Assembly: GCF_000016745.1 (NCBI RefSeq) | Contig: NC_009483.1 | Coordinates: 180,001 to 212,000 of the forward strand | Direction of reading: 5' to 3' | Source: Geotalea uraniireducens Rf4 | GTDB lineage: Bacteria > Desulfobacterota > Desulfuromonadia > Geobacterales > Geobacteraceae | DNA: 32,000 nucleotides | Shown: positions 1 through 32,000 of the stretch, one piece after another | Layout: the number at the start of each line of letters is the position of its first letter | Numbering within the stretch: the first letter of the stretch is position 1 | Position numbers and translations under genes: made by a program | The notes under the pieces: model-generated | Databases searched by the model: none | Told to the model about the DNA's origin: nothing | The model's input: the letters and a program-made list of their open reading frames with translations, nothing else

Positions 1-49
1 CGGCCTATGCGTTGCGAACGCATCGCTCTCCCAACTGAGCTACATCCCC
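1..49 (-). tRNA. tRNA-Ala (anticodon CGC), 5' two-thirds only; remainder lies beyond the window start
   Basis: The reverse complement of 1-49 reads GGGGATG-TA-GCTC-AGTTGGGA-GAGC-G-ATGCG-TTCGCAA-CGCAT-AGGCCG. This gives an acceptor 5' strand, a D-arm, and an anticodon stem with 7-nt loop TTCGCAA, so the anticodon is CGC. The T-arm and 3' acceptor strand are not visible. Confidence 0.8.
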
Positions 50-79
50 TCTGGCAGTAAACTCATTACTTCAATCGTT

Positions 80-108
80 TATATACAGGAAATAATGGCG
101 CTTGAAAA
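80..108 (-). promoter_or_regulatory. Candidate sigma70-type promoter for the tRNA
   Basis: The minus strand reads TTTTCA (108-103), a 17-nt spacer, then TATATA (85-80). The -10 element ends about 30 nt upstream of the mature tRNA 5' end. Confidence 0.3.
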
Positions 109-117
109 GCGAAAAAA

Positions 118-2460
118 TCACGCATGTAAAGGAAGAATCACCGTAAATTCTACGCCTGTTCCGGGTTTGTTGTTTATGTGGATCTTGCCGCCGTGATTGG
201 TGATTATTCTGTTGGCAATGGGGAGTCCCAAGCCGGTACCGGTATCTTTGGTCGTATAGAAGGGGTTGAAGATGTTGTTCAGCACTTCCAGTGGAATTCC
301 ACCGCCGGTGTCTGCAATTTTTATTGAAATCGCCTTGCTTCCGTCAAGAACAGAGGGCGCGACCTTTATGTTCAAATTCCCTCCGTTTTTCATGGCTTCC
401 TCGGCGTTCAAGAAGAGATTTATGAAAACCTGCTTCAATTGCTGACAATCACCGAGAAATGTGGCGATATTCCTGGGGAAATTTTTGTGAATCTTTATGT
501 TCCTTTCTTTGAGTGACAGCTGGACCACTGCAAGGGCATCATTGATGATTTCGCTTATATTGCAGAGGGTGTAGCAGATGGTGGTCTTTTTTGAAAAGGA
601 GAGAATATCGGTAAGCATTTTCTCCAGCCTCAGCACTTCCCTTACGATCAGATCGGCACATTCCCGTTCACCGGAAGGTGGCGGCAGCTTATTCGCCAAG
701 CGCCTGGCAAAACCGCCAATTGCGACGAGCGGCCCCTTCAGTTCGTGGGCAATGCCTGCCGCCATTTCTCCGATGGTAGCCAGCCGCTCACCCTGGATAA
801 GTCGTTCCTGCGCTTCGCACAACTCACGGTTGGTGTCTTCGACCCGGTTATAGAGGATGGAATTTTCAACAGCCATGCCTGCCTGGTTGGCAAAAAGCTG
901 GAGGAAACGAAGATCTTCCTGGGTAATGGGGTTGCCTTGAATGGTGTTATCGACAACGATCACGCCTACGACCTGTTCTCTTGCTATGAGCGGCGCAACA
1001 GCAAAAGAGGTGATGCCGAAGCGCCGTATAAAGTCCCGATCAACATGCTTTTCCCTGGCAGCTTTGGCAACAAAAATCAGCCTTTTTTCAAGAACTGCCG
1101 CTGAAGCCACGTTTGAAGTCCTGTTCAATTCCAGACGACTGGCCATGACATGGCGGCTGAATTCGGACTCTCGCTGACGGACCATGTCATTCTCCGATAT
1201 GTCCCAGCGGCTTGCCAATATGTCTTCAATCTCGGCAAACGGGGTGATCAGACCTGTGGATGTTTCCCTTGTTACCCCCAGCATCCCCTGCATGACACAG
1301 GAGCGCTCGTTTATCAAAAAAAGCATGGCGCGGTCAAAAAAGGGGTTTGCACCAGAGGTCAGAGCGGACAGGATCAGGTGTATCAGCTTGTTGAGTTTGA
1401 TGGTGGAGAGCATGGTGTTGCTGACGCGGTAGAGCAGGGATAGTTCTTTGATCTTTTTATCGTTCTCGGCCGAGAGGCTCGACAACTGCTGAAAGTTGGC
1501 GGCGCCGGCCAGCGCGTTGGAAATGAGCAGGGCCATGCTCTCAAAGAGAGCGAGGTCCTCCTCGTCGAAGGTTCTGCAATGGCCGTCATCGTCACGTTTG
1601 CCGAAAAAAGTCATGGTGCCCAGCGTATCCGTTTCGAAATGAAGCGGTACACAGACGTAAGAGGGGGGGAGTTTCCCCTCGGAACCGACGTCGCCGGCCA
1701 GGTGCGGAATGTTGCTGCTTAAAACCTGTTCGGAACAACTTTTTTCGATTTGCAGCAGATCCTTCAGATACGGCCTGAGTTTGTGCCGGCAGGATTTAAA
1801 CAATCCGGCCGGCAGCCCGCTCGTTCCGGTAAGTCTGACCGTCGTGCAGCAGGAAACGGAAAGTTTGTTGCACGCCTGAAGGACCAGAGGAATAAGGTCC
1901 TCCGGTGGGATGAATCGATTGAGTAGCTGACCCAATTCGCTGAGAACGGTCAAATCCCGTACGGTCCTGTTCGATACGGACGAAAGGCAGATGCCCTGAA
2001 TAATGCCTGCCACAACGGTTGGGACATCATCTAGCAAGGTGAGGTCCTTTTCCGAGAGAGGATTCTCCGGTGTTAATCCAAGGGCAATTATTCCGGTTAC
2101 CATATCCTTATCGAGTACCGGCAGGAATAAAAAGCGTGATTCATTCCCCGCCCTCGGTTCATCGACATGGAGGTTTTCGGGGTTACGGTAGAGCTGTTTT
2201 TTTGATGCTGCGCACAGTCCGGCGCCGCCGATTCCTATGGGGATCATGCATGTGCTTAATGTGCCGGGGCCGGCAGTGGATACTTTGTGGGAGAGGCTGA
2301 GGGATTTTTCGTCGAGCAAGTAAATGGTTACGGAGGGTAACCGAAGCGATTTGGCCAGGAACTTTACCAGTGATTTCAACCTTGTCGGGTAGGGACTGTC
2401 GGATCTGTTGGCAATCCGCACCACGCAACTCAAGAGGTTGTATCTGTCCCCATCAGTCAT
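118..2460 (-). CDS. Multi-GAF sensor histidine kinase
   Basis: Long ORF. The ATG at 2460 is preceded by GGAG 8 nt upstream; the ORF-track start at 2463 is a TTG. The C-terminus has H-box AHELKGPL, N-box NLFLNAEEAM, and G-boxes DTGGGIP and GTGLGLPI. The N-terminal 550 aa looks like repeated GAF-type segments. Confidence 0.85.
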   Translation of the reverse strand: MTDGDRYNLLSCVVRIANRSDSPYPTRLKSLVKFLAKSLRLPSVTIYLLDEKSLSLSHKVSTAGPGTLSTCMIPIGIGGAGLCAASKKQLYRNPENLHVDEPRAGNESRFLFLPVLDKDMVTGIIALGLTPENPLSEKDLTLLDDVPTVVAGIIQGICLSSVSNRTVRDLTVLSELGQLLNRFIPPEDLIPLVLQACNKLSVSCCTTVRLTGTSGLPAGLFKSCRHKLRPYLKDLLQIEKSCSEQVLSSNIPHLAGDVGSEGKLPPSYVCVPLHFETDTLGTMTFFGKRDDDGHCRTFDEEDLALFESMALLISNALAGAANFQQLSSLSAENDKKIKELSLLYRVSNTMLSTIKLNKLIHLILSALTSGANPFFDRAMLFLINERSCVMQGMLGVTRETSTGLITPFAEIEDILASRWDISENDMVRQRESEFSRHVMASRLELNRTSNVASAAVLEKRLIFVAKAAREKHVDRDFIRRFGITSFAVAPLIAREQVVGVIVVDNTIQGNPITQEDLRFLQLFANQAGMAVENSILYNRVEDTNRELCEAQERLIQGERLATIGEMAAGIAHELKGPLVAIGGFARRLANKLPPPSGERECADLIVREVLRLEKMLTDILSFSKKTTICYTLCNISEIINDALAVVQLSLKERNIKIHKNFPRNIATFLGDCQQLKQVFINLFLNAEEAMKNGGNLNIKVAPSVLDGSKAISIKIADTGGGIPLEVLNNIFNPFYTTKDTGTGLGLPIANRIITNHGGKIHINNKPGTGVEFTVILPLHA

Positions 2461-2519
2461 CAATAACTCCGGCGGGCGTTACTTCAAGGATAGAGAAAAT
2501 GTGACGGTACGCTGGTTGA

Positions 2520-2888
2520 TTAACGAAGTTTCTCTTTCTGTTCCTGTTCCATTTTGCAGTCTATGCAGAGTGTTGTGACCGGGCGTGCCTTAAGCCTTGC
2601 TTCGCTGATTTCTTCTTCGCAGACCTCGCAAATTCCGAATGTGCCGGCCTCTATCCGCTCAAGGGCCTCTTTTATCTTGTTGATGAGCTTGCGCTCCCGG
2701 TCCCTGATGCGAAGTTCGAAGTTACGGTCCGATTCCTGTGTTGCCCTGTCGTTCGGATCGGGAAAATTGGTTGTGTCCGAAGTCATTTCCGACACGGTCT
2801 TACCGGCTTCTTCCCGGAGCACGCGCATTTCTTCCAACAGAATCCCTTTGAAATATTCAAACTTGTCAGCATTCATGAAGCTCACCAT
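2520..2888 (-). CDS. dksA: RNA polymerase-binding transcription factor DksA (DksA/TraR C4 zinc finger)
   Basis: NFPDPNDRATQESD...ELRIRDRERKLI...CEVCEEEI...RLKARPVTTLCIDCK closely parallels E. coli DksA in the DxxDxA coiled-coil tip and the C4 finger. The start is uncertain: the ATG at 2888 abuts its own SD, and the ATG at 2876 (MNADKF) is an alternative. Confidence 0.88.
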   Translation of the reverse strand: MVSFMNADKFEYFKGILLEEMRVLREEAGKTVSEMTSDTTNFPDPNDRATQESDRNFELRIRDRERKLINKIKEALERIEAGTFGICEVCEEEISEARLKARPVTTLCIDCKMEQEQKEKLR

Positions 2889-2969
2889 CCTTTATAAATC
2901 ATTTTAATATTAAAAAGGATTTTACGTATTTAGTAAAGTAAAATCTGTTTCATCTTGGTAACGCAATAG

Positions 2970-4331
2970 TCAAAAGGCCTTTTCCAGCGTCTCTTCCACG
3001 GATCTGACCCCGATGAGCTCCATTCCTTTTGCTTTGACCTGTTTGAGATTGCCGGCGGGAAGAATGCAACGGCTGAAACCGAGTTTTGCGGCTTCCTTTA
3101 CCCTGAGTTCCGGTTGGGTAATCCCCCGTACCTCCCCGGCAAGCCCGACCTCGCCGAGCAGGAGGGTGTGCTGGTCGACGGTTTTATCAAGATGGCTTGA
3201 AGCTACGGCGGTTACCATGCCGAGGTCGGCTGCTGGTTCGTTCAGTTTGACTCCGCCCGCTACATTCAGGAATATATCCTGTCCCGATAAAGTTAACCCG
3301 ACTTTTTTCTCAAGCACGGCAACGAGCAGAGAAAGACGATTGTGATCCACGCCGATGGTCGTACGCCGGGGAACACCAAGAGATGAAGCGGTTACGAGCG
3401 CTTGCAGCTCAACGAGAAGGGGACGGCTACCCTCCAGGGTTGCAACTACTACCGAACCCGAAACCCCCAGGGGGCGCTCGGAGAGGAAGAGTTCGGAAGG
3501 ATTTTTGACTTCGAATAATCCCCCCTCCTTCATTTCAAAAACGCCGATCTCATTGGTTGAACCAAAGCGGTTCTTGACCGCTCTCAGTATTCTGAAAGGG
3601 TGGCCGCTGTCTCCTTCGAAATAGAGCACGGTGTCGACCAGATGTTCAAGAACGCGCGGACCGGCAATGGAGCCGTCTTTGGTGACATGGCCGACGAGGA
3701 AAACCGGAATGCCGCTGCCTTTAGCCAGCATCATCAGTCTGCCGGCAGTTTCACGGACCTGGCTGACACTTCCCGGCGCCGACTCCAGTGCCGAGGTAAA
3801 GACGGTTTGAATCGAATCGACGACCAAGGCCTTGGGCTGCATGCGTTGTGCATGGGTAAGGATTTTTTCCAGTGAGGTTTCTGCCAGGATAAAGAGGTCC
3901 GAGGCATTTACCCCCATCCTGGCGCCGCGGAGCTTTATCTGGCGGGCGGATTCCTCGCCGGAGACATAGAGAACGCTCCCCGATGCCTTTGCGAAGTGGT
4001 CTGTTGCCTGCAAAAGAAGGGTCGATTTGCCGATACCGGGGTCACCGCCGATCAACACCAGTGACCCTGCAACCAAACCGCCACCCAGCACGCGGTCAAA
4101 TTCGGAAATGCCCGTGGGGAGACGCATCTCCGCCTCGCCGCCGACCTGGGATATGGGTAGTGGTGGCAAATCCGGGCTTGATACCCCTGATTGCAAACCG
4201 GTTTTGAGTTGGAGTTCTTCCTCCAGCGTATTCCATGAGTTGCAATCAGGGCATCGGCCCAGCCACTTGGCGGACTGATAACCGCATTTCTGGCACGCGT
4301 ACACTGTTTTTGTCTTCAATTTCCCGACCAC
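2970..4331 (-). CDS. radA: DNA repair protein RadA/Sms
   Basis: N-terminal zinc finger CQKCGY...CPDCNSW, Walker A GGDPGIGKST, the KNRFG motif, and a Lon-like C-terminal domain. The apparent start at 4331 is a GTG. Confidence 0.95.
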   Translation of the reverse strand: MVGKLKTKTVYACQKCGYQSAKWLGRCPDCNSWNTLEEELQLKTGLQSGVSSPDLPPLPISQVGGEAEMRLPTGISEFDRVLGGGLVAGSLVLIGGDPGIGKSTLLLQATDHFAKASGSVLYVSGEESARQIKLRGARMGVNASDLFILAETSLEKILTHAQRMQPKALVVDSIQTVFTSALESAPGSVSQVRETAGRLMMLAKGSGIPVFLVGHVTKDGSIAGPRVLEHLVDTVLYFEGDSGHPFRILRAVKNRFGSTNEIGVFEMKEGGLFEVKNPSELFLSERPLGVSGSVVVATLEGSRPLLVELQALVTASSLGVPRRTTIGVDHNRLSLLVAVLEKKVGLTLSGQDIFLNVAGGVKLNEPAADLGMVTAVASSHLDKTVDQHTLLLGEVGLAGEVRGITQPELRVKEAAKLGFSRCILPAGNLKQVKAKGMELIGVRSVEETLEKAF

Positions 4332-4418
4332 TCTGTTTGCTCGAATTAGCGGATAGTAGCTCCTTTCTCATGTCGTGTCAATAAACGGACTGGACAGCAA
4401 TCTGCAACAGTAATAAGT

Positions 4419-4448
4419 TTGACAATGATTTTAACATTACGATAAAAT
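4419..4448 (+). promoter_or_regulatory. Candidate sigma70 promoter for the HEAT/HD-GYP operon
   Basis: TTGACA (4419-4424), an 18-nt spacer, then TAAAAT (4443-4448). This places the TSS near 4455 and argues against the TTG start at 4453. Confidence 0.5.
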
Positions 4449-4479
4449 CCGCTTGAATCTATTTTGTAAAGGCTTTGAT

Positions 4480-6123
4480 ATGAGCGCTGGAAAAGATACG
4501 ATACTAAAACTGGTTCGGCCCAACAGCGAACCGGCACGTGGAAGCGCTGTTCTTGCTGACCTCTACAAGGCCTTGAAGGCCATCGGATTTTATCCCCACG
4601 ACCATCCCCTGCGAGAAGAAATTCTCCGGACAGCCCATAAATCCCTTCAGTCTCTCCTCGCTGAGAAGGAACTGCTGCTCGTCATTACCCGTTCCGGTTT
4701 TTCGTCCATCGATGGCGACGCGTTTGTTGACAGTAATCAGATGGTCAGGGCACTGGCCGGAGAATTATTCGTTCGCAGGATTCAACGGCTTACGTTGCTC
4801 AATGACCTTACCCTTAAAGACCTTCGCTCCTTTCTCCAGCTATTGGCATTGGATCCGCAAAAACTGGCTTCTTCCGGCGGTATGGCTCAGGAGATGATAA
4901 CGCAAGGTATCAGGACCATCTGGGCAAACGAACTCGATCTCTCGGTGATATGGGAAAAACGGCAGTCAATGGATGAAGGCGTTGTTGCTCTGGCCGGTGC
5001 AGATGAGGATGCCGGCAAGGGGGACGCCGAGCTTCAGGCCGGAACCGATGCAATAGAGGAATCCGGCTATCCGTCGGATTGTCTCCCGACTGAAGAAGCC
5101 GAGTTGGCGTTGGAAGATCTGATTGCCCGTATGGATGACGAGCCGAACGATAATCGTTACCAGCAACTAGCCAGGTTGCTCGTTGTTCAGGCGGAAAAAC
5201 TCAAGGAAAGGGCGATTTGCGGGCCTCTGCTGCCGGTTATAGAGGCGCTCATGCGGCATAGCGACGATGGCGGCAGGAGTGCCGTAAAGAAGGAATACGC
5301 TGTATTTACCTTGGAACAGATAGCCGACGGGATAATGACGGATTTTCTTCTCCAGCAGCTTGAAATCATGAGTTCCATAGAAAAGGAAAGAATTTATGCT
5401 GTGCTCGGGCGGTTGGGCGCAAAGGTAGCATACGGGATCATTCAGAGGCTCTGTCTAACGGATGGGCTACTTGCGCGAAAGTCTTTAGCGGCTGCGCTGT
5501 TGCGGATCGGTCCGCCGGCAGTCCCTCCGCTCCTGGCCATGCTGAAAGACGAACGCTGGTACGTAGTTCGCAACATGGTTGCCATTATTGGCGAAATAGG
5601 GTGCAGGAATTCGGTGTATGCGTTGCGACCGGCTGTCAATCATGAAGACCCGCGGGTGAGGAAGGAAGCCATCCGGGCTCTTGTAAAAACTGGCGGTAAA
5701 GATGCCGAATCCATCCTTATCGACTTGCTGGACGATGATGATGAGTCTATAGTCCGGCATGCCATCATGTCATTGGGCATTCTTAAAAGTACGACGGCGA
5801 TTCTGTCGCTGATAAGTATTACGAAGAAACGGGACATCTTCACGAAGCGCCTTGCCATGAAAAAAGATGCCATCCAGGCCCTTGGCCGGATAGGCGATAA
5901 GCGTGCGACACCGCATCTTTTGACGGTGCTTGAGGCGCATTGCTGGTTGCCCTGGAACAGATGGGACGATTTGAAGGTTGTGGCTGCGACAGCCTTGGGA
6001 CAATTGGGTGATGAAGCGGCTCTGCCGGTATTGAAGTCAAACGCATCCCGTGGCGGACGTCTTGGTAGGGCATGCAGCGAAGCGGTGGATAATATTGAAA
6101 GGGTGGCGGAAGGGATTGAATGA
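4480..6123 (+). CDS. HEAT-repeat (PBS-lyase-like) protein with an N-terminal FYPxxHP module
   Basis: The ATG at 4480 (MSAGKD) has AAAGG upstream. The C-terminal half carries repeated D/ExxVRxxAxxALGxIG-type HEAT units (EDPRVRKEAIRALVKTGG, DESIVRHAIMSLGIL, KKDAIQALGRIGD, VVAATALGQLGD). The stop overlaps the next start (ATGA at 6120-6123). Confidence 0.8.
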   Translation: MSAGKDTILKLVRPNSEPARGSAVLADLYKALKAIGFYPHDHPLREEILRTAHKSLQSLLAEKELLLVITRSGFSSIDGDAFVDSNQMVRALAGELFVRRIQRLTLLNDLTLKDLRSFLQLLALDPQKLASSGGMAQEMITQGIRTIWANELDLSVIWEKRQSMDEGVVALAGADEDAGKGDAELQAGTDAIEESGYPSDCLPTEEAELALEDLIARMDDEPNDNRYQQLARLLVVQAEKLKERAICGPLLPVIEALMRHSDDGGRSAVKKEYAVFTLEQIADGIMTDFLLQQLEIMSSIEKERIYAVLGRLGAKVAYGIIQRLCLTDGLLARKSLAAALLRIGPPAVPPLLAMLKDERWYVVRNMVAIIGEIGCRNSVYALRPAVNHEDPRVRKEAIRALVKTGGKDAESILIDLLDDDDESIVRHAIMSLGILKSTTAILSLISITKKRDIFTKRLAMKKDAIQALGRIGDKRATPHLLTVLEAHCWLPWNRWDDLKVVAATALGQLGDEAALPVLKSNASRGGRLGRACSEAVDNIERVAEGIE

Positions 6124-7493
6124 GTGAAATAAGCCTGCAAACCGCACAGCGACTGGTAACGCTTCTGTCCGGCGCCATGAAAGGGATGACTTTTTACCCC
6201 GCCAGGCATCCCGCCATCATGCAACCGCTTCAGGAAATCATGGATGCCGCGGAAAAAGTTCTGCGGTCCCAGCCTGAAATCAGGCTGGGGGTGATTGACG
6301 GGGTGTTCTTCATTGAGGACCACCTGTTCTTCACACCAACCACCAGCATTGAAGAACTGGCCGGCCGGTTGATGGAAAAGGAATTCAGCGGGATAATCAT
6401 CAGACGTGGGGTAAAGCTCCATGACCTGACTCTCTTTGTTTCCTTGTTGGGCAGAAACAACCTCAATGCCGCGCAGATAGAGAAAGAAATGGTTGAACAG
6501 GGTGTAACCGGCATCAGTCTGAAGATCGTGGCAGACGAAGGGTCGGAGAAAACGGAGGAGGGGGACCGGGAGAGCGGCGCGCTGCAAACCTACAGCCAGG
6601 CGCTGGCAGCGATACGCGATGTATTCAAGGACATTGAGAGCGGGAGAATACCGAGCAGCGAAAAGATTGTCGCGGTGGTGCAAAATATGGCCGCCATGGC
6701 CATTCGGGACCCGGCGATTCTCATGTCGCTTTCCATGATAAAGGATTACGACAACTACACCTTCAACCACAGTGTCAATGTGGGGGTGATTTCAATGGCC
6801 CTTGGTGCTTTCCTCGGCCACGAAGGAAAAGAAATTGAGGGTGTCGGGATGGCCGGGTTCCTCCACGACATAGGTAAAACCCGGGTGGACAAGAGCATTC
6901 TCAATAAACCCGGCAAGCTTTCTGCCACTGAATTTGAAGAGATGAAAAAGCACACCGAATCCGGTACCGACATTATCAATAAAATGACGGGAATAAGCCC
7001 ACAGGTTGCCCAGGCCGTGCTGGGTCACCACCTGGGATTTAACCGGCAGGGGTATCCGGAATGGGCAAGGGAAATGCCCTTAAGCCCGATGAGTGAAATC
7101 GTCGCGGTTGCGGATTGTTATGATGCCGTGACAACGCTCCGTGTCTACCGGAGGCCTCTCAATCCCAAGGCGGCACTGGATGAAATCCGCAAGCTTTCGG
7201 GAAGCTATCTTAATGGTAATCTGGTTGACAAATTTGTGGAGATGATGGGAAACTATCCCGTAGGTACCCTCGTCAGGCTCGACAACAACGAAATTGCCGT
7301 GGTATTCAGGCCGAACCGGGAGAATAGCGACGCGCCGATCGTGAAAGTGGTGCTGGATGCTGCTGGAAGGAGGCTTGGAGACCCGCGTGTGCAGGGACTG
7401 GAGCTTCAGGGTGGTAGTTGTTACGCCAGCATTGTAGACGTTGTTGACCCTTCTCTGAAAAATATCGATGTGGCCAGCTACCTTAATTCCTGA
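6120..7493 (+). CDS. HD-GYP domain phosphohydrolase (putative c-di-GMP phosphodiesterase)
   Basis: HDIGKTRV (HD) and HHLGFNRQGYP (GYP) motifs are intact. The N-terminal ~130 aa is homologous to the N-terminus of the upstream HEAT protein. GGAAGGG lies upstream of the ATG. Confidence 0.9.
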   Translation: MSEISLQTAQRLVTLLSGAMKGMTFYPARHPAIMQPLQEIMDAAEKVLRSQPEIRLGVIDGVFFIEDHLFFTPTTSIEELAGRLMEKEFSGIIIRRGVKLHDLTLFVSLLGRNNLNAAQIEKEMVEQGVTGISLKIVADEGSEKTEEGDRESGALQTYSQALAAIRDVFKDIESGRIPSSEKIVAVVQNMAAMAIRDPAILMSLSMIKDYDNYTFNHSVNVGVISMALGAFLGHEGKEIEGVGMAGFLHDIGKTRVDKSILNKPGKLSATEFEEMKKHTESGTDIINKMTGISPQVAQAVLGHHLGFNRQGYPEWAREMPLSPMSEIVAVADCYDAVTTLRVYRRPLNPKAALDEIRKLSGSYLNGNLVDKFVEMMGNYPVGTLVRLDNNEIAVVFRPNRENSDAPIVKVVLDAAGRRLGDPRVQGLELQGGSCYASIVDVVDPSLKNIDVASYLNS

Positions 7494-7499
7494 TGTGCT

Positions 7500-8093
7500 T
7501 CAGGGCAGCTTTTGATTGAGCGACAGTTGTCCGAGCGCCAGGGCGGCAGCCTCTCTGGTCCTTGGGTGGGGAGAGTGCACCAGTTTTATAAGGCGGTCTT
7601 CAAGGCGGCAATCGCCTATCTTGCCAAGGGCCAGCGCGGCTTCGGCATCGAGGAGCCCGTCGTTTTCATCGAGGTAGGGGAGTAGAAGCTTTACCAGGGA
7701 AGGATCTTTGAAATTTGCCAGCGCCGCAATCGTTTTGGCTCTGACAGCAGGGTTGGTTTCCTGGAGTTTGCCGATCAATGGTGTGAGTGCGGTTGGGTGG
7801 GCCAGATTCCCCAGCACTTCGATGGCCGCAGACTTAATGTCCTCCTCGGGGCGGGAAATACAATAAATGAGGGGGGAAAGTACTTTCTCACCGCCTATTT
7901 CCCCAAGGGCGTAGATTGCCGCGATCTTAGCGGCGAGGCGCCCTTTTTTCAGGACGTCCAGTATTTCATCAAGGCTGCCCAGTCCTTCCAGGCACTCAAG
8001 TGCATGCGACGCCGCAAGACGCACCTCTTCACAGGGGTCCTTCAGCAGGGGCGCAAGCGCTTCATATCTTTTCATGATCAGTTTTGATACCAT
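7500..8093 (-). CDS. HEAT-repeat domain protein
   Basis: The 197-aa protein consists of about six HEAT-like units (EEVRLAASHALECL, AAKIAAIYALGEIGG, DIKSAAIEVLGNLAH, NPAVRAKTIAALANF, DAEAALALGKIGD, PRTREAAALALGQL). It converges on the HD-GYP gene with a 6-bp gap. No clear SD is present. Confidence 0.75.
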   Translation of the reverse strand: MVSKLIMKRYEALAPLLKDPCEEVRLAASHALECLEGLGSLDEILDVLKKGRLAAKIAAIYALGEIGGEKVLSPLIYCISRPEEDIKSAAIEVLGNLAHPTALTPLIGKLQETNPAVRAKTIAALANFKDPSLVKLLLPYLDENDGLLDAEAALALGKIGDCRLEDRLIKLVHSPHPRTREAAALALGQLSLNQKLP

Positions 8094-8151
8094 ATGCGAT
8101 TATTATTAACAAAATTAGGCAACTTCGACAATAAATTTCAGACAGGAGCTG

Positions 8152-8478
8152 ATGATGAAGGTAAATATTAAGGCGGCGCTGCTTTCTGCACTGGTCCTTC
8201 CCGGCCTCGGCCAGTTGTACAGGGGGAGCAAGGTCAAAGGGGGGGTAATGATCCTCCTGGTGAATGTGTTCCTGCTGGGAGCGCTCTTTCTCGCCATGCA
8301 GGGCATGGGGAAAATCATGCTGTCGGCGAAATTTTCCGGCATCAGCGGTGTAGAAAAGGTGCTGGAAACCATGAGAAATGATACCCCGGCTGCACGCTGG
8401 CTTCTGGCAGCTTTTTTCGGTTTGTGGCTCTATGGGGTCGTTGATGCGCTCTTAAACGACGGTTCCTGCAAGCGGTAG
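8152..8478 (+). CDS. Small membrane protein, function unknown
   Basis: AGGAG at 8144-8148 precedes tandem ATGs at 8152 and 8155. Hydrophobic segments are ALLSALVLPGLGQLY, VMILLVNVFLLGALFLAM and WLLAAFFGLWLYGVV. Confidence 0.6.
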   Translation: MMKVNIKAALLSALVLPGLGQLYRGSKVKGGVMILLVNVFLLGALFLAMQGMGKIMLSAKFSGISGVEKVLETMRNDTPAARWLLAAFFGLWLYGVVDALLNDGSCKR

Positions 8479-8540
8479 GGAAGCGGGGCCGCAACCGGCT
8501 TGCTCGCTGCCAGGCCGGCCTTTTGGGCGTTAATATTGAT

Positions 8541-8570
8541 TTGACAAACGGCTTTATGGTGTGAGATAAA
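8541..8570 (+). promoter_or_regulatory. Candidate extended -10 promoter for fabH
   Basis: TTGACA (8541-8546), TG at 8562-8563, and GATAAA (8565-8570). The spacer is 18 nt. Confidence 0.4.
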
Positions 8571-8641
8571 GTATCGATTGTTCTGAAAAGATACTCAAAA
8601 TGCCATGCTTTGTTCGGGTAGGAAAATAGAGGGAAGAGATA

Positions 8642-9622
8642 ATGTTTTACTCACATGTTCTGGCCACCGGTGGAAGCGTTCCTGAGAGAGTCGTCACCAA
8701 CGATTACTTTAACAATCTCGTGGAGGATGCCGATACCTGGATCCTTTCCCGGACTGGAATCCGCGAACGTCGCTTTGTTTCTGCCGATGAATCGACCTCC
8801 GACCTGGCGACGGCAGCTGCTAAAGATGCCCTTGCGAAGGGGGGGATCGACCCGCTCGACCTGGACTGCATCATCGTAGCCACATCGACTCCCGACATGA
8901 TCCTGCCGGCGACGGCCTGCATGGTGCAGAAAAATATTGGTGCGGCGAACGCCTTTGCCTTCGACATGAACGCCGTCTGCAGCAGCTTCATCTATGCCGT
9001 GGAAACGGCTGATAACTTCATAAAATCCGGCAAATACGGAAAGGTTCTGGTTATCGGGGCCGACACCTATTCAAAGATCCTCGATTTCCAGGACAAGACA
9101 ACCTGCCCCCTCTTCGGCGACGGTGCCGGGGCGTTGATCCTCGGCTCTTCAACCGAAAAAAAGGGCATATTGCAGAGTCAGGTCAAGAGTGACGGCAAAG
9201 GGTGGGAACTCATCCAGGTCCCGTCATCGGGATCGAGAAAGCCGATCACTGCCGAGACCATCGCTTTGCGGGAAAATACCTTCAAGATGGCGGGCAAGAG
9301 CGTTTTTGTTTTTGCTACCGACGTGATTCCGCAGATCATCGAGGACGTCACTGCCAAGGCAGGTATCAGGCCGGATCAGCTCGACCACATCATTCCCCAT
9401 CAGGCCAATGTCCGTATCATCGATTTTATCTCTAAGAAGACCGGCATCGACAAGGAAAAATTTCTTCTCAATCTGGACCGGTACGGCAACACTGCCGCAG
9501 CTTCCGTCGGGCTTGCTCTCGATGAGAACGTGACTAACGGCACCATCAAGCCGGGCGATCTGGTCCTGATAATGGGCTTCGGCGGCGGACTCTCCTGGGG
9601 AGGGGTGCTCTTTCAGTTTTAA
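8642..9622 (+). CDS. fabH: 3-oxoacyl-ACP synthase III (KAS III, FabH family)
   Basis: The family fold is evident, and the Cys-His-Asn triad contexts are present (NAVCSSF, IPHQANVRI, GNTAAAS). A purine-rich SD (GAGGGAAGAGA) lies upstream. The gene is not embedded in a plsX-fabD-fabG-acpP cluster. Confidence 0.9.
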   Translation: MFYSHVLATGGSVPERVVTNDYFNNLVEDADTWILSRTGIRERRFVSADESTSDLATAAAKDALAKGGIDPLDLDCIIVATSTPDMILPATACMVQKNIGAANAFAFDMNAVCSSFIYAVETADNFIKSGKYGKVLVIGADTYSKILDFQDKTTCPLFGDGAGALILGSSTEKKGILQSQVKSDGKGWELIQVPSSGSRKPITAETIALRENTFKMAGKSVFVFATDVIPQIIEDVTAKAGIRPDQLDHIIPHQANVRIIDFISKKTGIDKEKFLLNLDRYGNTAAASVGLALDENVTNGTIKPGDLVLIMGFGGGLSWGGVLFQF

Positions 9623-10673
9623 TCCCTGCCACACCTTCCTTTATACTGAGTAGTCTGAAACCGTTTCCGGCTAGGATTCCCTCCAGCAGAGCAGCAGGCG
9701 CTATTTTCTTCCAGCCGTCGTGAAACCGATCGGCGGCCAGCAGTATCCCCCCCGGCTTCACCCTTTTTGCCAGACAGGCAATCGACAGCTCCAATGCATT
9801 TCTCTCATGGACAAACGGTCCGCCCAAAATGCCGTTGCAGAGAACGACGTCGTATCGTTCTGCTGCCGATGTCCCGGCAATATCTTCCTGGCGGAAATGC
9901 ATCCGATCTGCTGCACCGCATTGGAAAAGCGGCTGAATGTTATTGCGATAGGAAACCTGGCGAAGCGGCTCGTGGGGAAAGTAGCCGTGGGCAGCCGCGA
10001 AAAGTTCGAGCGGTTCAAGGGTGGAGCCGTGTACCTCAAAGGATTCAACACGGAAACCGCATTCCAAAAGGAGCAGAGCAAGCTCGTAAGTCCCCTCTCC
10101 GCAGCCGCAGGCCGCATCGAGACAGTGCAGGCCTTTGTTAAACCGTTCCTTGTTTTCCCGTAGCCAACTTCTTAAAAATGCAGTTTGTGCGGTATAACGG
10201 CCGAAACCTCCACCGTACTGTCTGGGGAGGAAATTGAAGAACAGAAACCGGCGGCGTTCTTCCTCGTCCGCCATCAACCTCCGTAATAATAGCGCCGGAT
10301 TTGCCTGACCGACCAATGATTGCAGGCTTTGCAGGGCGTCGAGCCAACTGACTGAGGTATGGATGATGGATGCATCGAGGAAGGGAGTGAAGGTGAGTGC
10401 GTGGGCAAAGAACCGATTAAAGAGCTGCCGAATCTCTGCCAAAGGCAGATGGCATTCGGTCATCCCCCGCATTTCATTGGTGACGGCCAGTCCGGGCGCC
10501 CATAAACCGTGGGGGTAGGTGGCTGCATAGCGGGAGAACTCGTGCTCAAGACGGAAAATCAGCCTTTCCAGGCTGCTGTCGACGATTGGCCCGGGGGGCA
10601 GCAGGTTGGAGAGCCTTTCCGCGACAACTTGGGGGGCAAGAACCGGCTTGTATTTAAGTTCCAGTTTTTGCAT
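9546..10673 (-). CDS. Class I SAM-dependent methyltransferase with a long N-terminal domain
   Basis: Motif I LDAACGCGEGTYELA and post-I/II-like DVVLCNGILGG. The Arg/Pro-rich C-terminal tail overlaps the fabH 3' end by 77 nt. No SD is visible. Confidence 0.7.
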   Translation of the reverse strand: MQKLELKYKPVLAPQVVAERLSNLLPPGPIVDSSLERLIFRLEHEFSRYAATYPHGLWAPGLAVTNEMRGMTECHLPLAEIRQLFNRFFAHALTFTPFLDASIIHTSVSWLDALQSLQSLVGQANPALLLRRLMADEEERRRFLFFNFLPRQYGGGFGRYTAQTAFLRSWLRENKERFNKGLHCLDAACGCGEGTYELALLLLECGFRVESFEVHGSTLEPLELFAAAHGYFPHEPLRQVSYRNNIQPLFQCGAADRMHFRQEDIAGTSAAERYDVVLCNGILGGPFVHERNALELSIACLAKRVKPGGILLAADRFHDGWKKIAPAALLEGILAGNGFRLLSIKEGVAGIKTERAPLPRRVRRRSPLSGPDRPA

Positions 10674-10729
10674 AGGGAAAGGGAACGTTTTCTCGTATAA
10701 TCCGAAAGCTGAACGAAAGAAAGTCCCTT

Positions 10730-10756
10730 CATATACGCTTTGAACTTATTTGTCAA
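10730..10756 (-). promoter_or_regulatory. Weak candidate promoter for the methyltransferase
   Basis: The minus strand reads TTGACA (10756-10751), then a 15-nt spacer (short), then TATATG (10735-10730). Confidence 0.25.
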
Positions 10757-10761
10757 CGGGG

Positions 10762-11088
10762 TTAAGGGCAGGATTTGCCGTTCTTTATCATGAGTGCTTT
10801 CAGAAGCGCCGGCTGCTCCTGGCGGGAAGGGGTCTGATTGGTGATGACATCCCTCACCGACAGGAGGTCCTTTTTTAATGATTCGCCATTCCTGACCAGA
10901 AGACGGGTCTGCGCGTCACTTCTAACATAGGGGGATAGAAGATTTATGGCATCGGTAATTTTCTGACTTACAACTACACGTTCCTTGAAATTGTCAAACT
11001 GACCTCTTTTTAATCTATCGTTGATAGCAGAGAACTCACTCGTAAAATAAGTCAAAACGGTTGCATATACGTTGTTGTCATCAGCCAT
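10762..11088 (-). CDS. Hypothetical protein (108 aa), no recognisable family
   Basis: Clean ORF with a purine-rich stretch (GAGAAGAGA) upstream. It follows the upstream small ORF after 3 nt. It appears more AT-rich than its neighbours. Confidence 0.5.
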   Translation of the reverse strand: MADDNNVYATVLTYFTSEFSAINDRLKRGQFDNFKERVVVSQKITDAINLLSPYVRSDAQTRLLVRNGESLKKDLLSVRDVITNQTPSRQEQPALLKALMIKNGKSCP

Positions 11089-11091
11089 TAG

Positions 11092-11232
11092 TTATCTCTT
11101 CTCGTCCTTCCCCAGCCGGGCTTTAGTGTTAATGACGTTTTCCAGAGGTACAACCTTATCAGTTACCCGTTCTCCACCCGGATTAATCTTCTTTTCGGCC
11201 TTATCGACTTTTTCTTTAAAATTATTCAGCAT
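11092..11232 (-). CDS. Hypothetical small Lys/Glu-rich protein (46 aa), or a 3' remnant of a gene cut by the IS
   Basis: MLNNFKEKVDKAEKK... begins at the ATG at 11232. The longer ORF-track version (to 11340) runs into the IS left end and is not credible. No SD is present. Confidence 0.3.
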   Translation of the reverse strand: MLNNFKEKVDKAEKKINPGGERVTDKVVPLENVINTKARLGKDEKR

Positions 11233-11287
11233 TGTCCGGTTTGGTCTTTGCAAGGTTCTTTGAGAATGTAAAAAAGTTGTAAAATCA

Positions 11288-12729
11288 GCGTTATACCGCA
11301 TTATTTGCTTGACTTTGAGTAAAAAAACGGTGGTCCGCACTCGTAACTATCCAATATTACAGGAGTTACGATATGCGACCGTTCAAACGACTGAAACAAA
11401 GACGAAAATCACGCGCTTTCAAATTGCTTCTTACCCCGATTTTTGAGAGATTCAAGTCAGATAATGAACTTGAATCCAGGGGGTATCGCCCGTTGCAAAT
11501 GACTTTCGATGATCAGCTAAAAGCCCTGATCTTTTATCACTTGGAAGAGTTCTCTTCCGGGAGCGAACTTCTCCAGGCGCTGGATCAGGATGACTTCGCC
11601 AAGGAATGTGTTGCTCCCCCCAAGGGAATCAAAAAGAGCTCTTTCTTTGAGGCAATCAACAACCGTGGTCTTGAACAGCTTTCCGAGGTATTCGGGCATC
11701 TTGTCAAGCAAGCAGGCAGAGTGCTTCCCGATGAATATGCTCACCTTGGCAATCTGGTATCCATAGACGGTTCTTTGATAGATGCTGTTCTATCTATGGA
11801 ATGGGCAGATTACCGAAGCGGCTCTAAGAAGGCCAAGGCCCATATCGGCTTCGATATCAACCGTGGTATTCCAAGGAAGATATTCCTGACCGACGGTAAA
11901 GAGGGTGAGCGCCCCTTTGTTGATAAGATCATCGACAAAGGCGAAACCGGTGTCATGGATCGTGGGTATCAGTCTCATAATCACTTTGACCAGTGGCAGG
12001 CCGCCGAGAAGTTTTTTGTCTGCCGTATCAGGGAGAATACACACAAAACCGTCATCAGAGAGAATGCCGTAAATCCTGACAGTATTGTCTTCTATGACCA
12101 GATAGTACTTCTCGGCACCAAAGGTATAAACCAGACTGAGAAAGAGCTGCGCCTTGTTGGTTACCGTATTGACGGCAAGGACTACTGGGTAGCAACCAAC
12201 AGATACGACCTGACGGCTGAAGAAGTGGCCCAGGTTTATAAACTGCGCTGGAACATAGAGACCTTCTTCGGTTGGTGGAAACGCCACCTAAAGGTGTATC
12301 ACCTGATTGCCAGAAGCGAATATGGTCTCATGGTTCAAATACTTGGTGGTCTCATCACCTATCTGCTGCTAGCCATCTATTGCCGTGAGCAGCACCAGGA
12401 GCCAGTCAGCATTAGCAGGGTACGAGAATTACGCAATCAGATTGCAAATGAAGCAGCAGCCGAACAGCAGAGCCGTCGCACAAGAATACAAGGTAACTCA
12501 AACAAAATTAGACAGTTGAAACGTAAGAAACGTCGTGCAAAAACCTAACCGGAAGTTACTGAAAATTATTACGAAAGACCGGTTGCCATTGCGAAAGCCC
12601 GGCCTCGGAATAAGGAAAGGACAAAAACCGCGTTAGAAGCGTTGCCGGCGTTGTCGGAAGCAAAACGGAAAACGTGAGAAGCGTGCAGGCTGATGATCGA
12701 AAGCGGATTGCATAATGGTGGATTAACGC
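11288..12729 (+). mobile_element. IS4-family insertion sequence (about 1.44 kb); ends approximate
   Basis: A single DDE transposase is flanked by imperfect terminal inverted repeats. The left repeat is GCGTTATACCGCATTATTTGC (11288-11308). The right repeat is GCATAATGGTGGATTAACGC (12710-12729), whose reverse complement is GCGTTAATCCACCATTATGC. About 17 positions match, with small indels. I could not identify a clean target-site duplication. Confidence 0.6.
11373..12548 (+). CDS. IS4-family DDE transposase
   Basis: D (SIDGS), D (VMDRGY) and the Y-x2-R-x3-E-x6-K signature (YKLRWNIETFFGWWK). CAGGAG lies 7 nt upstream of the ATG. Confidence 0.9.
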   Translation: MRPFKRLKQRRKSRAFKLLLTPIFERFKSDNELESRGYRPLQMTFDDQLKALIFYHLEEFSSGSELLQALDQDDFAKECVAPPKGIKKSSFFEAINNRGLEQLSEVFGHLVKQAGRVLPDEYAHLGNLVSIDGSLIDAVLSMEWADYRSGSKKAKAHIGFDINRGIPRKIFLTDGKEGERPFVDKIIDKGETGVMDRGYQSHNHFDQWQAAEKFFVCRIRENTHKTVIRENAVNPDSIVFYDQIVLLGTKGINQTEKELRLVGYRIDGKDYWVATNRYDLTAEEVAQVYKLRWNIETFFGWWKRHLKVYHLIARSEYGLMVQILGGLITYLLLAIYCREQHQEPVSISRVRELRNQIANEAAAEQQSRRTRIQGNSNKIRQLKRKKRRAKT

Positions 12730-12798
12730 ATTGTTTTTTGTTATGCTTTTGGCTGCTTTCATATTTAATGTCGCAGTCGAAAAACCCAAAAAATAGAG

Positions 12799-15700
12799 AT
12801 GACCGCTATCCTTACTCCTAATATAAACCAGCTTGTCTCTGCCCTTTCCACTGCCGAGGCCTCTATCTCCATTGCCGGCCTCAAGGGCTCAGCACCGGCC
12901 TATGTCCTGTCGCGATTACTGGTCGGGGTGAAAAAGAACTTTCTTATCATCACGTCAGATGCAGAAAGCGCCGAAGAACTGTGCCGCGAATTGCGCTTTT
13001 ACAGCGGCCGGGAAGACGCCGTCCTGTATTTCCCACCATGGGACACCGCACCTTTTGAAAGCGCATCTCCCCATGCGGACATTACCGGCCAGCGGCTGAA
13101 TGTGTTGTTCCGGCTGATGGACGGCAGGGCGGACGCGGTGGTGACATCACTGCCGGCCGTGATGCAAAAGCTCCTGCCGCGCAAGACCCTTGGGGAGATT
13201 TCCCAGTACATCGTTGCCGGTGAAGAGGTGGCGCGGGAGAAACTGCTGGAAAAGCTGGTGAAGCTCGGTTATTCGCACGTACCACTGGTGGAGGATCGGG
13301 GCGGCTTTTCCATTCGCGGCGGCATCCTCGACATCTTTCCCCCTGACCTGCCGGCGCCGGTCAGAATCGAGTTCTTCGGCGATTTTGTCGATACCATCCG
13401 CACCTTCGACCCTGCCACGCAACGCTCCCTTCAGCCATTGGAAGAGCTGGTTCTCCTCCCTTCGCGGGAGGTGGTGATCTCTGAGGAGGTCTTGAAGGAG
13501 TTCCCCCCGCGCCTGAAAAAACGCTGCGATGCTATTGAGATTCCGGCGACCCGCCGTCGGGACCTGCTGGAGCAGCTGCAGAACGCCATATACCCGCCGG
13601 GGGTGGAATACCTCCAGCCCCTGTTCCATCCAGGACTTGAGACCCTTTTCGATTACGCCGGCAAAGAGCTGGTCAAGGTGATCTATGACCCCGCAGCCAT
13701 GGCCGCTGCCCGGGAGCGCTTCATCGAAGAGCTGTCTGCTGCAGAGCAGAGGGCATTCGAGCGGGACGTCATCAGCTGCGAAACAGCAGAATTGTTTCTC
13801 GATGCAGATAGCATAACGAAGATTCTTTCAGAGGGTCGTCGACTGGCGATTCCTTTTCTGGAGGTGCGCGGCACCGGCGAGATCGGAGAAACCTTCCGCC
13901 TTGCGGTGCAGGATAACAGCGATCTCAAACTTGAGGTCTCCAGCGATGGCGAGGGGGTGCTGAAACCCCTGGTGGAAAAGGTCCTCTCCTGGCTTGCGGC
14001 GAAGAACCAGGTGCTCATGGCCTGTCACCAGCGTGGTCAGGCCCAACGGCTCTATGAAATCCTTTCCCATTACGATCTCCCTCTCAACATCTCCGAGCGC
14101 GAGTTTCCGGCGGAGCTGGGGCGTAAAGACAACCGGCTCGATATTCTTGTGGGAGACATTTCCCGCGGTTTCCGCCTCCCGGAAGAGGGGTTGGTTGTCA
14201 TTGCCGAGGAAGAGATCTTTGGCGTCAGGGTCAAGCGACGCGGCCTTTCCGAGGCCCGGAAAAAACAGCTGCTCACCTCCCTCGCCGAACTGAAGCCTGG
14301 CGACTACATGGTGCATATCGACTTCGGCGTCGGCATTTACCGCGGTCTGCAGCATCTGACCTTCGATCGGATGGAGGGGGATTTTCTCCTCCTGGAATAC
14401 GCCGGTGCGGACAAGCTCTACCTGCCCGTCGATCGGATCAACCTTGTTCAGCGCTATGTGGGTGCCGAAGGGGTCGAGCCCCATGTGGACAAGCTGGGAG
14501 GCGCCGGCTGGGAGAAGACCAAGGCCCGGGCCCGGGCCGCCATTCAGGAGATGGCGGGGGAACTGCTGAAGATTTACGCTGCGCGGCAGGTGGAGGAAGG
14601 GCATGCCTTCTCTCCCCAGGACGAACTCTACCAGGAATTCGAGGCATCCTTTGCCTTCGAGGAGACACCGGACCAGCAGGCGGCGATCGAAGACGTGCTG
14701 CACGATATGGAGAGCAAGAGGCCGATGGATCGCCTCGTCTGCGGCGATGTGGGGTACGGCAAGACCGAAGTGGCCATGCGCGGCGCCTTCAAGGCGGTGA
14801 TGGACGGCAAGCAGGTGGCGCTTCTGGTCCCGACGACGATTCTTGCCCAGCAGCACATGGAGACCTTTGCCGAGCGTTTCAAGGCGTATCCGGTCAAGGT
14901 GGAGATGCTCTCCCGTTTCCGCTCGGCCAAGGAACAGAAGGCGATCCTCGAAGGGGTAAAAAAGGGGGAGGTCGACATCATCATCGGCACCCATCGCCTG
15001 TTGCAGAAGGATGTGGTCTTCAAGGACCTGGGCCTTCTCATCATCGACGAAGAGCAGCGCTTCGGCGTGTCGCACAAGGAACGGCTGAAGCAATTCCGGG
15101 CTGTGGTGGACATCATGACGCTCACCGCCACCCCGATCCCGCGTACCCTGTACATGTCGCTGATGGGGATCCGCGACCTCTCCATCATCGATACCCCGCC
15201 GGTCGATCGTCTCGCTATCAAGACCTTCGTGGCGCGCTCTTCCGATGAGCTGATCCGCGAGGCAGTGCTGCGGGAGTTGCGCCGGGGCGGGCAGGTGTTC
15301 TTCGTCCATAACCGGGTGCAGACCATCGGTGCCATGGCGGAGCATTTGCAGCAGATCGTCCCCGAGGCGCGCATTGCCGTGGGGCACGGCCAGATGGACG
15401 AAAAGGAGCTGGAACGGGTGATGCTCGGCTTTATGCATGGCGAAACCAACTTGCTCCTCTGCACCACCATCATCGAGTCGGGGCTCGACATCCCGACTGC
15501 CAACACTCTGATCGTCAGCCGGGCCGATACTTTCGGTCTGTCCCAGCTCTACCAGTTGCGCGGCCGGGTGGGACGCTCCAAGCAGCGCGCCTACGCCTAT
15601 CTGCTCATCCCAGGCGAAGGGGCCATCTCGGCCGATGCGCGGGAGAGGCTCAAGATCATCCAGGAGCTTACCGAACTGGGCGCCGGCTTTCGCATCGCCA

Positions 15701-16278
15701 CCCACGACCTGGAGATCCGGGGCGCCGGTGATCTTCTCGGGGCGCGGCAGTCCGGGGATATCGCCGCGGTAGGTTTTGAACTCTATACGGAACTTCTTGA
15801 AGAGGCGATCAGGCAGCTGAAGGGCGAGGAACTGGCCGAGCGGGTCGAGCCGGAGATCAAGCTGCGCATCCCGGCGTTTGTCCCGGAGGATTATGTCCGC
15901 GAACCGAACCAGCGGCTCATTATCTACAAAAAGCTTTCCCAGGCGACATCGGAGGAAGATATCGGGGAAATCATGGCGGAGCTGGTCGACCGCTTCGGCA
16001 AGTTGCCGCTGGCGGCTACCTATCTCCTGGAAGTGATGCGGCTGCGCGTCACCCTGAAAGCCATGCTGGTCAAGGAGATCGAGTTCGATGGTAAACGGCT
16101 TGTCCTCTCTTTCCATCAGAAGACCCCCGTTCCACCCGATACCATCATCGCCCTGATCCGGCAACAGCCGAAAAAATACCAGTTCACGCCCGACTTCCGC
16201 CTCTATGCCGAGCTGGCTGATACCTCGTTTGACGGCATTCTCGGCGAGGCCAGAAATCTCTTGAAAAGGCTAGGCTGA
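12799..16278 (+). CDS. mfd: Transcription-repair coupling factor Mfd
   Basis: 1159 aa. It has a UvrB-homology N-terminus, a CarD/RID-like region, superfamily-2 helicase motifs (GDVGYGKTEVA, IIDEEQRFG, TATPIPRT, QLRGRVGR) and a TRCF C-terminal domain. Confidence 0.97.
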   Translation: MTAILTPNINQLVSALSTAEASISIAGLKGSAPAYVLSRLLVGVKKNFLIITSDAESAEELCRELRFYSGREDAVLYFPPWDTAPFESASPHADITGQRLNVLFRLMDGRADAVVTSLPAVMQKLLPRKTLGEISQYIVAGEEVAREKLLEKLVKLGYSHVPLVEDRGGFSIRGGILDIFPPDLPAPVRIEFFGDFVDTIRTFDPATQRSLQPLEELVLLPSREVVISEEVLKEFPPRLKKRCDAIEIPATRRRDLLEQLQNAIYPPGVEYLQPLFHPGLETLFDYAGKELVKVIYDPAAMAAARERFIEELSAAEQRAFERDVISCETAELFLDADSITKILSEGRRLAIPFLEVRGTGEIGETFRLAVQDNSDLKLEVSSDGEGVLKPLVEKVLSWLAAKNQVLMACHQRGQAQRLYEILSHYDLPLNISEREFPAELGRKDNRLDILVGDISRGFRLPEEGLVVIAEEEIFGVRVKRRGLSEARKKQLLTSLAELKPGDYMVHIDFGVGIYRGLQHLTFDRMEGDFLLLEYAGADKLYLPVDRINLVQRYVGAEGVEPHVDKLGGAGWEKTKARARAAIQEMAGELLKIYAARQVEEGHAFSPQDELYQEFEASFAFEETPDQQAAIEDVLHDMESKRPMDRLVCGDVGYGKTEVAMRGAFKAVMDGKQVALLVPTTILAQQHMETFAERFKAYPVKVEMLSRFRSAKEQKAILEGVKKGEVDIIIGTHRLLQKDVVFKDLGLLIIDEEQRFGVSHKERLKQFRAVVDIMTLTATPIPRTLYMSLMGIRDLSIIDTPPVDRLAIKTFVARSSDELIREAVLRELRRGGQVFFVHNRVQTIGAMAEHLQQIVPEARIAVGHGQMDEKELERVMLGFMHGETNLLLCTTIIESGLDIPTANTLIVSRADTFGLSQLYQLRGRVGRSKQRAYAYLLIPGEGAISADARERLKIIQELTELGAGFRIATHDLEIRGAGDLLGARQSGDIAAVGFELYTELLEEAIRQLKGEELAERVEPEIKLRIPAFVPEDYVREPNQRLIIYKKLSQATSEEDIGEIMAELVDRFGKLPLAATYLLEVMRLRVTLKAMLVKEIEFDGKRLVLSFHQKTPVPPDTIIALIRQQPKKYQFTPDFRLYAELADTSFDGILGEARNLLKRLG

Positions 16279-16332
16279 TATGCTACTTTCCGCAGGATTG
16301 AATGATAATTACTGGAAAACAAAGGAGTTATT

Positions 16333-17265
16333 GTGAACTACAGAGAAACTGGCAAACTGCTCACTATCGCGCTCTGTGTTACGGCCCTTTTCGGCTGCAA
16401 GGCCAAAGTCGGCAGCGAAGCGGGCAAAGAATCACAAAAGAAGTCGGGTCAGGTACTGGCCGAGGTGAATGGCTCCGTTATAACTACCTCTGATTACAAC
16501 AAAGAATTAGAAACGCTCCCCCCCTACCTGAAGCCGATGACTGAAACGCCGGAGGGGAAAAAGGAATTGCTGGACACCATGATTGTCCGGGAACTCATTC
16601 TCCAGCAGGCGGATAAAGACGGCATCGACAAGAGTCAGGCCGTGGCCGACAAGCTTGCGGACCTGAAAAAACGTGTCGTTGTCGAGGCGTTCCTGAAGAA
16701 AAAGGTCGAAGAAGAGGCAAAGATCAGCGATACGGAATTGCAGGATTTCTACAACAAAAACAAGGACAAGTTCAAGACCGGCGAACAGGTGAAGGCCAGC
16801 CATATTCTGGTGAAGACCGAGCCGGAGGCCCAGGAGATTCTCAAACAGCTGAAGGCTGGCGGGAATTTCGACGAACTGGCCAAGAAGCATTCCATCGATG
16901 CTGCTGCGGCAAAGGGGGGCGACCTGGGGTGGTTCGGCAAGGGGGCCATGCTTCCTGACTTTGAAAAAGCGGTTTTCGGCCTCAAGGAAGGCGCAATTTC
17001 CGGTGTCGTCAAGACCAAGTTCGGCTATCACATCATCAAGCTGACCGGCAAGCGCCCTGCCGGCATCCGTCCTTTTGACGAGGTGAAAGACCAGTTGAAA
17101 GCCGCCATTCTCCCGGAAAAACAGCAGGAGGTCTTCAAAAAGCTGAAAGAGGACCTGAAGAAGAGCGCCAAGTTGACCATCAAAGAGGATGTGCTGAAAA
17201 CCCTGGACGGCGGAAAAGCCGGTGGTGAAGCAACAGCCCTGCCGGCAGAACCGGTCAAAAAGTAA
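16333..17265 (+). CDS. PpiC/parvulin-type peptidyl-prolyl isomerase, lipoprotein
   Basis: The GTG start is 5 nt after AAGGAG. Lipobox LFGC. Rotamase core ASHILV...GGDLGWFGKGAMLPDFEKA...FGYHIIKL. Confidence 0.85.
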   Translation: MNYRETGKLLTIALCVTALFGCKAKVGSEAGKESQKKSGQVLAEVNGSVITTSDYNKELETLPPYLKPMTETPEGKKELLDTMIVRELILQQADKDGIDKSQAVADKLADLKKRVVVEAFLKKKVEEEAKISDTELQDFYNKNKDKFKTGEQVKASHILVKTEPEAQEILKQLKAGGNFDELAKKHSIDAAAAKGGDLGWFGKGAMLPDFEKAVFGLKEGAISGVVKTKFGYHIIKLTGKRPAGIRPFDEVKDQLKAAILPEKQQEVFKKLKEDLKKSAKLTIKEDVLKTLDGGKAGGEATALPAEPVKK

Positions 17266-17287
17266 TTTCCTAATCGTATATGAGACT

Positions 17288-17318
17288 GCGGCCGGGCTTT
17301 TGTCCGGCCGCTTTTTTT
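17288..17318 (+). terminator. Rho-independent terminator
   Basis: Stem GCGGCCGG (17288-17295) pairs with CCGGCCGC (17304-17311). The loop is 8 nt, followed by T7 (17312-17318). Confidence 0.8.
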
Positions 17319-17354
17319 CTCAGCATCCCATTTTACTCCTGGATATCGCAAACT

Positions 17355-18317
17355 ATGAGCACTTTCGTAAAAACTATCGTCATCATTGCCATTGCACTCC
17401 TCCCCTTGACTGCCCGAGCTGAACTGGTCAGCGGCATCGCCGCCATCGTCAATGATGACATCATAACCACCTACGAGGTGGACAGGGACGCGGCTCTGAT
17501 CGGCAAAGAAATGGAGAAGAGAGCCCCTGCCGAGGCAGCTGACAAGGCGGCGTTACGCAAAACAGCTCTCAGTCGGCTCATAGACAAGAAACTGATCGAA
17601 CAGAAGATCAAGGAACTGGACATCAGGGTTCCCGAGGAAGAAGTCAGGCAGTCTATCGAGGACGTGAAGAAACAGAACAAACTTACCCAGGAAGCATTGG
17701 TAGCGGCATTGGCAGCGCAGGGGCTCTCCTTTGACCAATACAAAGCCCAGCTGAAGGAACAGCTCGAACGGCTTCGTTTGATGAGCCAGGAGGTGCGGGC
17801 CAAGATCCAGGTGGGTGAACGGGAAATGCGGGAATACTATGATGCAAACCGGGCAAAATACGGCGAGGAAGAGTTCACTCGTGCCCGACAGATATATTTC
17901 AAGATCGACAAGAAAGCCGCCGAGAGCGAGATCACGCGGGTGACTGCCGCGGCTGCCAATGTTTTGCAGGAGGCGAAAAGCGGCAAGGACTTTGCCGAGC
18001 TGGCGAAAAAGTATTCCGACGACCCGGCGGCTGCCAAGGATGGCGGGGAACTGGGAACCTTCAAAAGAGGAGACATGATCCCCGAGATCGAACGGGCCCT
18101 GGATACCATGAAGCCGGGCGAAATCAGCGATCTCGTCAGGACTCCGGCCGGTATCCACATTATAAAGCTGGAAGAGCGGACCAAGGGGAAGGCAAAGCCG
18201 TTCGAAGAGGTGAAAGCCGAAATTGAGGATTTCCTCTATAAAAAGAAGTCGGAAGACCGCTTCAACCAGTGGGTGAACGACCTCCGCAAGGGGGCAGCGA
18301 TAGAGATAAAGCAGTAA
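17355..18317 (+). CDS. SurA-like periplasmic chaperone/PPIase (SurA_N + PpiC domains)
   Basis: The ATG at 17355 gives the signal peptide MSTFVKTIVIIAIALLPLTARA. The rotamase core is ARQIYF...GGELGTFKRGDMIPEIE...AGIHIIKL. The upstream ORF-track start at 17280 would span the terminator. Confidence 0.85.
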   Translation: MSTFVKTIVIIAIALLPLTARAELVSGIAAIVNDDIITTYEVDRDAALIGKEMEKRAPAEAADKAALRKTALSRLIDKKLIEQKIKELDIRVPEEEVRQSIEDVKKQNKLTQEALVAALAAQGLSFDQYKAQLKEQLERLRLMSQEVRAKIQVGEREMREYYDANRAKYGEEEFTRARQIYFKIDKKAAESEITRVTAAAANVLQEAKSGKDFAELAKKYSDDPAAAKDGGELGTFKRGDMIPEIERALDTMKPGEISDLVRTPAGIHIIKLEERTKGKAKPFEEVKAEIEDFLYKKKSEDRFNQWVNDLRKGAAIEIKQ

Positions 18318-18319
18318 AT

Positions 18320-18392
18320 GGTCGGTGGTCGGCGGTCGGCGGTCGGCGGTAAAAGATGCGTTCCGGCCATCGACTACCGACCACCGCCCGCC
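18320..18392. repeat. Heptad tandem array (GGTCGGY)x4 with a partial inverted copy; fills the convergent junction
   Basis: GGTCGGT then GGTCGGC x3 (18320-18347), facing ACCGACCACCGCCCGCC (18376-18392). The perfect 10-bp complementary core is CGGTGGTCGG/CCGACCACCG. The element lies between the surA-like stop (18317) and the cbpA stop (18394). Confidence 0.85.
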
Positions 18393-18393
18393 T

Positions 18394-19287
18394 CTACAAC
18401 CCCTTCTTTGCCAACTCCTCCAGAAGCTCCCGCTGCGGGCCGGTCAACTGGTGAGGCACCTTGACCCCCACCCGCACATAGAGGTCGCCGCGTCCCGACT
18501 TTCCCAGATGGGGAAAACCCAGACCCTTCAACCGAATTTTGGTTCCCGGCTGGATGCCAGCCGGCACCTTTATCCGCTTTGTCCCGTCCATGGTATGCAC
18601 ATCTAGAGAAGCGCCGAGCGCCGCTTCGGAAAAGCGCACCTCCTGGTTAACGATGATGTCGTCCCCTTCCCTGTGAAAAATGGGGTCGCCGCTGACCTTG
18701 ACGGTCAGATAAAGGTCTCCGGCCGGGCCGCCACCGATGCCGTTCCCCCCCTTGCCATGCAGACGCAGCTTGGCCCCGTTTTCAATCCCCTCAGGGATTT
18801 TGACCGACAGCTCTTCGCGTTTCCCATCCCGCATGAATGCGACGTGTTTTTCGCCGCCGCTGAACGCTTCCTGAAATGATATGGACACCTCCATGGAGAA
18901 GTCTTCCCCCTTGCGCGGCCGTCCGCCAAACCTGGCCCCGCCCCTCTGCTGGAAGCCGCCGCCGAAAATGCGGGAGAAGATGTCGTCCGTGCCGAAACCG
19001 GCATCCTTGAACAGGTCCCCCACGTCGAAGCCGCGAAAGATATCCTCCTGGGAAAAACGCTGGTGGAAACCGCTGTCGCCGAACTGGTCGTACTGCGTCT
19101 TTTTCTGCGGGTCGGAAAGAACGGCATAAGCCTCGTTTATCTCCTTGAACTTATCTTCAGCCTCCTTGCTCCCCGGGTTCTTGTCGGGATGGTATTTGAC
19201 CGCCAGCTTGCGGTAGGACTTCTTGATCTCTGCAGGTGACGCGCCTTTTTTCAGGCCGAGCACCTGGTAGTAGTCGACATTTGCCAT
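18394..19287 (-). CDS. cbpA: J-domain co-chaperone lacking the zinc-finger domain (CbpA-like)
   Basis: J-domain YYQVLGL...HPDKN, a G/F-rich linker and DnaJ C-terminal domains. There are no CxxCxGxG repeats. AGGA lies 7 nt upstream. Confidence 0.8.
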
Positions 19288-19319
19288 GGGTTATCCTTTC
19301 GCGGTTTTCGATTAATCCC

Positions 19320-19348
19320 AATTTAATGGCGGAGAGCTCCGATGTCAA
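19320..19348 (-). promoter_or_regulatory. Candidate sigma70 promoter for cbpA
   Basis: The minus strand reads TTGACA (19348-19343), a 17-nt spacer, then TAAATT (19325-19320). Confidence 0.45.
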
Positions 19349-19372
19349 CCATTGTATCAAGCACCGTATACC

Positions 19373-19402
19373 TTGACAAGAAAGGTTAGAAGGGCTTACT
19401 AT
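19373..19402 (+). promoter_or_regulatory. Candidate sigma70 promoter for hemY
   Basis: TTGACA (19373-19378), an 18-nt spacer, then TACTAT (19397-19402). Confidence 0.4.
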
Positions 19403-19442
19403 TCGACAGATTCAGCCATTCGAGCAACAGGAGCAACATAAA

Positions 19443-20858
19443 ATGAAAAAAGCGATTGTCGTCGGTGGGGGTATTTCCGGTCTTGCCAGCGCCTATCTTC
19501 TCCGGGAAAAGGCAAAAAATTCCGGCATGGAGCTGGAAATAACCATTGTTGAAAAAGAGGATCGGACCGGTGGCAAGATCAGGAGCATAAAGGAGGACGG
19601 CTACCTGTGCGAGTGGGGACCAAACGGCTTTCTTGACAGCAAGCCGCAGACCCTTGATCTCTGCCGGGAGCTGAAGGTCGATTCCCAACTGCTCCGCAGC
19701 AACGACAACGCCCGCAAGCGGTTCATCTATTCCGGCGGAGTCCTGAACCGGCTGCCGGAGAACGGCCCCTCCTTTCTCAAGAGCCGGCTGATCTCCTGGC
19801 CTGGCAAGTTGCGTCTGGCGCTGGAACCGACGCCGTTCATCGCCAAAGCTCCAGAGGGGGTGGACGAGACCCTGGCCGCATTCGGCCGTCGCCGCCTCGG
19901 TGACGAAGCCTTGCGCAAGCTTATTGCGCCGATGGTCTCCGGGATATTTGCCGGTGACCCTGAGACCATGTCGCTAGTATCATGCTTTCCGCGCATTGCC
20001 GAGCTGGAGCGGGAATACGGCGGCCTGGTCAAGGCGATGGTCAAGCTGGCGAAAAAGAAAAAGCAGGAGATAGCCGAAGGCAAACAAGTGGCGAGCGCCG
20101 CCGGTCCCGGAGGTGTCCTGACCTCGTTCCGTGACGGGATACAGACCCTGACCGACATCCTCAATGAACGGCTTGGCAAAGACATGTTGGTCATCGGCGC
20201 TGAGGTCACGGGGGTAAGCCGGGGGAATTCCACCCCCTATCGGGTACAGACCGGGGGCAGGGAACTCGATGCCGACATCGTCGTGCTGGCCACACCGGCC
20301 TATGCCACGGCGCAGGCGTTGGAGGGGATTGACGGAGGGATGAGCGCCACGCTCAATCAGATTCCCTATGCCACCATGACGGTGGTCTGTTTCGGCTACG
20401 AGCAGGAAAAGGTCGCCCATGACCTGAACGGCTTCGGCTACCTGATCCCCAAGGCGGAGGGGATGAACATCCTCGGCACCCTCTGGGATTCCAGCATCTT
20501 TGAAAACCGGGCGCCGGAAGGCAAGGTGCTCTTGCGCAGCATGATGGGAGGGGCCTGCTTCCCCGAATACATCAGGCTCTCCGACGCGGAGGTGGTGCAA
20601 AAGGTGCGGGACAACCTGAAGACCATCATGGGGATAAAGGAGGCACCGGAATTCGTCCGCATCTTCCGTCACGAAAAGGCCATTCCCCAGTACACAGTGG
20701 GGCACGGTAGAAGGCTCGCCGCCCTCGAAGAACAGGCAAAAAGTCACCCCGGCCTCTTTCTTAGCGGCAACTCCTACCGGGGGATCGGCCTCAACGACTG
20801 CGTCGCCGCGGCCAACAGGACGGCGGACGAGGTGGTCGCGTTTCTGCAGAGCCGTTGA
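19443..20858 (+). CDS. hemY: Protoporphyrinogen/coproporphyrinogen oxidase, FAD-dependent (HemY family)
   Basis: N-terminal dinucleotide fold VVGGGISGLASAY. Length is 471 aa with family-typical C-terminal GNSYRGIGLNDC. AGGAG lies upstream. Confidence 0.85.
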   Translation: MKKAIVVGGGISGLASAYLLREKAKNSGMELEITIVEKEDRTGGKIRSIKEDGYLCEWGPNGFLDSKPQTLDLCRELKVDSQLLRSNDNARKRFIYSGGVLNRLPENGPSFLKSRLISWPGKLRLALEPTPFIAKAPEGVDETLAAFGRRRLGDEALRKLIAPMVSGIFAGDPETMSLVSCFPRIAELEREYGGLVKAMVKLAKKKKQEIAEGKQVASAAGPGGVLTSFRDGIQTLTDILNERLGKDMLVIGAEVTGVSRGNSTPYRVQTGGRELDADIVVLATPAYATAQALEGIDGGMSATLNQIPYATMTVVCFGYEQEKVAHDLNGFGYLIPKAEGMNILGTLWDSSIFENRAPEGKVLLRSMMGGACFPEYIRLSDAEVVQKVRDNLKTIMGIKEAPEFVRIFRHEKAIPQYTVGHGRRLAALEEQAKSHPGLFLSGNSYRGIGLNDCVAAANRTADEVVAFLQSR

Positions 20859-20895
20859 CAAGAAAAGGCAACCTTCTTCCGGTTGCCTTTTCTTG
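20859..20895. terminator. Bidirectional terminator hairpin between hemY and flxA
   Basis: Perfect 15-bp stem CAAGAAAAGGCAACC (20859-20873) pairs with GGTTGCCTTTTCTTG (20881-20895). The loop is 7 nt, and the 3' arm is U-rich on both strands. Confidence 0.8.
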
Positions 20896-20915
20896 TTGAT
20901 GCTATGATCGAAGCC

Positions 20916-21758
20916 TTAGAACTCCTGCGGCATAGCCTTCACCTGCTTGGCGGTGAAGACCGGCCCGTCCTTGCAGACATAGGTATTCCCCACGTTGCAT
21001 CTGCCGCATTTGCCCAGGCCGCATTTCATCCTGTTCTCCAGGGTGGTGTAGATGGCGTCATCGGTAAAGCCGAGCCGCTCCAGGACCGGCAGGGTGAACT
21101 TGATCATCACCGGCGGTCCGCAGACAAGGGCGATGGTGTTTTGCGCGCTTGGCGTCGCCTCTTCCAGGATGGTGGGGACAAAGCCGACCTTGCCGTCCCA
21201 GTCGGGACCGTTCCCCCCCGGATCCACCGTCTTCACCAGGTTCACGTCCCCCCGCTCCTGCCACTCCTCAAGCTCCCGCTTGTAGACCAGATCCGCCTCC
21301 GTCCTGGCACCGTAGACGATGGTGATATCCTTGAACCTGTCCCTCAGGTCGAGGCAGTTCCAGATCACCGTTCGCAGCGGGGGGAGGGCGATGCCGCCGG
21401 CGACGAAGACGAGGCTTTTCCCCTCGAACTCCTCGATGGGGAACGAGTTGCCGTAAGGGCCGCGCACCCCCATCGTGTCTCCCACCTCCAGTTGCCGCAG
21501 CGACTCCGTGACCCGTCCCGTGGCCCTGAAACAGCACTCGATGTAACCCTTGCGGGTCGGCGAGGAAGCGATGCAGAAGGTGGATTCGCCGGCGCCGAAG
21601 GCCGAGTACTCGGCAAACTGGCCGGCGCGGAAGGAGAAGTTCTCCCGCACCTGCTCATCCTGGAAGACCAGGCGCAGCGTACGCACGTCCGGGGTTTCGT
21701 CGACGATTTCTTCGATGGTGGCGAGGTGGGGGAGGTAGATGTTTTTGTTATCGCACAT
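20916..21758 (-). CDS. flxA: FAD/NAD(P)H-binding [2Fe-2S] oxidoreductase subunit (FlxA; AsrB/HydG-gamma-like)
   Basis: Ferredoxin-reductase-type fold (RAGQF, GPYG, VFVAGGIALPP) and a C-terminal Cys cluster CGLGKCGRCNV...C. It is the last gene of the hdr-flx operon. Confidence 0.75.
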   Translation of the reverse strand: MCDNKNIYLPHLATIEEIVDETPDVRTLRLVFQDEQVRENFSFRAGQFAEYSAFGAGESTFCIASSPTRKGYIECCFRATGRVTESLRQLEVGDTMGVRGPYGNSFPIEEFEGKSLVFVAGGIALPPLRTVIWNCLDLRDRFKDITIVYGARTEADLVYKRELEEWQERGDVNLVKTVDPGGNGPDWDGKVGFVPTILEEATPSAQNTIALVCGPPVMIKFTLPVLERLGFTDDAIYTTLENRMKCGLGKCGRCNVGNTYVCKDGPVFTAKQVKAMPQEF

Positions 21759-21768
21759 TTTGGAACCC

Positions 21769-21834
21769 GTTCGATGTTCGATGTTCGATGTTCAAGGTTT
21801 TCTTACGTCGAACCTCGAACGTCGAACGTCGAAC
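21769..21834. repeat. Tandem-heptad hairpin, flxB/flxA gap
   Basis: GTTCGAT x3 plus GTTCAAG (21769-21796), a 10-nt loop, then GTCGAAC, CTCGAAC and GTCGAAC x2 (21807-21834). The 6-bp blocks are separated by single mismatches. Confidence 0.9.
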
Positions 21835-21838
21835 CGCT

Positions 21839-22843
21839 TTATTTGCTGTTGATTTCGTCCAATACCGCCTTGATATCGATCCCGACCGGACAGGCACGAA
21901 TGCACCTGCCGCAGCCGGTGCAGAGCGTCTGGCCGAACTTGTCGCCGTAATACTTGAACTTGTGCATGATCCTGTTTCTGTAACGCTTGTTCTGCATATC
22001 CCGCGGGTTGTGCCCCGAGGCGTGGTTGGTGAACTTGGCAAAGCCGCAGGCGTCCCAGCTCTTCCGCCTGGCCCCCTTGGCCTCGGTCCCCTCGTCCACT
22101 ATGTCGAAGCAGTGGCAGGCCGGGCAGAGGAAGGCGCAGGCGCCGCAACCGGCGCACCGATCGGCGATCTCCGTCCAGAGCGGGTTCTCGAAGTTGTTGT
22201 CGAGCCAGCTCTTTATCTTTTCCAGGTCGAGCGATTCTCCCGCCGGTTCGGCCGGCGGCAGCGGCTTTGCCGAACCGGCGTCGCTGAAGAACTGCGCCCG
22301 TTTCTCCAGAAGCTCCTTCCCCTTGTCGGTGACGGCTTGGGCTGCGTAACCGCCACCCTCAAGCGGGGTGAGGAACAGGTCCGAGCCCCTGGTATCCGCC
22401 GGGGAAAGACCGACAGCGGTGCAGAAACAGGCGTCATCGGCAGTCGTGCAGGCAAGCCCGATAATGGTCGTTTTTCTGCGCCTCTCCAGGTAAAACTCGT
22501 CGTTGTAATCCCAGGAGAAGACCGCATCGAGGATCGACGGAGCTGCCGCATCGCACGGCCGGGCGCAGAGCAGCACGGTTTCCGGGAAGGAGGCCGGGTC
22601 CACGTCGTTTACCCTCACACCGCCCTTGTCCTTTTCAAAGGTGAGGATGGTCTCGCAGAGGGGGAAGAACGTTTCCTTGGCGGACCTGCGCGGAAGGGCG
22701 CCGAGCGCCAGCTCGTCGCCACTTTTAAGCGGCTCATAGAGGGCCATGGTGCCCGCCTGCTTCGGGGCGACTACTCTTGCCCCTTCTTTCAGCAGGGTAT
22801 CGACGAGGAGACGGAGGTTCTGTTCGGTTATTGTTTTCGGCAT
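21839..22843 (-). CDS. flxB: Iron-sulfur subunit (FlxB; AsrA/HydB-beta-like)
   Basis: Cys clusters CAGCGACAFLCPACHC and CTGCGRCIRACP. The ATG at 22843 (MPKTITEQ) is preferred, because the ORF-track GTG at 22876 lies inside a hairpin arm. Confidence 0.7.
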   Translation of the reverse strand: MPKTITEQNLRLLVDTLLKEGARVVAPKQAGTMALYEPLKSGDELALGALPRRSAKETFFPLCETILTFEKDKGGVRVNDVDPASFPETVLLCARPCDAAAPSILDAVFSWDYNDEFYLERRRKTTIIGLACTTADDACFCTAVGLSPADTRGSDLFLTPLEGGGYAAQAVTDKGKELLEKRAQFFSDAGSAKPLPPAEPAGESLDLEKIKSWLDNNFENPLWTEIADRCAGCGACAFLCPACHCFDIVDEGTEAKGARRKSWDACGFAKFTNHASGHNPRDMQNKRYRNRIMHKFKYYGDKFGQTLCTGCGRCIRACPVGIDIKAVLDEINSK

Positions 22844-22864
22844 ATGATCTCGCTTAGATTTTTG

Positions 22865-23001
22865 CCACAGAGCCACGGAGACTCAGAGAAAAATCAAAAA
22901 CATGTTTTCGGTTTTGTTTGATCCGACTTGATCCGATTTTTCCGCGTACCATTGTTTTTCAGCTTTTCTCTGTGAATCTCTGTGTCTCCGTGCCTCTGTG
23001 G
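22865..23001. repeat. Tandem-octamer inverted repeat with a ~70-nt spacer, flxC/flxB gap
   Basis: The left arm is CCACAGAG-CCACGGAG-ACTCAGAG-AAAAA (22865-22893). The right arm is TTTTCTCTGTGAATCTCTGTGTCTCCGTGCCTCTGTGG (22964-23001). About 24 of 26 positions are complementary, and the right arm has one extra unit. The spacer holds a tandem 10-mer TTGATCCGAY x2 (22918-22937). Confidence 0.9.
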
Positions 23002-23012
23002 CAGAATTGCTG

Positions 23013-23960
23013 TTATTTTATGAACGACTGATCGTCGTCCTCTCTGTACTCCGCCAAAGGCCCCTTCTCCTTCGGCTCAAGCCCCGCCTCATGACCGTAG
23101 AGCTCTTTCAGCTCCTTTGCCATCTTCCGGTTGAGGAGGTTCAGCGGAATGTCCATCGGGCAGGCTCGCTCGCATTCGGCGCACCCCGCGCAACGGCCGG
23201 AGAGGTGCATGGCCCGGACGATGTGCCACGCCATGTTTCCCGCCGGACGCGGGCTTGTCTCAACCGCCTGGGGGCGGTTACGGTCGCACATGCACTGTTC
23301 GCAGTAGCAGAAGGGGCAGATGCTCCGGCAGGCCAGACAGCGCACGCAGCGGGAGAAATGTTCCTTCCAGAACGACCAGCGCTCCCGGGGTGTCATCGCT
23401 TCGAGCCGTGCCAGCTCCTCAGCTTCCACCGGGGACAATTCCGGCAGGGAGGGGAGACTGCCGGCGACAGAATCGGCTCCTTTCGGCTCGCGTACCGTGC
23501 ACTCCCGGCATTTCTTCGCGATGTTGGCGGTGGTCAGCGGCTCGCCGGTTGCGGCGCCGCTCCCCTTCACCCCGGCGCAGGCAACGGCGATGATGTGGAC
23601 GTCCTCCCGCTTCAGCTGGGATTCACCCATCAGTCCCGCCAGGGCACGCATATCGCACCCCTTGGCGACGATCGCCACCTTTCCCGTCTTCCGGATATCC
23701 TTCTTCGCCTTGGTCAGGTAGAGGGCCAGGTTGTTGACGCAGGCCGGGGAGAAGATCAGGTCATTCGCCCGGGCAGGGTCGGTGATGATGGCAGGCATGG
23801 CCGTGCCTTTCCTCTTGCCCGCCTGGTAGCCGATCACCGCGGCTACGGTACCGTCGGTCAGGAGCCTGGCGGCCTCCGCCCGGATCGCCTCGGTAACGGC
23901 AGCGTAGTAGCCGGTGTCCACCAGCGGGGTTGTGTCGAGTTGTTGTGCTGTGTTGGTCAT
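23013..23960 (-). CDS. flxC: Iron-sulfur subunit (FlxC-like)
   Basis: Cys-rich motifs CVRCLACRSICPFCYCEQCMC and CAGCAECERACP. AGGAAA lies upstream of the ATG. The gene sits between flxD and flxB. Confidence 0.65.
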   Translation of the reverse strand: MTNTAQQLDTTPLVDTGYYAAVTEAIRAEAARLLTDGTVAAVIGYQAGKRKGTAMPAIITDPARANDLIFSPACVNNLALYLTKAKKDIRKTGKVAIVAKGCDMRALAGLMGESQLKREDVHIIAVACAGVKGSGAATGEPLTTANIAKKCRECTVREPKGADSVAGSLPSLPELSPVEAEELARLEAMTPRERWSFWKEHFSRCVRCLACRSICPFCYCEQCMCDRNRPQAVETSPRPAGNMAWHIVRAMHLSGRCAGCAECERACPMDIPLNLLNRKMAKELKELYGHEAGLEPKEKGPLAEYREDDDQSFIK

Positions 23961-23978
23961 GATTTCCTAAACCGTTCT

Positions 23979-24067
23979 CACCACTAAGGCACTAAGGACA
24001 CGAAGAAAACCAAAAAAACGGGTTTTAGACTTTAGTCTTTCTTTGTGCTCTTAGTGTCTTAGTGGTG
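23979..24067. repeat. Tandem-octamer hairpin, flxD/flxC gap
   Basis: CACCACTAAGGCACTAAGGACACGAAGAAA (23979-24008) faces TTTCTTTGTGCTCTTAGTGTCTTAGTGGTG (24038-24067). 26 of 30 positions are complementary, and all four mismatches are transitions. The arms contain CACTAAGG x2. Confidence 0.9.
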
Positions 24068-24077
24068 AATGTAGTCG

Positions 24078-24563
24078 TTAAATGTTGTTGTACGCTTCTT
24101 TAAGCTCCGGGGTATCAATCTTCCCCGACCAGCACTCCTCAATCTCCAGCTCCTTGAATTCAAGCATCGGCCCCATGGCCCGGACACGCTCGGTGAGCTC
24201 GGTCACCACCTCGACCCACTTCCCCCCTTCGGCTGCGGAGACCCAGGAGAACTGGAGGCGCGAGAGATCTACGCCGACGAATTCCAGGAGCTTCCTGAAG
24301 GCGGCGAAACGACGGCGGGCGTGGAAGTTGCCGGCCATGTAGTGGCAGTCCCCCGGATGGCAGCCGGAGACGAGCACCCCGTCGGCCCCTTTCTGGAAGG
24401 CCTTGAGGATGAAGACCGGATCGATGCGGCCGGTGCAGGGGAACTTGACGACCCTCACGTTTGAAGGGTACTGCATTCGGCTGGTGCCGGCCAGGTCCGC
24501 ACCGGCGTAGGTGCACCAGGTGCAGACGAAGGCTACTATCTTTGGTTCGAAGTCGTGTTTCAT
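24078..24563 (-). CDS. flxD: MvhD-like [2Fe-2S] protein (FlxD)
   Basis: FVCTWCTYAGADLAG...KFPCTGRIDP...SGCHPGDCHY is the signature of the methyl-viologen-reducing hydrogenase delta subunit family. AGGA lies 5 nt upstream. Confidence 0.85.
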   Translation of the reverse strand: MKHDFEPKIVAFVCTWCTYAGADLAGTSRMQYPSNVRVVKFPCTGRIDPVFILKAFQKGADGVLVSGCHPGDCHYMAGNFHARRRFAAFRKLLEFVGVDLSRLQFSWVSAAEGGKWVEVVTELTERVRAMGPMLEFKELEIEECWSGKIDTPELKEAYNNI

Positions 24564-24572
24564 AACAATCCT

Positions 24573-24692
24573 GTTCGAGGTTCGAGGTTCGAGGTTCGAG
24601 GTTCGAGGTTCGAGGTTCGAGGTTCGAGGTTCGAGGTTCGAGGTTCGAGGTTCGGTTCTTGTTTTTCAACATCGAACCTCGAACCTCGAACC
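24573..24692. repeat. (GTTCGAG)x11 microsatellite facing (TCGAACC)x3, hdrA/flxD gap
   Basis: Eleven perfect heptads (24573-24649), a 22-nt spacer, then three perfect complementary heptads (24672-24692). Confidence 0.95.
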
Positions 24693-24696
24693 GGTT

Positions 24697-26694
24697 TTAT
24701 AACGCTTCTATCATCGCCACGATCTGTTCATCGGTATAGCCGTCCAGCTCCACCGATTTGGACGGGCAGGTGGCCTGGCAGGTGCCGCAGCCGCCGCAGA
24801 CGCCGGGGTTGACGTAGGCCACGACTCTTATCAGGTTGCCGTTTCTGTCCCTGATCTCCTTTTCCTCTACCGCGCCGTAGGGGCAGACCTTCTTGCAGTA
24901 GAAGCAGGCGACGCAATTTTTCTCGTTCACCTTGGCGACGATCGGCTCTCTTTCGAGCTCGTCCCTGGAGAAGAGGGTCATCACCTTGGCTGCGGCGGCA
25001 CTCGCCTGGGAGACGGTGTCGGGGATATCTTTCGGCCCCTGGCAGGCGCCGGCGAGATAAATTCCGGCTGTGGCGCATTCAACGGGGCGGAGTTTGGCGT
25101 GGGCCTCGGAGTAGAAGTTGTACTTGTCGTAGGAGATCCCCAGCTTCTGGGCCAGGGTGTCGGCGCCTTGCCTTGGCTGGACCGCGGTGGCCAGGACTAC
25201 CAGATCCGCCTCGATCTCCACCTGGACCCCGACCGAGATGTCGCTCCCCATGACCACGACCTTGTCCCCCTTCTGGTAGAGGCGGGAGACCATGCCGCGG
25301 ATGTAGCCCGCTTCTTCTTCCTCCACGGCCCGCCGCCAGAACTCGTCGTATCCCTTGCCCGGTGTTCTCGCGTCCATGAAGAAGACATAGGCCTGGCCGT
25401 CGTGCACCTTGTGCTTGTAGAGCATGGTGTGCTTGGCGGTGTACATGCAGCAGATCTTGGAGCAGTAGGAGATCCCCTTTTCCCTGGCGCGGGAGCCGAC
25501 GCATTGGATGAAGACCACCTGTTTCGGTTCCTTGCCGTCTGAGGGGCGGAGGATCTTGCCGCCGGTGGGGCCGGATGCCGAGGCGAGCCGCTCGAAGGTC
25601 ATGCCGTCGATGACGTCGGGGATCTTGCCGTGGCCGAATTCGCCATACCCCTTGATCGGGGAGCCCTTGGGCTTTTCGGTGATGTCGTAGAGCTCGAAGC
25701 CGGTGGCGACGACGATGGCCCCGACCTTTTCCACGATGAGTTCATCTTCCTGGGTGTAGTCAACGGCTCCGGGGCCGCAGACCTTCTGGCAGACCCCGCA
25801 CTTGCCGGTCTTGAACCAGGTGCAGTTCTCCCGGTCGATGACCGGGGTGTTGGGGACGGCCTGGGGGAAGGGGACGTAGATGGCGGGGCGCATTCCCATA
25901 TTCCGGTCAAAGGCGTTGGGGATCTTCTTCTGCGGGCACTTGGCCATGCAGATCCCGCAGCCGGTGCACTTGGCCATGTCGACGCTGCGGGCCTTCTTCT
26001 TGATGGTGATCTGGAAGTTGCCGATGTAGCCGTCGACGTTCTCGATCTCGCTGTAGGTATGAAGGGTGATGTTCGGGTGGTTGGCCACGTCGACCATCTT
26101 CGGGGTCATGATGCACTGGGAGCAGTCCAGGGTCGGGAAGGTCTCGGAGAGCTGGGCCATGTGGCCGCCGATGGAGGGCTCCCGCTCGACCAGCACCACC
26201 TGGTGGCCGGCGTCGGCGATGTCCAGGGCTGCCTGGATGCCGGCGATGCCGCCGCCGATGACGAGCGACCTTTTGGTGATCGGGACGGTGATGGGTGCAA
26301 GTTTCTTGTCCTTCTTCACCCGCTCGACCAGCATGGCGACGATCTCGCTCGCCTTGGCCGTGGCTTCTTCCCGGTCCTCGTGGACCCAGGAGCAGTGCTC
26401 GCGGATGTTGGCCATCTCGCACAAAAAGGGGTTCAGACCCGCGCTCTGGGCAGCTTTCCTGAAGGTCTTCTCGTGCATCCGCGGGGAGCAGGCGGCAACG
26501 ACGATGCCGTCGAGATTGTGCTCGGCAACGGCCTTTTTGAGCAGGTTTTGCCCCGGGTCGGAGCACATGTACTTGTAGTCGGTGGCAAAAGCGACGCCGG
26601 AGAGCGCTCCCGCTTCCCGGGCTACCCGTTCCACGTCAACGGTTCTGGATATGTTTTCACCACAGTGGCAGACGAATACGCCGATTCTGGACAT
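24697..26694 (-). CDS. hdrA: Heterodisulfide reductase subunit A (flavoprotein, multiple [4Fe-4S])
   Basis: N-terminal VFVCHCGENI cluster, FAD fold VIGGGIAGIQAALDIADAG, and ferredoxin motifs CTGCGICMAKCP, CGVCQKVCGP, CVACFYCKKVCP and CGGCGTCQATCP. AGGAA lies upstream. Confidence 0.92.
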   Translation of the reverse strand: MSRIGVFVCHCGENISRTVDVERVAREAGALSGVAFATDYKYMCSDPGQNLLKKAVAEHNLDGIVVAACSPRMHEKTFRKAAQSAGLNPFLCEMANIREHCSWVHEDREEATAKASEIVAMLVERVKKDKKLAPITVPITKRSLVIGGGIAGIQAALDIADAGHQVVLVEREPSIGGHMAQLSETFPTLDCSQCIMTPKMVDVANHPNITLHTYSEIENVDGYIGNFQITIKKKARSVDMAKCTGCGICMAKCPQKKIPNAFDRNMGMRPAIYVPFPQAVPNTPVIDRENCTWFKTGKCGVCQKVCGPGAVDYTQEDELIVEKVGAIVVATGFELYDITEKPKGSPIKGYGEFGHGKIPDVIDGMTFERLASASGPTGGKILRPSDGKEPKQVVFIQCVGSRAREKGISYCSKICCMYTAKHTMLYKHKVHDGQAYVFFMDARTPGKGYDEFWRRAVEEEEAGYIRGMVSRLYQKGDKVVVMGSDISVGVQVEIEADLVVLATAVQPRQGADTLAQKLGISYDKYNFYSEAHAKLRPVECATAGIYLAGACQGPKDIPDTVSQASAAAAKVMTLFSRDELEREPIVAKVNEKNCVACFYCKKVCPYGAVEEKEIRDRNGNLIRVVAYVNPGVCGGCGTCQATCPSKSVELDGYTDEQIVAMIEAL

Positions 26695-26707
26695 GCATCA
26701 ATTCCTT

Positions 26708-26848
26708 GTAGGGGCGGGGTCTTCCCGCCCTTATTTATCGTTGTTCCGGCAGGGCGGGGGTCCGTCCTTTTTTCGCATTGTTCCGGCAGGGCGGGGGTCC
26801 GTCCTTTTTTCGCATTGTTCCAACAGGGCGGGGAAACCCCGCCCCTAC
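26708..26848. repeat. 37-bp direct repeat x2.5 bracketed by a 12-nt GC-rich inverted repeat, hdrB/hdrA gap
   Basis: GTAGGGGCGGGG (26708-26719) is complementary to CCCCGCCCCTAC (26837-26848), which overlaps the hdrB stop. TTGTTCCGGCAGGGCGGGGGTCCGTCCTTTTTTCGCA occurs identically at 26741-26777 and 26778-26814, followed by a partial copy at 26815-26833. Local GC hairpins sit at both ends. Confidence 0.95.
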
Positions 26849-27732
26849 AGTAGGTTCTTTTCTTTTAATAACGGCAAGGGACTGACCATCATGCTGTCGA
26901 AGCCGAGTTTGGCTGCTGGAACCCCGGCGGCCAGGGCCAGGAGCTGGGTCATGTAGAAGACCGGCATGTTGTAACGGGTGCCGGTGGCCTCTTCGATCTC
27001 CTTCTGGCGGATGTCCAGGTTGCCGTGGCAAAGCGGACAGGCGACCATGAGGCAGTCGGCGCCGGCCGCTTTGGCCGAGGCGAGGATGTCGCCCGAAAGC
27101 TTCAATACCACGCCGGGGCGCGACAGGGTGAAGTTGGCGCCGCAGCACTCGAGCCGGTGGCTCCAGGCGACGGTCTCGGCTCCGGTGGCGCCGATGACCC
27201 GCTCCATGATGGTCGGGGCTTCGGTGCAGTCCAGTTCCGGCACTTCTGGGGGCCGGGTGAGGAGGCAGCCGTAGTAGCAGGCTACCTTGAGGCCGGAGAG
27301 GGGCTTTTGCACCGCTTCCTGGAGTTGCTCCAGGCCGTAGTCTTTGGCCAGGATCTCCAGCAGGTGCTTGACCTTCTTCTCCGGTACGCTGCCGGCAATG
27401 GCGTGCTCCACCTGCTTGCGCTTCTCCGGGTTGTCGGCCAGTCTGTGCTGGGTGGTCTTGAGTCTGGAGAAGCAGGCGGCGCAGGCGACTGCCAGGTCCC
27501 CCTTGACTTCGTCGGCCAGGGAGAGGTTCTTGGCGCACAGGGAGAGCGACAACAGTTCGTCCACGTTGTGGGCCGGGGTGGCGCCGCAGCAGAGCCAGTC
27601 CGGCACTTCCTTGAGACCGATCTTCAGCGCCTTGAACAGACCGCGGGTGGATATGTCGTACTCCTTGCCCGAGGCGTGCAGTGAGCAGCCGGGATAGTAG
27701 GAGTAGGTGAGTTTTGAGTTTGTAGAGTTCAT
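26845..27732 (-). CDS. hdrB: Heterodisulfide reductase subunit B (two CCG domains)
   Basis: YYPGCSLH, DWLCCGATPAH and RLECCGANF motifs. The ATG at 27732 (MNSTNSKLTYSYYPGC) is preferred over 27846, which would add a 38-aa NS(I/K) repeat. No SD is visible for either start. Confidence 0.85.
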   Translation of the reverse strand: MNSTNSKLTYSYYPGCSLHASGKEYDISTRGLFKALKIGLKEVPDWLCCGATPAHNVDELLSLSLCAKNLSLADEVKGDLAVACAACFSRLKTTQHRLADNPEKRKQVEHAIAGSVPEKKVKHLLEILAKDYGLEQLQEAVQKPLSGLKVACYYGCLLTRPPEVPELDCTEAPTIMERVIGATGAETVAWSHRLECCGANFTLSRPGVVLKLSGDILASAKAAGADCLMVACPLCHGNLDIRQKEIEEATGTRYNMPVFYMTQLLALAAGVPAAKLGFDSMMVSPLPLLKEKNLL

Positions 27733-27873
27733 AGAGTTCTTTGAGTTCTTTGAGTTTATTGAGTTCTTTGAGTTTATTGAGTTTATTGAGTTCTTTGAGT
27801 TTATTGAGTTTATTGAGTTTATTGAGTTACATGGGTTCAACACCATAACTCATCGAACTCATAAAACTCATAA
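27709..27873. repeat. 9-bp microsatellite (GAGTTYWTT) x13 facing three inverted 9-mers, hdrC/hdrB junction
   Basis: Thirteen 9-mers span 27716-27832: GAGTTTATT x6, GAGTTCTTT x4 and three variants. A 7-nt partial unit sits at 27709. AACTCATCG and AACTCATAA x2 lie at 27847-27873. Confidence 0.95.
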
Positions 27874-28446
27874 AACGGTTTTCCGCATCTCTTCGATCCG
27901 GTTGAAGATATTTTCAATCTCGGTGATGTTCTTGTTTTTGGAGTGGAACATTTTAAGCTTCCCCCGGGAGAGGAGCTTGGGGCCGAGCAGCAGGTCCTTC
28001 AGGAACTGCCCGCTCTTGACGTTGAACACGGCGCCGAGCCGCATCTCGTACTGGCGGCCGTAGGTTTTTATGTTCTCGATGAAGAGCCGGTTGGCGAGCT
28101 GGACATAGCTCTCCTTGGAGGGGCCGTTGGCGTCCCAGGAGAGTTTGCGCAGCGCATCCATGATCGCTGCCAGGTCCACCTTGTTGGGGCAGCGGGTGGA
28201 GCAGGTCTCGCACGAGGCGCAGTACCAGATGGATCGACCGGCCAGAATCCGCTCCCACTGGCCGAGCTGCAACAGGCGCATGATCCGGTTGGGCGGGTGT
28301 TCCATGAAGCTTCGCATGGGGCAGCCGGCCGTGCACTTGCCGCACTGGAAACAGCGCCGTACCGAACTGCCGGAGAGGGACTCCACCTTGCGAACGAAGT
28401 CGAGGTTCATCGTTTCGGTGGAGAGTGTCATCTTGGTGTGCTTCAT
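27868..28446 (-). CDS. hdrC: Heterodisulfide reductase subunit C (2x[4Fe-4S])
   Basis: CFQCGKCTAGCP and CASCETCSTRCP. AAGGA lies 7 nt upstream of the ATG. Confidence 0.88.
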   Translation of the reverse strand: MKHTKMTLSTETMNLDFVRKVESLSGSSVRRCFQCGKCTAGCPMRSFMEHPPNRIMRLLQLGQWERILAGRSIWYCASCETCSTRCPNKVDLAAIMDALRKLSWDANGPSKESYVQLANRLFIENIKTYGRQYEMRLGAVFNVKSGQFLKDLLLGPKLLSRGKLKMFHSKNKNITEIENIFNRIEEMRKTVL

Positions 28447-28787
28447 TGAAATTCCTTTCCCTCTTCATTGACGGGATGACAAAAAGCCCATGACGATAGC
28501 GACTGCTGATGAAAAGGAGAGGGCTTTTTATTTACACTAAATTATTGCTGTGATATTGCCTGATATATAAGAGTAATTAATCTACGCTTTTAATAATACT
28601 AAAAATTGATAACATATGACGACATATTTTGTCAACATATACGTTTAATGGCGGCATCCGCACAGCGCGTCAGTTGAAGCATACCGGGTCAGGGCCGCCA
28701 CTAAAAACAGCGGCGGATTTTGCCTGCTCCCTCTCGGATTGACGGCTCAATATGCCCTATATCTCATAAAGTGGCGCCGTTTCAGCC

Positions 28788-30923
28788 TTAATCCTCCAGC
28801 TGTTCGGCCAGCAGTTCCACGGTGTGCCGTACTCTGATGTCGGCGCCGTCCTGGTCCATGCCACCCCTGATCTGCATGACGCAACCGGGGCAGTCCATGG
28901 CTACGACCGGCGCACCGGTCTCCTTGATGTTCGTCAGTTTGCGCTGCAGGATCGGGGCTGATATCTCCGGCAGCTTGATTGAGTAGGAACCGCCCATGCC
29001 GCAGCAGGTATCGCACTCGAACATTTCGGTCAGCTCGTATCCCACCTTGTTCAACAGTTCCCTCGGTTCTTCGGACACATGCAGCGTCCTCTTCAGGTGG
29101 CAGGAGTCGTGATAGGTTACCTTGCCGAGTTTTCGGCCTTCTTTCAGGGTCAGGCGCCCCTCATCCACCAGCTTTTTGACCAGGGAGGAAAAGTCGACCG
29201 TTTTCCCGGCCAGTTCCTTTGCCCGGGGCATCCATTCGGTCTGCCCGAGGCTTTCAAAGGTGCTGATGAATTCATGGGCTAACGCTACCGTGCAGGTCGG
29301 ACAGGCTGAAATGACATACTGCACATCCTCGCTCAGGAGGGCCTTGATGTTGTCGATGGCATTCTTTTCAGCTACCTCATAGGCCCCGCTGTAGCGGGCG
29401 GGAGCACCGCAGCAGGTCTGCTCCTCCGGGAATACCACCTCGATACCGGCCTTGTTGAGAATCTTGACCAGTGCTTCTCCCATCTCCGGATAGGCAAAGT
29501 CGATCAGGCAGCCGGCATAAAAGGCGGCCTTTTCTTTCAGTTTAGGCTGCTTGATCTTTTTGAACCGGTCCCTGAACGGCTCCGCGGCAATGGCGGGCAG
29601 GCTGCGGCCGTCGGTGAGATCTGCCAGGAACAGCGGCAGGTGGCGGAGGAACTTGCCCGAAGTAAGCGGCTTGCCGGCTATCGAGGCCGCCCGCAGCATG
29701 CCGTGGAAAAGCCTGCGGTTGTTAACCACGCGGTAGATCGCTTTTTGCAGCAGTGGCAGCCCCTCTTTTTGCACCAGGCGCCGCCTGATCTCCATAATCA
29801 GCTCGGGAATATCGATTTTGCCCGGGCAGATCTCCTTGCAGTTGCCGCACTGGATGCAGAGACCCTGAATCTCCTCGGATTTCTTCAGTTCATCGAACCA
29901 GGCGGTGAGAATGGTGCCGATGCCGCCGGTATAGATCTTGCCGAAAACGTGACCGCCGACGAGGCGGAAGACCGGACAAACGTTCAGGCATGAGCCGCAT
30001 CTGATGCACTGCATAGCCTGTTTGAATTTGGGGTCGTTCGCCATCTCGGTCCTGCGGTTGTCCATGAGGATGATGTGCAGGTCTTTCATGGAGCCGTCGG
30101 TGTTGGGTGCCGGACCGGTGATGATCGAGACATAGCTGGTCAGGAGCTGGGCCGTGGCGCTCCGCGGCAGTGCCGTTAACACAGGGACGACATCGGCAAA
30201 TTTTTCAACGAACTTTTCGATGCCGACCAGGGCAATATGGATCTTCGGCAGGGTGGTGACCATCCTGGCGTTACCCTCGTTGGTAACGAGGACGATGCTC
30301 CCGGTTTCGGCAACCGCGATATTCCCGCCGGTGATGCCCATGTCTGCTGCCAGGAACTTGGAGCGCAGTTCTTTGCGGGCCACCTCGACCAGTCTCGGGA
30401 TGTCGGTGGTCAGGCGCTCATTGACCTCCTTGCTGAAGAGATCGGAAACCTCCTCCTTGGTCATATGGATGGCGGGCATGACCATGTGCGATGGTGTCTG
30501 ACCGGCCAACTGGATGATCCATTCTCCCAGGTCCGTTTCCCCGACCGCGATGCCTGCCTTTTCCAGATAACTGTTGAGATGAATCTCTTCCGTGGCCATG
30601 GACTTGGATTTGACCACGGTTTTAACGTTGTTTTCTTTGGCAACCTTGAGGATGTATTCCTTGACCTTTTCTGGGTCGTTGGTTTGGAAAACCTTGGCGC
30701 CAAGGGCTTCGGCGTTCCGGGTGAAAGCGGCCGCCATCAGGTCCAGATGTGATGCGGCATGGGACTTCCGCTCGGCGATGGTGGTCCGCAGCACCTCGAA
30801 GTCGATCCCCTCATAGGCCTTGGCGCGGTTGACCTTGTAGGCCTCGGAAAATTTTCCGAGCGCTCCCGTGAGGTTGGCATTGTTGACAGCCCTGTCGATG
30901 GATTCCTTGAAATCACTTTTCAT
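28788..30923 (-). CDS. Fused LutB-LutA-type lactate-utilisation Fe-S oxidoreductase (LUD domain + 2x[4Fe-4S] + two CCG domains)
   Basis: The N-terminus is LUD/DUF162-like. Ferredoxin motifs are CIRCGSCLNVCP and CIQCGNCKEICP. The C-terminal CCG motifs are EQTCCGAPARY and CDTCCGMGGSY. At 711 aa it is about the summed length of separate LutB and LutA. The start overlaps the lutC stop (ATGA). Confidence 0.8.
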   Translation of the reverse strand: MKSDFKESIDRAVNNANLTGALGKFSEAYKVNRAKAYEGIDFEVLRTTIAERKSHAASHLDLMAAAFTRNAEALGAKVFQTNDPEKVKEYILKVAKENNVKTVVKSKSMATEEIHLNSYLEKAGIAVGETDLGEWIIQLAGQTPSHMVMPAIHMTKEEVSDLFSKEVNERLTTDIPRLVEVARKELRSKFLAADMGITGGNIAVAETGSIVLVTNEGNARMVTTLPKIHIALVGIEKFVEKFADVVPVLTALPRSATAQLLTSYVSIITGPAPNTDGSMKDLHIILMDNRRTEMANDPKFKQAMQCIRCGSCLNVCPVFRLVGGHVFGKIYTGGIGTILTAWFDELKKSEEIQGLCIQCGNCKEICPGKIDIPELIMEIRRRLVQKEGLPLLQKAIYRVVNNRRLFHGMLRAASIAGKPLTSGKFLRHLPLFLADLTDGRSLPAIAAEPFRDRFKKIKQPKLKEKAAFYAGCLIDFAYPEMGEALVKILNKAGIEVVFPEEQTCCGAPARYSGAYEVAEKNAIDNIKALLSEDVQYVISACPTCTVALAHEFISTFESLGQTEWMPRAKELAGKTVDFSSLVKKLVDEGRLTLKEGRKLGKVTYHDSCHLKRTLHVSEEPRELLNKVGYELTEMFECDTCCGMGGSYSIKLPEISAPILQRKLTNIKETGAPVVAMDCPGCVMQIRGGMDQDGADIRVRHTVELLAEQLED

Positions 30924-31474
30924 TCGGCAACTCCATCCAGCTCATCGATAAAGACGATGACCAGTCGCTTCGGGCCATGCACGCCGATGGTGAGTACGCG
31001 CTCGATGTCGGCAGTCCGGCTCGGCCCGGTGATAAAGGCGATGTACCTGCTTGTCTCGGGGGTGATCCTGCTGAAGACTGCGGTTTTATCGGGCAGGATC
31101 CTGTCTGTCCCGATCAGGGTGATATGGATGACAGGCAGGGTTGCTGCCAGCCTCTGCTCGACAGCGGTCTGGTCCGCCACCAGTGAGCCGGTATCCGTTA
31201 AGGCCCAGCCCGCCTCGCTGATGCCGATCCTGGAATCAGCGGCTGTCTGGCGGCTGACGTTAAAGCTGAGCCCGGGAACTTTCCCGCTAAGCTGCGCAGT
31301 GTCGATACCGGTCAAAAACGGGCCGTTGGCCCAGACCGCATAGGATTGCGGCGCATCGGCCGTACCTTCCTGCTGCAGGAACGTCAGGATGAAGCCGAGA
31401 GCATCTCCCCTGGTTCTGAAGCGATGTACCTCTGCGCCAACCCCCTCTGCCCTGAGCTTGAATTGTTCATACAT
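30920..31474 (-). CDS. lutC: LutC/YkgG-like LUD-domain protein
   Basis: 184 aa, of LUD-type size and composition. It is translationally coupled to the LutB-like gene. Confidence 0.65.
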   Translation of the reverse strand: MYEQFKLRAEGVGAEVHRFRTRGDALGFILTFLQQEGTADAPQSYAVWANGPFLTGIDTAQLSGKVPGLSFNVSRQTAADSRIGISEAGWALTDTGSLVADQTAVEQRLAATLPVIHITLIGTDRILPDKTAVFSRITPETSRYIAFITGPSRTADIERVLTIGVHGPKRLVIVFIDELDGVAE

Positions 31475-31594
31475 GGAGTATTGCCCCCTTTTTATTTTCG
31501 CACTTCGAGATAAACATTCTATTGGTCGTATTTAATTTAAAAGGCTGTAAAGCGTCAGAACAAAATCCGGGTTCACAGCACTGCTAAAGTTAAG

Positions 31595-31609
31595 CCAATG
31601 TTTCATTGG
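31595..31609. promoter_or_regulatory. Perfect 6-3-6 palindrome CCAATG-TTT-CATTGG (candidate operator)
   Basis: Read directly in the lutC/permease divergent intergenic region. Confidence 0.35.
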
Positions 31610-31771
31610 TGTAGGAAAGGCGTTTTAATTCGGGGCCTGTCGCTTTGGTGAATCGTGCTGATCTAACGCCTGCTTATACCATGATTGCAAAATGTATAAC
31701 CACATTACATATTACCATAAACGTCTTAACTCTCCTTGTCAACAGAGTTTTTGAGGGTAAGCAAAAAACAC

Positions 31772-31810
31772 TTGACAGGGTTTTGGTAAAAATAGTAATT
31801 GGTAATACAA
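31772..31810 (+). promoter_or_regulatory. Candidate promoter for the permease, with an overlapping FadR/GntR-type site
   Basis: TTGACA (31772-31777), a 16-nt spacer, then AGTAAT (31794-31799). TGGTAATACAA (31800-31810) fits the TnGTnnnACnA pattern immediately downstream. Confidence 0.35.
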
Positions 31811-31920
31811 CTTTGCAGAACTCGATTTTATTTTACGATATACAGATTAATAAAACATCGAACAGATAGCCGCACTGCTCAGGAATTGAAGTCCGGTAAT
31901 TTTACCTAAAGGAGAAACGT

Positions 31921-32000
31921 TATGCCCTGGATTCAGAGCTACACCCCGGTAGGAGGAAGTCTCGGTTTGTCGGCACTGGTTGCTGCCATTCCACTCGTGG
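31921..32000 (+). CDS. L-lactate permease (LctP family) N-terminus, truncated by the window end
   Basis: AGGAG lies 8 nt upstream. MPWIQSYTPVGGSLGLSALVAAIPLV resembles the remembered LldP N-terminus pattern (W-Q-x-Y-x-P-x-G...LS-L-A-x-P). Only 26 aa are visible. Confidence 0.5.

Follow-up and report, generated by a model that had tools for sequence, protein, structure and literature searches.

The hdr-flx locus of Geotalea uraniireducens Rf4 raises the question of whether the hairpins in its six intercistronic gaps are regulatory devices of this operon or members of dispersed repeat families. We analysed it within a stretch of 32,000 nt (the window), where the operon comprises the following genes.

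20916..28446, minus strand: seven-gene operon hdrC-hdrB-hdrA-flxD-flxC-flxB-flxA (Pfam, synteny)
27868-28446, minus strand: hdrC-like gene (Pfam)
26845-27732, minus strand: hdrB-like gene with CCG domains (Pfam)
24697-26694, minus strand: hdrA (Pfam)
24078-24563, minus strand: flxD/MvhD gene, FlpD (Pfam)
23013-23960, minus strand: flxC-like gene (Pfam)
21839-22843, minus strand: flxB-like gene, Fer4_22 (Pfam)
20916-21758, minus strand: flxA-like gene, FAD/NAD/DHODB Fe-S (Pfam)

The gene labels given in the earlier note agree with Pfam, the start codons are backed by full-length tblastn alignments to orthologues, and the same searches showed that almost all of the 80 related loci keep the order of the seven genes. 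Gap lengths of 80, 169, 117, 133, 150 and 135 nt (from flxB>flxA to hdrC>hdrB) are a consequence of the gene coordinates, and the 4-nt overlaps of lutC/lutBA and HEAT/HD-GYP, cited as a contrast, are genuine. The gaps hold the following elements.

27733..27867, minus strand: hdrC>hdrB gap, 9-mer array and short inverted array (TRF, fold)
26695..26849, minus strand: hdrB>hdrA gap, four clustered REP-type palindromes (sequence, inverted-repeat scan, TRF, fold)
24564..24696, minus strand: hdrA>flxD gap, heptad hairpin with one arm expanded (TRF, inverted repeats I3-I15, fold)
23961..24077, minus strand: flxD>flxC gap, octamer-armed palindromic element with CACTAAG units (inverted repeat I1, fold)
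22844..23012, minus strand: flxC>flxB gap, octamer-armed palindromic element with CACAGAG/CACGGAG units (inverted repeat I2, fold)
21759..21838, minus strand: flxB>flxA gap, heptad-armed hairpin (TRF, fold)

Inverted repeats with arms of 7-9 nt tandem units are indeed present in all six gaps (TRF, inverted-repeat scan), and they are neither CRISPR nor copies of one consensus. The transcribed strand of each gap was folded against 200 dinucleotide shuffles. Five of the six gaps fold far better than these controls (z -3.6 to -7.7). The hdrC>hdrB hairpin (-20.4 kcal/mol, z -2.3) is marginal because 6 of 200 shuffles were equally stable.

The hdrA>flxD and flxB>flxA elements are hairpins with GTTCGAN heptad arms. 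In the former, GTTCGAG x11.7 (24573-24654, 100% matches) stands opposite AACCTCG x3.6 (24668-24692; TRF), with a fold of -56.1 kcal/mol and z -7.7. The roughly 12 perfect copies in this arm probably arose by replication slippage, and the array is a break point of short-read contigs. In flxB>flxA, GTTCGAT x3.6 (21769-21793) faces TCGAACC (TCGAACN) x4.0 (21808-21835; TRF), folding at -34.4 kcal/mol in the sense strand (z -4.6) and -39.8 in the antisense strand (z -6.6).

The flxD>flxC and flxC>flxB elements appear to be two copies of a MITE-like palindromic element whose terminal inverted repeats would consist of three tandem CACNNAG octamers. The arms of the first (23978-24015 and 24031-24068; I1, 38 nt, 82% complementary) carry CACTAAGG x2.0 against TCTTAGTGC x2.9 (TRF); it folds at -44.4 kcal/mol (z -6.5) and can be aligned with 14 related elements of other Geobacterales loci. 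The second has arms at 22860-22889 and 22977-23006 (I2, 30 nt, 90% complementary), inner repeats at 22890-22936 and a fold of -62.8 kcal/mol (z -6.8). Its CCACAGAG octamers (22844-23012) are degenerate and below TRF detection, being visible as 27-30 nt arms of 90-93% complementarity, and its units fit both the Aklujkar class 2 consensus TCTCCGTS and the [WCCTCTGTG]n family of G. bemidjiensis. The octamer elements can be aligned as a single family with an internal motif common to the copies, and their arms carry the matching unit variant in register in 26 of 41 cases, compared with 9.0 +/- 3.3 when partner arms were shuffled.

Regarding hdrB>hdrA, the 37-bp unit is there (x2.5, TRF), but the GC-rich inverted repeat said to bracket it resolves into four clustered palindromes, probably REPs of the GTAG type, here denoted GTAG-GGGCGGGG. 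Read directly from the sequence and from the terminator scan, palindrome 1 is GTAG-GGGCGGGGTCTTCCCGCCC (26708-26731), palindromes 2 and 3 are GCAG-GGCGGGGGTCCGTCC within the 37-bp units (26747-26768 and 26784-26805), and palindrome 4 is an inverted copy (26825-26849) in which CTAC overlaps the stop codon of hdrB. The arms of inverted repeat I12 are 25 nt long and 92% complementary, and the gap folds at -59.4 kcal/mol (z -3.6). GTAG REP ends have been reported as a source of TAG stop codons (PMC3733652), and the TAG of hdrB is part of the REP tag. The same element type occupies the corresponding gap of three other loci (L002, L003, L006).

The hdrC>hdrB element is a 9-mer array with a weak inverted partner. 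The unit AACTCAAWR is repeated x12.8 on the plus strand (27714-27828), which TRF reads as TTGAGTTTA x12.8 against AACTCATAA x3.3. The array extends over the hdrB start codon into codons 2-7, and the short inverted array (27847-27876) covers the hdrC stop codon.

None of the six gaps contains a terminator-like site in the sense strand according to our scan, in line with the reported lack of a U-tract. The operon's real terminator is likely a separate hairpin.

20858..20896, no strand assigned: perfect 16-bp hairpin separating flxA from the convergent hemY-like gene (inverted repeat I19)

The elements would form intercistronic stem-loops as part of the polycistronic mRNA, as had been proposed. 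They were also said to end near or over the next start codon, and they do: the main stem ends 8-19 nt before it in four of the six gaps, the hdrA>flxD array continues to about 11 nt from it, and the hdrC>hdrB array contains it. Hairpins start at a median of 3 nt past the stop codon and end at a median of 12 nt ahead of the start codon. The elements follow the stop codon of one gene and precede the native ribosome-binding site of the one after it. An empty site in one locus (L006, TGA-AAAGGTTTTT-ATG) and the filled site in another (L007) retain the same ribosome-binding stretch.

Gaps in hdr-flx operons outside Geobacterales mostly measure -4 to about 20 nt, whereas those in Geobacterales measure 60-210 nt, and z values below -3 were obtained for 30 of 40 long Geobacterales gaps versus 12 of 50 elsewhere. 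Geobacterales species differ in which gaps are filled and in the element class, and the elements turn over fast between species. Across 14 Geobacterales sequences, elements occupy 35 of 79 operon gaps versus 1 of 125 flanking junctions (Fisher p ~3e-16, a test that overstates independence because the genomes are related); in the window alone the counts are 6/6 versus 1 of about 17-20 other junctions. Purely neutral random insertion does not predict such density. The operon may be a hot spot for repeat elements, possibly a novelty; we found no discussion of saturation or crowding of one operon's gaps in the relevant passages of PMC2700814 and PMC2996986.

Structured spacers could have been positively selected in this operon, with the repeat families as interchangeable parts from the genome's repeat pool. 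Having its own 3′ stem-loop on every cistron, the long seven-gene mRNA could be divided by processing into segments whose stability is tuned, or be translated uncoupled. This is consistent with the strong enrichment and with the variation in element class at a given gap among the 14 genomes, with a position that keeps the ribosome-binding site free, with arm complementarity retained across unit variants and with gaps devoid of sense-strand terminators. However, three loci (L014, L009 and L011) carry hardly any elements or none, the genes overlap in other phyla, the hdrC>hdrB hairpin is marginal, and the enrichment comes from related genomes. Sense RNA has no advantage either: among 30 structured Geobacterales gaps the sense strand folded better in 10, the antisense strand in 17, and three were ties. 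Moreover, an unrelated gene cluster (contig L164) carries the same classes at equal density, with GGTTCGA, AACTCAA and CACAGAGG elements at three successive non-hdr junctions, and clustering was already reported for G. bemidjiensis, where 31% of the intergenic regions that are occupied contain several of the sequences (Aklujkar 2010, PMC2996986). We regard such selection as rather unlikely.

The earlier note had also suggested slippage-prone rheostats of subunit stoichiometry. As rheostats or phase-variation switches, the arrays would change copy number often and thereby tune expression of the downstream subunits. The perfect (GTTCGAG)11.7 array and the unequal arms point to recent expansion, the arrays break short-read assemblies, and heptamer simple repeats are graded expression switches in other bacteria, one example being from Haemophilus (PMC12721329). 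However, the idea found no support. Two independent contigs, 99.9% identical over 3685 nt, do not differ in the lengths of their flxD>flxC, flxC>flxB and flxB>flxA gaps, the three that could be compared. The arrays are intercistronic rather than between promoter elements, they lie outside reading frames except for the first hdrB codons, and most arms have only 3-4 units. This role is highly improbable.

Elements of the same build also occur away from hdr-flx genes, one of them within the window.

18320..18389, no strand assigned: seventh element, outside the operon (TRF, inverted repeat I13)

Here GGTCGGY x4.4 stands opposite its own complement (TRF), the two strands fold with z -4.3 and -3.7 relative to shuffles, and the neighbours are convergent SurA-like PPIase and DnaJ-like genes (Pfam), a pair that in G. 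metallireducens holds Gmet_H449 (PMC2700814). At least 120 unrelated contigs from metagenomes contain the (GTTCGAG)3 array, about 25 of them together with an inverted partner array; none of the matches listed is hdr-flx, and the one contig checked is Acidobacteriota-like.

Genome-wide catalogues published between 2009 and 2013 for G. metallireducens, G. bemidjiensis and G. uraniireducens already contain the kinds of element seen in the hdr-flx gaps, under the names "multicopy nucleotide sequences" or GTAG-REPs. The belief that hdr/flx loci lacked such a description was not quite right, since the hdr operons of the first two species are in the supplementary tables (PMC2700814, PMC2996986). The G. 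metallireducens "paired sites on opposite strands" each comprise 3-5 tandem repeats of 7-9 nt at variable spacing (PMC2700814), in classes of 24, 21 and 8 pairs, besides 49 heptanucleotide-repeat elements (PMC2700814, Table S4). The consensuses TCTCCGTS and MTYCTGA match units in the window and related loci, and the hdr operon Gmet_3425-3431 has four different repeat families (PMC2700814). In G. bemidjiensis, multicopy sequences account for 12% of intergenic regions, heptanucleotide arrays number in the hundreds, and [AACGTTG]n sits between hdrA and mvhD (PMC2996986). Its nonanucleotide family [WCCTCTGTG]n is numbered R9001-R9068 (PMC2996986, Table S6); GTTCGAG and AACTCAAWR units were not found in the table for this species (PMC2996986). 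A REP family "G. uraniireducens GTAG-11" is also published (PMC3733652).

The earlier note had set out beforehand what would speak against an operon-specific role, and this is largely what we found: the same element classes recur at many unrelated intergenic sites in the relatives' catalogues and in at least 120 metagenome contigs, and orthologous operons are overlapping or short-gapped in other phyla and have few or no elements in some Geobacterales.

Alternatively, the paired arrays could be DNA-level sites for nucleoid or architectural proteins, with RNA folding as a by-product. IHF/HU binding was the original proposal for the G. metallireducens paired sites (PMC2700814), and BIMEs, which bind IHF and gyrase, offer an analogy. 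The arms are conserved while their spacing varies, folding favours neither strand, and the location between co-directional and convergent genes is BIME-like. However, the units are diverse (CACTAAG, CACGGAG, GTTCGAG, TCAGGAG, ATTTTGA and others), and complementarity rather than a motif is conserved within elements, which argues against one sequence-specific binding protein. We consider this reading improbable.

We conclude with fair confidence that the gap hairpins are members of several dispersed, REP-like intergenic repeat families typical of Geobacter/Geotalea and not hdr-flx devices; Rf4 genome-wide copy numbers of the units were inferred from relatives and metagenomes. Belonging to genome-wide palindromic families, they are therefore probably not purpose-built regulators of the operon, although they have landed on it in unusually large numbers. 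They would be tolerated, self-propagating or slippage-generated DNA that did not evolve for hdr-flx. Presumably co-transcribed with the operon, they are probably, by analogy with enterobacterial REP/BIME, incidental barriers to 3′-exonucleases, targets of double-strand RNases or processing sites, and probably also spacers that uncouple the translation of neighbouring genes. Neither a mobilising enzyme nor a REP-associated transposase (RAYT) was identified, and we know of no transposition mechanism that accounts for tandem-unit arms.

Among known systems, the Geobacter multicopy nucleotide sequences (Aklujkar et al. 2009, PMC2700814; 2010, PMC2996986), with paired-site classes 1-3, the Gmet_H4xx heptanucleotide-repeat elements and the hepta-, octa- and nonanucleotide families of G. 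bemidjiensis, share with the window 3-5 tandem 7-9 nt units and a complement on the opposite strand at variable distance. Units are identical or nearly so, TCTCCGTS and CCTCTGTG being counterparts of its CACGGAG/CACAGAG, and the sites lie 3′/5′ of co-directional or 3′/3′ of convergent genes. Both species have them in their hdr operons, and the SurA/DnaJ junction carries them too. The genomes annotated in these papers are those of G. metallireducens and G. bemidjiensis rather than G. uraniireducens, and the authors advanced IHF/HU binding or regulatory RNAs as untested proposals.

The hdrB>hdrA element resembles GTAG-tagged REPs (Di Nocera et al. 2013, PMC3733652; Bertels and Rainey 2011, PMC3116915) in its GC-rich 20-25 nt palindromes with GTAG/GCAG tags, clustered in direct and inverted orientation and adjoining a stop codon whose TAG belongs to the tag. 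Like REPs, all window elements tend to follow coding regions and to lie between genes that are co-directional or convergent; unlike them, the other five operon elements have arms of tandem 7-9 nt units instead of a single short palindrome.

In-operon MITEs that fold in mRNA, namely Correia elements of Neisseria and Chunjie of G. uraniireducens (Chen et al. 2008 via PMC3184786), likewise have terminal inverted repeats, lengths of 80-190 nt and very stable predicted RNA folds, and their insertion between cistrons leaves the operon intact. According to its description, Chunjie is A+T-rich and 178-235 bp long and carries 21-bp terminal and 9-bp direct repeats (Chen et al. 2008 via PMC3184786); by this description alone it does not fit the window elements. 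Unlike MITEs, the latter have no recognised target-site duplication and their internal sequence is mostly not conserved.

Cyanobacterial STRR sequences are intergenic heptamer tandem repeats. Comparable are the TAACTGA repeats of Beggiatoaceae (PMC4679880) and long simple sequence repeats of 5-11 nt (Mrazek et al. 2007 via PMC4679880). The window elements share with intergenic heptamer repeats the short, mostly 7-nt tandem units, often inside operons near start codons, the many unit families per genome and slippage as the invoked origin. In contrast to the window hairpins, TAACTGA arrays of Beggiatoaceae are nearly all direct, with 1 of 170 sets inverted (PMC4679880).

Pfam agreed with the gene names that the earlier note had given to all seven members of the operon.

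Genes of the hdr-flx operon
27868-28446, minus strand, hdrC-like
26845-27732, minus strand, hdrB-like, two CCG domains
24697-26694, minus strand, hdrA
24078-24563, minus strand, flxD/MvhD (FlpD)
23013-23960, minus strand, flxC-like
21839-22843, minus strand, flxB-like (Fer4_22)
20916-21758, minus strand, flxA-like (FAD/NAD binding and DHODB Fe-S domain)

The note had also claimed that each of the six gaps between these genes (named here upstream>downstream) holds a hairpin with arms of short tandem units, and such hairpins were confirmed by Tandem Repeats Finder and an inverted-repeat search. Arrays of the units proposed there were found in five of the six gaps; in gap 22844-23012, Tandem Repeats Finder gave only a 10-mer within the loop. 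The inverted-repeat search returned arms of 25-38 nt, 82-96 % complementary, in five gaps, and the sixth was recovered by a wider search. When folded, five of the gaps were stable relative to shuffled controls but hdrC>hdrB was marginal.

Folding of the six gaps (transcribed strand; z against 200 dinucleotide shuffles)
hdrC>hdrB, -20.4 kcal/mol, z -2.3, marginal, equalled by 6 of 200 shuffles
hdrB>hdrA, -59.4 kcal/mol, z -3.6
hdrA>flxD, -56.1 kcal/mol, z -7.7
flxD>flxC, -44.4 kcal/mol, z -6.5
flxC>flxB, -62.8 kcal/mol, z -6.8
flxB>flxA, -34.4 kcal/mol, z -4.6

In most gaps of the window the antisense fold equals or surpasses the sense fold, since positions that mismatch as A-C in the sense RNA turn into G-U pairs in the antisense RNA. 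The arms of the flxB>flxA hairpin differ systematically, GTTCGAC versus GTTCGAT, which indicates, judging by sequence, that they grew by unit duplication inside each arm. The 11.7-copy GTTCGAG array of hdrA>flxD is 100 % perfect and points to recent slippage.

A search for terminators (GC-rich hairpin plus U-tract) returned no minus-strand site in 20500-29000 and none on the sense strand of any gap, in agreement with the claimed absence of a U-tract after the hairpins; the elements were therefore rejected as intrinsic terminators or attenuators. The terminator-like matches inside a gap were antisense only, within a cluster of REP palindromes in hdrB>hdrA. A CRISPR array, already discounted in the earlier note, was likewise rejected, as the repeat units are contiguous and not separated by spacers. 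Rfam 15 at the gathering threshold gave nothing relevant in the window, the sole pass being a truncated tRNA at 1-49, and a permissive search added only sub-threshold miRNA-precursor matches to one long hairpin and a weak sRNA match at the operon terminator hairpin.

The 9-mer array of the hdrC>hdrB gap (27714-27876 region) is in frame with hdrB and open back to ATG 27846, a start that would lengthen HdrB by some 38 residues of NSI/NSK repeats. Translation more likely begins at ATG 27732; the resulting N-terminus, MNSTNSK-LTYSYYPGC, has the length of the orthologues but is built of repeat units, and the sequence ahead of this ATG showed no Shine-Dalgarno motif. Seven related species have a 4-nt overlap between hdrC and hdrB. 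In the window, the hdrC stop TGA lies within a TTATGAGTT unit of the short arm and the former overlapping hdrB ATG now begins an 11-codon mini-ORF.

An HdrA search, with one genome per species, recovered syntenic hdrCBA-flxDCBA operons at 80 loci in many phyla. In those outside Geobacterales, neighbouring genes mostly share a 4-nt overlap or are separated by at most about 20 nt. The 13 Geobacterales loci commonly have gaps of 60-210 nt; the set of long gaps varies by species, and three loci (L014, L009 and L011) have few or none. When gaps of 50 nt or more were folded, z fell below -3 in 30 of the 40 from Geobacterales versus 12 of the 50 from other phyla. In the structured gaps of Geobacterales, neither strand was favoured as the better-folding one (sense 10, antisense 17, tie 3). 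The long gaps share the same hairpin architecture and fall into a handful of recurring classes.

Element classes in long Geobacterales gaps
octamer, CACNNAG (CACAGAG, CACGGAG, CACTAAG, CACGAAG)
octamer, ATTTTGRA
heptad, NNCGAGG/GTTCGAG
heptad, TCAGGAG/TCAGAAT
heptads, GGTTRAG and GCRCAAG
GC-rich palindrome, GGGCGGG...CCCGCCCCTACA

The hairpins start at a median of 3 nt past the upstream stop codon (IQR ~1-8) and end at a median of 12 nt ahead of the next start codon (IQR 7-20). An empty flxD>flxC site (TGA-AAAGGTTTTT-ATG in locus L006) and a filled one (L007) have an identical ribosome-binding stretch, located downstream of the element, so the elements lie between the stop codon and the native ribosome-binding site. 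The possibility that an element supplies its own ribosome-binding site was rejected, since AAAGGTTTTT is also found at the empty site. Four Geobacterales species (loci L004, 7587-8000, L005, L009 and L014) have an hdrB-hdrA gap of 422-425 nt with a small ORF, in L004 a 137 aa response-regulator receiver (REC) domain protein according to Pfam, and structured gap elements are fewer in these loci than in the rest of the Geobacterales set. In a Bacteroidales operon (UBA4417, L044), a GTTCAAR heptad-armed hairpin fills the flxB>flxA gap, and five other non-Geobacterales operons (L013, L041, L071, L074 and L076) have long palindromes of their own in single gaps.

The octamer elements with tandem CACNNAG arms form one class. 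Two copies are in the window (inverted repeats 22860-22889/22977-23006 and 23978-24015/24031-24068); related hdr-flx loci contribute 13 more, and L164, an unrelated metagenome locus, one. The 15 from the window and the related operons can be aligned over both arms. They have in common the ends TCACCAC...GTGGTGA(A/G) and inner borders that are A-rich and T-rich; the motif GGTTTAAACCC-AAAAAG-TTTTTTT is often found internally. The arms carry the same unit variant in register in 26 of 41 unit pairs, compared with 9.0 +/- 3.3 when arms are paired across elements, and this value was reached in none of 2000 shuffles; complementarity is thus kept while the unit sequence drifts. Regarding MITE features, terminal inverted repeats are present and only the short internal motif is common to the copies; comparison of filled and empty sites gave no consistent target-site duplication. 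In Trichlorobacter thiogenes (L004, 9999-10789, hdrA>flxD gap), the loop of an octamer element houses an IS200-family transposase gene (Y1_Tnp, E 4.7e-39) that has terminal hairpins of its own. It is an ordinary IS200 transposase inserted into the element, not a RAYT, the REP-associated IS200-like tyrosine transposase. Since an IS110-family element, ISGme8, is reported to adjoin a class-1 repeat pair in the hdr operon of G. metallireducens (PMC2700814), the repeat elements seem to attract insertion sequences.

The hdrB>hdrA gap is of a different kind and is the only one to which the REP assignment applies. With REPs taken as GC-rich imperfect palindromes of 20-40 bp with a 6-13 bp stem, we identified four of the GTAG-GGGCGGGG type, three of them by the terminator-type scan.

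REP palindromes in the hdrB>hdrA gap
26708-26731, outer copy
26747-26768, inner copy
26784-26805, inner copy
26825-26849, outer copy

The outer two form the detected inverted repeat I12 (arms 26707-26731 and 26825-26849). Using the rule of a GTAG (or degenerate GYAG) tag at one end (PMC3733652), we read GTAG at 26708 and, on the opposite strand, at 26849-26846, while GCAG precedes the two inner copies. GTAG-tagged REPs were defined, and a 'G. uraniireducens GTAG-11' family named, by Di Nocera et al. 2013 (PMC3733652). REP ends often provide TAG stop codons (PMC3733652); in the window the GTAG tag is formed with the cTG-TAG end of hdrB itself, and the same ctgtag is found at the empty hdrB sites of L007 and L011. 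The GTAG-REP type occurs also in other gaps of four related loci (L002, L003, L006 and L008), which, with the published GTAG-11 family, is indirect support for a possible REP-like dispersal at high copy number. No RAYT gene was found in the window. On the plus strand, antisense to the operon, a T6 run follows each of the two inner copies (26747-26805) and makes them tandem terminator-like sites that would stop antisense transcription and not that of the operon.

Across the window and the 13 Geobacterales loci, structured elements occupy 35 of 79 operon gaps but, in 135 kb of flanks, a single one of 125 junctions (71 co-directional, 30 convergent and 24 divergent), with Fisher p ~3e-16, a test that overstates independence because the genomes are related. 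A strict search of the same flanks gave no octamer-class hairpins. The element classes at a given gap vary by species, so a single inherited insertion does not account for the pattern. G. metallireducens, with four families in one operon, and the window, with all six gaps filled, fit this picture of a hot spot. The 341 nt upstream of hdrC (28447-28787) contain the sole promoter-like match on the operon strand (28622-28593) and no hairpin repeats, which is consistent with such elements being kept out of promoters.

Elements of this build also occur outside the operon, and the operon-specific role proposed in the earlier note was not borne out. A seventh element (18320-18389, GGTCGGY x4.4 against its complement, z -4.3) lies between convergent SurA-like PPIase and DnaJ-like genes, and the same gene pair in G. 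metallireducens (Gmet_3549/3550) is listed with the heptanucleotide element Gmet_H449 (PMC2700814, Table S4). An exact scan for (GTTCGAG)3 returned at least 120 metagenome contigs. Among the matches listed, none has the array inside an hdr-flx operon. In about 25 of them an inverted partner lies no more than 200 nt away and the two arrays fold into the same hairpin, often nested with TAAGAGG/GAAGAGG heptads. At 31 loci of the at least 120, a few kb contain at least three different array units of 6-10 nt. The nested arrangement, GTTCGAG outside and TAAGAGG/GAAGAGG inside, recurs in soil contigs (L176, L087, L093, L173, L200, L202 and L126). No frame of the GTTCGAG unit contains a stop codon and the metagenome DNA carrying the arrays is GC-rich, so stop-free frames do not tell coding from intergenic arrays there. 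The PcrA helicase of L176 is 84-85 % identical to Acidobacteriota/Thermoanaerobaculia proteins, which places the unit and the hairpin architecture in another phylum. Contig L164 (Ga0075425_100000390, 10383-12188) has elements at three consecutive junctions of a pepF / arginase-family / methyltransferase / hemY-like / hemE cluster, namely GGTTCGA x9.3, an AACTCAA/TTGAGTT hairpin and a CACAGAGG/CCTCTGTG hairpin, i.e. the same three unit classes as the window in an unrelated gene cluster. Genome-wide spread of paired tandem-repeat sites is on record only for the relatives G. metallireducens and G. bemidjiensis, in their genome papers (PMC2700814, PMC2996986).

An exact protein look-up assigned the identical HdrA to two Rf4 accessions (ABQ24365 and ABQ27737), which makes two copies of the operon in this strain probable. 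A Logan contig (L081, 1-4338), which spans flxD to flxA only, matches the window at 99.92 % identity from flxD through the flxA stop and diverges completely beyond it, as expected of a second operon copy, which it probably is. The suggestion that the arrays act as slippage rheostats found no support in this pair of 99.9 % identical contigs, where the three gaps between flxD and flxA are free of indels; at the long 11.7x and 12.8x arrays, the short Logan contigs end. What stands of the earlier note is its observation and structural interpretation, without the operon-specific and rheostat parts.

The elements are members of families with rapid turnover that are present elsewhere too, and the difference between operon gaps and flanks may be the sole part that is new. 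Structured spacers may be selected for, the gaps may form a self-reinforcing landing pad, or the difference may follow expression level. We consider rather improbable a broader reading in which the hdrCBA-flxDCBA gaps are a Geobacterales-wide hot spot through selection for structured spacers, into which interchangeable hairpin repeats are recruited repeatedly from the genome repeat pool, and in which tandem-unit-armed hairpins, whose units Geobacterales share with Acidobacteriota-like contigs, could arise by an undescribed generative mechanism other than classical transposition. If the selection part is true, a possible benefit would be a 3' stem-loop for each cistron and a segmentally processed mRNA for a seven-subunit electron-bifurcating complex.

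The elements lie between the stop codon and the ribosome-binding site, and the hairpins would be co-transcribed with the genes. In E. coli, REPs stabilise the upstream mRNA, and a REP within ~15 nt of the stop codon leads to down-regulation. By a similar effect the hairpins could shield the upstream segment against 3' exonucleases; double-strand RNases might cleave the 20-30 bp stems, translational coupling would be lost and the long arms may originate by slippage. The saturated, apparently duplicated operon is a handy natural test bed for whether hairpins stabilise, cleave or insulate segments of polycistronic mRNA, and could also reveal how tandem-unit arms originate and expand. For annotation, the gaps are best labelled as dispersed repeats (REP cluster, octamer-armed palindromes, heptad arrays) and not as novel riboregulators.

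The gap elements are further members of known, poorly understood kinds of dispersed repeats. Such families have been described in Geobacter genome papers since 2009, where function and origin are given as proposals (PMC2700814, PMC2996986). In G. bemidjiensis, multicopy sequences are found in 12 % of the intergenic regions, with several in 31 % of those occupied, from which the authors state that 'insertion is not random' (Aklujkar et al. 2010, PMC2996986); among the families are heptanucleotide arrays in the hundreds, the nonanucleotide [WCCTCTGTG]n, and [AACGTTG]n between hdrA and mvhD. No GTTCGAG-type consensus was found in Table S6 of that paper (PMC2996986). A Chunjie MITE is cited as inserted in a G. 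uraniireducens operon without disturbing it (Delihas 2011, PMC3184786), and intergenic heptamer arrays are placed in a wider context, with the slippage hypothesis of Mrazek et al., by MacGregor 2015 (PMC4679880). Our literature search for stem-loop-forming heptamer arrays of cyanobacteria gave no usable report. For G. metallireducens, the 'paired sites on opposite strands' of Aklujkar et al. 2009 (PMC2700814) have 3-5 tandem repeats each at variable distance, with the consensus GTTGCTYN (class 1), TCTCCGTS[Y] (class 2) and MTYCTGA (class 3), and there are 49 further elements of four heptanucleotide repeats. Their Table S4 lists 24, 21 and 8 pairs at unrelated genes, nearly all 3'/5' or 3'/3' to their neighbours, and four different families in the hdr operon Gmet_3425-3431 (PMC2700814). 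Our octamer elements have about three tandem 8-9 nt units matching TCTCCGTS/CCTCTGTG, the pattern of class 2 and of [WCCTCTGTG]n, and the class 2 paired sites of Geobacter likewise consist of a unit array and its complement on the other strand with variable spacing.

Follow-up and report, generated by a model that had tools for sequence, protein, structure and literature searches.

A perfect heptanucleotide array upstream of flxD in Geotalea uraniireducens belongs to a lineage-wide family of repeat-built hairpins that favor positions just past stop codons

In Geotalea uraniireducens Rf4, eleven perfect copies of a heptanucleotide run directly into the Shine-Dalgarno sequence of flxD, and three copies of the complementary unit face them across the same intergenic gap. 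What kind of element is this, and does the number of units matter to flxD? The original prediction, made from a 32,000-nt window of the genome (the whole stretch of DNA that was analyzed; coordinates refer to it unless they begin with C1), proposed either a slipped-strand hypervariable site or a structure whose shifting register tunes the translation of flxD relative to hdrA.

The gap between hdrA and flxD is 133 nt long, and the operon is on the minus strand. Read on that strand, the TAA stop codon of hdrA is followed by AACC, (GGTTCGA)x3 (24692-24672), 22 nt, (CTCGAAC)x11 (24649-24573), AGGA, TTGTT, and the ATG of flxD (Table 1). The first GTTC unit of the 5' arm begins 5 nt past the stop codon. 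For 24573-24654, TRF reports a period of 7 and 11.7 copies of GTTCGAG with 100% matches (score 164); for 24668-24692, it reports 3.6 copies of the complementary unit, which face the 11.7-unit array. Within the array, the 21-nt 5' arm could pair perfectly over 21 bp at 8 sites and over 20 bp at a ninth, which adjoins AGGA, so the "about nine" alternative registers that had been proposed are right. The description of the array, the arms, and the contact with the Shine-Dalgarno sequence was correct in every detail, and the gene names hold as well: the ORF downstream of the gap belongs to PF02662 (FlpD/MvhD), and the ORF upstream is HdrA-like, with FAD/NAD and 4Fe-4S domains. Going by Pfam, the gene order on the minus strand is LUD/CCG protein, hdrC, hdrB, hdrA, flxD, flxC, flxB, flxA. 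The loop region, UGUUGAAAAACAAGAACCGAAC, holds the GTT...AAC inner mini-stem that is conserved in the family described below, and a GTTGAAAAC-type loop recurs in other copies.

Table 1. Features of the hdrA-flxD gap and of the surrounding operon (window coordinates).
Feature	Position	Strand	Evidence
hdrA (665 aa), stop codon TAA at 24699-24697	24697..26694	-	ORF list; Pfam FAD/NAD-binding, 4Fe-4S
5' arm of the hairpin: AACC, (GGTTCGA)x3, TG	24668..24696	-	sequence; TRF; paired in the MFE structure
22-nt loop region	24650..24671	-	sequence; fold; loop recurs in other copies
3' arm, (CTCGAAC)x11.7, perfect	24573..24654	-	TRF; per-heptad unpaired probability
flxD Shine-Dalgarno sequence AGGA, adjoining the last heptad	24569..24572	-	sequence; GAAC|(A/G)GGA junction kept in orthologs
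flxD (MvhD/FlpD family, 161 aa), start codon ATG at 24563-24561	24078..24563	-	Pfam PF02662, E = 4.6e-54
Sister element in the flxB-flxA gap: (GTTCGAC/G)x4, loop, (NTCGAAC)x4	21769..21835	-	same in both operon copies
Hairpin in the flxD-flxC gap, octamer arms CACTAAGA / CCTTAGTG	23982..24064	-	
9-mer arrays in the hdrC-hdrB gap: (TTTATGAGT)x3.3 facing (AACTCAATA)x12.8	27714..27876	-	paralog has +63 nt and +45 nt
Duplicated 7.5-kb segment hdrCBA-flxDCBA; other copy at C1:4199099-4206713	20915..28449	-	BLAST and MAFFT

The array exists outside this assembly, because a contig from an independent short-read assembly (Logan, SRR29904084) carries it next to an identical flxD start; that contig ends in the array after 3.9 units and so does not show how long the array is. 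Exact-pattern scans of metagenome contigs gave no match to the junction between the array and flxD. Rfam 15 has no match at 24573-24692, and the only hits were sub-threshold chance hits of miRNA models at the neighboring 8-mer hairpin. Our scan of the hdrA-flxD gap identified no promoter-like or terminator-like sites. An intrinsic (Rho-independent) terminator was considered and rejected: the stem is followed by more heptads and then by AGGAUUGUU, and no terminator-like site was found.

As predicted, the array is non-coding. The loop region has an ATG (24672-24670) that opens a spurious frame; this frame would read (TSNLEPR)n, and we rejected this coding reading because the frame's relation to flxD differs between the two copies of the operon and because the gene finder gives no support: there is no coding signal in the frame. 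(Gene coordinates, and hence all distances to stop and start codons, are from our own simple codon-usage gene finder, which is crude.) In the operon copy with 7 units, the loop ATG shares the frame of flxD; in the copy with 11, it does not. It is buried in the stem, and its position differs among orthologs.

Is the element particular to this gap, as it had been treated? The genome (5,136,364 bp in one contig, 54.2% G+C) contains 242 period-7 arrays, and 209 of them lie outside gene calls. The commonest unit is AACCTCG, which is the unit of the hdrA-flxD array; it forms 32 arrays. Fifty heptamer arrays have an inverted partner within 120 nt, while a reversed-unit control gave none. We also searched with a strict hairpin pattern: (GTT[CA]NAN) at least twice, at most 70 nt, and (NTN[GT]AAC) at least twice. 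This identified 38 GTTCNAN hairpins with a highly uniform architecture, namely a stop codon, (GTTCNAN)n, GTT-loop-AAC, and (NTNGAAC)m, where the usual loop is GTT-(G/T)AAA-AAC. The arms mostly have 3-5 units. The outliers, with 6-15 units, may be either arm, and they are runs of one perfect unit. Across the order, the pattern is present in 51 of 201 genomes, with 0 to over 100 matches per genome; the control pattern gave 0 everywhere. The array is thus a member of a genome-wide and lineage-wide family of repeat-built hairpins, and with about 38 loci in this genome, it is not special to the hdrA-flxD gap. Within the operon itself, at least five intercistronic gaps hold palindromes with tandem-repeat arms (9-mers, 37-mers, heptads, 8-mers, and heptads).

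The two copies of the 7.5-kb segment show how fast the long arms change. They are 99.8% identical: across about 7.2 kb outside the repeats, 13 positions are substituted (0.18%). In addition, there are three indels, each of whole repeat units, and a few unit-variant swaps within the 9-mer array. The indel between hdrA and flxD is 28 nt, or 4 heptads (11.7 versus 7.7 units as assembled). The other two indels, 63 nt and 45 nt, are in the 9-mer arms between hdrC and hdrB and correspond to 7 and 5 nine-mers. A second, independent duplicated segment (3.1 kb, 99.97% identity) contains a GTTCGAC/TTCGAAC hairpin in which the copies differ in both arms (3 versus 4 units and 11 versus 13). Short arms are the same between copies, with 4 and 4 units in the flxB-flxA hairpin and 4/4 and 3/4 in the hairpins of the rRNA spacers. 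Because long arms differ between paralogs and short arms do not, the long perfect arms behave as length-dependent microsatellites. Long arrays gain or lose whole units very fast, probably by slippage. The expectation of a recent expansion at a slipped-strand hypervariable site is supported, both by the paralogous operons and by the orthologs, which have 2-5 units per arm. We conclude that the array is very probably the unstable, expanded arm of a family element. The two operon copies are a natural experiment, which gives a within-genome measure of long-arm instability. Such arrays also break short-read assemblies, which matters for metagenome-assembled genomes (MAGs) of Geobacteraceae.

At least five other genera have the same hairpin architecture in the hdrA-flxD gap, with 2-5 units per arm, between coding flanks that are 75-80% identical. 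The 11-unit arm is an outlier among these orthologous hairpins. All but one of them start 4-6 nt past the stop codon, and the Shine-Dalgarno sequence comes directly after the last GAAC. In other genera, the gap contains other repeat-armed palindromes, with units such as GATCGGAC, CACAGAGA/TCTCTGTG, CGCGGAT, or ATTCTGA. Some relatives have non-tandem palindromes or a small ORF instead. Judging by eye, about 55-60 of 88 distinct orthologous gaps hold tandem-arm palindromes (automatic classifiers, which were over-strict, gave 0 and 21 of 88). Eight related genomes have no gap at all, as the stop codon of hdrA overlaps the start codon of flxD. The hairpin is therefore common but dispensable for the operon.

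If the family is so widespread, where does it sit relative to genes? Heptamer arrays in co-directional, convergent, and divergent gaps number 188, 17, and 4, versus 143, 24, and 42 expected from the numbers of intergenic bases (chi-square 50.7, p = 1e-11), so that they are almost absent from divergent (promoter) gaps. Nearly all of the GTTCNAN hairpins (37 of 38) are between co-directional gene calls, including four that lie just before a tRNA in the two rRNA operons. For the 33 hairpins between protein genes, the first GTTC unit is 3-8 nt past the upstream stop codon in 24 cases, with a mode of 5 nt, and the next start codon lies 7-520 nt away. All but one (32/33) are nearer to the upstream stop than to the downstream start (p = 8e-9). 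If we consider tandem-arm hairpins of all unit classes, 36 of 96 start 3-6 nt past a stop codon, as compared to 9 of 260 other hairpins (Fisher p = 1.5e-15). TAA, TGA, and TAG all occur as the upstream stop, and the intervening 4-6 nt vary, so the element does not include the stop codon. This stop-proximal placement is a transcript- or translation-linked regularity. The helicase, or mRNA entry site, of the ribosome is about 11 nt from the first base of the P site. Given this geometry, a terminating ribosome just reaches a helix that begins about 5 nt past the stop codon, and it need not melt the helix. Liang, Rudd and Deutscher reportedly found, in 2015, that a REP element within 15 nt of a stop codon leads to ribosome stalling.

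The RNA of the hdrA-flxD gap is predicted to fold far more stably than dinucleotide shuffles of it (-57.1 versus -31.3 ± 3.4 kcal/mol; z = -7.6; 0/200 shuffles as good). Is it the helix that is conserved? The sense strand folds more stably than the antisense strand no more often than the reverse (39 versus 41 among the 80 orthologous gaps; 15 versus 18 among 33 hairpins genome-wide). Similarly, G.T and A.C mismatches are about equally common (19 versus 17) in the 35 distinct hairpins of this genome. Since sense and antisense folds are equal, and so are the two kinds of mismatches, there is no signature of selection on the coding-strand RNA. These tests neither support nor exclude a role for the RNA. 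Also, in the 35 distinct hairpins, pairing is no better than in arm-shuffled controls at unit position 5 (48% versus 40 ± 5%) or at unit position 7 (19% versus 25%). It is the GTTC.A. motif and its phasing that are conserved, rather than a perfect helix. Recognition of the motif by a protein therefore fits at least as well.

At position 5 of the unit, each genome prefers its own base. The counts of GTTCGAN/GTTCTAN/GTTCAAN triplets are 119/64/4 in this genome (G000), 22/0/115 in relative G008, 10/93/1 in G018, 2/171/13 in G025, and 39/1/12 in G058, and the hdrA-flxD hairpin matches the dialect of its genome. At the orthologous sites, position 5 varies as G:C, A:T, or T:A, which resembles locus-specific compensatory covariation. 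We rejected this interpretation, as the changes track the genome-wide dialects and as the variable positions in this genome pair no better than in shuffled arms; we do not take the pattern as a sign of selection on an RNA helix. Because the dialects explain position 5, the apparent covariation among orthologs reflects family-wide homogenization. The base preferences of individual genomes point to such homogenization, as in REP elements, and it in turn implies a trans-acting recognition factor, dispersal, or conversion.

The reading that we think is probably correct is that the array is a 3' arm, expanded by slippage, of one member of a REP-like family of dispersed palindromes, that the family acts as stop-proximal punctuation, and that the surplus units are neutral. 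The element would be transcribed within the hdrCBA-flxDCBA mRNA and would fold as a 23-bp hairpin, whose base would be at the entry of the ribosome that terminates on hdrA. As structural punctuation, similar to REP elements, the hairpin might shield the upstream cistron from 3' exonucleases, or it might offer a site to a double-strand RNase. It would also separate the termination of hdrA from the initiation of flxD. The eight extra CUCGAAC units would be an unselected microsatellite expansion, which would provide only about 56 nt of unpaired C-rich spacer between the hairpin and the Shine-Dalgarno sequence. Beyond about 5 units, the model predicts no effect on flxD initiation. That the hairpin has a REP-like role at the RNA level is plausible, and we propose this part of the reading tentatively.

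Alternatively, the element might act as DNA. The phased GTTCNAN arrays, with their inverted arms, could be bound as duplex DNA by a nucleoid or "global regulator" protein of the IHF/HU type, and extra units would be more sites. This would be consistent with the retention of the motif rather than of pairing, and with the lack of coding-strand G.U bias. The dialects suggest co-evolution with a trans-acting recognition factor, and three heptads would make 21 bp, or two turns of B-DNA. However, we know of no protein that binds the heptad elements. The 7-bp period also places successive sites on different faces of the helix, and the elements avoid divergent promoter regions, which is where regulators usually act. 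Similarly, the offset of 3-6 nt from the stop codon, and the orientation toward the end of the upstream gene in both strand contexts, have no obvious rationale at the level of DNA. Aklujkar et al. proposed such binding for the pairs of tandem-repeat sites in G. metallireducens (PMC2700814). For the heptad family, the stop offset, the avoidance of promoter gaps, and the dialects instead argue that the role is linked to transcripts or translation and involves a trans-acting determinant, and we consider DNA-level sites unlikely.

Another explanation is that these are selfish or mobile palindromic repeats (REP/REPIN- or MITE-like), which are spread and homogenized by a trans-acting enzyme and are tolerated downstream of genes, with no role in the hdr-flx operon. 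The patchy distribution (51/201 genomes in the order, with 0 to more than 100 matches each and no control matches) fits this idea, as do the genome-specific dialects. It could also account for the different repeat families in the hdrA-flxD gap of different genera and for the genomes in which the site is empty. Furthermore, the genome has 14 matches to Y1_Tnp (PF01797), including about nine single-copy RAYT-like ORFs of about 320 amino acids. But these RAYT-like genes are flanked by GGGGTCAG-type repeats, not by heptads. Near-identical dispersed copies are absent outside of the segmental duplications, the flanks of the elements are not conserved, and we noticed no target-site duplications in the flanks. 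Also, the orthologous site has kept the element in genera with coding flanks that are only 75-80% identical, and tolerance alone would leave the sharp offset of 3-6 nt from the stop codon unexplained. We doubt that the family is merely selfish.

This leaves the question of whether the number of units affects flxD. In a partition function of the gap RNA, the two loop-proximal registers make up 81% of the ensemble, and each of the listed distal registers makes up 6% or less; the 7.7-unit paralog is alike. In this model, the first three units of the 3' arm pair with the 5' arm (units 1-3 have per-heptad unpaired probabilities of 0.08-0.18), and about eight units (56 nt) are left C-rich and mostly unpaired (0.41-0.45 for units 5-11). 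We also modeled variants with 2-15 units; in those with at least 3, AGGA is unpaired with a mean probability of 0.64-0.71. The modeled energy of opening the wider ribosome-binding region is 22 kcal/mol with 3 units and 8 kcal/mol with 5 units, and it is flat beyond that. The real alleles, with 7 and 11 units, are predicted to be equivalent for flxD initiation. Expansions at other loci hit either arm, including at loci that are 80-520 nt from the next start codon. Because the accessibility of the Shine-Dalgarno sequence is flat from 5 to 15 units, the proposal that shifting registers tune flxD is unsupported; the dominance of the loop-proximal registers and the expansions that are far from start codons also speak against it.

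More broadly, we considered a copy-number-dependent riboregulator or contingency switch, in which the number of units shifts the register or otherwise changes flxD relative to hdrA. Such a switch could draw on the different unit numbers of the two operon copies, on the nine available registers, and on the modeled drop in the opening energy of the wider ribosome-binding region, from 22 kcal/mol at 3 units to 8 kcal/mol at 5. Two variants are possible: an unpaired C-rich (CUCGAAC)n tract of at least 56 nt could serve as a Rho loading site and make flxDCBA polar (the array tract is 43% C and 14% G), or the loop ATG could yield an N-terminally extended FlxD when the number of units puts it in frame, as it is at 7 units but not at 11. 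Any such switch is very unlikely, given that distal registers are rare (none of those listed exceeds 6%), that the 7- and 11-unit alleles do not differ in the model, that either arm expands elsewhere, also far from start codons, that flxD has its own conserved Shine-Dalgarno sequence and ATG, that the loop ATG is inside the stem with poor Shine-Dalgarno spacing, derives from unit variants, and is at another position in orthologs, and that the hdrA-flxD gap has no promoter-like site.

Returning to stop-proximal punctuation with neutral surplus units, we can extend this reading, with low confidence, to a ribosome-gauged system that punctuates stop codons across the Geobacteraceae. The base of the hairpin, about 5 nt past the stop codon, would just be touched by the terminating ribosome, which need not melt it, and a lineage-specific trans factor would read the GTTC.A. 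heptad. If so, then the system would set termination or re-initiation, or else the stability of mRNA segments, at the junctions of dozens of operon genes; the trans factor would explain the genome-specific dialects; and the drift of unit number in long arms would be evolutionary noise or, in a few cases, raw material. The stop offset of 3-6 nt, the avoidance of promoter gaps, and the dialects at position 5 make this abundant, uncharacterized class of non-coding elements experimentally approachable.

How does the family compare to known repeats? Like simple-sequence contingency loci, the hdrA-flxD array is a perfect array of a short unit; its two paralogous copies have come to differ by whole units within very little evolutionary time. 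Unlike those loci, it is neither within an ORF nor between the -35 and -10 sites, and flxD keeps its own Shine-Dalgarno sequence and ATG. No on/off consequence is predicted, as the modeled access to the Shine-Dalgarno sequence is independent of unit number from 5 units up.

Abundant intergenic tandem heptamers whose function is unknown have been described as STRR heptamers in cyanobacteria and as TAACTGA direct repeats in Beggiatoaceae (MacGregor 2015, PMC4679880). The TAACTGA sets are a few nt upstream of start codons, reach tens of copies in some genomes, and were proposed to be sites for a post-transcriptional regulator (PMC4679880). However, TAACTGA and STRR repeats nearly always occur as direct repeats, with no inverted partner (there was one indirect repeat in 170 sets; PMC4679880). 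They are also anchored to start codons and are from unrelated phyla with an unrelated unit, whereas the heptads of Geobacteraceae are anchored to the upstream stop codon.

The REP, BIME, and REPIN elements of enterobacteria and pseudomonads are abundant extragenic palindromes that lie in co-directional or convergent gaps, after stop codons, and within operons (PMC2817692, PMC3116915, PMC3733652). They have a species-specific consensus and their transcripts form hairpins; mRNA stabilization and IHF binding have been reported for them (PMC2817692, PMC3116915, PMC3733652). The heptad arrays are REP-like in that they are extragenic, enriched after stop codons, and avoid divergent promoters. But a REP is defined as a single imperfect palindrome of 20-40 bp with a GTAG or CGTC tag, with a flanking RAYT gene (PMC3733652). 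The heptad family has arms of tandem heptads in variable numbers, and the hdrA-flxD copy contains neither GTAG nor CGTC. No heptad array is within 600 nt of the 14 PF01797 matches, which have GGGGTCAG-type repeats at their flanks. We therefore rejected membership in REP/REPIN: there is no tag, the arms are tandem heptads, and the RAYT-like genes have other repeats around them.

The nearest relatives are in the same bacterial family. In G. metallireducens, the part of the genome paper that describes repeats lists paired "predicted global regulator binding sites" (classes 1-3) and heptanucleotide elements termed Gmet_H4 (Aklujkar et al. 2009, PMC2700814). As described there, the paired sites are intergenic, with opposite-strand pairs of 3-5 tandem octa- or heptanucleotides each and a variable spacer; one pair is between the co-transcribed proBA genes, and binding by IHF/HU was proposed (PMC2700814). 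Comparable repeat elements are absent from G. sulfurreducens (PMC2700814). The hdrA-flxD element has the same paired, intergenic architecture of tandem units: its units are on opposite strands and within the range of 7-9 nt, it is multicopy, and it recurs in related Geobacteraceae. The units of classes 2 (TCTCCGTS[Y]) and 3 (MTYCTGA) are even found in the hdrA-flxD gap of other Geobacteraceae. The GTTCNAN/NTNGAAC unit is outside the classes given in that part of the paper (GTTGCTYN, TCTCCGTS[Y], MTYCTGA, CCYTC, and GGACCGG), so it would be a further class with the same architecture. The same part of the paper makes no mention of position after stop codons, instability of copy number, or unit dialects, and our positional data do not favor the IHF/HU mechanism. 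The genome of Geobacter bemidjiensis has palindromic families as well as multicopy intergenic direct repeats that are 6-42 nt long, with no known function, which occur in 12% of its intergenic regions (Aklujkar et al. 2010, PMC2996986). These are listed in supplementary tables, and the main text gives no architecture, position rule, or dynamics (PMC2996986). The hdrA-flxD element is a member of the repeat class that was catalogued in these Geobacter genome papers of 2009 and 2010, and as a single locus, it is an ordinary one.

We found two copies of the entire hdrCBA-flxDCBA operon in the genome. They lie in opposite orientation with ~4 Mb between them, and they are 99.8% identical if the repeats are excluded. 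The duplication leaves out the LUD/CCG gene (upstream) and the downstream flank. Coordinates are collected in the table, with genome positions given on C1, the single contig.

The hdrA-flxD gap has 11 heptad units in the window copy and 7 in the other copy (the paralogue). An ATG in the loop, from which the heptads would be translated as (TSNLEPR)n, shares the flxD reading frame in the paralogue with 7 units, where it would add 27 residues; in the 11-unit copy it is out of frame. At the hdrC-hdrB gap, the paralogue has 5 additional units in the 9-mer x12.8 array and 7 in the opposing arm, and both length changes are divisible by 3 nt. This array, (AACTCAATA/AACTCAAAG)x12.8, is in the same frame as hdrB, and the likely hdrB ATG comes from within it. 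Read from an ATG upstream of this start, the array would encode an (NSI/NSK)n N-terminal extension.

Coordinates of repeats and associated features
Feature	Window	C1
hdrCBA-flxDCBA copies	20915-28449	4199099-4206713
Loop ATG before flxD	24670-24672	4202988 region (paralogue)
9-mer array, hdrC-hdrB gap	27714-27876	
Likely hdrB ATG	27732	
ATG upstream of likely hdrB start	27846	
37-mer repeat, hdrB-hdrA gap	26741-26833	
Similar tandem units (examples)		1450692; 3158338
Hairpin in second duplicated segment		1766981-1767102; 2965927-2966069
rRNA-spacer hairpins		1304430; 1307840; 3813336; 3816737
Hairpins apparently farther from stop		272140-272160; 1015585-1015605
RAYT-like ORFs		1123558; 946162; 3503811; 4574790; 3498846; 4260317; 1880891; 1004124
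Insertion sequence	11222-12573	

A second duplicated segment (99.97% identity across 3.1 kb) contains a GTTCGAC/TTCGAAC hairpin whose arms also differ in length between the copies (3 and 4 units for one arm, 11 and 13 for the other). Hairpins of the GTTCNAN heptad family also occur within both rRNA operons, in the spacers, and one of them lies immediately 5' of a tRNA gene. Highly expressed non-coding transcripts thus tolerate members of this family, suggesting that it has a role in processing. Two other hairpins apparently begin 17-18 nt past the stop codon. Each of these sites has a tandem duplication of 12-14 nt that includes the stop codon (GCAATAAGGACC x2; CAATAGAG..CAATAGAG), and this places a second stop-like triplet 4-5 nt from the hairpin, the usual distance.

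In two genomes from the same genus (L019, Geotalea toluenoxydans, and G004, at G004:C1:4144384-4146110), the hdrA-flxD gap is enlarged to 500-770 nt by tandem duplication of a block of ~150 nt (L019) to ~300 nt (G004). The block includes the final hdrA codons, and the L019 block, at least, also has a CACTAAG/CACGAAG hairpin. In L088, a Geobacteraceae MAG, this junction shows a one-sided expansion built from another class of unit; (GGSCGGATCT)x~9 forms the 5' arm, versus ~4 units in the 3' arm.

The window also contains an insertion sequence with a transposase ORF of 391 aa; the genome has no fewer than 10 copies, which are 99.7-100% identical.

The hdrB-hdrA gap contains a 37-mer x2.5 between GC-rich palindromes, GTAGGGGCGGGG...CCCCGCCCCTAC, and similar units occur in tandem at other sites. 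Because they carry a GTAG tag, these palindromes look like canonical REP elements. The genome encodes ~9 single-copy ORFs (~320 aa each) with a Y1_Tnp domain (PF01797), which resemble RAYTs (REP-associated Y1 transposases). At least one, at C1:1123558, has inverted tandem repeats of a GGGGTCAG/CTGACCCC motif on its flanks, which suggests that there are further REP-type families with tandem structure.
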